Of a stretch of 32,000 bases of DNA, positions 1 to 32,000 are shown in pieces. The notes below the pieces were generated by a model that had not been told where the DNA came from, ran no database searches, and was given only the letters and a program-made list of their open reading frames with translations. Position numbers and translations under genes: made by a program. The stretch comes from Microcystis aeruginosa NIES-843. GTDB taxonomy: Bacteria > Cyanobacteriota > Cyanobacteriia > Cyanobacteriales > Microcystaceae. Positions within the stretch are counted from its first letter, which is position 1, and the number at the start of each line of letters is the position of its first letter. The stretch covers positions 3,360,001 to 3,392,000 of the forward strand of contig NC_010296.1 in assembly GCF_000010625.1 (NCBI RefSeq), in the 5' to 3' direction.

Positions 1-457
1 TCATGTACCAACCGCCCACTTCTGGCAAACTCAGCAATCGTAAGGCTGTACCCGTGGGTGCGGAATCGATAATCAACACATCATAAGTACCCTCATCGTA
101 GTGGCGTTTCATGCGAACTAAGCCGAAAATCTCATCCATTCCGGGTAAAATCGCTAATTCTTCCGCTTGCACTCCATCTAAACCCCTAGCTTGCAATACC
201 TGAGTAATGTAACGTTTTACTGCGCCCCAGTTGCCTTCCAATTCCATTAGTGCGTCTAATTCTGCCCCCCAAAGATGGGGACGTACCAAACGAGGATCGT
301 GACCTAATTCGAGATCGAAACTGTCAGCGAGAGAGTGAGCGGGATCGGTGCTGAGAACTAGGGTTTTATAGCCAAGTTCGGCGCAGCGGAGTCCTGTAGC
401 GGCGGCGACGGAGGTTTTACCCACGCCTCCTTTACCGGTCATGAGAATTACACGCAT
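1..457 (-). CDS. ArsA/GET3-family ATPase, N-terminal part (gene continues beyond window start)
   Basis: Reverse translation from the ATG at 457-455 gives [47 protein letters not shown]...[17 protein letters not shown]. This shows the deviant Walker A GKGGVGKT plus the DPAHSL and DSAPTG motifs typical of ArsA/Get3. The frame is open to position 1. It is absent from the ORF track because it runs off the edge. Confidence 0.8.
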
Positions 458-531
458 GGGGGCTGATTCTAAGAAAATTTACATTACTTATTCTTATTAT
501 GACGGGAAAGTTAACAAATTGAGGACAAGAA

Positions 532-951
532 TCAGCATTCTTGGCTAGAAAATTCCACTCCCCGACCATCACCCCGGGGAATTAGGCTCTGTTCAAAAAA
601 TTGCTGACAGCGATTTTCGGCATCAGCGACGAGAACTTTAGCAAAATGACCCTTTTCGAGAACTTCTTGCCTCGGACGTTGTTCGTAGGCATAGATAATC
701 AAAATATCTCCTGGTTGACAGAGCAGAGCCGCACCACCGTTGGGGCAAATTTCCCCGGTGTGGCCGGGAAAAACGTAGGTGGAAAAGCGCTTACCATTGC
801 TAAGATTGACCACATCCACCTCTTCAAGGGGCAAAATACCGACCCGCTCAATCAATTCTCGATCGATAGTGATACTGCCGACATAATCGACGTTAGCCTC
901 GCTGACGCGCACTCGATGGAGTTTGGCGTGCATTAATCGAATTGTTCCCAT
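532..951 (-). CDS. panD: Aspartate 1-decarboxylase (pyruvoyl-dependent)
   Basis: 139-aa ORF beginning [30 protein letters not shown]. It carries the K-(L/I)-H-R-x-x-V-T/S motif and the Gly-Ser self-processing site (VGS) characteristic of PanD. The length is typical. Confidence 0.9.
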
Positions 952-988
952 GTATTTTTTCCTATTTCCCCCAATTACTTCAATTATT

Positions 989-1816
989 ATGCTCTCCCAG
1001 TGGGAATGTTTACTAAAAAATCTCGGTCAATGGCAAGGTTCTTTTACCCGTCTGTCTCCCCAAGGCGATCTGATCGAAGATACCCCGACTTTGGTATCTT
1101 TGCAAGGCGTTAATAATAATCGATCAATTCGTCAATTGGTCCGCCGTCTCTACAGCGATCGAGTGCCAGAAGATTTGATTTTAGAGTATAGTTCTCTCCA
1201 TCAGGGTATTCTATTTAGCCAGACGGGAGCTTTTTGCCAAGGTTCTCTATATTTTAGTAGTTTTTCCTCACAATTCGGGGCAGAATTTGGGTTAATCTCT
1301 GGAGAAAGACGATTAAGAATCGTACAGTTATTTAATGAGCGCTGTGAGTTCGATCGCTTGACTTTAATTCGGGAAAAGTTAGTGGATTCTCAGTCACCAG
1401 AAAGACCGATGTTATCGGTGGAGCAATTACTGGGTCAATGGCGAGGACAGGCGGTGACAACGGGACGCGATTTTTATAATTCTCCTGCCTATTCTACCCA
1501 TGTATCGATCGAGCGTCAGGGGGATAATTATCTCTCGCAAACTTTGACTTTTGGCGATAGTCAAATTACTTCTAGCGCTCGTATTGAGGGACAAAGATTG
1601 TTGTTTGAAAATAGTCCGCTGCCGATTCAAATCCTGCTGCTGCCCGATGGAGCCTCCTGTAATACACCTCTGAAAATTACTGCCGGTCATCGTTTTGTTT
1701 TAGAGGTGGGTTGGTTACTTTCTCCTACTCAAAGACAGCGCTTAATTCGTTCTTATAACGAGAAGGGAGAATGGACAGGTATTACTCTGGTGACAGAGGA
1801 AAAAGAAAGCTATTAG
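989..1816 (+). CDS. DUF3598-like conserved cyanobacterial protein (function unknown)
   Basis: The ORF-track frame is 923..1816. I place the start at the internal ATG 989 ([26 protein letters not shown]...). The upstream 22 codons overlap the panD start and encode a low-complexity FFLFPP stretch. The N-terminal WExxLxNLGxWxGSF pattern matches my memory of DUF3598, unverified. Confidence 0.55.
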
Positions 1817-1901
1817 CCGTCAGCCGTCAGCTAGATTGATAATAAAAAGGAAATTGACTAATTACACTGAAAAATATCGGGTTTCTCCTAAACATGAATT
1901 A

Positions 1902-2055
1902 TAAGTAAGTAGTTATAATTAAATTGAAGATAGATTTTGCCTCAGATCCCCCCTGCCCCCCTTGATAAGGGGGGTGCCGATAGGCGGGGGGATCCCCCCT
2001 TAATCCCCCCTTAATAAGGGGGGCATCTGATAATTTTTAACGACTACCTACTTAA
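1902..2055. mobile_element. MITE-like repeat, family A, copy 1 (G6/C6 hairpin-rich)
   Basis: Starts taagtaagtagttataattaaattgaagatagat and ends ...tttttaacgactacctacttaa. The termini are inverted (CTAAGTAG / CTACTTAG). The interior has CCCCCCTTGATAAGGGGGG-type hairpins. The same element recurs at 3782-3923 (inverted) and 30316-30411. Confidence 0.7.
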
Positions 2056-2634
2056 CTGGATTTGGTATCTTCTCCTTGCTCGGAGACTTGCCAAAACAAC
2101 AACTTTGTACTTCACCAATAAGATAACTGCGATAAGAAACTGAATGCTAAGGGCTAATTTATATAAGCAAAATTTATCAAAATCCCAATATACTTGAGAA
2201 GATTTAAATTTACATTCCTTCATCTTTACTTTTCTTAAAAAATAATTGAGAAAAATTCCTATTTGTCAACGAGATTGCAATAGTTACAGCCCGCTGCTAA
2301 AATCTAAGAATTGGGTTACTCTGTGCATTTTTAGTCCTTGTGCCTTGAAACCCTTACCACGTCTAGGATTACTAATTAGTCCCTGGTAAAAACTTGCCAA
2401 TTGCTCCTTTGACGAAAAAGATCTTTTGCCAAAAATATGTGTACTTATGTTAAAACGAAAAAGTTTTTTTGACAAAATGTACCAGATATGCTGCGAGAAA
2501 AGTCTCCAGATTAGCTACTGGGGGTGGGAAACTGTTAACTATCTAGGGTTTGCGGCAAAAAGTTTGTTGGTGGGGGCGGGGGTGTGGAAGGAACCACAGA
2601 GACACAGAGGACACAAAGATTGATCACTCCTATA

Positions 2635-2852
2635 TAGGGCTTGCTGAAAAAGTTTTTCTTGGGGGCAGGGTGTGGGGTGTAGGGTGTGGGGTGTAGGGTT
2701 TTACCCATTTTCAGGTGGTCAATTACCTAATTTTCAGGGAAAAAGTCCAGGAATTTTCCCCGCGCTCACTCCAATCCCTGGCACTTTTGGATTTCAGAAA
2801 AGCCTAAAAATCTGATCCAACAAGGTTTTTAGATTTATTCAGCCAGTCCTAC
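2635..2852. mobile_element. MITE-like repeat, family B, copy 1 (contains GGTGTGG/GGTGTAG heptamer run)
   Basis: tagggcttgctgaaaaagtttttc...(gtgtggg/gtgtagg)n...caattacctaattttcagggaaaaagtccagg...caacaaggtttttagatttattcagccagtcctac. The reverse complement aligns along its whole length with 18318-18540. The termini are inverted: TAGGnnnnGCTGAA. Confidence 0.65.
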
Positions 2853-2917
2853 CTTTTATTTGTCAGATTGATTGGATATGTCTAGGTTTTGCACGATCAA
2901 TCAAGGGACCAGTATCT

Positions 2918-3700
2918 TTAACCAAAAAGTAAATTATGGAGGATTTCTAAACGCCGGTCATCTTCACGGACAATAGCACCATAATAATTTTTTTTATTCT
3001 CTAGCCAGAGTAATTCAAACTCGATCGCCTTTGGCAAAGCTAAACTGAAATTATCCAAAGCTTGGGGACAATCAAAGATAACTTTGCGCGTCTCGAAGCG
3101 GTCAAAATGTCCTTGGCAGAACATTTTGAAAAACGGTAAAGAATGCAGTGACACCCCACCCCCAATGGCAACAGTCAAACCGGCAGCCTTAGCTTTTTTT
3201 GCCAAAGGTAAAGCCAGAGCCAAAACTTGCTCGCTATTCACATCCTGACGGGTTAATCCCAAAGAACAGGCTAAATCCATCCGTCCGATGACGATACCAT
3301 GGAGAGATTTTATCTCTGGAATCGCCAACATTTCCTGAAAATTCTCACAGGCTGTAATCGTTTCGATATTAACTAATAGCTCCACATCTTCCACCCCTTG
3401 GTCAGCTAAAACCCTCCTGGCTGCCCGCAGATATTTTTGTAAAGCGTAGGCTGTTTCTACCATGGGAGCAATCAAGCGATCGACTCCTAAATTAACCCCA
3501 TCAAAGATATCTCTGATCGCTTCGCAACCGGCGATTTTCAGATTAAAATCTACCCCCGCTTTCAGACTAATTTCTTTCAACCGCATCGCTTCCGTCAATC
3601 GGGTTCCTTCCGTCTCGAATTCCGCTTTTACCCCCGAAACATGGTGATCTTCCCTGAGTTCTCTTAACAGTTGCACCATTTTTTTTTCTAAGCAATTCAT
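2918..3700 (-). CDS. HpcH/HpaI aldolase / citrate-lyase-beta-like TIM-barrel protein
   Basis: 260-aa ORF. The segment LVNIETITACENFQEMLAIPEIKSLHGIVIGRMDLACSLGL resembles the E-x-x-x-A-v-x-N...G-x-x-DL-s-x-s-lG core of the HpcH/HpaI aldolase family. Assignment is by motif recall only. Confidence 0.55.
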   Translation of the reverse strand: MNCLEKKMVQLLRELREDHHVSGVKAEFETEGTRLTEAMRLKEISLKAGVDFNLKIAGCEAIRDIFDGVNLGVDRLIAPMVETAYALQKYLRAARRVLADQGVEDVELLVNIETITACENFQEMLAIPEIKSLHGIVIGRMDLACSLGLTRQDVNSEQVLALALPLAKKAKAAGLTVAIGGGVSLHSLPFFKMFCQGHFDRFETRKVIFDCPQALDNFSLALPKAIEFELLWLENKKNYYGAIVREDDRRLEILHNLLFG

Positions 3701-3781
3701 GATTTTAATCGTTCACAATCGGTAACTGCTAGATCAGCCTTGTTGATTATAGCCGATCCGCGAAAAGCCGATAGCTGAGGA

Positions 3782-3923
3782 CTAAGTAGGTAGGTGTTAA
3801 AAATTGTCAGATGCCCTCTTATTCAGGAGGGATTAAGGATGTGCCGATCCCCCCTTATCAAGGGGGGGCAGGGGGGATCGAACCCAAAATCTATCTTCAA
3901 TTTAATTAAAACCAGCTACTTAG
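3782..3923. mobile_element. MITE-like repeat, family A, copy 2 (inverted relative to copy 1)
   Basis: ctaagtaggtaggtgttaaaaattgtcagatgcc...ccccccttatcaaggggggg...tcttcaatttaattaaaaccagctacttag. This is the reverse complement of the 1902-2055 pattern. It lies in the divergent promoter region between the aldolase-like gene and aspS. Confidence 0.7.
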
Positions 3924-4058
3924 GAAACCATAAAAATACCCTAAACAAGGGGACAAGAGCGACAAAATACCGGCATAATGAACAAGGCCGTCTGATTTTT
4001 TTCTGGCCACATCCTTTCTATACTACATTCGTAATATAAGTAATTCTCTAGTTAGACT

Positions 4059-5846
4059 ATGCGAACTCACTACTGTGGCGACCTTAGCGCGATCGAAATT
4101 GAAAAAAGTGTCACCCTCTTCGGTTGGGTCGATCGTCGTCGCGATCACGGTGGCGTTATTTTTATCGATCTACGGGATCGCAGTGGTATTGTCCAGATCG
4201 TCAGTGATCCCCAACGAACCCCCGCTTCCTATCCCATTGCTGAAACCGTCAGAAACGAGTATGTCCTCAAGGTGACGGGAACAGTCAGTCAAAGGCCTAC
4301 CGAATCCCTTAACCCGCGCATTGCCACCGGAGAAATCGAAATTTACGCCACTAGCATCGAGATTCTCAACGGGGTTACTAAACAACTGCCTTTTGTCGTC
4401 TCCAGTTCCGAAAGTGAATCGGTCCGGGAAGATGTGCGCTTGCGATACCGCTATCTAGACCTACGCCGGGAGCGTATGAGTCAGAATTTACAACTACGTC
4501 ACCAAGTTGTCAAGGAAATGCGCCGTTTTCTCGAAGATGAACAGCATTTTATCGAAGTGGAAACGCCAATTTTAACTCGATCGACTCCCGAAGGGGCGCG
4601 GGATTATCTGGTTCCTTCCCGTGTCAACCCTGGCCAATGGTACGCTTTACCCCAATCACCGCAACTATTTAAGCAATTATTAATGGTGTCGGGAATGGAT
4701 CGCTACTATCAAATCGCCCGCTGTTTCCGCGATGAAGATCTGCGCGCTGATCGTCAACCGGAATTTACTCAGTTGGATATGGAGATGAGTTTTCTCTCTT
4801 TACCTGAGATTTTAGCCCTAAATGAGGCTTTAATCGCTCATATCTTCAAAAAAGTCAAAAATATCGATATAAGCCTGCCCCTGCCCCGTTTAACCTATGC
4901 TGAGGCTATGGATCGCTATGGGATCGATCGCCCCGATACCCGTTTTGGCTTGGAATTGGTCAATGTGGCGGAGATTTTTGCCGATTCGGGATTTAAGGTG
5001 TTTTCAGGTGCGATCGCTAGTGGTGGGACGGTGAAAGTTTTACCGATTCCCAACGGTAACGAGGCGATTTCTAACGTCAGAATCAAACCGGGTGGGGATT
5101 TATTCAAAGAAGCCACCGATGCGGGGGCGAAGGGAATTGCCTATATCCGCGTGCGCGAGGACTACGATTTTGATACCATCGGTGCGATTAAAGATAACCT
5201 GACAGAGGCACAAAAACAGGCTTTAATCGAGAAGACTGGCGCAAAACCGGGGCATCTGCTCTTATTTGGGGCGGGAGATACCGATACAGTCAATAAATCC
5301 CTATCCCGCCTACGCCTAGTTTTAGGGGAACAATTGGGATTAATTGATCCGGAGAAAATCAACCTCCTCTGGGTGACGGATTTCCCGATGTTTGAATACA
5401 ACGCCGAGGAAAAACGCCTCGAAGCATTGCATCACCCCTTTACTGCCCCTAATCCCGAAGATTTAGAGGATCTAGCCCAGGCTCGCGCCCTAGCCTACGA
5501 TATGATTTTTAATGGTATTGAAATCGGTGGCGGCAGTTTGCGGATCTATCAACGGGAAGTACAGGAAAAAGTCTTCGCCACCATCGGTCTATCCCCAGAG
5601 GAAGCCTATAATAAATTCGGCTTTTTGTTAGAAGCTTTTGAATACGGAACCCCTCCCCACGGTGGCATCGCCTACGGTTTAGATCGCTTGGTGATGTTGT
5701 TAGCGGGAGAAGAATCGATTCGCGATGTGATTGCTTTCCCGAAAACCCAGCAAGCTAGTTGTTTACTCACTTCTGCACCTTCAACAGTGGCAGCGAAGCA
5801 ATTAAAGGAATTATCCGTTGCTTCTACCTACAAACCGCCATCCTAA
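4059..5846 (+). CDS. aspS: Aspartate--tRNA ligase (class IIb; probably the non-discriminating type, as usual in cyanobacteria)
   Basis: 595-aa [12 protein letters not shown]...[22 protein letters not shown] (OB anticodon-binding domain). It also has [39 protein letters not shown] (class II motifs 1-2) and GGGSLRI...[15 protein letters not shown] (motif 3). Confidence 0.97.
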
Positions 5847-5848
5847 GA

Positions 5849-5877
5849 TTAGGGTGGGCATTGCCCACCTAATTTTT
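5849..5877 (+). terminator. Rho-independent terminator downstream of aspS
   Basis: ttaGGTGGGCattGCCCACCtaattttt. This is a 7-bp GC-rich stem with a 3-nt loop, extendable by tta/taa with a bulge, followed by a T5 run. It starts 3 nt after the aspS stop. Confidence 0.65.
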
Positions 5878-5897
5878 GCAAGTCTGTTGACACTAAG

Positions 5898-6137
5898 TTA
5901 AATTCTTTTCTGCCCTCACTTCATCCTCTTTAGCAGTGGCTAAAAATTCCTAGAGTTTAGTTTTGGGAACTAGGGGAAAAGTGCAGGGTAAGCGCATCTT
6001 AACAATCCTTGACAATTGTTAAGCAAAAATCGACCAAATGGGTCGAGTTCGCCCCTACAAAATCGACCCGCCTAAGGGCGGGAAAGAAAAGAAAAAATAG
6101 GGAATGAGGGTAAAAAGGGAAAAAAAGGGGAAAAGGG
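5898..6137. repeat. Repeat R, copy 1: conserved structured 3' flank of the FGE-sulfatase-domain gene
   Basis: 5898-6097 is identical by eye to 10048-10247 (200 bp). A purine-rich tract (pyrimidine-rich on the gene strand) follows and differs only by small indels. It abuts the stop codon at 6138-6140. Confidence 0.85.
6025..6046 (-). terminator. Candidate intrinsic terminator inside repeat R (gene strand)
   Basis: On the minus strand: TCGACC-cattt-GGTCGA followed by TTTTTG. The stem is only 6 bp. The same sequence occurs in copy 2 at 10175-10196. Confidence 0.4.
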
Positions 6138-8756
6138 TTACAGAGTCCTCCCAGCACCGCACACCACCCGAAAACCGTGGTCGGAGCTGACGTTGACGCG
6201 GCGGTCGTGGTCGTTGCGGTAAGCAGAACGGCAGTTAGAAGGATAGAAGTACCAGGAACCGCCCCGCAGAGGAGAACGATTATCATCCCCATTTTCTATC
6301 CAGACACTGCCATCCGTCGGCGCATCCTTATAGTTATCGTGCCAAGTATCGGCACACCATTCCCAGACATTTCCGTGCATATCATAGAGTCCGAAAGCGT
6401 TGGGGGGAAATTTACCAACGGGGGTGGTTTCTTGACGATAAACACCTTTGGGTCCCTGAGCATAAATAGAGAAGTACCAGGAACCGCCCCGCAGAGGAGA
6501 ACGATTATCATCCCCATTTTCTATCCAGACACTGCCATCCGTCGGCGCATCCTTATAGTTATCGTGCCCAGTATCGGCGCACCATTCCCAGACATTTCCG
6601 TGCATATCATAGAGTCCGAAAGCGTTGGGGGGAAATTTACCAACGGGGGTGGTTTCTTGACGATAAACACCTTTGGGTCCCTGAGCATAAATAGAATTGC
6701 CGTCGTAGTTGGCTAAATCCGGGGTGATGGTTTCCCCGAAATAGAAGGGAGTGGTGGTTCCTGCACGACAGGCATATTCCCACTGCGCTTCCGAGGGGAG
6801 GCGATAGTCTCGTCCCGTCGCTTTCGAGAGTCGCATACAGAATTCCACTGCAGCGTACCAAGAGACTTGTTCAACGGGGCGATTATTGCCAGAGAACTTA
6901 GAAGGATTTAAGTCAAGGTCACATTCAATTTTTGGCAGGGAGGCCACTGCTTTCCACTGGGCCTGAGTGATGGGATATTTGCCCATAAAGAAGGCAGGAA
7001 CGGTCACTAGATGTTGGGGACGTTCGTTATCATTTCCTTGTCCATCGGGTGAACCCATCTTGAATTGTCCTGCTGGAATAGCGACCATTTCCAGGGTGAC
7101 ATCATTGCCCAAGTTTTCTGTAAAATACTGCGCTGGTTTCTTTTCCCGTTTGACTTCCTTGCCTCGACTATCGACGGTGACAGCTTGAAAATCAAAAAAT
7201 TGAGCATTACTAGGTAATTGACGACGGAGTTGGTTAAGTTGAGAATGATTGGGATAACGTTCCAACGCAGCATTAAGGTTCGATAAAGCTTCTTGCAATT
7301 GACCTGAATTCAGCAATTTAATGCTACGTTGGTAAAAAGATTCAGCACTCAATTGTTCTGACAATAAACCTTTAACTTGAGTAGCAAGCTGACGACTTTC
7401 TAGTTCTGCCAAACAGTGATGTAATTTATTAAAATACACTTCATCTGCTACGGTAACAACAGGTTTCATCGCTTTAATCGCTTGCTCTAAATTATTAGGA
7501 GGATTTATCCCCCGCAATCGCAACCAAGACTTAACGGAATAATCTAGCTGTTCTCTTGCCCAATTTTTATCAGGCAAAGCAGTTAAACTATCAGCTAAAT
7601 CTAATGCTAATTCAGGCATCCAAGCGGGGCGTTCATTTTCTAAAGCCTCATAAACCTGACGATAGCCAGAAACGATAGTCTTTAATAACTTAGGATCATC
7701 AATACCTCGCATTAAATCGGGTATAAGCTTAGGCAAAATGGGCGGGACATTGTGATGAATTAGGTAGTGAATATCGGCAATCCAACCGCCTACCAGTGAT
7801 TGACATTTGACTAAAAACTGACAGAGATATTCAAAATCCTTAGCCGTAACTTTATACGGTTGAGTCGCTAAATCACTGCTATCGATTCCCGCACTCTTGA
7901 GAGCTTCTTCGTCTTGTAAAATTTTCAAATTAAAGGCATTATCACTCCCATATTGCCGATCAATTTCCTCCAAAGATTTATTTAATTGTTTTGCCAGTTG
8001 CTCTCTTTTTTCTCGCCATTGTCTTGCTCTAATTTTAACAGATTCATAGACAACTTCTCGATAGGGAAGATTAGAAATAATCGATTGATAAAAATATTTT
8101 TGCTGTCCTTCTCCCCAATAGCCCACATTAAGATGAAGATAATCCCCATCAATTTGGGACTCTAAAATTAACATGGGTTCAGATTTTAATAAGGCAAAAA
8201 GACCTATAATAGCCGCACCACCATGATAGCGTTTACTATCCCATCCACCATCAATTAGTTCGATCGGTCTTTCGGTACTTTGAAAAGAATAATGTTGATT
8301 AAAAAATTCCCGTAATCCTTGCGCTAAACCAGTTTCAATATTAGGAAAACTTTTGTTGTTGCCACCAAATTGATCAAAATCGATAACAGGAGGTGCGGGA
8401 ATTATTCTCAGAGAAATTAAATTCTCATCATGATTAGCATTCAAAATTTGATCGGGAACAATTCTCAAAGGCCAGTTTTGAAATAATTTCTGATCTTGAA
8501 CAACTTGACGGGCAGTATTTCGTTGTTCTAGGGCTACTTTTAACTGAGTTTGACGGTTATCTTCAGCAAGTTCTTTCTGCAATTGCTTCTGTTTTTCAAA
8601 TTGCTCTCGCTGAAATTCCTGATTATTTAATTGTTGCCATTTTTGAAATTCCTGTCGCTTATCTTCCAGTTTTTCCGTTGCTTGTCTCGCCAATTGACTA
8701 TTAATTAAATTGATAACCCCATTAACAACATAAAATCCCATTATTTCAGCAGTCAT
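6138..8756 (-). CDS. 872-aa protein: uncharacterised coiled-coil/alpha-beta N-terminal region (~550 aa) + C-terminal FGE-sulfatase (SUMF1)-like domain with an internal 75-aa duplication
   Basis: The C-terminal third (about 6141-7100) reads LEMVAIPAGQFKMGS...RPQHLVTVPAFFMGKYPITQAQW...YRLPSEAQWEYACRAGTTTPFYFG...FGLYDMHGNVWEWCAD...RGGSW, the classic FGE-sulfatase domain pattern. The N-terminus has a Gln/Glu/Lys-rich coiled coil (residues ~20-90) and then sequence I cannot assign. A GGAG-containing RBS precedes the ATG. There is a 28-bp gap to the upstream peptidase gene. Confidence 0.85.
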   Translation of the reverse strand: MTAEIMGFYVVNGVINLINSQLARQATEKLEDKRQEFQKWQQLNNQEFQREQFEKQKQLQKELAEDNRQTQLKVALEQRNTARQVVQDQKLFQNWPLRIVPDQILNANHDENLISLRIIPAPPVIDFDQFGGNNKSFPNIETGLAQGLREFFNQHYSFQSTERPIELIDGGWDSKRYHGGAAIIGLFALLKSEPMLILESQIDGDYLHLNVGYWGEGQQKYFYQSIISNLPYREVVYESVKIRARQWREKREQLAKQLNKSLEEIDRQYGSDNAFNLKILQDEEALKSAGIDSSDLATQPYKVTAKDFEYLCQFLVKCQSLVGGWIADIHYLIHHNVPPILPKLIPDLMRGIDDPKLLKTIVSGYRQVYEALENERPAWMPELALDLADSLTALPDKNWAREQLDYSVKSWLRLRGINPPNNLEQAIKAMKPVVTVADEVYFNKLHHCLAELESRQLATQVKGLLSEQLSAESFYQRSIKLLNSGQLQEALSNLNAALERYPNHSQLNQLRRQLPSNAQFFDFQAVTVDSRGKEVKREKKPAQYFTENLGNDVTLEMVAIPAGQFKMGSPDGQGNDNERPQHLVTVPAFFMGKYPITQAQWKAVASLPKIECDLDLNPSKFSGNNRPVEQVSWYAAVEFCMRLSKATGRDYRLPSEAQWEYACRAGTTTPFYFGETITPDLANYDGNSIYAQGPKGVYRQETTPVGKFPPNAFGLYDMHGNVWEWCADTGHDNYKDAPTDGSVWIENGDDNRSPLRGGSWYFSIYAQGPKGVYRQETTPVGKFPPNAFGLYDMHGNVWEWCADTWHDNYKDAPTDGSVWIENGDDNRSPLRGGSWYFYPSNCRSAYRNDHDRRVNVSSDHGFRVVCGAGRTL
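6245..6694. repeat. Tandem in-frame 225-bp duplication (2 copies) inside the FGE-sulfatase-like domain
   Basis: 6245-6469 and 6470-6694 differ at 2 of 225 positions. Each encodes SIYAQGPKGVYRQETTPVGKFPPNAFGLYDMHGNVWEWCADT(W/G)HDNYKDAPTDGSVWIENGDDNRSPLRGGSWYF. Confidence 0.95.
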
Positions 8757-8784
8757 AAGATTTCCTCTCCCAGATCAACTTTGC

Positions 8785-9606
8785 TCAAGTAGTTTTAAAC
8801 GGCCAAGCTTCCGCCGGTTTATCGGTAATTAAAACCTCCCCGGTCAACTGCTCATTTGCCTGTTCAATTTGTGAACAAGACCAAAACTTTTCCTCATAGG
8901 GAAAATTAGAATCAATCCCCTGATAACCAATAACGTCACCATCGAGATTTCGGCTAACATCGGTTAAAGTAATCGCGTGCCAAGATTGAGAATCGGGATA
9001 GGAAATCGGGTCTAAATCGTGGGCATCTCCGACAAAAACCACGGGACGATTCTCATCTAAAGCATTAGCCAATTCCTGATGGTCAAAACTTGCCCAATGG
9101 GAGGGGATATCATAAGAACTCAAAATTTCTTGATAATCTTCAGGATTTAAAGCACCTCCTCGACCGGGATAGTCTATTTGCAGTTGGTCTGAGAAATTAT
9201 TCGTAATGTCGGGATGAAAACACTGGACAATATTTTCCATGGTTTCGTAACCACAGGTTGGCCCCGTTTGTAAATCTGCCAACAAATGCACATTTCCTAA
9301 CCCCGTAAACCCTAATTCTTGATGGGTAATATCATTAATTAAAGCTTCTGGCGATTCATAATGAAAATCCTGATGGCAGTGGGATACATCTTGCCAAGAC
9401 TCATCAGGTTGATAGTTGAAAGTGGCCTCCATAGTCTCATTTTGCCAATTCCAATACTCTTGATTCGGCATTTCCTGCCAACCGCTTTCGGTTTCCGGCA
9501 GATTCACCTCGGTAAAATCTGGGGAAACTAACTCCAAAGCTTGACTATCTAAAGGGTTAAGCAAATAGTCTTCTGGCGCAAAGCCTTGGCCATAGAGGTC
9601 ATTCAT
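8785..9606 (-). CDS. Papain-fold cysteine peptidase, C39-like (predicted), with an acidic/aromatic N-terminal extension
   Basis: 273-aa ORF. Candidate catalytic residues are Gln113...Cys118 (LQTGPTCGYETMENI), His210 (SWHAITLTD) and Asp232 (GIDSN). This is the Q-x4-C-G ... H-hydrophobic ... D order of C39-like peptidases. A GGAGG RBS lies 7 nt before the ATG. The first ~110 aa are rich in Glu, Asp, Trp and Gln and appear domain-free. Confidence 0.6.
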   Translation of the reverse strand: MNDLYGQGFAPEDYLLNPLDSQALELVSPDFTEVNLPETESGWQEMPNQEYWNWQNETMEATFNYQPDESWQDVSHCHQDFHYESPEALINDITHQELGFTGLGNVHLLADLQTGPTCGYETMENIVQCFHPDITNNFSDQLQIDYPGRGGALNPEDYQEILSSYDIPSHWASFDHQELANALDENRPVVFVGDAHDLDPISYPDSQSWHAITLTDVSRNLDGDVIGYQGIDSNFPYEEKFWSCSQIEQANEQLTGEVLITDKPAEAWPFKTT

Positions 9607-9868
9607 GGTCGCCTCCGCTCCTTGACTGGGGCTATTTTTTAACCTAGAGAATCGGCATCACTAAGTATTTATACTTCGATGATACTCCCAACCCATGAAA
9701 GTCTAGTCTGGACGTTGATAAAAGTTAACTGATGTTGACAGCCTCGGATTTTGGGCGCAAGGCTTCACTGGTGTTAACTTAACGGTTGAGATTCCCTGTT
9801 TTTTTGATGGGTAACAATAAACCTCTCGCATAATTGATTTTTGAGGATTCAAAAACGTCAAAAAGGCG

Positions 9869-9934
9869 GATTAACTGGCAGAAAATCTCTAAATAAACCA
9901 TTTAATTGATTATTACTCATTCTTAATTCTCCTG
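9869..9934. repeat. Repeat U, copy 1: conserved 66-bp block upstream of the peptidase operon
   Basis: gattaactggcagaaaatctctaaataaaccatttaattgattattactcattcttaattctcctg equals 11686-11751 with one mismatch. On the gene strand it reads AGGAGAattaagaATGAGTAATAATCAA... Confidence 0.85.
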
Positions 9935-9977
9935 TCTCCTGTCTCCTGTCTCCTAACGACCGGCTCCTGACTCCTAA
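9929..9977. repeat. STRR-type heptamer array (CTCCTGT/CTCCTGA/CTCCTAA)
   Basis: ctcctgt x3, then ctcctaa, a 7-nt interruption, ctcctga and ctcctaa. The period is 7. Confidence 0.8.
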
Positions 9978-10047
9978 CCCCACCAACAAACTTTTTCAGC
10001 AAACCCTAGTTAATTATTTTCAGCTAGTTGACTAACAACCCATGCTC

Positions 10048-10291
10048 TTAAATTCTTTTCTGCCCTCACTTCATCCTCTTTAGCAGTGGCTAAAAATTCC
10101 TAGAGTTTAGTTTTGGGAACTAGGGGAAAAGTGCAGGGTAAGCGCATCTTAACAATCCTTGACAATTGTTAAGCAAAAATCGACCAAATGGGTCGAGTTC
10201 GCCCCTACAAAATCGACCCGCCTAAGGGCGGGAAAGAAAAGAAAAAAGAAAAAATAGGGAATGAGGGTAAAAGGGGAAAAAGGAAAAAGGG
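10048..10291. repeat. Repeat R, copy 2: conserved structured 3' flank of the TIR-FGE-sulfatase gene
   Basis: Offset of 4150 bp from copy 1. 10048-10247 is identical to 5898-6097. It abuts the stop codon at 10292-10294. Confidence 0.85.
10175..10196 (-). terminator. Candidate intrinsic terminator inside repeat R copy 2 (gene strand)
   Basis: Same TCGACC-cattt-GGTCGA-TTTTT sequence as 6025-6046. Confidence 0.4.
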
Positions 10292-11650
10292 TTAGAGAGT
10301 TCTCCCGAAAACGCAGGCTACCCGAAAACCGTAATTGTTGATGCGGTTGACGCGGCGGAAGTAGTAGTCGTAGCGAATCGCGGAACGGCAGTAATTAGGA
10401 TTGTAGCCCCAGGAACCGCCCCGCAGAGGAGAACGATTATCATTACCATTTTCTATCCAGACACTGCCATCCGTCGGCGCACCGTCATAGTTATCGTGCC
10501 AAGTATCGGCGCACCACTCCCGGACATTGCCGTGCATATCGTACAGTCCAAAGGCGTTTGGGGGAAATTGTCCCACGCGAGTTGTTTCGTTTCGATATTC
10601 TCCGTTCGGTTCATCGGCGTAGGTATTACTGGCATTGTAGTTAGCCAATTCCCCCGTAATGGTTTCCCCAAAGTAAAACGGGGTGGTGGTTCCAGCACGA
10701 CAAGCGTATTCCCATTCCGCTTCACTCGGTAGTCGGTATTCCCGAACCGTTAGTTTTGATAATCTCGCACAGAATTCGATCGCATCGTACCAGTTGACTT
10801 GTTCCACGGGACGGCGATCGCTATCGGGACGGTCTTTAAAATAGGCTGGCTTGAAATCAAGGTCTTGTTTAACTTTTAAATCCGTGCGAGAGGCGATCGC
10901 TTTCCACTGGGCCTGGGTGATGGGGTATTTACCCATAAAGAAGGGTGGGACAGTTACTTCATGTTGTGGTCTTTCCCTTCTAAATCCTTCCCAATTAAAT
11001 TTTTTAACCAGTCTTTCGATTTCCTCATCTTCTGTTCCCATCAGGAAAGTTCCCCCCGGAATGGCGACCATTTCTAAGGTGATGCCTTTGCCCAGATCTT
11101 CCCTGAAATATTGGGACTGTTTCGACTCTTTTCTAATTTGCTCACCCTTCGCATTTACTCCCACCACCTCAAAGTTAAATACTGATAACAGTTGTTTTGG
11201 CTCTTCCGGTTCAAGCTTGAACTGATAGCCAATTGCTCTTTCTAGTTGCTCAAATCCGTCTTCTTCCCAATAATCAAGCCGGTGAATATCTCGCAGATTC
11301 AAGCTAACTTCTGCAAGTCGCAGATCAGGAATTTCGCATTCTTCTAACCTCATGGGAATAAAAAAAATTGTCCCCGGTAGCATCTCTCCCAAGGTATCAA
11401 GTGCAATCCTCAACTCCCGTTGGATGTATCCCTGCTTATTAGCTGATTTCGCTGACAGACAGGCGAGAAAAATCTGACTAGCTTTAATCGCTTTCGGAAT
11501 TTCATCTCGCCAAATTTGACCCGGAATCAGGTCTTTTTTATCCAACCAAGGTTTATATCCCGCTTGCTTAAGGCGGTCATACAGTGCCAAAACTGCTGGT
11601 TTGTCCTCACTGGCATGGGCCAAGAAAATTTGGATCTCTGACTTTTTCAT
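10292..11650 (-). CDS. TIR domain + FGE-sulfatase (SUMF1)-like domain fusion protein
   Basis: The N-terminus IQIFLAHASEDKPAVLALYDRLKQAGYKPWLDKKDLIPGQIWRDEI...IFLACLSAKSANKQGYIQRELRIAL is a bacterial TIR (TIR_2-type) pattern with candidate catalytic Glu79. The C-terminal part (about 10295-11090) is a paralogue of the 6138-8756 C-terminus (LEMVAIPGGTFLMG...RPQHEVTVPPFFMGKYPITQAQW...YRLPSEAEWEYACRAGTTTPFYFG...RGGSW). Confidence 0.9.
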   Translation of the reverse strand: MKKSEIQIFLAHASEDKPAVLALYDRLKQAGYKPWLDKKDLIPGQIWRDEIPKAIKASQIFLACLSAKSANKQGYIQRELRIALDTLGEMLPGTIFFIPMRLEECEIPDLRLAEVSLNLRDIHRLDYWEEDGFEQLERAIGYQFKLEPEEPKQLLSVFNFEVVGVNAKGEQIRKESKQSQYFREDLGKGITLEMVAIPGGTFLMGTEDEEIERLVKKFNWEGFRRERPQHEVTVPPFFMGKYPITQAQWKAIASRTDLKVKQDLDFKPAYFKDRPDSDRRPVEQVNWYDAIEFCARLSKLTVREYRLPSEAEWEYACRAGTTTPFYFGETITGELANYNASNTYADEPNGEYRNETTRVGQFPPNAFGLYDMHGNVREWCADTWHDNYDGAPTDGSVWIENGNDNRSPLRGGSWGYNPNYCRSAIRYDYYFRRVNRINNYGFRVACVFGRTL

Positions 11651-11685
11651 AACTTTTTCTTATGACCACAAGTAGGGGAGAGCCA

Positions 11686-11751
11686 GATTAACTGGCATAA
11701 AATCTCTAAATAAACCATTTAATTGATTATTACTCATTCTTAATTCTCCTG
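11686..11751. repeat. Repeat U, copy 2: conserved 66-bp block upstream of the TIR gene
   Basis: gattaactggcataaaatctctaaataaaccatttaattgattattactcattcttaattctcctg. See 9869-9934. Confidence 0.85.
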
Positions 11752-11892
11752 ACTACTGTCTCCTGCCTCCTGACTACTGTCTCCTGACTACTGCCTACTG
11801 TCTCCTGACTACTGCCTACTGTCTCCTGACTACTGTCTCCTGTCTCGGAGTCTCCTGACTACTGCCTACTGTCTCCTGACTACTGCCTACTG
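11746..11892. repeat. STRR-type heptamer array (CTCCTGA/CTACTGC/CTACTGT), ~21 units
   Basis: ctcctga ctactgt ctcctgc ctcctga ctactgt ctcctga ctactgc ctactgt ... The period is 7, with one short interruption (ctcggag). Confidence 0.85.
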
Positions 11893-12032
11893 AATCCTCA
11901 CCAACCACGACAATTTGGGATTTTTACAGCAAGTCCACTTTCTCACTTTCCCCACCCGTGACCTTTTTCCGTTAGATTATAAATGGATACAAAACTTAAC
12001 ATTTTATCCAGAATCTACCGAGAGGGCAGACC

Positions 12033-13493
12033 GTGCGGCCAGATACCCTAGAAAATAACCAGCATTCAGCCGATAATTCGCTAGTTCCCGAAGTTATCGC
12101 ATTTAAACCCGAAATTGAGCCAGAGGAACCCGAATACTCGCCAAAACCGACAAAAACCAACTCTTGGCTATCGGGAGGAAAGGGTTTATTTATCGGTGTG
12201 GGATTGGGGGTTTTATTGACCCTGGGGGCGACTCGTTTCGCTAATCGACCCCAAACAGCCCAAAACCCCAATACTCAGCCCGTAGCGGCAAAAAATGAAG
12301 CACCAGCACAAACAGTAACCACCACTAGGGTAGAATTTACTCCCGTGGCCCGCACCCTGAAAGCGACTGGAAGCGTGGCAGCCGATGAATTAATCCCGAT
12401 TCTTTCCCAAGCGACGGGACTACAAATCAAAGAAATCTTTGTGGATGAAGGGGATAGGGTCAGCCAAGGTCAAATTTTGGCTCGTCTCGATGATACCGTC
12501 CTACAAGCGCAATTAACCCAAGCACAGGCAAATGTCGCCCAATCCCGGGCGCGTTTGGCAGAATTGCAAGCGGGTAGCCGTAAAGAGGAGATCGCTGGAG
12601 CTAAACAAACTATTCAACGCATAAAAGCCGAAATTAGTCAAGCTCAATCGGATTGGGATTTGGCCAAAAAACGCGTCCAGAGAAACCAAAGTTTAGAAGC
12701 GGAAGGAGCGATCGCCCGGGATCGTCTCGATGAAGTCCTCAATGAAGAAAGAAAGCAAGCGGCGATCGTACAACAGACCCAATCCCGTTTAGGAGAAGCA
12801 GAGCAGCAACTGGCACAATTGCAAGCAGGCAATCGTCCTGAAGTGATAGCCCAAGCTACAGCCCAATTAGCGGAAGCTCAAAGCCGTTTAGCCATTGTTA
12901 AAGCCCAATTAAACGAGACGCGCCTGATTTCCCCGGTCAGTGGCAAAATTGCCGAAAGAAATGGCCGCATCGGGGACACCACCAACGGTCAAAATGCTCT
13001 CTTTAAAATCATCGAAAACGGCCGTTTAGAGCTAAGATTGCGGGTTCCTGAGAATCAATTGCCCTTAATCCGCGTCGGAGCGCCCGTTACTATCACTTCC
13101 GATGCTAATACCAGTCTGAAACTATCGGGACAGGTGCGCGAAATTAATCCCATCGTCGATGAGGCATCCCGTCAAGCAACGGTTAAAGTCGATTTAACCG
13201 ACAATACAGGGTTAAAACCGGGGATGTTTTTACGAGGTGCGATCGTGACGAATACTAGCAACAGTTTAACCGTCCCCATGACCGCAGTTTTACCCCAAAA
13301 AGATAATCAAGCTCTAGTTTATTTAGTTGAACCTGATAACACCGTTACCGCCAAAACTGTGCAATTAGGTCAAATTATGCCGAATAATCGCGTGGAAATT
13401 CTCACCGGTTTACAAGCGGGCGATCGCATTGTGGTCAAAGGGGCAGCCTATCTCGGTGATGGCGACAAAATTACAGCAATCAGTGATCAGTAA
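12033..13493 (+). CDS. Efflux RND transporter periplasmic adaptor subunit (HlyD/MFP family)
   Basis: 486-aa ORF from GTG 12033. It has an N-terminal TM anchor (GLFIGVGLGVLLTLGA), a lipoyl-like motif (I.EIFVDEGDRVSQGQILARLDD), long coiled-coil hairpin repeats (LAELQAG / LAQLQAG) and beta-barrel motifs (ISPVSGKIAERN...). The exact start is uncertain. Confidence 0.85.
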   Translation: MRPDTLENNQHSADNSLVPEVIAFKPEIEPEEPEYSPKPTKTNSWLSGGKGLFIGVGLGVLLTLGATRFANRPQTAQNPNTQPVAAKNEAPAQTVTTTRVEFTPVARTLKATGSVAADELIPILSQATGLQIKEIFVDEGDRVSQGQILARLDDTVLQAQLTQAQANVAQSRARLAELQAGSRKEEIAGAKQTIQRIKAEISQAQSDWDLAKKRVQRNQSLEAEGAIARDRLDEVLNEERKQAAIVQQTQSRLGEAEQQLAQLQAGNRPEVIAQATAQLAEAQSRLAIVKAQLNETRLISPVSGKIAERNGRIGDTTNGQNALFKIIENGRLELRLRVPENQLPLIRVGAPVTITSDANTSLKLSGQVREINPIVDEASRQATVKVDLTDNTGLKPGMFLRGAIVTNTSNSLTVPMTAVLPQKDNQALVYLVEPDNTVTAKTVQLGQIMPNNRVEILTGLQAGDRIVVKGAAYLGDGDKITAISDQ

Positions 13494-13543
13494 TCAGTGA
13501 TCAGTAAACAGTAATCAGTAAACAGTAATCAGTAATCAGTGAT
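13474..13543. repeat. STRR-type heptamer array (CAGTGAT/CAGTAAT/CAGTAAA), 10 units
   Basis: cagcaat cagtgat cagtaat cagtgat cagtaaa cagtaat cagtaaa cagtaat cagtaat cagtgat. It spans the last codons and the stop of the adaptor gene. Confidence 0.9.
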
Positions 13544-13561
13544 CGGTAGCGGGGCAAACGG

Positions 13562-13942
13562 ATGGAGAGTAAAGTTTATGATAAAGCTTATAAATTTGCC
13601 ATTAGGATTGTTAAAGGCTATAAATATTTGTGTGAGACTAAACAAGAATATGTTTTGTCAAAACAGCTATTAAGGAGTGGCACTTCAATCGGGGCTAACA
13701 TTGCCGAGGCTAATGGAGCTATTTCTCAAGCTGATTTTCGAGCTAAAATGTCAATAGCTTATAAGGAATGTCTAGAAACAAAGTATTGGCTGTCTCTATT
13801 GAAAGACACGAATTACATAGAGGAAAGAGCCTTTCAAAGTATCAATGATGATGCGGAGGAAATTGGTAAAATGCTTTGGGCTATTCTAAAAACCTGCCAA
13901 GAAAATACCAAAAACCAAAAACTGATAACTGATAACCGGTAA
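13562..13942 (+). CDS. Four-helix-bundle protein (23S rRNA intervening-sequence protein / Avd-like family)
   Basis: 126-aa ORF with Y.KAYKFAIRIVK...LSKQLLRSGTSIGANIAEANGA.S..DF..K..IA.KE..ET.YWL.LL. The R-S-x-x-S-I-x-A-N-I-A-E motif is diagnostic for this family. Confidence 0.85.
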   Translation: MESKVYDKAYKFAIRIVKGYKYLCETKQEYVLSKQLLRSGTSIGANIAEANGAISQADFRAKMSIAYKECLETKYWLSLLKDTNYIEERAFQSINDDAEEIGKMLWAILKTCQENTKNQKLITDNR

Positions 13943-14010
13943 CTGAAAACTCACATCTGGTAACTGATAACTTACCCACTGATAACTGATAACTGATAAC
14001 TGATAACTGA
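13922..14010. repeat. STRR-type heptamer array (CTGATAA and variants)
   Basis: A degenerate part runs 13922-13978. Then ctgataa x4 + ctga occupies 13979-14010. It overlaps the last codons of the four-helix-bundle gene and ends 4 nt before the RND start codon. Its reverse complement (ATCAGTT)n differs by one base per unit from the left-hand array (ATCAGTA)n. Confidence 0.9.
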
Positions 14011-14014
14011 AATT

Positions 14015-17000
14015 ATGGCTTTTAATATTTCTAATTGGTCTATCAAAAATCCCATTCCGACGATCCTGATCTCCCTGGTTATGGCCTTAATGGGATACAT
14101 TGCCTTTCTAGGATTAGGGATCGATCGCTCTCCTAATATTGACATTCCGGCCGTGATTATCACCGTTAATCAACCCGGCGCAGGTCCAGAGGAATTGGAA
14201 ACCCAAGTCACCAAAAAAGTCGAGGATGCGGTGGCTGCTTTGGGTAATATCGATCAAATTACTTCTACCATCAACGAAGGCAGCAGCACCACCACCGTTA
14301 ACTTTATCCTTGGCACTAACAGCGATCGCGCTACCAATGATGTGCGGAATGCCATAGCGCAAATTCGGCAGGATTTACCCCAAGATGCTAATGATCCAAT
14401 TGTCCAACGTTTAGAATTTGCCGGGGGGGCGGTGATGAACTATACCATCTCCTCCCCGAAAAGATCGATCGCCGAATTAAGTGATCTAGTCGATCGTCAA
14501 ATCGGCCGCGCTTTAACGGGAGTGCCGGGGGTAGCACGAGTTGATCGCGTTGGGGGAGTCGATCGAGAAGTGCGTGTAGATTTAGATCCCGGTCGTCTGA
14601 TCGCCTACGGTATCACGGCCACGGCGGTTAATGACCAAATTCGTAGTTTTAATATTAATTTACCCGGAGGGCGCTCGGAAATCGCCGGCAGTGAACAAAC
14701 TGTCCGCACCCTCGGCAGCGCTGAAACGATCGAAGATTTAAGAAATTATCAAATCTCTTTACCTAACGGTGATACCGTCCCCTTAAGCAATTTAGGGACA
14801 GTTAGGGATAGTTCCAGCGATCCCCGACAAATGGCCCTCTTAGATGGGCAGCCAGTGGTGGGTTTTTCGATTTTACGGGGGACTGGCAGCACCTTGGTCA
14901 CGGTAGAAACAGCAGTGCGCCAAGAAATCGAGAATTTAAAGAAAAAACTGCCCGAAGATATTAAATTTCAATTAATTTTTACCCGTGCTGACTCAATTCG
15001 TGCTAGTTACGAAAGCCTTCTGAGCGATCTCCTGATTGGTTGTATGATGACGGTGATCACGGTGGGTCTATTTTTAGGCAATTGGCGCGCCACGATTATC
15101 ACGGGTTTGGCCCTGCCTTTGTCGATTTTCCCGACTTTTTGGGTGATGCAGTCCCTAAATTATACCCTTAACGGTATGACCCTGCTGGCCTTAGCTTTAG
15201 CTTTGGGGAATCTGGTGGATGATGCGGTGTGTATGGTGGAGGACATCGATCAACATTTAGCTATGGGTAAAAAACCCCTGCAAGCGGCCTTTGATGCCTC
15301 AAAAGAGATTGGATTAGCCGTTTTAGCCAGTGCGGCGGCAATTATAGCGGTATTCCTGCCGGTTGCTTTTATGGGCGGTGTGCCGGGCCAATTCTTTCAA
15401 CCTTTCGGCGTTACTGTGGCGGTTTCTACCCTATTTTCCAGTTTGATCGCTGTCACCGTCACCCCGATGTTAAGTGCCTATATTCTACAGCCGAAAAAGC
15501 TGAAAACCGGTGATGGTAATCCCTCCTCGCTCCCGCGTTTTCGTCCCTACAAAAGTTTGTTAACTTGGTCCCTACGTCATCGAATCCTGACTTTATTGGC
15601 GGCTTTGGCCTTTTTTATCGGTAGTTTACAGTTAGTTCCCTTGATTCCGAAAGGATTATTTAGTTCCGGGGATACCGGATTAAGTACGATCAGCCTAGAA
15701 TTGCCTCCCGGTGCGACTTTGAATGATACTGTTGCCGTGGCCAATCAGGTGAATAGTTTACTGCAAAAAAATACCGCCGTCGCTAATGTTTTGGCTATTC
15801 CGGGAGATTCGGGACGGGTAAATACGGGGTTAATATATGTTAATTTAGTTCCTAAGGAACAGCGATCGCTAACTCAACGGCAATTTGAGGAACAAACCCG
15901 CCTGGATTTCCAGAAGATACCTGGTGCTAGAGTTAGTTTTCGGGCGCAGGGTGGAGCAGGAAGCACTAAGGATGTCGCTATTATTTTAAAAAGTGAAAAT
16001 GGCGATATTTTAACCCAAACTGCCCAAAAATTAGAGCGAGAAATGCGGGCTTTACCCGGTTTTGTCGAGGTCAGTTCTGGGGTAAGTTTAGTTAAACCGG
16101 AGCTCATTATTCAACCGGATCCCGTCCGGGCTGCCGATCAGGGAGTCTCGGTCAGAGCGATCGCCCGTACTGCATCTTTAGCTTTAATCGGCGATAATGA
16201 GTTTAATTTAGCTAAATTTAACCTTGCTGACCGACAAATTCCCATCCGGGTGAAAATTGCCAACGATGGACGCAGTGAGATAGAAACTCTGCAAAATTTG
16301 CGCGTTCCTAGCAGTAATGGGACGTTAGTTCCGCTTAACTCGGTGGCGACAATTAGCTTAGGTAGTGGACCTGCGGAAATTCAACGCTTTAACCGTCAAC
16401 GTCAGGTTAATATTGGAGCTAATTTAGAGGGAGTTTCTTTGGGAAGTGCGGTGACACAAATTCGCGCTTTACCAACTATGAAAAACTTACCCCCAGAGGT
16501 GACAGAAGAACCCTTTGGTGATGCTCGCATTATGCGCGATATCTTTGCTCGTTTTTTGGGGGCGTTAAGTTTAGCAATTATTTCTATCTATGGGATTCTG
16601 GTCTTATTGTATAACAATTTTCTCTATCCCCTAGCGATTTTAACTTCCCTTCCTTTATCGATTGGTGGTACTTTAATCGCTCTTTTAATTACCCAAAAAG
16701 AGTTAGGTTTATACGCTTTAATTGGCATAGTTTTACTGATGGGATTAGTCACTAAAAATGCGATTCTGTTAGTCGATTTTGCCCTGAGTGGCATTGAGGC
16801 AGGGAAACCGCAATTTCAGGCGATGATTGATTCGGGAGTCTCTCGTTTACGACCAATTATTATGACCTCCGTTTCCACAATTGCCGGGATGTTACCGATT
16901 GCTTTAGCTTTGGGTGCAGATGGGGAAATTCGCGCACCGATGGCGATTGCCGTTATTGGTGGTTTTACCACTTCCACCCTGTTAACTTTGGTGGTTGTGC

Positions 17001-17080
17001 CAGTAATCTTTACTTATATCGATAGTTTTTACTATTGGTTGCGGGGATTATTTGTTAAACAAAAACCCAAGTCGATTTAG
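14015..17080 (+). CDS. Efflux RND transporter permease subunit (AcrB/AcrD/AcrF family)
   Basis: 1021-aa ORF. It begins MAFNISNWSIKNPIPTILISLVMALMG and has 12 predicted TM stretches in the 1+5/1+5 RND arrangement with two large periplasmic loops. It also has LALALALGNLVDDAVCMVEDI (the TM4 D-D region) and VTKNAILLVDF. Confidence 0.95.
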   Translation: MAFNISNWSIKNPIPTILISLVMALMGYIAFLGLGIDRSPNIDIPAVIITVNQPGAGPEELETQVTKKVEDAVAALGNIDQITSTINEGSSTTTVNFILGTNSDRATNDVRNAIAQIRQDLPQDANDPIVQRLEFAGGAVMNYTISSPKRSIAELSDLVDRQIGRALTGVPGVARVDRVGGVDREVRVDLDPGRLIAYGITATAVNDQIRSFNINLPGGRSEIAGSEQTVRTLGSAETIEDLRNYQISLPNGDTVPLSNLGTVRDSSSDPRQMALLDGQPVVGFSILRGTGSTLVTVETAVRQEIENLKKKLPEDIKFQLIFTRADSIRASYESLLSDLLIGCMMTVITVGLFLGNWRATIITGLALPLSIFPTFWVMQSLNYTLNGMTLLALALALGNLVDDAVCMVEDIDQHLAMGKKPLQAAFDASKEIGLAVLASAAAIIAVFLPVAFMGGVPGQFFQPFGVTVAVSTLFSSLIAVTVTPMLSAYILQPKKLKTGDGNPSSLPRFRPYKSLLTWSLRHRILTLLAALAFFIGSLQLVPLIPKGLFSSGDTGLSTISLELPPGATLNDTVAVANQVNSLLQKNTAVANVLAIPGDSGRVNTGLIYVNLVPKEQRSLTQRQFEEQTRLDFQKIPGARVSFRAQGGAGSTKDVAIILKSENGDILTQTAQKLEREMRALPGFVEVSSGVSLVKPELIIQPDPVRAADQGVSVRAIARTASLALIGDNEFNLAKFNLADRQIPIRVKIANDGRSEIETLQNLRVPSSNGTLVPLNSVATISLGSGPAEIQRFNRQRQVNIGANLEGVSLGSAVTQIRALPTMKNLPPEVTEEPFGDARIMRDIFARFLGALSLAIISIYGILVLLYNNFLYPLAILTSLPLSIGGTLIALLITQKELGLYALIGIVLLMGLVTKNAILLVDFALSGIEAGKPQFQAMIDSGVSRLRPIIMTSVSTIAGMLPIALALGADGEIRAPMAIAVIGGFTTSTLLTLVVVPVIFTYIDSFYYWLRGLFVKQKPKSI

Positions 17081-17131
17081 TAGTAGAATATCTTGCTGAA
17101 AGCTTGAGAAAAAACCCAGAGAAACTGACCC

Positions 17132-18320
17132 ATGAATCCCTTGACAGTCACACATCAAACTCTATCCCTTCCCCCCATGGGCTGCGGTACTTGGGCCTGG
17201 GGAAATCGTCTTCTCTGGGGTTACGATGAGAGTATGGATAGCCAGTTACAAGCGGTTTTTAATCTCTGCGTCGAGCGGGGTGTCACCCTATTTGATACGG
17301 GAGACTCCTACGGGACAGGCAAACTCAACGGACAGAGTGAGAAGCTATTAGGACGCTTTACAGGGGAATATAGCGGTTATAACGCTGATCATATTCGTAT
17401 TGCTACCAAACTCGCCCCTTATCCTTGGCGTTTAACCCGTCATGCCATGGTGAAAGCTTGTCAAGCTTCGGCAACCAGACTAGGCCGCCCAGTGGATTTA
17501 GTGCAAATGCACTGGTCAACGGGCAATTATGCGCCATGGCAGGAGGGAGGATTATTAGACGGATTGGGAGATTGTCTGGAAAAGGGGTTAGTTAAAGGAG
17601 TCGGTTTATCCAATTTTGGACCGAAAAGATTGAAGTCTGCCTATCAAAAGTTTGCCAGTCGCGGCATTCCTATTACCAGCTTACAGGTACAGTATTCTCT
17701 CCTTTCTACCTATCCTCTCACTGACTTAGGATTAAAGGAACTATGTGATCAATTGGGCATTAAAATTATTGCCTATAGTCCCTTAGCTTTGGGGTTATTA
17801 ACGGGGAAATATCGAGATAATAAAAACTTACCCCCAGGATTACGTCGCTTCCTTTTTGGGGTTCTTCGGTTTGTGTTATGCAATGGACGGGAGTTATAAG
17901 GGATGAAACCCTTATATAGAAAGACATTGCTTCGATTTTTGCCAATTGTTTTCAATCTAGAACGAGCTAATCAATTAAGTCTCTTGCCAGATAAGGATTT
18001 AGCCTATTTATGCCCCCTGATCGAACCATACCAAGTAACGAAGAACCCTTTTTGGTCAATTAATTCCCGCTATTTCGCCTCTGATAAGTTGCCTAGAAGT
18101 TATCGCCCAAGCTAAAAATAAAACTATTAGCCAAGTTGCATTAAATTGGTGTATCTGTAAGGGAACAATTCCTATCCCCGGAGCTAAAAATGTTCGGCAA
18201 GCTGAGGATAATTTAGGGGCTTTAGGATGGAGTTTAGACAGTGGGGAAATAGCAGAATTAGATAAAATTGCCGCGGGTTTGGATAAAAAAATGGTACAAA
18301 ATATCTTTCAAACTAAGTAG
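17132..18320 (+). pseudogene. Aldo/keto reductase interrupted by a 188-bp MITE
   Basis: The 5' part 17132-17859 reads GCGTWAWGN...LFDTGDSYG...IATK...GLSNFG...VQYSLL. The 3' part 18056-18320 reads GQLIPAISPLISCLEVIAQAKNKTISQVALNWCICKGTIPIPGAKNVRQAEDNLGALGW, the AKR C-terminus. Removing 17860-18055 restores one 330-aa frame. As it stands, the frame terminates at 17897-17899. Confidence 0.85.
17860..18047. mobile_element. MITE, family C, inserted in the aldo/keto reductase gene
   Basis: Terminal inverted repeats are GGTTCTTCGgtttgtgttatg ... cataccaagtaaCGAAGAACC. It is flanked by an 8-bp direct repeat CTTTTTGG (17852-17859 and 18048-18055). It has no coding capacity for a transposase. Confidence 0.8.
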
Positions 18321-18540
18321 GGTATGCTGAATAAATCTAAAAACCTTGTTGGATAAGGCTTTTAGACTTTTTTGACCTCAAAAAGTGCCGACCATTGGAG
18401 TGATTGGGGGGAAAATCCCTGGACTTTTTCCCTGAAAATTAGGTAATTGACCCCCTCAAAATCGGTAAAACCCCACACCCCACACCCCACACCCCACATC
18501 CCACACCCCACACCAGGAAAAACTTTTTCAGCAACCCCTA
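18318..18540. mobile_element. MITE-like repeat, family B, copy 2 (inverted relative to 2635-2852)
   Basis: It fills the whole gap between the convergent aldo/keto reductase stop (18318-18320) and the ARH-like gene stop (18538-18540). It contains a (ccccaca)n run. Confidence 0.65.
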
Positions 18541-19386
18541 CTTATCTTGAGAGACCAATTTTAAGCTAGGACGGGGTTGGATTGTTCCCCCGTAAGCGAC
18601 GGCAGTATAAGGAGATAGGACAAGATGAGGAGATATACCCAGGGAAATTCGATAAATTTCCCCAGCTTTATCCATTAATTGCTGTTTAACTGGCTCTGTC
18701 GGCAAATTTTGCCGCCAAGCTAGGGGAATCCCCTCGATACCGTTGTACAATCCCGCCCAAATTCCCGCTAAAGTGGTGGTTAATTGCCGTTGATAGGGAC
18801 TAGAATTAGCGCGACGCACGCTAACTGCGAAATCCTCGGTCGTTTGCAGAAAGGTATAGAGAGAAGCTGCGATCGCAATTCCCAAAGGTGAGCTATCTTT
18901 CGCCCAAGCCGATAAAATGAACTCTAAGGGATGATTCTGCCCTAAAGCTGACTGAATCTGCTCTAATAGCTTATTCTTGGGGTTAATAGTTAGCAATTGC
19001 CCTATTAACTGATTTAAAGGCCTTTTTCCCCGTAATAACAGACCTACAGCCTCTCCCCAAATTATCGCTTCTTGTCGGGTTAACTCGGAAATTAAGCCCT
19101 TTTTCAGCCAAAAATTTAATCTAGCTTGCCAACGTTCCCCATGGTCGGGCCAGGTTAAAATCTCCGGCAACAGCACAAATAATAACGCCGATTCCGACTG
19201 CTGCTTGGCTGCGATCGCAAGGGGTAAATCCTCCTGAGATTGCAGAGCTTGCAAAAGCAGGGTCGTCCTCGGTGTCGCCTCATAGTTAAAGGCTGGTATT
19301 AGGGGCTGATTATGCAAGGATTCCCCAATATATGCCCCGATTAACCCTCCCTGAAGGCGATCGAGGGGTGAAAAAACCTTTTGCAT
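18538..19386 (-). CDS. ADP-ribosylglycohydrolase-like protein (metal-binding motifs degenerate)
   Basis: 282-aa ORF. The N-terminus DRLQGGLIGAYIGESL resembles DRxxGxLxGxAxGDALG. The C-terminus LAGIWAGLYNGIEGIPLAWRQNL resembles the family's G-A-x-x-G-x-x-x-IP-x-x-W end. The GDALG Asp and the GGDTDT motif are replaced (GESLH; QLTTT). Confidence 0.45.
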   Translation of the reverse strand: MQKVFSPLDRLQGGLIGAYIGESLHNQPLIPAFNYEATPRTTLLLQALQSQEDLPLAIAAKQQSESALLFVLLPEILTWPDHGERWQARLNFWLKKGLISELTRQEAIIWGEAVGLLLRGKRPLNQLIGQLLTINPKNKLLEQIQSALGQNHPLEFILSAWAKDSSPLGIAIAASLYTFLQTTEDFAVSVRRANSSPYQRQLTTTLAGIWAGLYNGIEGIPLAWRQNLPTEPVKQQLMDKAGEIYRISLGISPHLVLSPYTAVAYGGTIQPRPSLKLVSQDK

Positions 19387-19394
19387 AAATTAGC

Positions 19395-20156
19395 TCAATT
19401 TGCCCGGTAGGTGACTTCCTCGACCTTGCCCGGTTGCCCCAGTTGTTTAGCATGGGCATTATTAACGGCAACGTAAACCCCGCCGGCATTACCCGCCCTC
19501 ACGGTTAATTCTCGGTTTGCTTGCCAAGTGCGATGGCTTCCTTGGGGCAGTACACCCTCAAATTCTGTCTTGCCATCCACCACCACCCGCAGCCAGCAGT
19601 CATCCTCCAGTTTTACCCCCACCACCAGCTGCTGATTATTGCTGGTTTTGTTGGCTACCGGTTGAAGGGGATTGCTTTTCGGTTGGACAATTTGCTGTTG
19701 TGGCAAGGAAGGCGGCGGTAAGCGATTCGATTGCAGTACCGATTTTTGCAGGACGTGGGATAGGGTTTGTACGGAACCAATAACTAAGATTAAATAGAGA
19801 AAATAGAGATGAATCGGGCGAATTTGAAGACTCGGCAGCGATAAAGATGGTTTTGTTCCCCTGAAAAAGTTATTGACCTTGGTGGGAAAACGTCGGCTAA
19901 TCGTCTCACCATCCAGGGACAGACTATCGGCAAATTGTTTGATTAACCAACGAATATAAATCGGTTCGGGCAATGACTCCAAATCCCCCGCTTCCAGCGC
20001 TTCTAGACGATGGCGCGGGATTAAGGTTTTCTGGGCAATTTCCTCGAGAGAAAGGGACTGTTCTAGGCGATTTTTTTGCAAATAAACGCCGATTTCCAGT
20101 AATTTGGTGCGCTGTTTATGCTGGGGGTCGAGTTGTGATTGGAGAAGGCGAAACAT
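19395..20156 (-). CDS. RodZ-like protein (HTH + TM + C-terminal DUF4115-like domain)
   Basis: 253-aa ORF. It has an N-terminal HTH (LSLEEIAQKTLIPRHRLEALEAGDLESLPEPIYIRWLIKQFA) and a TM segment (IHLYFLYLILVIGSV). The C-terminus reads VVGVKLEDDCWLRVVVDGKTEFEGVLPQGSHRTW.ANRELTVRAGNAGGVYVAVN, typical of the RodZ C-terminal domain. Confidence 0.7.
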   Translation of the reverse strand: MFRLLQSQLDPQHKQRTKLLEIGVYLQKNRLEQSLSLEEIAQKTLIPRHRLEALEAGDLESLPEPIYIRWLIKQFADSLSLDGETISRRFPTKVNNFFRGTKPSLSLPSLQIRPIHLYFLYLILVIGSVQTLSHVLQKSVLQSNRLPPPSLPQQQIVQPKSNPLQPVANKTSNNQQLVVGVKLEDDCWLRVVVDGKTEFEGVLPQGSHRTWQANRELTVRAGNAGGVYVAVNNAHAKQLGQPGKVEEVTYRAN

Positions 20157-20182
20157 ATCGCTATTAGGGGCTGACTTTCAGC

Positions 20183-20929
20183 TTAGTTAATCTGGTTCTT
20201 TAAATATTTCAGTTCATCAAGGGTTAAAAAACGGTAATCACCCAAGGGTAAGGGGGAATTATTACCGGAGTTTAGTTGAATACGACCTATAGCACTGCGA
20301 TGAAGTTTCAGGACGTGATAACCTAATTCTTCGGCTACAGAGCGAATCTGCCGATTTCTTCCTTCCACTAAAATAACTTCTAGTAGGGTTTTTTGGTCGG
20401 TTTGCTTGAGTATCTCAACCTGTGCGGGTAAGGTTTTTTTTCCCTCTAAGAGGATACCTTCTCGCCAACGCTGGAGAGCAAGTCTATCAATCGCACCATC
20501 TAGCCAAACCCGATAGGTTTTGGGCAAATGATAACGGGGATGGGTGAGGGTGAGGGTGAGTTGACCGTCGTTGGTGAGGAGTAAAGCCCCAGTGGTGTTG
20601 ATGTCCAACCTTCCTACGGGATGTAACCCCGTCTCGCTGGCGAGGGAGTCGGGCAAAAGGTCGATTACTGTCGGCCGGTTTTGTGGATCCCTACAGGTAG
20701 AAACCACACCAATGGGTTTGTTGACCAGTATATACAATCTTTTGGGACGATTGGCCGGTTCAATTTTTTTTCCGTCTATTTCTAGGTGATCTTTTTCGGG
20801 GTCGGCTTTTTCTCCTAACTGCACGATTTTGCCATTCCGTCTCACCCGGCCGGCTACGATCATCTCCTCCGCCCTTCTTCGGGAGGCAATTCCCCACTGG
20901 GCAAGGATTTTCTGGACTCTCTCCGCCAT
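20183..20929 (-). CDS. Pseudouridine synthase, RsuA/RluB family (S4 domain + catalytic domain)
   Basis: 248-aa ORF. The S4 domain is [30 protein letters not shown]. The catalytic motif is [20 protein letters not shown] (RLD with the catalytic Asp). It also has GRNRQIRSV. Confidence 0.9.
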
Positions 20930-21078
20930 TTTTTTTTAGTTTTTAACCCTTTCTCTCTCCTATTATAGGCATCCTAAAAGGGTTTTTTCGCCCAAATAGT
21001 GAAGAAAAACCGAATATCTCCGGCTGCTTCTTTGATTTTTTTTCTTTGAAAACTTCTCAAAAAAAAAGGAGTAATCCC

Positions 21079-21107
21079 TTGACTTGGGCGGCGGCTTCGG
21101 TTATACT
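21079..21107 (+). promoter_or_regulatory. Sigma70-type promoter candidate (repeat unit 1)
   Basis: TTGACT, a 17-nt spacer, then TATACT. It is preceded by an A-rich tract (ctcaaaaaaaaagg). A perfect TATAAT follows 5 nt downstream (21113-21118). Confidence 0.5.
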
Positions 21108-21263
21108 TTTCTTATAATGGGAATCCGTGCATTTTTCAATAGACTCCAACACTCCATTATATATAAAGTCTTATAAAAATATTATGGCAAAAAGCCCTGA
21201 AAAAAGCAAGCCTCTTTGATTTTTTTTCTTTGAAAACTTCTCAAAAAAAAGAGGAGTAATCCC

Positions 21264-21292
21264 TTGACTTGGGCGGCGGCTTCGGTTATACT
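21264..21292 (+). promoter_or_regulatory. Sigma70-type promoter candidate (repeat unit 2)
   Basis: Same TTGACT-17-TATACT arrangement as unit 1, followed by TATAAT. Confidence 0.5.
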
Positions 21293-21523
21293 TTTCTTAT
21301 AATGGGAATCCGTGCATTTTTCAATAGACTCCAACACTCCATTATATATAAAGTCTTATAAAAATATTATGGCAAAAAGCCGTGAAAAAAGCAAGCAAAA
21401 TTTTGCCGACAATTGTTAAAAAAGTCGGGCTAGTTTTCCTTACAGGATGATATGACTTTAAACCGGTTATTTCTCGGTTATCCAAGCGGTAAACTTTGAT
21501 TGATGATAAATTGGGGACGTAAG

Positions 21524-21552
21524 TGACGGAGTTTGCGTCTCTTTGTTATAAT
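21524..21552 (+). promoter_or_regulatory. Candidate proximal promoter of the antitoxin/toxin pair
   Basis: An extended -10 TGtTATAAT sits at 21544-21552, with gTGACGg 17-18 nt upstream. A second TATAAT lies at 21566-21571. It is ~65 nt before the antitoxin ATG. Confidence 0.35.
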
Positions 21553-21615
21553 TCAAAGGCTAGGCTATAATAACTCTTCATAAACACCGATAATTTTAGT
21601 CAAAGATGTAAAAAA

Positions 21616-21867
21616 ATGAATATTCAACTCGTGGAATCTCTAGTTAAGGCAATTAAATCCTTGTCCCTAGAAGAACAAGAATTGTTAGGAAAAAAACTCA
21701 AAGATCACCCCTCTTGGGAAATTGCATTAGAACGAATTGACGCAACTCGAAAAGCCATTTATGAACGTCGTCAGGGAAACCCATTTAAAACCGATGTTAC
21801 TGAAATTATTCATCAAATGAGAGAAGAAAGAGATCGGCAATTGATGGAAGAAATTGTGAGTGAATAG
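21616..21867 (+). CDS. Putative antitoxin partner of the PIN toxin (family not recognised)
   Basis: 83-aa ORF that ends 8 nt before the PIN-domain gene. The size and position are typical of a type II antitoxin. I recognise no DNA-binding fold from the sequence. Confidence 0.55.
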   Translation: MNIQLVESLVKAIKSLSLEEQELLGKKLKDHPSWEIALERIDATRKAIYERRQGNPFKTDVTEIIHQMREERDRQLMEEIVSE

Positions 21868-21875
21868 AGAAAATA

Positions 21876-22307
21876 ATGACTAATACATTTATCTGTGTTG
21901 ATTCTAGTTTTATAGTTCGTTTAACAACGGTTGAACCTTCTGTAACAATGTACAGTCAACTCTGGCAAAAATGGATGACCGAGGAAAATTTAGTGATTGC
22001 ACCAACTTTATTATGTTACGAAGTCACTAACGTATTTTATCGTCTGAAAAAAGCTGGTCAAATTTTGGAGACGGAAGCGCAAACCCTCCTTACAGAAGTC
22101 TTAGATTTACCCATTCAGTTTCATGGAGATCATTACCTCCATTACCAAGCAATAGAAATTTCGCAAACCTTGAATCTTCCTGCTACTTATGATGCCCATT
22201 ATCTAGTATTAGCTCAACGATTTCAAGCAAATTTATACACTAGCGATAAACGCTTATTTAACAGCGTTAAATCTTCTCTAAGTTGGGTTCATTTGGTTGA
22301 AGTGTAG
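21876..22307 (+). CDS. vapC: Type II toxin, PIN domain (VapC family)
   Basis: 143-aa ORF with the four PIN acidic residues in the canonical order: D9 (ICVDSSF), E49 (CYEVTN), D106 (TYDAHYL) and D124 (LYTSDKRL). Confidence 0.85.
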   Translation: MTNTFICVDSSFIVRLTTVEPSVTMYSQLWQKWMTEENLVIAPTLLCYEVTNVFYRLKKAGQILETEAQTLLTEVLDLPIQFHGDHYLHYQAIEISQTLNLPATYDAHYLVLAQRFQANLYTSDKRLFNSVKSSLSWVHLVEV

Positions 22308-22375
22308 ATTTTTATTTCTCTCTCAATAGCTTTAGTTTTATTTAACCTGACTAGGCAGTATGCTTAGAAAAGCAC

Positions 22376-22538
22376 AAAAGTCGAGCTAGTTTTGCTTACG
22401 GGGGGATATGACTTTAAACGGGTTATTTCTCGGTTATCCAAGCGGTTGAGAGAAGAAAGAGATCGGCAATTGATGGAAGAAATTGTGATAGAGAAAATCA
22501 TGACTAATACATTTATCTGTGTTGATTTTAGTTTTATA
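22376..22538 (+). pseudogene. Decayed second copy of the antitoxin/toxin locus (leader fused to antitoxin 3' end + first ~13 toxin codons)
   Basis: 22376-22446 matches the leader 21420-21490. 22447-22538 matches 21818-21914 (antitoxin codons REERDRQLMEEIV, then MTNTFICVD.SF) with a 5-nt deletion. Homology stops where the palindromic element at 22546 begins. Confidence 0.75.
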
Positions 22539-22545
22539 AATTCTT

Positions 22546-22660
22546 GTAGGGTGCGTGTTTGCGGCGATAATCTCTGAGAAAAAACCAATTAATAATCCGC
22601 ACCCCACGCACCAACTTAATTATTAAATGGGTGCGTTACGCTTTGGCTAACGCACCCTAC
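22546..22660. mobile_element. Small palindromic MITE-like element with 11-bp terminal inverted repeats
   Basis: GTAGGGTGCGT at 22546-22556 and ACGCACCCTAC at 22650-22660. An internal 10-bp-stem hairpin GGGTGCGTTA-cgctttggc-TAACGCACCC lies at 22629-22657. It truncates the decayed TA copy. Confidence 0.5.
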
Positions 22661-22812
22661 GATTGATGTTTCTGTTTGTGGCTAAGTTGACAAAAGTTGC
22701 TCAAAATATAGCCTTAGCAAGATAAATCGGCCTATTCCTAGTTAACCTGAGTTGAGGATAAGCCGAAACCCTAATTTTACCCTAGCTGGTTAGCTCTATT
22801 CTTTCGTGAAAG

Positions 22813-25800
22813 TCATGACCAAATCTTCTTAGTCCGATAATTTTTTGTACCAATCCCATCACACAAACCCCTATCCTCCTCCCTAACATCAGAATTAGGA
22901 TTGTGCAAATAAACCCGCACCCAATCGCAACTACGCCCCATTAAAGCATCTAAATTCAATAAATTCGAGTCTGTTTCTACCTTCCAGAGTTTGATAGTGT
23001 TGTCCCAACTACCGCTCACCAAAGTCTTGCCGTTGGGACTAAAATTAACGCTTCTGACACGGCTATTATGCCCATGGAGGGTACGGATTTCTTGGCGTTT
23101 TTCTACATTCCAGAGTTTGATAGTTTTGTCATCACTACCGCTCACCAAAGTCTTGCCGTTAGGACTAAAATTAACGCTTCTGACAGGACCATCATGCCCC
23201 TTGAAGGTGTGGATTTCTTGGCGTTTTTCTACATCCCAGAGTTTGATAGTCTTATCATAACTACCGCTCACCAAAGTCTCGCCGTTGGGACTAAAATTAA
23301 CGCTTCTGACACGGTCATGATGCCCCTCGAAGGTGTGGATTTCTTCGCCTGTCTCTACATTCCAGAGTGTGATAGTCTTGTTATCACTACCGCTCACCAA
23401 AGTCTTGCCGTCGGGACTAAAATTAACGCTTCTGACACGGCCATCATGCCCCTGGAAGCCATGGAAGGTGGGGATTTCCTTGCCTGTTTTTACATTCCAG
23501 AGTTTGATAGTACCGTCCCAACTACCGCTCACCAAAGTCTCGCCGTTGGGACTAAAATTAACGCTTCTGACAAGGCCACCATGCCCCTTGAGGGTGTGGA
23601 TTTTTTTGCCTGTTTTTACATCCCAGAGTATGATAGTCTTGTCATCACTACCGCTCACCAAAGTCTTGCCGTCGCGACTAAAATTAACGCTTCTGACAGG
23701 GTAATCATGCCCATGGAGGGTGCGGATTTCTTCGCCTGTTTTTACATCCCAGAGCTTGATAGTCCCGTCATCACTACCGCTCACCAAAGTCTTGCCCTCG
23801 TCAGGATTAAACTCAACGCTATTGACAAGGTCATCATGCCCCTTGAGGGTTTGGACTATTTCTACATTCCAGAGTTTGATAGTCCCGTCATCACTACCGC
23901 TCACCAAAGTCTTGCCCTCGTCAGGACTAAAATTAACGCTCCAGACAGGGCCTTCATGCCCCTTGAGGGTGAGGATTTCTTGGCCTGTTGACTCATTCCA
24001 GAGTTTGATGGTGTTGTCCCAACTACCGCTCACCAAAGTCTTGCCGTCGCGACTAAAATTAACGCTTCTGACACGGCTATTATGCCCCTTGAGGGTGCGG
24101 ATTTCTTGGGGTTTTTCTACATTCCAGAGTTTGATAGTCTTGTCACCACTACCGCTCACCAAAGTCTTACCGTCGTGACTAAAATTAACGCTATAGACAG
24201 GGCCACCATGCCCCTTGAGGGTACGGATTTCTTGGCCTGTTTCTACATTCCAGAGTTTGATAGTCTTGTCACCACTACCGCTCACCAAAGTCTTGCCGTT
24301 GCGACTAAAATTAACGCTATAGACAGGGCCTTCATGCACCTTGAGGGTGCGGATTTCTTGGGGTTTTTCTACATCCCAGAGTTTGATAGTTTTGTCATCA
24401 CTACCGCTCACCAAAGTCTTGCCGTCACGACTAAAATTAACGCTATAGACAGTGCCACCATGCCCCTTGAGGGTACGGATTTCTTGGCCTGTTTCTACAT
24501 TCCAGAGTTTGATAGTTTTGTCATCACTACCGCTCACCAAAGTCTTGCCGTCACGACTAAAATTAACGCTATAGACAGGGCCACCATGCCCCTTGAGGGT
24601 ACGGATTTCTTGGCCTGTTTCTACATTCCAGAGTTTGATAGTTTTGTCATCACTACCGCTCACCAAAGTCTTGCCGTCACGACTAAAATTAACGCTATGG
24701 ACATAGCTACCATGCCCTTCTAAGCGATTGCGTTCACTTTTCCGGTTGAGAAGTTCCTGTAAGGCATTCATCACCTCCTTGTCGGATGCCTGCTGCTTTT
24801 GTAGAGTTTTTCCTGCCTTAATTGCTTCAACGAAAGCATCTAATTCTTTTCCTCTATCAAACAAAGACAAGGAAGAAAACCCGCGAGCATTTGCCAGATT
24901 GAGTTCCGCTTGTTGTGTTTGTTTCCAAGCCATCAAACCCAATCCCGTACTAACCACCACCGCCACCAAGGAACCCGCCGCAATCCCCCAAGCGGTTCTA
25001 ATTTCGCGCCGCCTGCGGGCTGCTTCGGCTTGTTTTATCCGTTCTCGCTCCTGGAGACTCTGCCTGATAAAATCCTGTTCACTTTGGCTGATATCTTCTG
25101 GGCGTTGCCTCAATTGTTCTTCTGCCTCTGCCAACGCCGCCCCGCGCAACCATGAGCCTTCATCCCCTTGCGTCTTCTGCCATTGCCCCATCGCCCCCCG
25201 CAAACGCTCTTGCCAAGCGCGAAAAACCCTGTCTGTATCCATCCAGCCCCGCAATTCCCCCCAATTGCGAATCAGTGCTTCATGCACCACTTCCACCGTC
25301 TCCACCTGTGCCTCTTCACTGCGACTGGTGACAACTAAACGCGCATCCGCCAATTGTTTCACCAGCGCCCAATTTACCGCCCCCAATTCCGCTTTTGTCG
25401 CCAGCCGCCGCGTATCTTCTGTGCCTTCTCCTGGGCGCACCAATTGGATGAAAATGCGCCGCATCTGTTCCCGTTGCGCCTCACTCAGCTTGTCATATTC
25501 TTCATTGGCATGGCGGGCCAAAGCACCCTGCACTTGGCCAATTTCTGTATATGCCAGATGGGTTAACTGTTGGCCCTGTCGCCGCTGCCACAATTCCGTT
25601 AAGGCAAACTCTAGTAATGGCAAATTCCCCGGCTCACTCTCCACATCATCGAGGATGCGCTCCACCAGTCCCGCTTCAAATGTCACCCCCAATTTTTGCG
25701 CCGGTTTTTCAATAACTTCTGTGAGTTCTTCTCGGTTCATCGGCCCCAATTTCAAATCAGTATTTTGTAAGACATCGGCAAAGGGACGATAGGAAAGAGC

Positions 25801-26514
25801 ATTCCCCAAGAAATCCGCCCGCATAGTTAATACCAACACCATTCCTACCCTTTCAAAGGGGAATGTAGTTAATTTATCGAGAAAATTACGGCGGATTGTT
25901 TCATCAGGACAGAGGGTATAAAGTTCCTCAAATTGGTCGGCAATTAGCAGTACCCGTTCACTGGGATAATTGTGTTGGATTTGGGCAAAAACATCAGCTA
26001 AAGGAATGTCGCCATCACGCAAATAATTGGCTAACTGACGCGCTTGGGCGAGGCAGTCTGTCTCATTTAAATTAGTTGTATAAAGGGGAACTAATGCCAA
26101 AGCTAGGGCATGAAAAGGGTCAGAACCGGGACGAAAATGGGTAAACTGCCAGTGACCTTCTTGTTGCAATTTAGGGACTAATCCCGCAAAAACCACCGAG
26201 GATTTACCACTTCCCGACGCACCTAATAGGGGGATAAAATTACGGGTTTGGGTTGCCTGAAATAGGGTTTTAATAAAGCTTTTGCGCCCAAAAAAGTATT
26301 CTGCATCTCCTGGCCCAAAATGAAACAAGCCACGATAGGGACAGGGCAGTTTATCATCGGCAACATCGGCAGAATCAGCAGGGGCTATTCTTGCTTCTTC
26401 TCGATAATAGTAATTGGTAATCGTGATGGTTGCATTGCCAGTCCCAGAGGTAGCAGCATATTGAGCTTCTGTAATATTTTGTTGAATTTCGCTTGGTTCT
26501 GACATATCAACCAT
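22813..26514 (-). CDS. STAND/NLR-like P-loop ATPase + TM segment + 14 WD40 repeats, with a short N-terminal Gly/Asn/Thr-rich motif
   Basis: 1233-aa ORF. It has CPYRGLFHFGPGDAEYFFGRKSF followed by Walker A GASGSGKSS (26197-26223) and Walker B-like VLLIADQFEELY. From memory this matches the clade Aravind and colleagues called nSTAND1. A hydrophobic 24-mer TAWGIAAGSLVAVVVSTGLGLMAW lies at 24925-24996 after RRRREIR. From residue 600 there are 14 x ~42-aa WD40 units (GH..V.SVNFS.DGKTLVSGS.DKTIKLW). The C-terminal tail CDWVRVYL..NP......DR.LCDGI is common in cyanobacterial WD40 proteins. Confidence 0.9.
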   Translation of the reverse strand: MVDMSEPSEIQQNITEAQYAATSGTGNATITITNYYYREEARIAPADSADVADDKLPCPYRGLFHFGPGDAEYFFGRKSFIKTLFQATQTRNFIPLLGASGSGKSSVVFAGLVPKLQQEGHWQFTHFRPGSDPFHALALALVPLYTTNLNETDCLAQARQLANYLRDGDIPLADVFAQIQHNYPSERVLLIADQFEELYTLCPDETIRRNFLDKLTTFPFERVGMVLVLTMRADFLGNALSYRPFADVLQNTDLKLGPMNREELTEVIEKPAQKLGVTFEAGLVERILDDVESEPGNLPLLEFALTELWQRRQGQQLTHLAYTEIGQVQGALARHANEEYDKLSEAQREQMRRIFIQLVRPGEGTEDTRRLATKAELGAVNWALVKQLADARLVVTSRSEEAQVETVEVVHEALIRNWGELRGWMDTDRVFRAWQERLRGAMGQWQKTQGDEGSWLRGAALAEAEEQLRQRPEDISQSEQDFIRQSLQERERIKQAEAARRRREIRTAWGIAAGSLVAVVVSTGLGLMAWKQTQQAELNLANARGFSSLSLFDRGKELDAFVEAIKAGKTLQKQQASDKEVMNALQELLNRKSERNRLEGHGSYVHSVNFSRDGKTLVSGSDDKTIKLWNVETGQEIRTLKGHGGPVYSVNFSRDGKTLVSGSDDKTIKLWNVETGQEIRTLKGHGGTVYSVNFSRDGKTLVSGSDDKTIKLWDVEKPQEIRTLKVHEGPVYSVNFSRNGKTLVSGSGDKTIKLWNVETGQEIRTLKGHGGPVYSVNFSHDGKTLVSGSGDKTIKLWNVEKPQEIRTLKGHNSRVRSVNFSRDGKTLVSGSWDNTIKLWNESTGQEILTLKGHEGPVWSVNFSPDEGKTLVSGSDDGTIKLWNVEIVQTLKGHDDLVNSVEFNPDEGKTLVSGSDDGTIKLWDVKTGEEIRTLHGHDYPVRSVNFSRDGKTLVSGSDDKTIILWDVKTGKKIHTLKGHGGLVRSVNFSPNGETLVSGSWDGTIKLWNVKTGKEIPTFHGFQGHDGRVRSVNFSPDGKTLVSGSDNKTITLWNVETGEEIHTFEGHHDRVRSVNFSPNGETLVSGSYDKTIKLWDVEKRQEIHTFKGHDGPVRSVNFSPNGKTLVSGSDDKTIKLWNVEKRQEIRTLHGHNSRVRSVNFSPNGKTLVSGSWDNTIKLWKVETDSNLLNLDALMGRSCDWVRVYLHNPNSDVREEDRGLCDGIGTKNYRTKKIWS
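22945..24717. repeat. 126-bp coding tandem repeats (WD40 units), several nearly identical at DNA level
   Basis: The units at 24454-24579 and 24580-24705 are almost base-for-base identical. There are 14 units overall. They also create the long spurious antisense ORFs in the track (23068-23991, 24082-24723 and others). Confidence 0.9.
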
Positions 26515-26536
26515 CCTGATTAATTAAAATACAGTC

Positions 26537-26941
26537 TCAGTCATCCTTAGATGTGCCATGCTCGGTGATGCCGCTAATACTAGCATTACCCGTGCCAGAG
26601 GTAGCAGCATATTTAACATTACTGATATTTTGGGTGATAATTTGTTGTCCACCGGGTTGTTCTTGGAGCTTGTCTAGTAAATCTTGGGCTAATTTAGTGA
26701 TTTCATTATCTTTATCAACCCCCGCTTCGACAATTTTATCTTTTAACAAACCTTCAGCTTTCTTGATATCCTCTGGTTTTGCCTCTACCATTGCCTGTGC
26801 TAAAGCATCATTAGCAAACTTACGCTTAATCAAGGTTTTCAAACCTTGATATGTATCTTTAACGCCTTTTTCCGCCGTATCTTTAGCCGCAGCAACCGCA
26901 CCGGCAGTCAAGGCGGCGATAATCAGAGAAACTGGTTCCAT
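26537..26941 (-). CDS. Small helical protein with a hydrophobic N-terminal helix and a C-terminal motif shared with the downstream STAND ATPase (candidate Bell/HeLo-like effector)
   Basis: 134-aa ORF. Residues 3-19 (PVSLIIAALTAGAVAAA) are hydrophobic and Ala/Gly-rich. The middle is a Lys/Asp/Glu/Ala/Leu-rich sequence of helical character. The tail is QNISNVKYAATSGTGNASISGIT. The stop is 22 bp upstream of the STAND start on the same strand. Confidence 0.7.
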   Translation of the reverse strand: MEPVSLIIAALTAGAVAAAKDTAEKGVKDTYQGLKTLIKRKFANDALAQAMVEAKPEDIKKAEGLLKDKIVEAGVDKDNEITKLAQDLLDKLQEQPGGQQIITQNISNVKYAATSGTGNASISGITEHGTSKDD

Positions 26942-27201
26942 TGTTTGATACTCCCAATAAAATATTGCTGATTCAATCTTAGATCAAAACAATTTTTAAT
27001 AGTAAGCCAAATCGCAATCAGCTAGAGAACTGGAATTTCACGGCCAAGGCACTAAACCTTAAAATTATTACTATGTAGGATTTGCTGAATAAATGTGAAA
27101 TGTAGGCAAGGTAGGGGCTTTCTGGCTTTTCTCTGGAAACAGGTGCAAGATTTTGAGAGAATCGTGCTTCAAAACCTTGCGTCTTCATCGGCCCGCGTCC
27201 T

Positions 27202-27274
27202 GTAGGGGCGAAGCATTCGGGCAATAACCTATCGATGAAACCGTAGATTTTCTATCCGAATGCTTCGCCCGTAC
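27202..27274. repeat. Inverted repeat (19-bp arms, 1 mismatch, 35-nt spacer)
   Basis: GTAGGGGCGAAGCATTCGG (27202-27220) pairs with CCGAATGCTTCGCCCGTAC (27256-27274). It is intergenic, between the P-type ATPase 3' end and the start of the small protein/STAND operon. Confidence 0.6.
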
Positions 27275-27409
27275 TTTTTGCCGCAAACCCTATATAAGGA
27301 TCGTAGCTGAAAAAGCCAAACTACGGTTTTCCCTGTGGATGGGGTTTATCAGTTATCAGATTTGAGTTTTCAATTCACTGTTTACTGAACAATGAAAAAA
27401 ACTCCCTGA

Positions 27410-30196
27410 TTATCGCCGATGATACCAACGGGTAAATAATTTTTCTAACTCCACCCAAACGAATAATAAGGTACTAAATCCCAAACAGATTAATAATTCT
27501 TCTTTAGTTAAAAATTGAGTGCCGAAAAAATCCCGCAGGGCAGGAACATAGATTAACATCAGTTGAAAAATTGTCGTCAGGGTTACTGCTACCCAGAGAT
27601 AGGGATTAGTCAAAGGATTCATTTCTATGGTAAGATTATCGCTCGATCGCACGGAAATGGCATGACCCATCTGAGCTAAACAGAGAGTAGTAAAAACCAT
27701 AGTTTTCCATGAACCAGTATTACCAAAAAGCGGATCCAAGCGCACAGCGATTAACATTTGAGTGATATTAATAATCGAAAAAATAATCCCAATTCTCACG
27801 ATATAACTGCCCAAACCGCGAGCAAAAATACTTTCTTGGGGACTAAAAGGAGGGCGACGCATAATATTGGGAGAAGCGGGTTCCACTGCCAAAGCTAAAG
27901 CAGGTAAACCATCAGTAACTAAATTCATCCAGAGAATTTGTAGGGGAGTGAGAGGAGTAGCTAAACCCAAAAGAGGCGAAGCAGCGATAGTAATCACTTC
28001 CCCGATATTACTGCCGAGAATATATTTAATAAAACTGCGAATATTGTTATAAACCACTCGCCCTTCTTCCGTGGCAGCGACGATAGTGGCAAAATTATCA
28101 TCAAGGAGAATCATATCACTAGCCTCTTTGGTGACATCGGTGCCAGCGATTCCCATGGCAATGCCGATATCTGCTTGTTTCAGGGCCGGAGCATCATTCA
28201 CCCCATCTCCGGTCATAGCAACAAATTTACCCTTTTTTTGCAAGGCGCGGACAATGGTTAATTTATGTTCGGGGGAGACACGGGCATAGATGTTAGTTTT
28301 GTCAATGATGTTTTCTAGCTGAATTGGTGATAATTTATCTAATTCTCGCCCTGAGATGACTAAAGCTCCTGCTTGGGCAATACCAAGACTTTTAGCCACC
28401 GCTAGAGCGGTTAATTGATGATCGCCGGTGATCATGATTGGACGGATTCCCGCTTCTCGACACCTAGCCACGGCGATTTGTACCTCCGGTCGCGCTGCGT
28501 CGATCATACCGACCATTCCTAACCAAATTAGGGCATCTTCGCTGATTTCAGTTGATTCTGGCGGATAAATCAGGTTTTTATACGCTAATCCTAAGACTCG
28601 CAAACCCCTGTTAGCCATAGCATTGTTAGCGACTAAGACTTTTTCTTTTTCCCCATCCCCAAAAGGAAGACTTTCTAATCCCGATTGATAGGAGAGACAC
28701 TGTTCAAGGATTAATTCCGGGGAACCTTTGGTAAATAGTACGGGATTGACTCCTTGACAAATGACCGACATTCGCTTTCTTTGAGAAGAAAAGGGGATTT
28801 CAGCGATTCTAGGGAACTCTTGCTTGGTTAGGGATAAATTTAAGCCCGCTTTCGCCCCTAAAACTAATAAGGCTCCTTCCGTGGGATCGCCTAAAATGCT
28901 ATCGTGACCGTTATCGAGGTCTAAACTGGCATCGTTGCAGAGGATACTGGCAATTAAAAGATGATGTAATTCTAGATCGGTTTTGGGATCGATCGCCCGT
29001 TGCTCGGAGTCTAAAAATTGTCCTTTTGGGCTATATCCTTCCCCTGTCACCGAAAAATTGCGATTAATTGTCTCTATCTCCCGCACGGTCATTTTATTTT
29101 CCGTTAGCGTCCCAGTTTTGTCGGAACAGATCACATTAACGGAACCAAGGGTTTCTACTGCCGGCAGTTTACGAATCAAGGCCTGACGTTTGACCATGCG
29201 TTGGGTACCTAGGGCGAGAGTCAGGGTGATAACTGCGGGTAATCCTTCGGGAACGACGGCTACTGCCATACTAAGGGAAACTTCGACCAATTCCTCTAGG
29301 GCCGACCAACCGGCATTGATCAGGCCGATGGTAATAGTCAGGGCAACTAGAATGAGAGAACCAGCAACAAGGACATTACCCAAGTGAGTCATTCTTTTTT
29401 GGAGAGGAGTGGGTTCATTGCCGACTGTTGCTAACATTTGAGCGATTTTGCCTAATTCCGTTGTCATCCCCGTATTGGTAACGATGACCTTGGCCCGGCC
29501 TTGCAGTACCTCTGTTCCGGTAAAGACAAAATTTAAGCGATCGCCAAGGGGAGTATCCCTGTCTAAGGGGTCAATGGAGGCGGATTTATTAACACTATTT
29601 GCCTCTCCTGTCAAGGCCGATTCGCGAATTTGCAGGTTAAAAGCTTCGATAATTTGGCCGTCGGCGCTGATTTGGGTTCCCGCTTCAATCAGCATGATGT
29701 CCCCGGGGACAAGATTAACCGCATCTATTTCTCTGCGTTGACCCTCGCGAATAACATTAACTTGGGGAGAGGAGAGTTTTTTTAAAGCGGCCAGAGCTTT
29801 TTCGGCGCGACTTTCTTGCAGATAGCCGAGGATGCCATTGAGGATGACAATTGTTAAAATAGCGATCGTATCTTTGAAGGGAACACCAATTTTAGCCAGA
29901 TGACCGCGCTGTAATGCCAGTAAATCTAGTCCTCCGGAAATTATGGCCACGGCAATTAAGAGGAGGAGCATAATATTGGTAAACTGATCCAGGAGAATTT
30001 GCCAATTACTGCGCCCTGGACGTTCTTGTAGTTCATTTTTGCCATAATATTTAATTCTTTGGGCGATTTGCTCTCTATTGAGGCCATTAACAGCCGAACT
30101 ACCGAGGATAGATAGGGTGGTTTCCACCGGATAGGTATGCCAAGGTTGTTGCAAGTTAAGGCTAGAATGGGCAGAATAGTCGGCATTAGCGGCCAT
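27410..30196 (-). CDS. Cation-transporting P-type ATPase, type IIA (SERCA/PacL-like Ca2+-ATPase)
   Basis: 928-aa ORF with an N-terminal cation-ATPase-N region ([18 protein letters not shown]). It also has TGE (LTGEANSV), PEGLP ([17 protein letters not shown]), the phosphorylation site [17 protein letters not shown], and the hinge [21 protein letters not shown]. Ion specificity is inferred from the family only. Confidence 0.9.
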
Positions 30197-30315
30197 GGCA
30201 AGTCAAGATAGTTGATCTAGATAGATCTTAGCCGTTTCTTTCCCCGGTAACAGGAAAAAACAAATGTTTAAACTGGCTCTTCCTGCTCATAGACAGTCTT
30301 AACGAGTAATGTAGA

Positions 30316-30411
30316 TAAGTAGCTGGTTATAATTAAATTGAAGATAGATACCCCCTTAATCCCCCCTTGATAAGGGGGGTGTCTGAAAGTTTTTAACATC
30401 TACCTACTTAG
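30316..30411. mobile_element. MITE-like repeat, family A, copy 3 (shorter variant)
   Basis: taagtagctggttataattaaattgaagatagata...ccccccttgataaggggggtgtctgaaagtttttaacatctacctacttag. It has the same termini as 1902-2055 and lacks one internal G/C hairpin module. Confidence 0.7.
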
Positions 30412-30419
30412 TCAACAGC

Positions 30420-31547
30420 TTAGTAGGGCAAAGTAAACCAAAATTGTGAACCTTTTTCGTCATTATTCATAATGCCAATTTCGCCTCCGTGAGCATGGAT
30501 AATTTGACGACATAGATATAAACCTAGTCCTAAACTAATCTGATTATTATTATTGCCTCGTTGATAGCGATCAAATAATTGTTTTCTCTGGGTTTCGCTA
30601 ATTCCCACCCCATTATCGGCAATAGTACACCGGAGATAATTGCCCTCTAGTCTAGCGGATAAAGTGATAATTATTCCTTGGGGATTGTGTTTAAGAGCAT
30701 TGGCTAATAAATTCTCAAAAACTCGCCAGAGATGGTGAGCATCGGCATTAACTAAGGGTAAATCGGGGGAAAAATTATTAATTAAAGTTGCTTGATTTTC
30801 CTTTAATCTTAACTCCCATTCCTGACCGATTTGTTGACCGATTTCGTAGAGAGATAAAGGCTTTAGTTCTAGGGAAACTCCCCAAAGATCATTTTGTCGG
30901 GTTTCGACGAGAGAATCAATTAAAGTTAATTGTCGATCGCAACTGTTGGCCATCTGTTGTAAAATCTTCCGGGATACTTCTTTAGTTTCTCCCTGAGAAT
31001 TTTTAATTAAATTATTTAAGATCATTGACATCCCGATCACGGGATTGCGGAGATCGTGAGAGACAGCATGAAGATAAATTTCTAAAGTTTCCTCAGTTTT
31101 TTGACGTTCTTTAATTTCGTTTTGTAGTTGTTTTTTTTGACGAGAAATAGTTAATTGATTTTCGATGCGTGCCATCACTTCTTCCCCTTGAAAAGGTTTA
31201 GAAATATAATCAACACCTCCCACTTGAAAAGCTTTGACTTTATCTAAGACATCATCAAGAGCGCTGATAAAAATCACGGGAATTTCTCTGGTTTTTTCAT
31301 CAGCTTTTAACTGTTCACAAACTTGATAACCATTGAGATCGGGCATATTAATATCGAGGAGGATCAGGTCGGGAATTAGCGATCGCACTGTATTCAGGGC
31401 CATCTGTCCATTAATCGCTTTGCGTACCTGATAGCCCTTCTCGGTGAGCATAATCGACAATAGCCGCACATTATTGGGCAAATCATCGACAATTAAGACA
31501 CTAGGGCGCGGTGTGAGTTGAGTCATGCCGGTTATCTTATAACTCAA
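30420..31547 (-). CDS. Hybrid response-regulator receiver / histidine kinase (REC + HisKA + HATPase_c)
   Basis: 375-aa ORF. The receiver is VLIVDDLPNNV...DLILLDINMPDLNG...PVIFISA...K. The H-box is LHAVSHDLRNPV. The N box is ENLLANALKHNP. The G boxes are DNGVGI and GLGLGLYLCRQII..HGG. Confidence 0.9.
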   Translation of the reverse strand: MSYKITGMTQLTPRPSVLIVDDLPNNVRLLSIMLTEKGYQVRKAINGQMALNTVRSLIPDLILLDINMPDLNGYQVCEQLKADEKTREIPVIFISALDDVLDKVKAFQVGGVDYISKPFQGEEVMARIENQLTISRQKKQLQNEIKERQKTEETLEIYLHAVSHDLRNPVIGMSMILNNLIKNSQGETKEVSRKILQQMANSCDRQLTLIDSLVETRQNDLWGVSLELKPLSLYEIGQQIGQEWELRLKENQATLINNFSPDLPLVNADAHHLWRVFENLLANALKHNPQGIIITLSARLEGNYLRCTIADNGVGISETQRKQLFDRYQRGNNNNQISLGLGLYLCRQIIHAHGGEIGIMNNDEKGSQFWFTLPY

Positions 31548-31658
31548 ACTGTTTAAATAAAGTGTATAAAAAAACAGGGGCTTGCCGAAAAAGTTTTTCC
31601 TGGGGGCAGCGTGTCGGGTGGGACAAGCGAGAAAGTCTCGTTACTCTACAGCGATCGC

Positions 31659-32000
31659 CTAGGGATTGTTGCCCATAAAAAAAGCACGGAACCCCACAGC
31701 AATCAAGGAACCACTCAAGAGAGTTATTAATGTCCAAATTTGGTTACTTTGGGTTCCTTCCACCTTGATCAGTCGATTATCCATACTATCGACTTTCTCT
31801 GTTAAAGTTGCTAGTCCTATCTTCACATCGGTGACATTTTTCTGTAGGTTGTCTAGCTTTTGCTCGACATTTTTCTGTAAAGTTTCTAGCTTTTGATCAA
31901 ACCTTTTTTCGAGATTATCTAGCTTTTGCTCGAAACTTTTTTCGAGATTATCTAGCTTTTGATCAAACCTTTTTTCGAGATTATCTAGCTTTTGCTCGAA
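31659..32000 (-). CDS. Coiled-coil repeat protein with a C-terminal TM anchor, C-terminal part (5' end outside window)
   Basis: Reverse translation from 32000 stays open for 113 codons. It reads FEQKLDNLEKRFDQKLDNLEKSFEQKLDNLEKRFDQKLETLQKNVEQKLDNLQKNVTDVKIGLATLTEKVDSMDNRLIKVEGTQSNQIWTLITLLSGSLIAVGFRAFFMGNNP, then the stop (31659-31661). It is not in the ORF track because there is no start codon inside the window. Confidence 0.65.
   Translation of the reverse strand, partial: FEQKLDNLEKRFDQKLDNLEKSFEQKLDNLEKRFDQKLETLQKNVEQKLDNLQKNVTDVKIGLATLTEKVDSMDNRLIKVEGTQSNQIWTLITLLSGSLIAVGFRAFFMGNNP
31858..32000. repeat. 33-bp coding tandem repeat (11-aa units)
   Basis: ttttgMtcRaaMctttttt cgagattatctagc units lie at 31858, 31891, 31924 and 31957, with a partial unit at 31990. 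They alternate between two variants (a 66-bp super-period). Confidence 0.9.

Follow-up and report, generated by a model that had tools for sequence, protein, structure and literature searches.

Remote DGR targets of cyanobacteria with C-terminal C-type-lectin/FGE-sulfatase variable domains have been described (Vallota-Eastman et al. 2020, PMC7517822; Dore et al. 2024, PMC10907252), as have conflict systems with FGS domains (Kaur et al. 2020, PMC7159879). The stretch of DNA analysed here, a window of 32,000 nucleotides, shows kb-scale matches at 95-99% identity to Microcystis genomes and bloom metagenomes, which assigns it to Microcystis. Judged from its sequence, the interval between aspS and hlyD in this window appears to be a strain-variable islet with a short tandem array of paralogous FGE genes. 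The array genes seem to be of the remote DGR-target type, with a variable N-terminal signalling or effector part and a C-terminal FGE/C-type-lectin domain, the last ~75 nt of which would represent the variable region. As in the remote cyanobacterial DGR targets, the variable region lies at the extreme 3' end of the C-terminal FGE-sulfatase domain, the variable codons are of the NNC form with differences concentrated at template adenines, the proteins have modular N termini (TIR in this locus, a caspase in the DGR-proximal target), no RT lies next to the genes, the paralogues appear to stem from duplication and recombination, and the loci are littered with MITEs and transposases. However, different from those targets, two to three genes are arranged here in tandem with a conserved junction module, in a fixed aspS-hlyD slot of strain-variable occupancy, and the variable region of one member, gene A, is frozen across the population.

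Tandem arrays of paralogues evolve by unequal crossing-over and gene conversion, i.e., by the concerted evolution of repeats. The locus under study shares with such arrays the sharp-edged identity tracts, the variation in copy number with a single repeat left after the loss of a unit, and the polymorphisms common to paralogous positions, but what is homogenised here is mostly non-coding scars, and a dedicated mutagenic retroelement contributes to keeping the coding parts apart. A resemblance to integron cassette arrays can also be noticed, since the number and identity of the cassettes vary at a fixed site and the junctions between cassettes are repeated; different from integrons, there are no integrase and no attI/attC-type sites, the breakpoints fall also inside genes, and a terminator, a MITE fragment and a pseudogene together make up the junction.

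On one side, the locus is anchored by aspS (aspartyl-tRNA synthetase; positions 4059 to 5846, plus strand; ORF with Pfam tRNA-synt_2/GAD), which is followed by a terminator-like hairpin at 5852 to 5870 and is collinear at 95-99% with Microcystis loci. The other conserved anchor, in many but not all strains, is a hlyD-family membrane-fusion gene (12033 to 13493, plus strand). The two cassettes are both read on the minus strand. The first comprises a heptamer (STRR-like) array (11745 to 11898), U copy A (11686 to 11751), gene A (10292 to 11650), a pyrimidine-rich linker (10248 to 10291) and R copy A (10048 to 10247), and the second comprises heptamers (9928 to 9975), U copy B (9869 to 9934), 260 nt, orf273 (8785 to 9606), gene B (6138 to 8756), a pyrimidine-rich linker between the gene B stop codon and R (6098 to 6137) and R copy B (5898 to 6097). 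The first-pass annotation had described this minus-strand order together with the near identity of the flanking blocks, and both were confirmed: the two R copies are identical at 200/200 nt, with 0 mismatches, and the U copies at 65/66 nt, the one mismatch being G/T at 9881/11698. Furthermore, exactly two occurrences of a 38-nt core of R were counted in the window, where shuffles predict 0. The order gene B-junction-gene A recurs in the independent contigs L001 and L061+L071, which indicates that the arrangement is not an assembly artefact.

By the homology of its parts, R is a locus-specific composite scar, made of the terminator hairpin of a DGR target-avd spacer, a MITE fragment and the end of a Uma2 pseudogene. 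In R copy B, positions 5898 to 5985 are the 3' terminal part of a pseudogene for a Uma2-family endonuclease; by comparison with the intact gene of contig L017 (PF05685), this distal part translates as a Uma2 C terminus with an in-frame stop (TFPLVPKTKL*EFLATAKEDEVRAEKNL). Positions 5986 to 6052 are an internally deleted and right-truncated MITE fragment containing a hairpin (6030 to 6046), and positions 6067 to 6082 form a terminator-like GC hairpin (CCCGCC-CTTA-GGCGGG) followed by a T-run. In R copy A, the corresponding hairpins are located at 10180 to 10196 and 10217 to 10232; altogether, R holds three hairpins, two of which are terminator-like. Homologues of the linker and the GC hairpin are present in the target-avd spacer at DGR loci (p1FD4, L077 to L079). 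Many Microcystis genomes contain a high-copy, MITE-like repeat, and the segments 5986 to 6052 and 10136 to 10202 are similar to its left end and to a segment from its interior; unlike the Microcystis MITEs, the R element is internally deleted and right-truncated and so is immobile, and the 200-nt R as a whole is a single-locus sequence.

The U copy A ends 35 nt upstream of the gene A start codon and contains a weak promoter-like site (11755 to 11726), and another weak promoter-like site (GAGACA-18-AATAAT, 9938 to 9909) accompanies U copy B, the 5' flank module of the second cassette; the promoter scan does not rise above chance. When extended through the heptamer array, the U match covers 107 nt at 91.6%. 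The minus-strand stretch from 9928 to 10047 joins the heptamers of the second cassette to a spacer (9976 to 10047), where we could recognize the terminal codons of the Uma2 pseudogene with their stop (RAWVVSQLAENN*) as well as a ~40-nt short dispersed repeat; this stretch, R copy A and U copy B constitute the inter-cassette junction, J. The linkers of the two FGE genes differ by 2 indels and ~4 substitutions, and that of gene B is of the type of the DGR-proximal targets, nearly identical to the linker of the DGR target gene in contig L077.

Gene B encodes a protein of 872 aa with an uncharacterised N-terminal region, TPR and an FGE-sulfatase domain (Pfam; PF03781, E=2e-74), and gene A one of 452 aa with TIR_2 and FGE-sulfatase domains (PF03781, E=3.5e-56). 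The variable codons are comprised within the last 38 codons. A conserved GC-rich end (GGTTTTCGGGTGGTGTGCGGTGCTGGGAG) and the GC hairpin ~55 nt past the stop codon are found here as in DGR-proximal targets. Neither a DGR RT nor a bAvd gene is found in the 32-kb window, where an IVP-family gene (13562 to 13942) is of a type other than bAvd; related Microcystis-type contigs carry bAvd, RT and TR. In particular, a complete DGR is present in the related contig L077, in the order Peptidase_C14-FGE target, bAvd, RT and TR, and the variable region of its target differs from its own TR at 13 of 32 adenines and at none of the 90 other bases. The TR-homologous stretch of gene B (~6139 to 6269, with hypervariable codons at ~6177 to 6251) aligns with this heterologous TR over 131 nt at 81.7% identity, with mismatches at 16/32 A sites and 6/90 non-A sites. 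Between the window and L001, which are ~99% identical elsewhere, gene B differs at 27 sites within 122 nt, 22 of them at template adenines and 5 elsewhere, and the 17 differing codons are all of the NNC form. On the basis of these between-strain differences and of the heterologous L077 TR, with its 6 non-adenine mismatches, gene B can be regarded as a putative remote DGR target.

The variable regions of gene B and of A', a second TIR-FGE gene found in other strains, are different in every strain compared. In gene A, the variable-region-like stretch (~10331 to 10408) is identical across all the other strains compared and differs by 1 base in the window, no between-strain diversification of this region being seen in the strains compared. 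Its "type-2" scaffold is common to L071-B and L069-A', with differences mainly at template-adenine sites; gene A is a fixed, or a former, DGR target. Adenine-directed DGR mutagenesis keeps rewriting the variable region of the aspS-adjacent gene (B here, A' elsewhere), and that of gene A is frozen. From the pattern of substitutions, this adenine-directed hypermutation, which the first-pass annotation had missed, accounts for a large part of the divergence between the coding sequences where the FGS domain reaches its 3' end. Its statement that the flanks are more conserved than the FGS coding sequence between them is correct (100% across R versus 60-95% in the FGE domains of genes A and B); however, the flank seems better conserved than the gene tip mainly because the DGR hypermutates the tip, and not because the flank is conserved.

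The peptidase nature proposed in the first-pass annotation for the gene upstream of gene B agrees with our analysis of orf273 (minus strand), a putative papain/C39-like cysteine peptidase. Even though orf273 has no Pfam or NCBIfam match, Cys117 and His209 are invariant in the alignment of its homologues (n=7), the AlphaFold2 model reaches a pLDDT of ~80 over residues 116 to 265 downstream of 115 disordered N-terminal residues, and Foldseek matches it to PeiR, staphopain and C39 domains (E ~1e-3). A Xenococcus MAG has kept the pairing of orf273 and a B-like gene, and orf273 is probably co-transcribed with gene B.

In 22 related contigs (20 independent; mostly metagenomic, some possibly chimeric, e.g., L063), the slot adjacent to aspS is either empty, or filled by A', or filled by gene B with orf273, so that the locus is not invariant among strains, an invariance that the first-pass annotation had named as evidence against its reading; the variation of the middle segment that it had asked to be checked does occur. 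Gene B and orf273 fill the slot in the window, in L001 and in L061/L071, and L073, which begins just upstream of U copy B, continues with the same J, gene A and hlyD. The order aspS-A'-J-A is present in L017, L062 and L076, and A'-J-A in L069 and L072; L069 extends to aspS and features R between aspS and A'. The order aspS-R-A, with exactly one R and no gene B, is found in L038 and ~8 other contigs, the lone R joining the aspS flank to gene A in the single-cassette alleles of L038, L064 to L067, L070, L074 and L075.

Along the alignment of the two window cassettes, identity is 60-75% in the 5' part of the FGE domain and rises to 90-95% immediately before the variable region; it drops to 62-75% within that region, is ~85% (with indels) over the linker and reaches 100% in R, past whose distal end the homology is only weak (~45-60%). 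The A and A' genes of L017 match at 100% along ~400 nt of their 5' flanks, a stretch in which U contains an inserted MITE; their identity drops to 50-60% in the TIR domain and then comes back to 90-98%. Furthermore, the body of gene B is 98-99% identical in three strains, yet it carries three different 3' modules. The breakpoints are not limited to R and U, as they occur also inside the TIR and FGE coding sequences and at the hairpin. In a haplotype table built from a small sample, one variant of R (TTA at columns 17, 18 and 20) is found next to aspS in L069 and, in L001, at the internal R position. Sharp-edged mosaic identity, copy-number junctions coinciding with repeats and polymorphisms common to both R positions, all of which are expected of tandem paralogues under gene conversion or unequal crossing-over, are found together at this locus. 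The first-pass annotation had argued that the pattern does not fit a simple old duplication and points to gene conversion; the mosaic profiles and the shared R polymorphisms bear this out, recombination being the best explanation.

We consider it likely that the locus holds a gene family with DGR-rewritten tips, in which genes are gained, lost and exchanged among strains by recombination between tandem paralogues. The bodies of the genes are paralogues of old origin, with identities of 60-75%. The repeated unit would have consisted of the Uma2 3' end, spacer, heptamers, U, gene, pyrimidine linker, terminator hairpin and MITE scar, where U would be the 5' region of a TIR-FGE gene with its native promoter/5'-UTR region. 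It follows from this structure that R and U would be the intergenic ends of the repeated unit, R being a passive scar that provides two terminator-like hairpins. Homologous recombination, unequal crossing-over and gene conversion between tandem units, and also recombination between these and the DGR-proximal target gene at another genomic site, would repeatedly have homogenised or swapped segments with sharp boundaries, the crossovers being read from the alleles. On this reading, the 3' end of gene B is a chimera in the window strain: its variable-region end and its linker are of the DGR-proximal type and are joined, at the common hairpin, to an R identical to that of gene A, and the same recombination would delete or replace the aspS-side cassette among strains.

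Other explanations can be weighed on the same evidence. The identity of the two R copies need not mean a recent event, since R varies by only 0-3% across the population and the consensus of both positions is the window haplotype, which other strains also carry at either position. Together with the 95-99% conservation of the aspS- and hlyD-side flanks, this is compatible with an absence of exchange within the locus: whole-islet allelic replacement through those flanks could account for the differences between strains with no crossover inside R or U, and the R copies would be identical owing to low population diversity. We regard this as very unlikely, as it leaves unexplained the 100% tracts between adjacent paralogues of the same genome (200 nt in the window, ~400 nt in L017), the three 3' modules on near-identical gene B bodies and the polymorphisms common to the two R positions. 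A dedicated cassette exchange, with R/U or J as specialised sites (comparable to integron attC or to shufflons) and cassettes excised as circles and inserted beside aspS, would account for the strain-dependent content of the slot and for the single R of the one-cassette alleles, which is what an R x R excision would leave; the three hairpins within R are also in its favour. Nevertheless, no integrase or site-specific recombinase was detected by Pfam among all window ORFs of at least 110 aa, nor was an integrase-like gene present in the islet ORF lists of L017 and part of L071, where the sole transposase seen, a REP-associated tyrosine transposase, belongs to a 2-kb insertion of L071. Considering also the breakpoints within coding sequence and at the hairpin, an R that is the scar of three unrelated sequences and is absent, deleted, truncated or interrupted in some alleles, and the fact that general homologous recombination on a 200-nt repeat suffices, the data do not demonstrate such a dedicated system, which seems to us quite improbable.

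The independent insertion of R as a mobile, MITE-like element downstream of both FGE genes is the least credible alternative, and we give it hardly any weight. Sixty-seven nucleotides of R do belong to a high-copy Microcystis MITE family, and the R ends show a weak, pyrimidine-rich and low-complexity inverted similarity (~15/22 positions by direct reading), but both copies carry the same MITE internal deletion, right truncation, Uma2 fragment and hairpin; they are copies of each other and not independent insertions. Moreover, target-site duplications are absent from R, and homology of lower identity continues beyond both ends of R. Past the distal end this weaker homology runs on for ~30 nt, and it is also seen past the heptamer array. 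A dispersed MITE, with 54 genome loci, has the 22-mer at 5986 as its end, only 3 of which show the R context in the genome scan; an FGE domain is near the MITE at these 3 R-bearing loci and at 1 only of the other 51, ~4 kb from the MITE end. The R-specific MITE-deletion junction is confined to the aspS-hlyD locus (16 metagenome contigs and 3 genomes). Thus, the suggestion in the first-pass annotation that R and U spread as mobile modules is not sustained, the 67-nt MITE core alone being dispersed, as a generic high-copy repeat with no FGE association. It could be hypothesized instead that R is functional, as a DGR-homing cis element, terminator or small RNA, and that purifying selection keeps its copies identical. 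This is an unlikely explanation too, although 3' cis features have been proposed to activate remote DGR targets (PMC7517822), DGR-proximal and remote targets alike have conserved the GC hairpin and the linker, and two hairpins are terminator-like. In fact, the sharing with DGR loci is limited to ~40 of 200 nt (the hairpin), the remainder being MITE and pseudogene debris, and Rfam returned no family matching R. The type II alleles, which lack linker, hairpin and R, have strongly diversified variable regions nonetheless. Furthermore, a 46-58-nt deletion removes the hairpin from R in L061 and L073, R is truncated in L001 and the 2-kb insertion splits it in L071, so that R is dispensable, and its between-strain divergence (0-3%) is no lower than that of the neighbouring DNA.

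The mosaics, the copy-number variation and the shared polymorphism are features of the alleles themselves, and the recombination between tandem paralogues that we favour is the mechanism that would underlie them. A more elaborate possibility, which we consider doubtful, is that the 3' module (FGE tail, variable region, linker and hairpin) and J act as portable homology, re-assorting N-terminal effectors (TIR, peptidase-associated gene B, caspase) onto a DGR-diversified sensor at one "active" aspS-side slot, with displaced cassettes such as gene A archived in a frozen state. If so, diversification would be two-tiered, combining recombinational effector shuffling with retroelement mutagenesis of the sensor, and the position dependence of DGR activity would represent unexplained biology.

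A further feature of gene B, unmentioned in the first-pass annotation, is an in-frame 225-bp tandem duplication in its FGE domain (6245 to 6694, minus strand; 2 copies with 2 mismatches), which is specific to the window strain, being absent from L001 and L071, and ends 6 nt into the variable region.

The two repeats described in the first-pass annotation, a 200-nt sequence (R) lying 3' of two minus-strand genes and a 66-nt sequence (U) lying 5' of both cassettes, were confirmed together with their layout. The copies of R at 5898-6097 and 10048-10247 match over 200 nt with 0 mismatches, and those of U at 9869-9934 and 11686-11751 differ by 1 mismatch, the match extending to 107 nt at 91.6% identity when the start of the heptamer array is included. 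A 38-nt core of R occurs in the window only at those two sites, and shuffled sequences give an expectation of zero. Gene A (10292-11650, minus strand) combines a TIR_2 domain with an FGE-sulfatase domain; gene B (6138-8756, minus strand), in the slot beside aspS, combines an uncharacterised N-terminal region and TPR with an FGE-sulfatase domain and is preceded by orf273 (8785-9606, minus strand). In a sliding comparison, A and B are 60-75% identical in the 5' part of the FGE domain, 90-95% over the ~140 nt ahead of the gene tip, 62-75% at the tip, ~85%, with indels, in the pyrimidine-rich linker past the stop codon, and 100% in R. It follows that the flanks are better conserved than the coding sequence, as had been proposed for the non-coding flanks and the FGE domains. 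Gene B also carries, within its FGE domain, a 225-bp in-frame tandem duplication (6245-6694) whose two copies have mismatches at 6344 and 6354; it copies the 75 amino acids directly upstream of the variable region plus the first two codons of that region, shows a junction microhomology of only 2-4 nt, and is absent in the sister contigs L001 and L071.

Read in gene sense from the stop codon, R consists of four pieces. The first is a GC hairpin (CCCGCC-CTTA-GGCGGG), followed by TCGATTTT. This hairpin and the linker preceding it are homologous to the spacer between the target gene and avd in the loci of diversity-generating retroelements (DGRs), and the homology ends directly after the hairpin, where the DGR loci run on into avd. 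After ~12 nt without assigned origin comes what is left of a dispersed Microcystis MITE (window 5986-6052): 28 nt of its left end, an internal deletion and a 39-nt inner segment with a second hairpin, after which the element is truncated. The remaining 88 nt translate as the C terminus of a Uma2-family endonuclease with an in-frame stop (TFPLVPKTKL, stop, EFLATAKEDEVRAEKNL). In the copy of R belonging to gene A, this reading runs on across what looked like a spacer to RAWVVSQLAENN and a stop, and intact Uma2 genes (PF05685) stand at the equivalent position in L017, a contig of Microcystis ichthyoblabe FBCC-A1114. Since the MITE deletion, the truncation and the Uma2 fragment are common to both Rs, these are copies of each other and not independent insertions. 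Both R hairpins score as terminator-like on the gene strand and may serve as terminators.

A 22-mer from R, searched against one genome per species, found 54 loci, nearly all in Microcystis. The same locus, 95-99% identical over kilobases, was present in 3 of the 54: L017, L026 (a Microcystis novacekii MAG) and L038 (Microcystis sp. LSC13-02). At the other genome loci the MITE is mostly longer, in some cases truncated, and its left flanks are unrelated. An FGE domain lies at most ~160 nt from the MITE end at the 3 R-bearing loci, and of the 51 remaining ones only 1 has any FGE domain, ~4 kb off. Furthermore, in both genome and metagenome scans the R-specific junction is confined to the interval between aspS and hlyD. 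R is therefore a locus-specific scar rather than a mobile module. Its identification as a MITE was rejected, as was, for most of its length, that as a DGR cis element. Rfam, at gathering thresholds, gave no match in the entire window, and R and U therefore do not belong to a described RNA family.

Two short repeats were noticed in connection with R. The 22-nt MITE end GGGTAAGCGCATCTTAACAATC occurs exactly in the distant filamentous cyanobacteria of L010, L047, L032, L055 and L036 (Scytonema, Brasilonema, Stigonema, Coleofasciculaceae), where unrelated sequence follows it; this terminal motif may be that of a widespread IS/MITE superfamily. A ~40-nt spacer piece (9978-10016), just past the stop of the Uma2 pseudogene, recurs inverted at 2536-2575 and is found also at other Microcystis loci (L009, L016, L026, L031), as a short dispersed repeat.

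On the 5' side, 35 nt separate the end of U from the start codon of gene A, and in L017 U comes shortly after an intact Uma2 gene and precedes each TIR-FGE gene; these positions indicate that U is the native 5' region of TIR-FGE genes. Cassette B keeps U, followed by a different stretch of 260 nt, orf273 and gene B. A promoter scan detected a weak -35/-10 pair in both copies of U, but the region contains no more such sites than expected from shuffled sequence, so that U is a putative promoter.

Further representatives of the locus were a sister-strain contig (L001, ~99% identical), found by exact look-up of the AspRS protein, and 16 metagenome contigs (L061-L076, where L061 and L071 are stretches of one contig) found with the R-specific junction, all of which contain the aspS-hlyD locus. 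Together with the genome matches, these contigs identify the window as Microcystis DNA. In this set of 22 related contigs, 20 of them independent, gene A is present in every allele, and the variable slot is the one beside aspS. Type I alleles (aspS-R-A; L038, L026, L064-L067, L070, L074, L075) have exactly one R, between the aspS flank and A. In type II alleles (L017, L062, L076), the order is aspS-A'-J-A, where A' is a divergent second TIR-FGE gene and J the junction R-spacer-heptamers-U; in all three, the final 15 nt of R follow directly on the A' stop codon, a shared junction without linker or hairpin. Type II' (aspS-R-A'-J-A) is represented by L069 and by L072, which begins inside A', and type III (aspS-R-B-orf273-J-A) by the window, L001, L061+L071 and L073, which begins just upstream of the U of cassette B. 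The far flank also varies, with hlyD directly, a Uma2 remnant and MITE, or two intact Uma2 genes. Between hlyD and acrB, a gene of the 23S-rRNA-intervening-sequence-protein family (PF05635; 13562-13942, plus strand), flanked by heptamer arrays at 13474-13548 and 13920-14010, is present in L061 and L073 and absent in L038, L064, L067 and L072, which makes it an insertion/deletion polymorphism. As a candidate Avd it was rejected: PF05635 is not the bAvd family of real DGR loci, and no RT is adjacent.

The coding divergence bears the mark of a DGR, a contribution that the first-pass annotation had missed. Window B and the B of L001 are ~99% identical except in the final ~100 nt of the gene, where 17 codons differ, all of NNC form. 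DGRs copy a template repeat (TR), in which AAC codons abound, with errors specific to adenine; differences at NNC codons only are thus a DGR signature. A PLSDB search with the R/linker region returned a single match, a degenerate DGR on plasmid p1FD4 of Microcystis aeruginosa FD4, where the same pyrimidine linker and GC hairpin stand between an FGE gene and avd downstream of it, and an IS replaces TR and RT; a PLSDB search with avd gave no additional plasmid. A complete DGR was reached via Avd homologues in contig L077, in the order Pepco, Peptidase_C14-FGE target, bAvd, RT and a 131-nt TR directly after RT. Within the 122-nt core of TR, which has 32 adenines and 90 bases of other kinds, the variable region of L077 differs from its own TR at 13 adenines and 0 other positions. 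Window B differs from that same TR, which comes from L077 and not from the source genome, at 16 adenines and 6 other positions; the corresponding counts are 22 and 5 between window B and L001 B, and 23 and 4 between the A' genes of L017 and L062. The variable region of the aspS-side cassette therefore differs in every strain, by adenine-specific variation, and a DGR is probably at work in the source strain.

In contrast, the variable region of gene A, GYNPTYCRSAIRYDYYFRRVNRINNY, is identical in all other strains compared, and in the window it is one base off, with N replacing T. Gene A, L071 B and L069 A' have a common scaffold (type 2, CRSAIR ... VFGRTL), and A differs from the latter two mostly at template adenines (16 against 3 other sites, and 10 against 5, respectively). 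Given this scaffold, these differences and the constancy across strains, gene A looks like a once-diversified DGR target that is now fixed.

The tandem units are, moreover, mosaics of one another. In its linker, window B nearly matches the DGR-proximal target in L077 and is unlike A, whereas from the hairpin onward it is identical to the R of A; hence, a putative crossover at the hairpin, which alone is common to window B, gene A and the L077 target, marks the edge of the 100% tract. In L017, A and A' are 100% identical over ~400 nt of 5' flank, which takes in U, with a 222-nt MITE insertion, and the opening ~90 coding nt; past this tract, the TIR domains are 50-60% identical and the FGE domains again 90-98%. 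This is the same phenomenon as in R of the window, on the opposite flank and in another strain. The type II A' genes are themselves mosaics, with 44-100% identity in 50-nt windows and completely different variable regions. The B bodies of three type III strains are 98-99% identical, yet have three different 3' ends: a type-1 variable region, a DGR-proximal-type linker and an intact R in the window; a type-1 variable region reading through into a longer MITE fragment, without linker or hairpin, in L001; and a type-2 variable region with a DGR-proximal-type linker, nearest to the target linkers of L078 and p1FD4, and a 2-kb insertion in R in L071. This insertion (L071 1565-3603, from a bloom metagenome) splits R copy B at the edge of the MITE fragment and contains a gene for a REP-associated tyrosine transposase as well as GC-rich palindromes of REP-like type. 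Among strains, R haplotypes differ by 0-3%; that of the window is the population consensus and occurs at both positions, and a three-base variant is aspS-adjacent in L069 and internal in L001. Within a strain, the two Rs are identical (window), have one difference (L061/L071) or differ by ~3.5-6% (L069, L001). As to the 222-nt MITE-like repeat, it lies in the window at 27072-27293, with identical copies at the same site within U in both L017 cassettes, 80-94% copies at other Microcystis loci (L018, L021, L024), and a partial 71-nt match in L037.

We propose an order of events and a recombination mechanism. An ancestral unit, Uma2-U-TIR/FGE gene-linker-hairpin, would have originated from a DGR-proximal target, of which it took the 3' part and the spacer downstream; it would then have gained the MITE, truncating the neighbouring Uma2 gene, and the MITE-bearing unit would have been duplicated in tandem. 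Later, the units probably underwent general homologous recombination, both with one another and with the DGR-proximal target gene. This would have produced the type I alleles through loss of a unit (R x R or J x J exchange), put B and orf273 in the place of A' by substituting the gene body that lies between U and the conserved FGE tail, and caused conversion over short tracts. The variable region of the gene beside aspS would continue to be rewritten by a DGR at another genomic site.

The first-pass annotation had put forward gene conversion, spread of R and U as mobile modules, or cassette exchange through homologous ends; recombination and cassette variation stand, whereas modules that are mobile or dedicated are not supported. 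We reject the reading of R as a mobile element, which is contradicted by the anatomy of R and by its single-locus distribution. A dedicated cassette-exchange system would also produce strain-specific content, but we consider it very improbable, in that a site-specific recombinase gene is absent from the window and from the islets examined in other strains, the breakpoints are not limited to the repeats, and R is dispensable debris.

Purifying selection could in principle keep the copies of R alike. However, it is plausible only for the 16-nt hairpin and T-run as a terminator, as the rest of R can be deleted in part, truncated or interrupted by a 2-kb insertion. Replacement of the whole strain-variable islet between aspS and hlyD does not by itself explain the data, since it leaves both the intragenomic 100% tracts and the chimeric 3' ends unaccounted for. 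General recombination between tandem units, together with a DGR, is thus the reading that we prefer.

DGR-diversified FGE or C-type-lectin sensors fused to TIR, caspase or NTPase are proposed antigen-sensor/conflict systems of colonial and filamentous bacteria. To our knowledge, the rise of new DGR targets has received only a general treatment, as duplication and recombination. Conflict systems with such domains (FGS) have been described (PMC7159879). Remote DGR targets of cyanobacteria have N-terminal parts of several kinds, among them kinase and caspase, joined to C-terminal C-type-lectin/FGE domains, and an origin of these targets through duplication and dispersal has been discussed (PMC7517822); the aspS-hlyD locus belongs to this kind. 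In another multicellular bacterium, DGR loci show duplication, recombination and MITE-like debris, and new targets were proposed to arise through duplication and recombination (PMC10907252). A limited literature check found no earlier description of the aspS-hlyD locus. What is new here is the tandem array at a fixed Microcystis slot, the population-level cassette polymorphism, the contrast of an active with a frozen member, and the demonstration that the conserved "modules" are scars. The locus offers a concrete population-level case of DGR target origin in bloom-forming Microcystis, with a fixed chromosomal slot of strain-dependent cassette content, paralogues that are mosaics with sharply bounded conversion tracts, a chimeric 3' end tying a remote target to the DGR-proximal target gene, and an actively mutated member beside a frozen one. 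Moreover, what strikes the eye as a conserved non-coding module can turn out to be a scar of terminator, MITE fragment and pseudogene, a useful caution against reading such repeats as mobile or functional.

With regard to orf273, Pfam and NCBIfam gave no sequence-family match. Residues 116-265 are predicted to adopt a papain/C39-like peptidase fold (pLDDT ~80), with Foldseek matches of modest significance (E ~1e-3) to PeiR, staphopain and C39 domains, and Cys117 and His209 are invariant among seven homologues; fold and residues make the earlier designation as a peptidase gene plausible. The pair of orf273 and a B-like N-terminal region recurs in L084 (Xenococcus sp. MAG, JBFRWH010001119.1) at 448-2283, with ~71% nucleotide identity, and its conservation suggests a functional two-gene module.

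Elsewhere in the window, a second conflict-system-type locus (22813-26941, minus strand) encodes an nSTAND1 NTPase with 14 WD40 repeats, contains 126-bp tandem repeats at 22971-24696 and is preceded by a small HetE-N-domain gene. Upstream of a PIN-domain gene lies an intergenic 185-bp tandem duplication (21029-21396; 2 copies, 98% identical), and 33/66-nt tandem repeats occupy 31833-32000, continuing past the window end.

What the first reader, a model, noticed from the sequence alone, without database searches (positions are those of the whole stretch)
6138..9606. Two-gene operon: C39-like cysteine peptidase + large protein with an unrecognised N-terminal region fused to an FGE-sulfatase-like domain
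Seen in sequence:
- The genes are co-oriented with a 28-bp gap, and both have Shine-Dalgarno-like sequences.
- The first gene has a Q113/C118/H210/D232 papain-fold arrangement behind a ~110-aa acidic, Trp-rich, apparently disordered leader.
- The second gene has an N-terminal amphipathic segment, a Gln/Glu/Lys coiled coil, and ~450 aa that I cannot match to any family (motifs such as NWPLRIVPDQIL, GGWDSKRYHGGAAIIGLFALL, GWIADIHYLIHHNVPP). It then has an FGE-sulfatase-like domain paralogous to that of the neighbouring TIR protein.

Established knowledge, from memory: FGE-sulfatase (FGS) domains are recurrent sensor or ligand-binding modules. In the NTP-dependent and related conflict systems catalogued by Kaur, Burroughs, Iyer and Aravind they are fused to TIR, caspase-like and other effectors.

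Inference: this is a peptidase-effector version of such a system. The unknown N-terminal region would be the novel part.
Basis: partly seen in the sequence, partly recalled or inferred. Interest (0 to 1): 0.75.

Follow-up and report, generated by a model that had tools for sequence, protein, structure and literature searches.

The report
Peptidase paired with hypervariable lectin receptor
A Microcystis two-gene operon pairs a papain-type cysteine peptidase with a large protein that joins an uncharacterised, cyanobacteria-only domain to a lectin-like tip that is rewritten from strain to strain in the manner of a diversity-generating retroelement; this is a new variant of a known class of hypervariable receptors.

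Summary
Two co-oriented minus-strand genes (9606..8785 and 8756..6138) lie 28 bp apart.

- **Gene A (273 aa):** a disordered leader (aa 1-102; 21 D/E, no K/R) precedes a papain-fold, C39-like domain. Q113/C118/H210/D232 are conserved family-wide.
- **Gene B (872 aa):** amphipathic helix, coiled coil, a ~380-aa module with no Pfam, NCBIfam, PADLOC, PDB or BFVD match, a short TPR, then an FGE-sulfatase (C-type-lectin-fold) domain.
the last ~40 codons of gene B form a variable region of the kind made by diversity-generating retroelements (DGRs). It differs in every Microcystis strain, while the rest of the gene is nearly identical. In a Dactylococcopsis relative the gene sits beside a complete DGR (Avd, reverse transcriptase, template repeat). 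This window has no reverse transcriptase.
- **The N-module:** found in at least 278 species genomes, and cyanobacterial wherever the source is named. It is usually fused to WD40 (74 of 83 loci) and usually lacks the peptidase.
- **The peptidase:** in 7 of 8 resolved contexts it neighbours an N-module gene, so it is a clade-specific add-on.
- **No NTPase** sits in the operon, so it is not an NTP-dependent conflict system.

Verdict: a new variant of the known cyanobacterial DGR variable proteins. Mechanism is inferred only. Interest is moderate.

The parts
8785..9606 (-). Gene A: 273-aa papain-fold (C39-like) cysteine peptidase. The leader (aa 1-102, 9301-9606) is acidic and disordered. The catalytic domain is aa 103-273 (8785-9300). 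Catalytic candidates: Q113 (9268-9270), C118 (9253-9255), H210 (8977-8979), D232 (8911-8913).
   Evidence: ORF. Residue conservation. AF2 domain pLDDT of about 90 and leader of about 30. Foldseek hits to C39-like peptidase 3erv, staphopain and PCAT1/ComA C39 domains, E 3e-5 to 1e-3. Relatives hit Pfam Peptidase_C39_2 and BtrH_N.
8757..8784 (-). 28-bp intergenic spacer carrying the purine-rich ribosome-binding sequence of gene B. No terminator lies here, so the genes are probably co-transcribed.
   Evidence: Homologous pairs show equally short gaps of 24-29 bp.
8487..8756 (-). Gene B aa 1-90: a moderately hydrophobic amphipathic N-terminal helix (aa 4-19) followed by a Q/E/K-rich long helix or coiled coil (aa 22-89).
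   Evidence: AF2 secondary structure. The hydrophobic-moment scan is conserved across 12 homologues. N-termini are aligned.
7353..8486 (-). Gene B aa 91-468: the conserved 'N-module'. It has an alpha/beta subdomain (aa ~95-230) and a helical subdomain (aa ~232-468). It belongs to no described family and appears specific to cyanobacteria.
   Evidence: 93 homologues fused to FGE-sulfatase, GUN4, WD40, TPR or nothing. 278 genomic loci. AF2 pLDDT 86 and pTM 0.81. No PDB or BFVD fold match at E<=1e-3. No Pfam or PDB sequence match.
7218..7346 (-). Gene B aa 471-513: short TPR-like helical hairpins between the N-module and the lectin domain.
   Evidence: Pfam TPR_2 at E 0.0024, below the family cut-off. 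AF2 helices 471-483, 487-500 and 505-513. Relatives carry clear TPR Pfam hits.
6138..7197 (-). Gene B aa ~520-872: a beta-hairpin extension plus the FGE-sulfatase (C-type-lectin-fold) domain.
   Evidence: Pfam PF03781, E 2.4e-74, two stretches. NCBIfam enzyme equivalogs all score far below their cut-offs.
6245..6695 (-). Tandem in-frame duplication, 2 x 225 bp at 99% identity. It repeats aa 688-762 as aa 763-837 inside the lectin domain, and its 3' boundary falls two codons into the variable region. Among sequenced relatives it occurs only in this strain.
   Evidence: TRF. Protein coordinates. Other Microcystis orthologues are 795-798 aa and lack it.
6141..6263 (-). DGR-type variable region (VR) of gene B, from GGSW to the C-terminus (aa 832-872).
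   Evidence: Window versus strain PCC 9809: about 31 mismatches at 6141-6247 against 7 in the ~2260 nt upstream. Every Microcystis orthologue has a different VR. Mismatches to a genuine DGR template repeat fall at 20 of 37 adenine sites against 17 of 99 other sites. The Dactylococcopsis orthologue has a cognate template repeat, Avd and reverse transcriptase.
5898..6137 (-). 3' element shared with the TIR-FGE gene: a pyrimidine-rich tract, then the hairpin CCCGCC-CTTA-GGCGGG (6082-6067), then a second hairpin (6046-6030). It could be a terminator, a DGR target-recognition hairpin, or both.
   Evidence: 200 nt are 100% identical to 10048-10247. Hairpins. The same GC hairpin followed by TCGATT lies downstream of the VR in Dactylococcopsis.
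10292..11650 (-). Neighbouring paralogous cassette: a TIR_2 + FGE-sulfatase protein (452 aa) with a homologous VR (about 10295-10414). That VR is static across three Microcystis strains.
   Evidence: Pfam and PADLOC. VR alignment. VR conservation.
9861..9980 (-). 5' element upstream of the peptidase gene, shared with the region upstream of the TIR-FGE gene (11686-11789). It holds heptamer repeats and a ~70-nt conserved block containing a 20-25-codon small ORF ([13 protein letters not shown]...).

Best explanation
The locus is a remote target cassette of a diversity-generating retroelement (DGR), of the cyanobacterial 'variable protein' kind.

**Gene B as receptor.** Its C-terminal C-type-lectin-fold (FGE-sulfatase) domain carries a variable region that reverse-transcriptase-mediated adenine mutagenesis has rewritten again and again in Microcystis populations. 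That tip binds a changing ligand. This much is shown by sequence comparison.

**The N-module.** The rest of gene B is an amphipathic helix, a coiled coil, and an alpha/beta-plus-helical module specific to cyanobacteria, followed by a short TPR. It sits where other variable proteins carry a caspase, TIR or kinase domain, so I infer it is the signalling or assembly part. Ligand binding would change its oligomeric or membrane-associated state.

**Gene A.** It is an intact papain-fold cysteine peptidase that is almost always encoded next to this kind of gene B. I infer it is the proteolytic arm supplied in trans. In this reading the N-module/TPR recruits or releases it through its acidic, Trp-containing disordered leader, and it then cleaves either gene B or downstream targets. 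That would be the split-gene equivalent of the fused orthocaspase-lectin variable proteins.

**Status in this strain.** In NIES-843 the system may be frozen or impaired. No DGR reverse transcriptase is reported for this genome, and a 75-aa duplication interrupts the lectin domain.
For: **Identity**
- Gene B is identical to a 872-aa protein of M. aeruginosa carried on a 5,842,795-bp contig.

**Variable region**
- Mismatches between strains are concentrated about 90-fold in the last ~110 nt.
- At least 10 Microcystis orthologues each have a different variable region.
- The two variable regions in the window share identical flanks and differ at positions that are AAC/AAT codons in genuine template repeats.
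- L092 confirms that such template repeats sit in real DGRs, with bAvd, RVT_1 and FGE targets.
- The Dactylococcopsis orthologue (59% identity) is followed by bAvd, a reverse transcriptase and a 130-nt template repeat. That repeat is 92% identical to its variable region, and about 9 of 10 mismatches fall at template adenines.
- The literature lists TIR-lectin and 'unknown N-terminal extension' lectin proteins as DGR targets, including in M. aeruginosa NIES-2549 (PMC7517822, Table S3).

**Peptidase**
- Fold and catalytic residues.
- Family-level Pfam hits to C39_2 and BtrH_N.

**Linkage of the pair**
- Same-strand adjacency occurs in Microcystis (three strains), L084, L086, L096/L097 and L102. 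The arrangement is divergent in L004. The only exception is L085.
- Conversely, only 2 of 83 N-module loci carry the peptidase. The dependence therefore runs from peptidase to N-module.

**Equivalence of cassettes**
- The TIR-FGE cassette and the peptidase/N-module-FGE cassette share their 5' and 3' elements.
Against: - No reverse transcriptase, Avd or template repeat lies in the 32-kb window.
- A published survey reports only group II intron reverse transcriptases in NIES-843 (bioRxiv 10.1101/2021.01.26.428298). Diversification is therefore not shown to operate in this strain.
- The 225-bp duplication may wreck the lectin fold.
- No physical or functional link between peptidase and gene B was tested.
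- The N-module shows no obvious catalytic motif. Its WD40-fused form in Nostocales sits in a conserved neighbourhood with ordinary metabolic genes and neither peptidase nor DGR. That argues for a general cellular role rather than a dedicated defence effector.
- Neither gene has relatives on viral contigs. PADLOC does not recognise either.
Confidence: 0.5

Rival explanations
1. This is a dedicated anti-phage or conflict system of the Kaur-Burroughs-Iyer-Aravind type, in which the FGS domain senses an invader and the peptidase is the suicide or defence effector.
For: - FGS is described as an invader-binding lectin fused C-terminally to TIR, caspase and other effectors in cyanobacteria (PMC7159879 and PMC8195603).
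- A TIR-FGS gene is the immediate neighbour.
- The broader peptidase family lies next to transposases, integrases, toxin-antitoxin genes and STAND NTPases.
- Structural neighbours include papain-like CDI toxins.
- In L102 the pair sits beside an AAA_16/NPHP3_N NTPase and a WD40 protein.
Against: - No NTPase (STAND, MoxR-vWA or GTPase) is part of the conserved pair.
- PADLOC finds nothing for either protein.
- The N-module is mostly a single, syntenic gene in Nostocales and survives in the reduced genome of Trichormus azollae.
- There is no experimental link to phage.
Confidence: 0.25
2. The N-module protein is a lineage-wide cyanobacterial regulatory or scaffold protein with exchangeable sensor domains (WD40, GUN4, TPR, lectin). 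It is not a defence protein. The peptidase is a maturation or turnover protease that one Chroococcales-type clade acquired.
For: - 74 of 83 genomic loci are WD40 fusions without peptidase or DGR.
- Synteny is conserved with an aldehyde dehydrogenase, a PEP-utilising enzyme and a small secreted protein in 18-40 loci.
- GUN4 fusions suggest tetrapyrrole sensing.
- Vallota-Eastman et al. argue that cyanobacterial DGRs tune regulatory proteins (PMC7517822).
Against: - No phenotype or publication could be tied to any member.
- The variety of C-terminal domains and the DGR targeting resemble conflict-type architectures.
- In Microcystis the gene lies in a variable island beside TIR-FGS.
Confidence: 0.25
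3. In this particular strain the cassette is a decaying relic. The 75-aa duplication inactivates the lectin domain and no DGR reverse transcriptase is present, so nothing functional remains to explain.
For: - The duplication is unique to this strain among orthologues.
- NIES-843 is reported to have only group II intron reverse transcriptases.
- The window has no Avd, reverse transcriptase or template repeat.
Against: - Both reading frames are intact, and the duplication is in frame with only one substitution.
- The peptidase and the first 680 residues of gene B (N-module, TPR and the start of the lectin domain) are almost invariant among strains, with 4 and 8 amino-acid differences from M. wesenbergii. 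This implies purifying selection.
- Variable proteins can function without ongoing diversification.
Confidence: 0.2
4. The peptidase and gene B are merely neighbours with independent functions. For example, the peptidase could be a stand-alone toxin or a cell-wall amidase.
For: - One subfamily member (L085) lies beside toxin-antitoxin genes without an N-module gene on its 3.3-kb contig.
- Distant family members are solitary genes in mobile contexts.
- The papain fold also includes amidases and acyltransferases such as PeiR, BtrH and CcbD.
Against: - Adjacency is kept in 7 of 8 resolved contexts at 54-68% protein identity and in two different orientations.
- Gaps are as short as 24-29 bp.
- No signal peptide or cell-wall-binding domain is present.
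Confidence: 0.1

Closest known systems
Cyanobacterial DGR variable proteins with a C-terminal C-type-lectin (FGE-sulfatase) fold and an N-terminal signalling domain (Vallota-Eastman et al. 2020, PMC7517822; Wu et al. 2018, PMC5758913)
   Same: - The variable region sits at the extreme C-terminus of the lectin fold.
- Substitutions follow the adenine-site pattern, and hypervariability occurs at strain level.
- The architecture follows the same syntax, with the variable N-terminal domain ahead of the lectin.
- There is a TIR-lectin paralogue next door.
- A relative has a cis Avd, reverse transcriptase and template repeat.
- The target class with an 'unknown N-terminal extension' is already listed.
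   Different: - The N-terminal part is a defined, widespread ~380-aa module, also fused to WD40, GUN4 or TPR, that nobody has described.
- The protease is a separate, co-transcribed papain-fold enzyme, not a fused C14 orthocaspase.
- No reverse transcriptase is present in this window, nor (as reported) in this strain.
FGS-containing conflict systems of Kaur, Burroughs, Iyer and Aravind (eLife 2020 PMC7159879; eLife 2021 PMC8195603)
   Same: - The FGS lectin is the C-terminal sensing or 'neutralising' domain, with effectors always N-terminal to it.
- The link to DGRs is shared.
- Enrichment in cyanobacteria is shared.
- There is a paralogous cassette with a different effector (TIR).
   Different: There is no vWA-MoxR, STAND or GTPase core and no recognisable effector-associated domain (EAD). 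The N-module is not among the named domains in the parts of those papers I read.
Peptidase family C39 and C39-like (Pfam Peptidase_C39, Peptidase_C39_2, BtrH_N; structures 3erv, PCAT1, ComA)
   Same: The papain-like fold is shared, as is the Gln/Cys/His/Asp arrangement with Cys at a helix N-terminus. These are the best structural matches (E 3e-5; TM normalised to target 0.55-0.76).
   Different: - It is not fused to or encoded beside an ABC exporter, and no double-glycine leader substrate is evident.
- It has a 102-aa acidic disordered leader.
- The window protein itself scores below Pfam detection.
Protease-plus-partner activation modules in bacterial immunity (for example bacterial gasdermin with its associated protease)
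   Same: A small operon pairs a cysteine protease with a larger protein that has an N-terminal membrane-seeking helix. Repeat or sensor domains are present.
   Different: This is analogy only. The N-module model did not match gasdermin or any solved structure. Here the sensor domain is on the non-protease partner.

Membership tests
DGR variable protein (C-type-lectin / FGE-sulfatase type) | C-terminal C-type-lectin-fold (Pfam FGE-sulfatase) domain | tested here: met
   PF03781, E 2.4e-74.
DGR variable protein (C-type-lectin / FGE-sulfatase type) | Variable region at the C-terminal end that differs from a cognate template repeat only at template adenines | tested here: inconclusive
   No cognate template repeat lies in the window. 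Against a non-cognate but genuine template repeat (L092), mismatches fall at 20 of 37 adenine sites against 17 of 99 other sites. In the orthologous Dactylococcopsis locus the feature is met: 130 nt at 92% identity, with about 9 of 10 mismatches at template adenines.
DGR variable protein (C-type-lectin / FGE-sulfatase type) | Reverse transcriptase and accessory protein (Avd) encoded nearby, or elsewhere in the genome for remote targets | tested here: not met
   Absent from the 32-kb window. The only Avd-superfamily hit is a 23S_rRNA_IVP protein between efflux genes. NIES-843 is reported to have no DGR reverse transcriptase. Both are present in cis in L004, and a DGR is described in M. aeruginosa NIES-2549.
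DGR variable protein (C-type-lectin / FGE-sulfatase type) | Hypervariability between closely related genomes confined to the variable region | tested here: met
   About 31 mismatches in ~110 nt against 7 in ~2260 nt when compared with PCC 9809. All listed Microcystis orthologues differ in the variable region.
DGR variable protein (C-type-lectin / FGE-sulfatase type) | GC-rich hairpin with a 4-nt loop downstream of the variable region | tested here: inconclusive
   CCCGCC-CTTA-GGCGGG lies at 6082-6067. It recurs after the TIR-FGE variable region and after the L004 variable region. It is 55-70 nt beyond the stop codon and could equally be a terminator.
Peptidase C39 / C39-like (clan CA) | Papain-like fold | tested here: met
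   AF2 domain pLDDT of about 90. Foldseek hits to 3erv, staphopain and PCAT1/ComA at probability 1.0.
Peptidase C39 / C39-like (clan CA) | Conserved oxyanion Gln, catalytic Cys and His, and a third Asp/Asn | tested here: met
   Q113, H210 and D232 are invariant and C118 is over 90% conserved in 69 sequences. C118, H210 and D232 are invariant and Q113 is over 90% conserved in the 16-sequence alignment.
Peptidase C39 / C39-like (clan CA) | Match to the Pfam or NCBIfam family model | tested here: inconclusive
   The window protein has no hit. Of 69 distant relatives, 8 hit Peptidase_C39_2 (best E 5e-6) and 5 hit BtrH_N. UniProt labels the Microcystis orthologue 'Peptidase C39-like domain-containing protein'.
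Peptidase C39 / C39-like (clan CA) | Association with an ABC exporter and a double-glycine leader substrate (true C39 bacteriocin processing) | tested here: not met
   No ABC transporter is fused or adjacent in any context.
Peptidase C39 / C39-like (clan CA) | Proteolytic activity | not testable with these tools
   Needs an enzyme assay. The fold also includes amidases and acyltransferases.
NTP-dependent conflict systems (Kaur et al. 2020) | A core regulatory NTPase (MoxR-vWA, STAND or GTPase) in the conserved neighbourhood | tested here: not met
   None occurs in the operon or in the conserved Microcystis triad. An nSTAND1-WD40 gene lies 13 kb away and is not linked. Only L102 has an adjacent AAA_16 gene.
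NTP-dependent conflict systems (Kaur et al. 2020) | FGS domain C-terminal to variable effector domains, with paralogous copies carrying different effectors | tested here: met
   Gene B and the TIR-FGS neighbour.
Formylglycine-generating enzyme / EgtB / PvdO enzymes (the name NCBI gives the protein) | Score above the equivalog cut-off of an enzyme family | tested here: not met
   PvdO scores 224 bits against a cut-off of 500. EgtB scores 67 against 360. GldK scores 103 against 350.

The most novel reading that the evidence does not exclude
The ~380-aa N-module is a new protein fold that acts as a death or signalling effector, or as an adaptor, in cyanobacteria. In the Microcystis-type clade it would be switched by the partner papain-like peptidase when a retroelement-diversified lectin tip captures its ligand. 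That would make a receptor-protease cascade with an antibody-like, mutable recognition domain. The acidic, Trp-bearing leader of the peptidase would be the docking or autoinhibitory element.
Probability: 0.15. Interest if true: 0.85.

Novelty: new variant of a known kind. Interest (0 to 1): 0.55.

Why it matters
- **DGR targets in cyanobacteria.** DGR-diversified lectin proteins are abundant in bloom-forming cyanobacteria, and Microcystis is the top genus in one survey (PMC7517822). What they sense and what they trigger is unknown.
- **A defined domain.** This locus resolves one 'unknown N-terminal extension' class into a conserved domain with a confident model and no structural relative.
- **Exchangeable sensors.** The same domain is wired to WD40, GUN4, TPR or hypervariable lectin sensors.
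- **A testable lead.** The trans-encoded cysteine peptidase is a concrete candidate for the output or processing step.
- **A natural contrast.** The hypervariable region of gene B stands against the frozen variable region of the adjacent TIR paralogue. That contrast can be used to study which targets a Microcystis DGR actually services.

Tried and rejected
- **Family and sequence searches on the N-module.** Pfam, NCBIfam and PADLOC found nothing. A profile search of PDB sequences gave only chance hits, the best being ribosomal protein L17 at E 0.16.
- **Fold searches on the N-module model.** The best PDB hits were YjjX/VC0702 NTPase-like proteins at E 0.025 and TM of about 0.3, plus TPR proteins matching the tail. 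BFVD gave nothing. I treat the YjjX hit as insignificant. Subdomains could not be searched separately.
- **Gasdermin-like or TRADD-N-like reading of the N-module.** No structural or textual support was found.
- **Searches with the peptidase sequence.** Direct PDB searches with the single sequence and with the profile found nothing. Only structure prediction exposed the fold.
- **Peptidase as a universal partner of the N-module.** Rejected: only 2 of 83 loci carry it.
- **The 129-aa upstream ORF in Nostocales as an analogue of the peptidase.** Rejected: it is a signal-peptide, Gly-rich protein with variable spacing.
- **Template repeat in the window.** None was found.
- **Cognate Microcystis template repeat in metagenomes.** The scan returned six template repeats from other cyanobacteria, none cognate.
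- **Literature search for the NIES-843 locus tags.** No papers were found.
- **Relatives on viral contigs.** None were found.
- **Domain content of large distant peptidase homologues.** Uninformative.
- **First attempt at a genome scan.** The 56-sequence alignment failed for lack of a conserved stretch. A trimmed 8-sequence alignment worked.

Full report
**1. What is in the sequence**

The spacer is 28 bp, and purine-rich ribosome-binding sequences precede both starts. No terminator-like site separates the genes. Two lie just after gene B.

Gene B is identical to an 872-aa protein of Microcystis aeruginosa carried on a 5,842,795-bp contig. A second entry for the same gene is MAE_37280 of strain NIES-843. 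The window is therefore from NIES-843 or an identical strain. The same three genes (TIR-FGE, gene A, gene B) lie next to aspS in M. aeruginosa PCC 9809 and M. wesenbergii FACHB-1317.

**2. Gene A is a papain-fold, C39-like cysteine peptidase with a disordered acidic leader**

The protein itself hits nothing in Pfam, NCBIfam, PADLOC or PDB sequences. An exhaustive profile search of 1.84 billion representatives found 101 relatives, all matching residues ~95-273.

- In an alignment of 69 of these, Q113, H210 and D232 are invariant and C118 is over 90% conserved. In the 16-sequence alignment C118, H210 and D232 are invariant and Q113 is over 90% conserved.
- Eight of the 69 hit Pfam Peptidase_C39_2 and five hit BtrH_N, all weakly.
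- An AlphaFold2 model gives pLDDT of about 90 for residues 103-268. C118 sits at the N-terminus of a helix, and H210 and D232 sit on neighbouring strands.
- Foldseek matches a C39-like peptidase (3erv, E 3e-5), staphopains, PeiR, papain-like CDI toxins and the C39 domains of PCAT1 and ComA. TM-scores normalised to the target are 0.55-0.76.
- Residues 1-102 are predicted disordered (pLDDT of about 30). They hold 21 Asp/Glu, no Lys/Arg and four Trp in conserved short motifs.

It is not a bacteriocin-processing C39, because no ABC exporter is fused or adjacent. The fold also includes amidases and acyltransferases, so 'peptidase' remains an inference.

**3. Gene B: architecture**

AlphaFold2 with a 56-sequence alignment gives a confident model of residues 1-540 (pLDDT 86, pTM 0.81). 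Its parts are:

- a low-confidence N-terminal helix (aa 4-19);
- a long helix (aa 22-89);
- an alpha/beta subdomain (aa ~95-230);
- a helical subdomain (aa ~232-468);
- TPR-like hairpins (aa 471-513);
- the first strands of the lectin domain.

The N-terminal helix is moderately hydrophobic and amphipathic in all 12 homologues examined. The Pfam FGE-sulfatase match starts at residue 556. NCBIfam enzyme models (PvdO, EgtB, GldK) all score far below their cut-offs. The NCBI name 'SUMF1/EgtB/PvdO family nonheme iron enzyme' therefore should not be read as a function.

Residues ~90-468, the 'N-module', match no Pfam model and no PDB sequence profile. They match no solved or viral predicted structure at E<=1e-3. 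The best hit, YjjX at E 0.025 and TM of about 0.3, is not significant.

**4. The N-module is a widespread cyanobacterial domain with exchangeable C-terminal sensors**

A search with residues 1-519 found 93 proteins, cyanobacterial wherever a source names the organism. In these the module (residues ~45/90-466) is followed by FGE-sulfatase, GUN4, WD40, TPR or nothing.

A scan of one genome per species found 278 loci, and the best 80 were retrieved. They too are cyanobacterial wherever the organism is named. Among 83 loci in hand, 74 are WD40 fusions, 3 FGE, 2 GUN4 and 4 have no recognised C-terminal domain.

In Nostocales the WD40 form has recurring neighbours:

- a 129-aa signal-peptide protein upstream, in 40 loci;
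- an aldehyde dehydrogenase;
- a PEP-utilising enzyme downstream.

It has no peptidase and no reverse transcriptase nearby. It is also kept in Trichormus azollae. This looks like a vertically inherited cellular gene rather than a mobile defence island.

Conserved residues are mostly aromatic or hydrophobic, with a few polar ones (E141, R149, E199, S239, R243, N276, D328). No recognisable catalytic motif stands out.

**5. The peptidase is a clade-specific partner**

The peptidase subfamily that carries the acidic leader has only seven 90%-identity clusters. The resolved contexts are:

| Context | Arrangement |
|---|---|
| Microcystis, three strains | directly upstream of an N-module gene, same strand |
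| L084 | same strand, 146-bp gap |
| L086 (Xenococcus) | same strand, 26-bp gap |
| L096/L097 | same strand, 24-bp gap |
| L102 | same strand, 132-bp gap |
| L004 (Dactylococcopsis) | divergently transcribed, ~900 bp away |
| L085 | no N-module gene on a 3.3-kb contig; toxin-antitoxin genes instead |

Conversely, only 2 of 83 N-module loci have the peptidase within 6 kb. The peptidase thus depends on the N-module protein and not the reverse.

More distant family members are solitary genes with hydrophobic N-termini, found among transposases and integrases, beside a STAND-like ATPase, or on a 544-kb scaffold of small unknown genes.

**6. The lectin tip of gene B is a DGR-type variable region**

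This is the main addition to the finding.

- **Shared flanks.** The 3' ends of gene B and the TIR-FGE gene are identical for ~80 nt upstream and ~230 nt downstream of a ~110-nt stretch in which they differ at scattered positions.
- **Template-like pattern.** Those positions correspond to AAC/AAT codons. A pattern with adenines there retrieved six metagenomic template repeats. One of them, L092, sits in a canonical DGR with a caspase-FGE target, bAvd, a reverse transcriptase, the template repeat and a second FGE target. Against that non-cognate template, the gene B variable region mismatches at 20 of 37 adenine sites but only 17 of 99 other sites.
- **A cis DGR in a relative.** In Dactylococcopsis (L004) the N-module-FGE gene is followed by bAvd, a reverse transcriptase and a 130-nt template repeat. 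The repeat is 92% identical to the variable region, and about 9 of 10 mismatches fall at template adenines.
- **Strain-level hypervariability.** Between NIES-843 and PCC 9809, gene B has 7 mismatches in ~2260 nt but about 31 in the last ~110 nt. Every Microcystis orthologue listed has a different variable region.
- **A static neighbour.** The TIR-FGE variable region is essentially identical in three strains.
- **Conserved hairpin.** A GC hairpin (CCCGCC-N4-GGCGGG-TCGATT) follows the variable region in Microcystis and in Dactylococcopsis.

Published work already lists TIR-lectin proteins and lectin proteins with an 'unknown N-terminal extension' as DGR targets, including in M. aeruginosa NIES-2549 (PMC7517822, Table S3). 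It also describes FGS domains as DGR-diversified sensors (PMC7159879, PMC8195603).

There are caveats. The window has no reverse transcriptase, Avd or template repeat. A reverse-transcriptase survey reports only group II intron enzymes in NIES-843. In this strain the variable region may therefore be frozen.

**7. Cassette structure**

The TIR-FGE gene and the gene A/gene B operon are each bounded by two shared elements:

- a 5' element of heptamer repeats plus a ~70-nt block containing a 20-25-codon ORF;
- a 3' element.

This suggests duplicated cassettes in which 'TIR' and 'peptidase + N-module' are alternative front ends for the same kind of lectin tip.

**8. How it most likely works**

*Shown:* the identity of the domains, the strain-level hypervariability, the cis DGR in a relative, and the conserved adjacency of the two genes.

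*Inferred:* the hypervariable lectin binds a changing ligand. The N-module, with its coiled coil and amphipathic helix, converts binding into a change of assembly or localisation. The peptidase is recruited or released through its acidic leader, possibly via the TPR, and performs a proteolytic step on gene B or on other targets. This would be the split-gene counterpart of the fused orthocaspase-lectin variable proteins.

I put about 0.85 on the structural and DGR-target description. I put about 0.3-0.35 on the specific role of the peptidase. Whether the biological context is phage defence or regulatory tuning cannot be decided from these data. The Nostocales synteny argues for a cellular role of the N-module. 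The TIR neighbour, the DGR link and the mobile contexts of the peptidase family argue for conflict.

**9. Comparison with known systems, and novelty**

It works like, and is best filed with, the cyanobacterial DGR variable proteins of the C-type-lectin type. Membership is supported by the fold, the position of the variable region, the population hypervariability and a cis DGR in an orthologue. The reverse-transcriptase and template-repeat criterion is not met in this window.

It is not an NTP-dependent conflict system, because it has no NTPase. It is not a true C39 bacteriocin protease, because it has no ABC exporter.

The novel elements are the N-module as a discrete, fold-orphan, cyanobacteria-wide domain, and the trans-encoded papain-fold peptidase partner. 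I rate this a new variant of a known kind, with interest 0.55.

**10. Limits**

- No complex prediction was possible because structure jobs were exhausted.
- No whole-genome search for a Microcystis template repeat or reverse transcriptase was possible.

Noticed in passing
window 6245-6695: A 225-bp in-frame tandem duplication (99% identical copies) sits inside the lectin domain of gene B. Its 3' boundary lies two codons into the variable region, and both copies carry the same variable codons (TAC TTC). Other Microcystis orthologues (795-798 aa) lack it. It could be a by-product of aberrant retrohoming or of replication slippage.
   Followed up: partly
window 9861-9920 and 11687-11737 (minus strand): A conserved tiny ORF ([13 protein letters not shown][LM]PVN..., 20-25 codons) lies within a ~70-nt block preceded by heptamer repeats. 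It occurs upstream of both the peptidase operon and the TIR-FGE gene, and also in strain PCC 9809. It could be a shared leader or regulatory element.
   Followed up: partly
window 10295-10414 versus 6141-6263: The TIR-FGE variable region is essentially identical in three Microcystis strains (one N/T change), whereas the gene B variable region differs in every strain. Two adjacent, homologous targets therefore have very different diversification histories.
   Followed up: yes
window 22813-26941 (minus strand): A separate conflict-type pair: a 134-aa protein with a HetE-N domain (26537-26941) sits directly upstream of a 1233-aa nSTAND1 NTPase with about 14 WD40 repeats (22813-26514). The repeats are encoded by a 126-bp tandem array of 13 or more copies.
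   Followed up: partly
window 13562-13942 (+): A 126-aa 23S_rRNA_IVP-family four-helix-bundle protein (the superfamily that includes DGR Avd; weak bAvd hit at E 0.004) sits between the membrane-fusion and pump genes of an RND efflux system, 2 kb from the TIR-FGE gene. In PCC 9809 it is split into two 64-aa fragments.
   Followed up: partly
L085 1-369 (minus strand): In the one context where the peptidase lacks an N-module neighbour, the divergently transcribed gene starts with a similar acidic, Trp-containing, Lys/Arg-poor leader. This is followed by a DnaJ-type CxxCxGxG zinc-finger motif. The acidic leader may be a shared module.
   Followed up: no
L004 8976-11765: In Dactylococcopsis the gene immediately after the DGR that targets the N-module-FGE protein encodes a CobN/Mg-chelatase H-type subunit. 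Other N-module proteins are fused to GUN4, the Mg-chelatase regulator. This is probably coincidence but worth a look.
   Followed up: no
L102 95-4970 and 8596-11681: Here the peptidase/N-module-FGE pair is flanked by a divergent AAA_16/NPHP3_N STAND-type NTPase and a WD40 protein on one side. Two unannotated genes lie on the other side; I guess from its N-terminal sequence that one is an Hsp70/actin-like ATPase. The neighbourhood looks like an island.
   Followed up: no
L089 (544-kb metagenomic scaffold): A distant peptidase homologue with a hydrophobic N-terminal region lies among many small unannotated genes, a thymidine kinase and an ADP-ribosylglycohydrolase. The scaffold may be a very large phage or another mobile element.
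   Followed up: no
window 21036-22538: Several local duplications occur here: 176 nt twice at 21036-21396, and 42-71-nt blocks repeated about 630-950 nt apart around a PIN-domain ORF at 21876-22307. This suggests a duplicated toxin-antitoxin-like module.
   Followed up: no

Follow-up and report, generated by a model that had tools for sequence, protein, structure and literature searches.

Two neighboring genes of Microcystis aeruginosa NIES-843, one for a 134-residue protein (effector) and one for an nSTAND1/WD40 protein (receptor), probably constitute a self-contained regulated-cell-death module of the Bell-effector/amyloid-signaling-motif/STAND-receptor type (Table 1). All positions refer to the window, i.e., the whole stretch of 32,000 nucleotides that was analyzed (NC_010296.1, positions 3,360,001 to 3,392,000). 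The original prediction had read the genes as an effector/NLR-type amyloid-motif pair, and those parts of this reading that can be tested on the sequence are supported. As predicted, the genes are co-oriented and 22 bp apart, and no terminator-like site was found on the coding strand of this gap. The receptor probably starts at Met4 (ATG at 26505), since the sequence AGGA is located 8 nt upstream and the orthologues begin with MSE or MSK, and the gap would therefore amount to 31 nt. A VapBC-like pair adjoins the two genes; apart from this, their surroundings in the window revealed neither a defense island nor a phage context. Moreover, no copy of the module was found on viral contigs, there was no phage linkage, and PADLOC gave no match for the effector.

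Table 1. Features of the effector/receptor locus (window positions; aa, residues of the encoded protein).
Feature	Position	Strand	Evidence or remark
Effector gene, 134 aa: Bell/HetE-N domain and C-terminal signaling tail	26537..26941	-	ORF check in window; Pfam PF20701
Helical Bell/HetE-N domain, aa 1-106, N-terminal helix M-E-P-VSLIIAALTAGAVAAA	26624..26941	-	AF2, hydropathy
Effector-side motif IITQNISNVKYAATSGTGNASISGIT, aa 101-126, 26 aa	26564..26641	-	BLASTP and orthologue conservation
Intergenic gap, 22 nt	26515..26536	.	AGGA 8 nt before ATG 26505
Receptor gene, 1233 aa: motif, nSTAND1 NTPase, helical linker, TM helix, 14 WD40 repeats, Cys-pair cap	22813..26514	-	ORF check in window
Receptor-side motif EIQQNITEAQYAATSGTGNATITITN, aa 9-34, 26 aa, then conserved junction YYYREE	26413..26490	-	BLASTP and orthologues
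nSTAND1 NTPase domain, aa 59-452	25159..26340	-	PF20703, 409.7 bits
Predicted transmembrane helix WGIAAGSLVAVVVSTGLGLMAW, aa 509-530, RRRREIR just before	24925..24990	-	Kyte-Doolittle hydropathy 2.0
14 WD40 repeats (two propellers)	22969..24729	-	Pfam WD40 x14
C-terminal cap GRSCDWVRVYLHNPNSDVREEDRGLCDGIG, two conserved cysteines	22849..22938	-	Also in orthologues

A BLASTP comparison of the two proteins resulted in a sole significant HSP, between effector residues 102-123 and receptor residues 10-31 (15/22 identical, 19/22 positive, E = 1e-6); all remaining HSPs had E > 0.4, which agrees with the prediction that nothing else in the proteins is alike. The local score of this match is 77 compared to a mean of 36.3 for shuffled sequences (sd 5.2, maximum 60; z = 7.9), and given both the E-value and the shuffle control the match is not due to chance. 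Direct counting reproduced the predicted 14 of 20 identical residues with three additional Ser/Thr swaps, and the predicted identical DNA run of 19 nt was recovered as aatatgctgctacctctgg; the motif region had been placed correctly, its exact ends being off by a few nucleotides. The motif is rich in T, I, A, N, S, G and Q, lacks P and L and contains one K, and a similar composition was reported for BASS motifs (Dyrka et al., 2020, bioRxiv 10.1101/2020.01.06.895854). Each side keeps its own consensus, SG[ST]GN...SISGI in the effector versus SATGN...TITITNYYY in the receptor. In the AF2 models, pLDDT is below 50 for the effector-side motif and 24-32 for receptor residues 1-54, where the motif sits on a disordered N-terminal stretch, and no beta structure is predicted for either copy, which is expected for such motifs and gives no positive evidence for amyloid.

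The recurrence of the motif pair, C-terminal in the effector and N-terminal in the receptor as originally proposed, is borne out by approximately 30 genomes from at least 14 cyanobacterial genera (28 loci, 25 of them distinct, plus the loci L032 and L033), in which the two genes are co-oriented and adjacent every time. Across these genera, conservation within the effector is highest in the tail, with a mean pairwise identity among orthologues of 83% versus 47% for the helical domain. The 19-nt identity is specific to Microcystis; in the other genera the motif copies differ in their codons and share identical DNA runs of at most 5-14 nt, showing that the similarity is kept at the peptide level. 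A tail that is conserved to this degree compared to the fold while its codons diverge indicates that selection acts on the peptide. Only effector and receptor are conserved across the loci, without a conserved third gene near the pair, suggesting that the module is self-contained. Microcystis is a bloom-forming cyanobacterium, and several of its strains carry decayed alleles of the module.

The suggested comparison of the effector with Bell/HeLo-like profiles assigned it to the Bell/HetE-N family. The single sequence scores 25.8 bits for PF20701, barely above the cutoff of 25; it has 238 homologues, with PF20701 present in 120 of 120 among the matches listed. A profile search (3519 representatives) also retrieved Bell proteins with BASS3 tails (GVQ[VI]GDHNTQxNTF) and BASS6-like tails at E-values of about 1e-22, the core strings of the BASS3 tails being those given by Dyrka et al. 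(2020) in their Table S2. AF2 models residues 1-106 as a helical bundle (helices 3-19, 25-41, 46-52, 56-61, 63-73, 79-93 and 98-106; pLDDT 83-93) followed by a disordered tail. In accordance with the predicted hydrophobic N-terminal helix, an acidic residue at position 2 precedes a hydrophobic stretch (M-E-P-VSLIIAAL; Kyte-Doolittle hydropathy 2.26 for residues 4-18). An acidic residue at position 2-3 and a hydrophobic helix are the Bell signature (Dyrka et al., 2020), and by its sequence this helix bears the signature of membrane-disrupting domains of the HeLo/Bell/MLKL type. A Foldseek search of the effector against the PDB gave no match (best E = 2.3), so that a likeness of the fold to HeLo, MLKL or Bab is unproven.

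For the receptor, the predicted STAND-WD40 ATPase stands as far as the STAND NTPase and the WD40 repeats are concerned; it belongs to the nSTAND1 clade and not to NACHT/NB-ARC, and it has a transmembrane helix in addition. Judged by its sequence the NTPase domain is intact, with Walker A (GASGSGKSS) and Walker B (LLIADQFEE) motifs that are invariant in homologues (columns G98-S106 and D193-E197). A predicted transmembrane helix is conserved at residues 480-540 in 112/119 homologues; it is flanked by 5.8 K+R on its N-side versus 1.65 on its C-side, in 37/37 distinct segments, and one homologue carries an SLH domain C-terminal of the helix. The receptor thus appears to cross the membrane once in a predicted N-in/C-out orientation, which would place the WD40 sensor outside the cytoplasm, probably in the periplasm. 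The 14 WD40 repeats are near-identical and are encoded by a 126-bp tandem array (13.7 copies, 86% matches, 22971-24696; TRF). Of 41 long homologues, 23 have a C...C cap.

The expectation that the two motif copies co-vary within pairs did not hold within the motif family: owing to the invariant core, partners resemble each other no more closely (12.08 of 26 positions) than non-partners do (11.83; permutation p = 0.06). Co-variation is visible only between motif families. Bell homologues with other tails adjoin nSTAND1 receptors bearing those tails at the N-terminus (L034/L036/L038, L039 with 17/18 identical residues, and L044), and one receptor chassis carries at least five N-terminal motif classes. 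As far as these sequences tell, the motif is exchanged as a matched pair among homologous modules. In every motif class the receptor copy, but not the effector copy, is succeeded by a conserved aromatic junction, NY[YF]Y(R)EE.

The shared stretch might instead be a short adaptor without amyloid, activating the effector by recruitment or release and not by templated cross-beta conversion, e.g., via beta-strand pairing in a stoichiometric complex or via competition for a single NTPase docking site. This would be in line with the side-specific consensus, the absence of within-pair co-variation, the lack of AF2 structure for either copy and the receptor-only junction, which hints at a receptor-specific structural role. 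However, length, composition, position and gene layout are those of experimentally amyloid- or prion-forming motifs, bona fide BASS3 tails occur in the same effector family, and a 26-residue motif with a core devoid of charge and proline and with alternating beta-branched residues has a makeup typical of a beta-arch; we regard such an adaptor as unlikely.

Far less probable is a common targeting or processing signal for one protease, chaperone, modifying enzyme or membrane-insertion factor, in the manner of EACC1-caspase, in which a protease licenses the effector. Small pore-formers of the EACC1 type likewise have their genes 5' of those for STAND-type partners, and some EACC1 systems contain nSTAND1. 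However, neither effector nor receptor has an EACC1 or protease Pfam match at E<=1, the ~58 residues preceding the NTPase domain leave no space for a peptidase domain, no third gene is conserved nearby, and matched-pair swapping of motif classes fits partner recognition and not one common enzyme. That the similarity is a functionless relic of the fission of a fused Bell-NLR gene, of local duplication or of gene conversion is hardly credible, although the 19-nt run in Microcystis, the known fused Bell-NLR architectures and the decayed alleles in some strains would suit it. No other part of the effector is as conserved as the motif in at least 14 genera, and synonymous sites have diverged, a pattern that argues for purifying selection on both peptides and not for recent conversion or drift; the identity difference between tail and fold together with the codon divergence largely refutes this origin.

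The Bell-effector/amyloid-motif module has its closest counterparts in the Bell/BASS/NLR pairs of filamentous bacteria (Dyrka et al., 2020), which share the repetition of the effector's motif at the N-terminus of an adjacent collinear STAND-repeat protein, the small intergenic distance and the motif composition, and which are found in cyanobacteria including Microcystis. However, the motif strings YAAT, NISNVK and TITNYY are not in Table S2 of that study (BASS1-10 and unassigned pairs) and the best alignment to any of its examples is weak (z ~3), as anticipated for a motif outside the named BASS families; moreover, the screen demanded NACHT or NB-ARC receptors, whereas the Microcystis receptor combines nSTAND1 with a transmembrane helix. 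One tag on both proteins is the hallmark of a known class of amyloid-relay cell-suicide systems, and the module appears to be of this kind, but its motif class is uncatalogued and its receptor seems to be anchored in the membrane. In Bab/Agp (BASS11; Ibarlosa et al., 2024, bioRxiv 10.1101/2024.11.07.622273), likewise, the effector is small, helical and related to Bell, its N-terminal helix is hydrophobic and an amyloid motif lies at its C-terminus; the adjacent sensor, which has the motif N-terminally, activates it. In contrast to the Microcystis STAND NTPase, the Bab/Agp sensor is TPR-GreA/B-C-PIN, cytoplasmic and encoded in a prophage defense island, and the motif family differs. The fungal HET-S/NWD2 system (like HELLP/PNT1, sigma and PP) follows the same logic, the N-terminal motif of a WD40 NLR templating the C-terminal prion-forming domain of a neighboring HeLo-type pore-former, and its WD repeats are also very similar to each other. 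However, it is eukaryotic with a soluble NACHT receptor, the HET-s tail has two pseudo-repeats compared to a single repeat on each side in Microcystis, and the HeLo fold belongs to the fungal effector, whereas the Microcystis effector is likened to it by its sequence signature. EACC1-caspase systems (Kaur et al., 2020, PMC7159879; Evans et al., 2025, bioRxiv 10.1101/2025.11.14.688446) also place a small membrane-active protein 5' of a large sensor, sometimes with an nSTAND1 NTPase, and are enriched in multicellular bacteria; there, the partner's caspase domain activates by proteolysis, whereas the Microcystis pair has a shared terminal motif.

Prion and fibril formation was shown for BASS1 and BASS3, as was conversion of the Bell-side motif by the NLR-side motif (Dyrka et al., 2020). 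For Bab/Agp, an abortive-infection system of E. coli under amyloid control, it was proven experimentally that such a pair causes phage-triggered death (Ibarlosa et al., 2024). By analogy to HET-S/NWD2, BASS1/BASS3 and Bab/Agp, we infer amyloid formation, templating and toxicity for the Microcystis pair. A cue at the probably periplasmic WD40 domain would cause the cytoplasmic NTPase to oligomerize at the inner membrane face in an NTP-dependent manner, and the clustered N-terminal motifs would form a cross-beta nucleus serving as the template on which the effector tail adopts this fold. This would free the N-terminal helix of the effector to permeabilize the membrane and kill the cell, so that the module may serve abortive infection or a colony-level or kin-level cell death.

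As judged from its sequence, the module behaves as a Bell/BASS/NLR pair in the testable defining features, and its motif represents an uncatalogued class as far as it was compared, BASS being the bacterial amyloid signaling motif families (Dyrka et al., 2020). Systems of this kind are known, and the present one stands out by an uncatalogued motif class, another STAND clade and a receptor that probably spans the membrane. The original prediction of a Bell effector, a STAND receptor, a shared terminal motif and a conserved gene pair is supported on the points that can be tested in this way. The genes encoding the 134-aa effector and the 1233-aa receptor are both located on the minus strand, and the ORF coordinates bear out that they are co-oriented and separated by 22 nt, with no terminator in the gap. 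A BLASTP comparison of both proteins resulted in a single significant HSP, aligning effector residues 102-123 with receptor residues 10-31 (15/22 identical, E=1e-6). Every other HSP had E>0.4, confirming that the two proteins share no further significant similarity. In local alignment the pair scored 77, compared with 36.3 ± 5.2 (maximum 60) when the effector sequence was shuffled 500 times. The original count of 14 identical residues out of 20 plus three Ser/Thr swaps is right, the 19-nt identical DNA run between the motif copies is present, and both copies exist as described, but the nucleotide coordinates first reported for them were a few bases off (see the table for the positions).

Features of the module and of its surroundings, with the matched tails of sister modules found in other genomes
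Feature	Residues, sequence or content	Window position (nt)	Strand
Effector ORF	134 aa	26537..26941	-
Receptor ORF	1233 aa	22813..26514	-
Effector-side motif, 26 residues	aa 101-126, IITQNISNVKYAATSGTGNASISGIT	26564-26641	-
Receptor-side motif, 26 residues	aa 9-34, EIQQNITEAQYAATSGTGNATITITN	26413-26490	-
Aromatic junction of the receptor	aa 35-40	26395-26412	
Hydrophobic segment of the receptor	aa 509-530, WGIAAGSLVAVVVSTGLGLMAW	24925-24990	-
VapBC-like pair	83-aa antitoxin-like ORF and PIN-domain toxin	21616-22307	+
Partial VapBC-like duplicate	antitoxin C-terminus and toxin N-terminus (ERDRQLMEEIVIEKIMTNTFICVDFSFI)	22392-22577	+
TIR/FGE gene	TIR and C-terminal FGE-sulfatase (C-type-lectin-fold)	10292-11650	-
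TPR-like/FGE gene	872 aa, TPR-like and C-terminal FGE-sulfatase	6138-8756	-
Perfect 200-nt repeat		5898-6097 = 10048-10247	
Short repeat arrays	CTCCTGA / CTACTGT-type, 21-nt spacing	9864-9978, 11681-11922	
'23S rRNA-intervening-sequence protein' gene	PF05635	13562-13942	+
Sister module L034/L036/L038	matched tail QTQTNT..GGDFxFxPVQ		
Sister module L039	matched tail INIGQGAKGNIGQNVIGS, 17/18 identical		
Sister module L044	matched tail BASS3-like KY..F..EVKG..VG		

Next to the position of the motif, its composition fits the BASS/FASS bias. Both copies together (52 residues) contain T10 I9 A7 N6 S5 G5 Q4, no P, no L and one K, and BASS motifs are enriched in N/Q/G and β-branched residues and depleted in P/L/K (Dyrka et al., 2020, bioRxiv 10.1101/2020.01.06.895854). 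The BASS/FASS layout, i.e., a matched motif of ~20-25 residues at the effector C-terminus and at the N-terminus of the adjoining receptor, was seen in ~30 loci, and the collinear, closely spaced genes are likewise in agreement with this class. In orthologous pairs the motif copies are 112-334 nt apart. Translation of the receptor probably starts at Met4 (ATG 26505), making the Met1 start (window 26505-26514) probably wrong, since a Shine-Dalgarno-like AGGA is present 8 nt upstream of ATG 26505 and the orthologues begin with MSE or MSK, mostly MSE.

For the effector, Pfam PF20701 (HetE-N) was matched with 25.8 bits, barely over the cutoff of 25, and among the matches listed the precomputed PF20701 label is present on 120 of 120 effector homologues. 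AF2 modeling with a 17-sequence alignment predicted seven helices within residues 3-106 (pLDDT 83-93) and an unstructured tail from residue 108 (pLDDT <50), in agreement with the size and all-α fold of a Bell domain (N-terminal domain of ~100 residues in a protein of 120-140 aa). At the effector N-terminus, MEPVSLIIAALTAGAVAAAKD / M-E-P-VSLIIAALTAGAVAAA, an acidic second residue is followed by a hydrophobic stretch (Kyte-Doolittle 2.26 over residues 4-18). This is the signature of Bell, HeLo, MLKL and RPW8-type domains, in which residue 2 or 3 is acidic and the N-terminal helix hydrophobic (Dyrka et al., 2020). Searching 1.84 billion representatives with the family profile yielded 3519 proteins at E<=1e-3. 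Many of the 150 top-scoring ones carry BASS3 tails (...GVQ[VI]GDHNTQxNTF) or BASS6-like tails (...ERSIAIGG...) at ~1e-22, and the core strings of the BASS3 tails are identical to those in Table S2 of Dyrka et al. (2020). As its profile relatives bear these tails, the effector domain is the Bell domain of the Saupe/Dyrka nomenclature. The sequence homology to the Bell family (Dyrka et al., 2020), corresponding to PF20701, was judged by Pfam and the family profile, the original seed ONI86675.1 lying outside the comparison. The proposed check against Bell-like and EACC-type profiles thus gave PF20701 and no EACC1 Pfam match at E<=1.

A structural link of the effector to HeLo, MLKL or Bab could not be shown, because the closest PDB match of the effector model in Foldseek had an E of 2.3 and none of the three was matched, and a profile search of PDB sequences with the effector family returned nothing relevant. 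PADLOC and NCBIfam gave no match for the effector and repeat-driven matches only for the receptor. The context described by Kaur et al. for the Bell/HetE-N domain was later shown by experiment to be that of Bab/Agp. The Bell-type effector P0129 (158 aa) has two different motifs one behind the other, first a YAATS-type and then a QSQTNT..GDLNFSPVQ-type tail, and could answer two receptors.

The strings YAAT, NISNVK and TITNYY are not contained in Table S2 of Dyrka et al. (2020), and the QTQTNT and GQGAKG motifs of the sister modules are likewise missing from it. Of 34 examples of BASS3-10 to which the motif was aligned, the best was a cyanobacterial BASS3 variant, 'AGTGNTQ', which has 'GTGN' in common with it. 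Its z of ~3 falls short of significance once multiple testing is taken into account. BASS1, BASS2 and BASS11 were outside this comparison, and BASS1 and BASS2 are specific for Actinobacteria (Dyrka et al., 2020). Within BASS3-10 and Table S2, the motif is indeed not assignable to a named BASS family, as had been stated originally. The receptors catalogued by Dyrka et al. (2020) are of the NACHT/NB-ARC type, whereas the Microcystis receptor is nSTAND1, and the published screen demanded a NACHT or NB-ARC Pfam domain in the neighbor, which is likely the reason why the motif is missing from the catalogue. None of the papers found by literature searches names the motif, nor do the later motif-detection papers among them mention it, and unpublished profile sets may include it.

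A scan of one genome per species, built from same-motif sequences, resulted in 44 related loci. The same motif is present on both sides of adjacent co-oriented genes in 28 of the 44 (25 distinct) as well as in L032 and L033, showing that the gene pair with its motif is conserved, as predicted, in about 30 homologous loci. These pairs are distributed over Microcystis, Nostoc, Cronbergia, Anabaena, Microcoleus, Kamptonema, Scytonema, Crocosphaera, Lusitaniella, Richelia, Symploca, Mastigocoleus, Phormidium and picocyanobacterial MAGs. Only the two genes themselves are conserved across the loci (41/44 and 39/44), the flanks being syntenic within Microcystis only. Both sides have the invariant skeleton I-x-Q-...-[YI]-A-A-T-S-x-x-G-x-A-x-I in common, with the consensus ...ISNVKYAATSG[ST]G[NTD]ASISxI[TN]E for the effector side and ...[VI]T[EG][AS]EYAATSATG[ND]ATITITNYYYREE for the receptor side. 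A motif-only profile gave 22 matches in a set of 5.8 billion proteins, all of them short fragments. Within the effector, conservation is highest in the tail (mean pairwise identity 83% vs. 47% for residues 21-95), while the codons differ between the motif copies and among orthologues, the longest identical run between copies being 5-14 nt outside Microcystis. This shows that selection acts on the peptide and not on DNA or RNA.

The predicted co-variation of partners was not seen within the family, with 12.08 vs. 11.83 of 26 positions for partners and non-partners (permutation p=0.06), as the shared core hardly varies and true partners thereby have no excess identity. Between families, however, tail and receptor N-terminus are swapped jointly: Bell homologues with other tails adjoin nSTAND1 receptors bearing those same tails (sister modules in the table). 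On one receptor chassis at least five N-terminal motif classes were found among the 120 closest receptor homologues, the YAATS-motif class being the commonest among the close homologues sampled.

These data also bear on other explanations for the shared motif. Gene conversion as origin of the similarity was rejected, as only Microcystis has the long run of identical DNA, and so was a DNA- or RNA-level element, as synonymous sites diverge and the peptide is invariant. That the similarity is a functionless relic is contradicted by purifying selection and hardly credible. A shared processing or targeting signal, e.g., for proteolytic licensing of the EACC1 type, is very improbable: EACC1-caspase systems contain EACC1 in the small protein and a caspase/peptidase in the partner, whereas here neither is present (no Pfam match at E<=1), and the loci have no conserved third gene. 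EACC1/protease licensing was rejected on the domain content of both proteins. This also applies to an EAD-type globular adaptor, as EAD coupling proceeds via a shared globular Death-like α-helical adaptor (Kaur et al., 2020), whereas here 22-26 residues are shared, predicted to be disordered on both proteins. The motif might act as an adaptor by non-amyloid strand pairing, which we consider unlikely.

The receptor contains an nSTAND1 domain (PF20703, residues 59-452, 409.7 bits) and 14 WD40 repeats, so that the partner is the STAND-WD40 ATPase that had been predicted. The WD40 repeats are encoded by 13.7 tandem copies of a 126-bp unit with 86% matches. The Walker A motif GASGSGKSS and the Walker B motif DQFEE are invariant among receptor homologues, and with intact Walker motifs and C-terminal repeats the protein is an NLR-like STAND of the nSTAND1 and not of the NACHT/NB-ARC clade. 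Directly after the N-terminal motif, receptors of all motif classes contain an aromatic junction, NY[YF]Y(R)EE, which is absent from the effector side. The AF2 model of receptor residues 1-620 is of moderate quality (mean pLDDT 63.6), uninformative for the membrane helix and unstructured at residues 1-54 (pLDDT 24-32).

In between the NTPase and the repeats a hydrophobic segment is located (Kyte-Doolittle 2.0), preceded by RRRREIR. A segment with a hydropathy >=1.6 is present at residues 480-540 in 112 of 119 receptor homologues >560 aa, with diverging sequence. In all 37 of 37 distinct segments the 15 flanking residues contain more K+R on the N-side than on the C-side (5.84 vs. 1.65), therefore following the positive-inside pattern of an N-in/C-out anchor. 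In one receptor homologue (P0303) the WD40 repeats are replaced by an S-layer-homology (SLH) domain after the helix (PF00395, 40.6 bits). To our knowledge, this domain is known only outside the cytoplasm. In WD40-type receptors a C-terminal cap with two conserved cysteines is often present. Because the helix is conserved, its flanks are positive-inside and an SLH domain follows it in one homologue, the receptor is probably a single-pass membrane protein with the motif and the NTPase cytoplasmic at the membrane and the sensor outside, in the periplasm. The literature searched contained no description of a transmembrane nSTAND1 receptor. The predicted topology, a membrane-spanning NLR-type receptor with a repeat sensor outside the cytoplasm, would be unusual for an NLR-type protein and suggests envelope sensing.

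The mechanism is proposed by analogy to the experimentally studied BASS1/BASS3, Bab/Agp and HET-S/NWD2 systems. A cue at the WD40 domain would drive NTP-dependent oligomerization of the receptor, the clustered N-terminal motifs would form a cross-β nucleus templating the effector tail, and the Bell N-terminal helix thereby set free would permeabilize the membrane resulting in cell death. For BASS1 and BASS3, prion behavior in Podospora and fibrils were reported, and NLR-side motifs convert Bell-side motifs (Dyrka et al., 2020). Bab/Agp mediates amyloid-controlled abortive infection, its effector being interchangeable with HET-S (Ibarlosa et al., 2024, bioRxiv 10.1101/2024.11.07.622273). As a tentative extension of the amyloid relay, which is possible though not the probable case, a transmembrane NLR with an envelope-side WD40, SLH or other sensor might transmit an extracytoplasmic cue to the cytoplasmic STAND NTPase. 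The NTPase would then nucleate an amyloid relay on the inner side of the membrane, the very site at which the putative pore-forming effector would act. The cue might be a phage adsorbing or injecting, a damaged envelope or a signal sent by colony neighbors. If true, this would be receptor-kinase-like, outside-in NLR signaling that relies on an amyloid motif class not catalogued before, and it would be widespread, occurring in Nostocales as well as in bloom-forming Microcystis.

In the surroundings of the module, a VapBC-like pair is located directly downstream of the receptor and is followed by its partial duplicate. Two FGE genes elsewhere in the window are ~75-80% alike at their 3' ends (region 5898-11650), each followed by the same perfect 200-nt repeat, and short repeat arrays are present upstream of the two FGE-domain gene clusters. 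The FGE genes are similar to genes that diversity-generating retroelements target in conflict systems, but a reverse transcriptase was not seen in the window. The '23S rRNA-intervening-sequence protein' gene is located between HlyD-type membrane-fusion and AcrB-type transporter genes.

In several Microcystis strains the module is present at one chromosomal site adjoining a P-type ATPase gene (L001-L004, L009 and L011 compared with window 22600-27100). Intact WD40 alleles differing in repeat content are found in the window and L002, and an allele encoding a 610-613-aa receptor with another post-TM region and without WD40 is the commonest in the database. In L003 the receptor is lost after 28 residues, and L004, L009 and L011 have a common 1.4-kb deletion with one end inside the effector motif, at nt 26621, and the other at receptor residue ~425, nt 25241, in addition to frameshifts. 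The best full effector match is also from Microcystis (100% in M. ichthyoblabe FBCC-A1114). A scan of viral contigs gave no relatives and thus no indication of carriage by phages or of phage decoys.

The occurrence at one site of alleles that are intact, sensor-swapped or decayed is a pattern typical of immunity or allorecognition loci in populations. The module is therefore a candidate system for regulated cell death when blooms collapse, or for phage resistance. Outside-in signaling by a transmembrane NLR combined with amyloid templating would, if confirmed, be of high interest, and with two 25-mers and an effector of only 134 aa the module is directly accessible to biochemistry. Bacterial amyloid signaling would reach past the catalogue, as the NACHT/NB-ARC screen missed a whole set of Bell/nSTAND1 modules, and for Microcystis, an ecologically important cyanobacterium, the module gives a concrete candidate.
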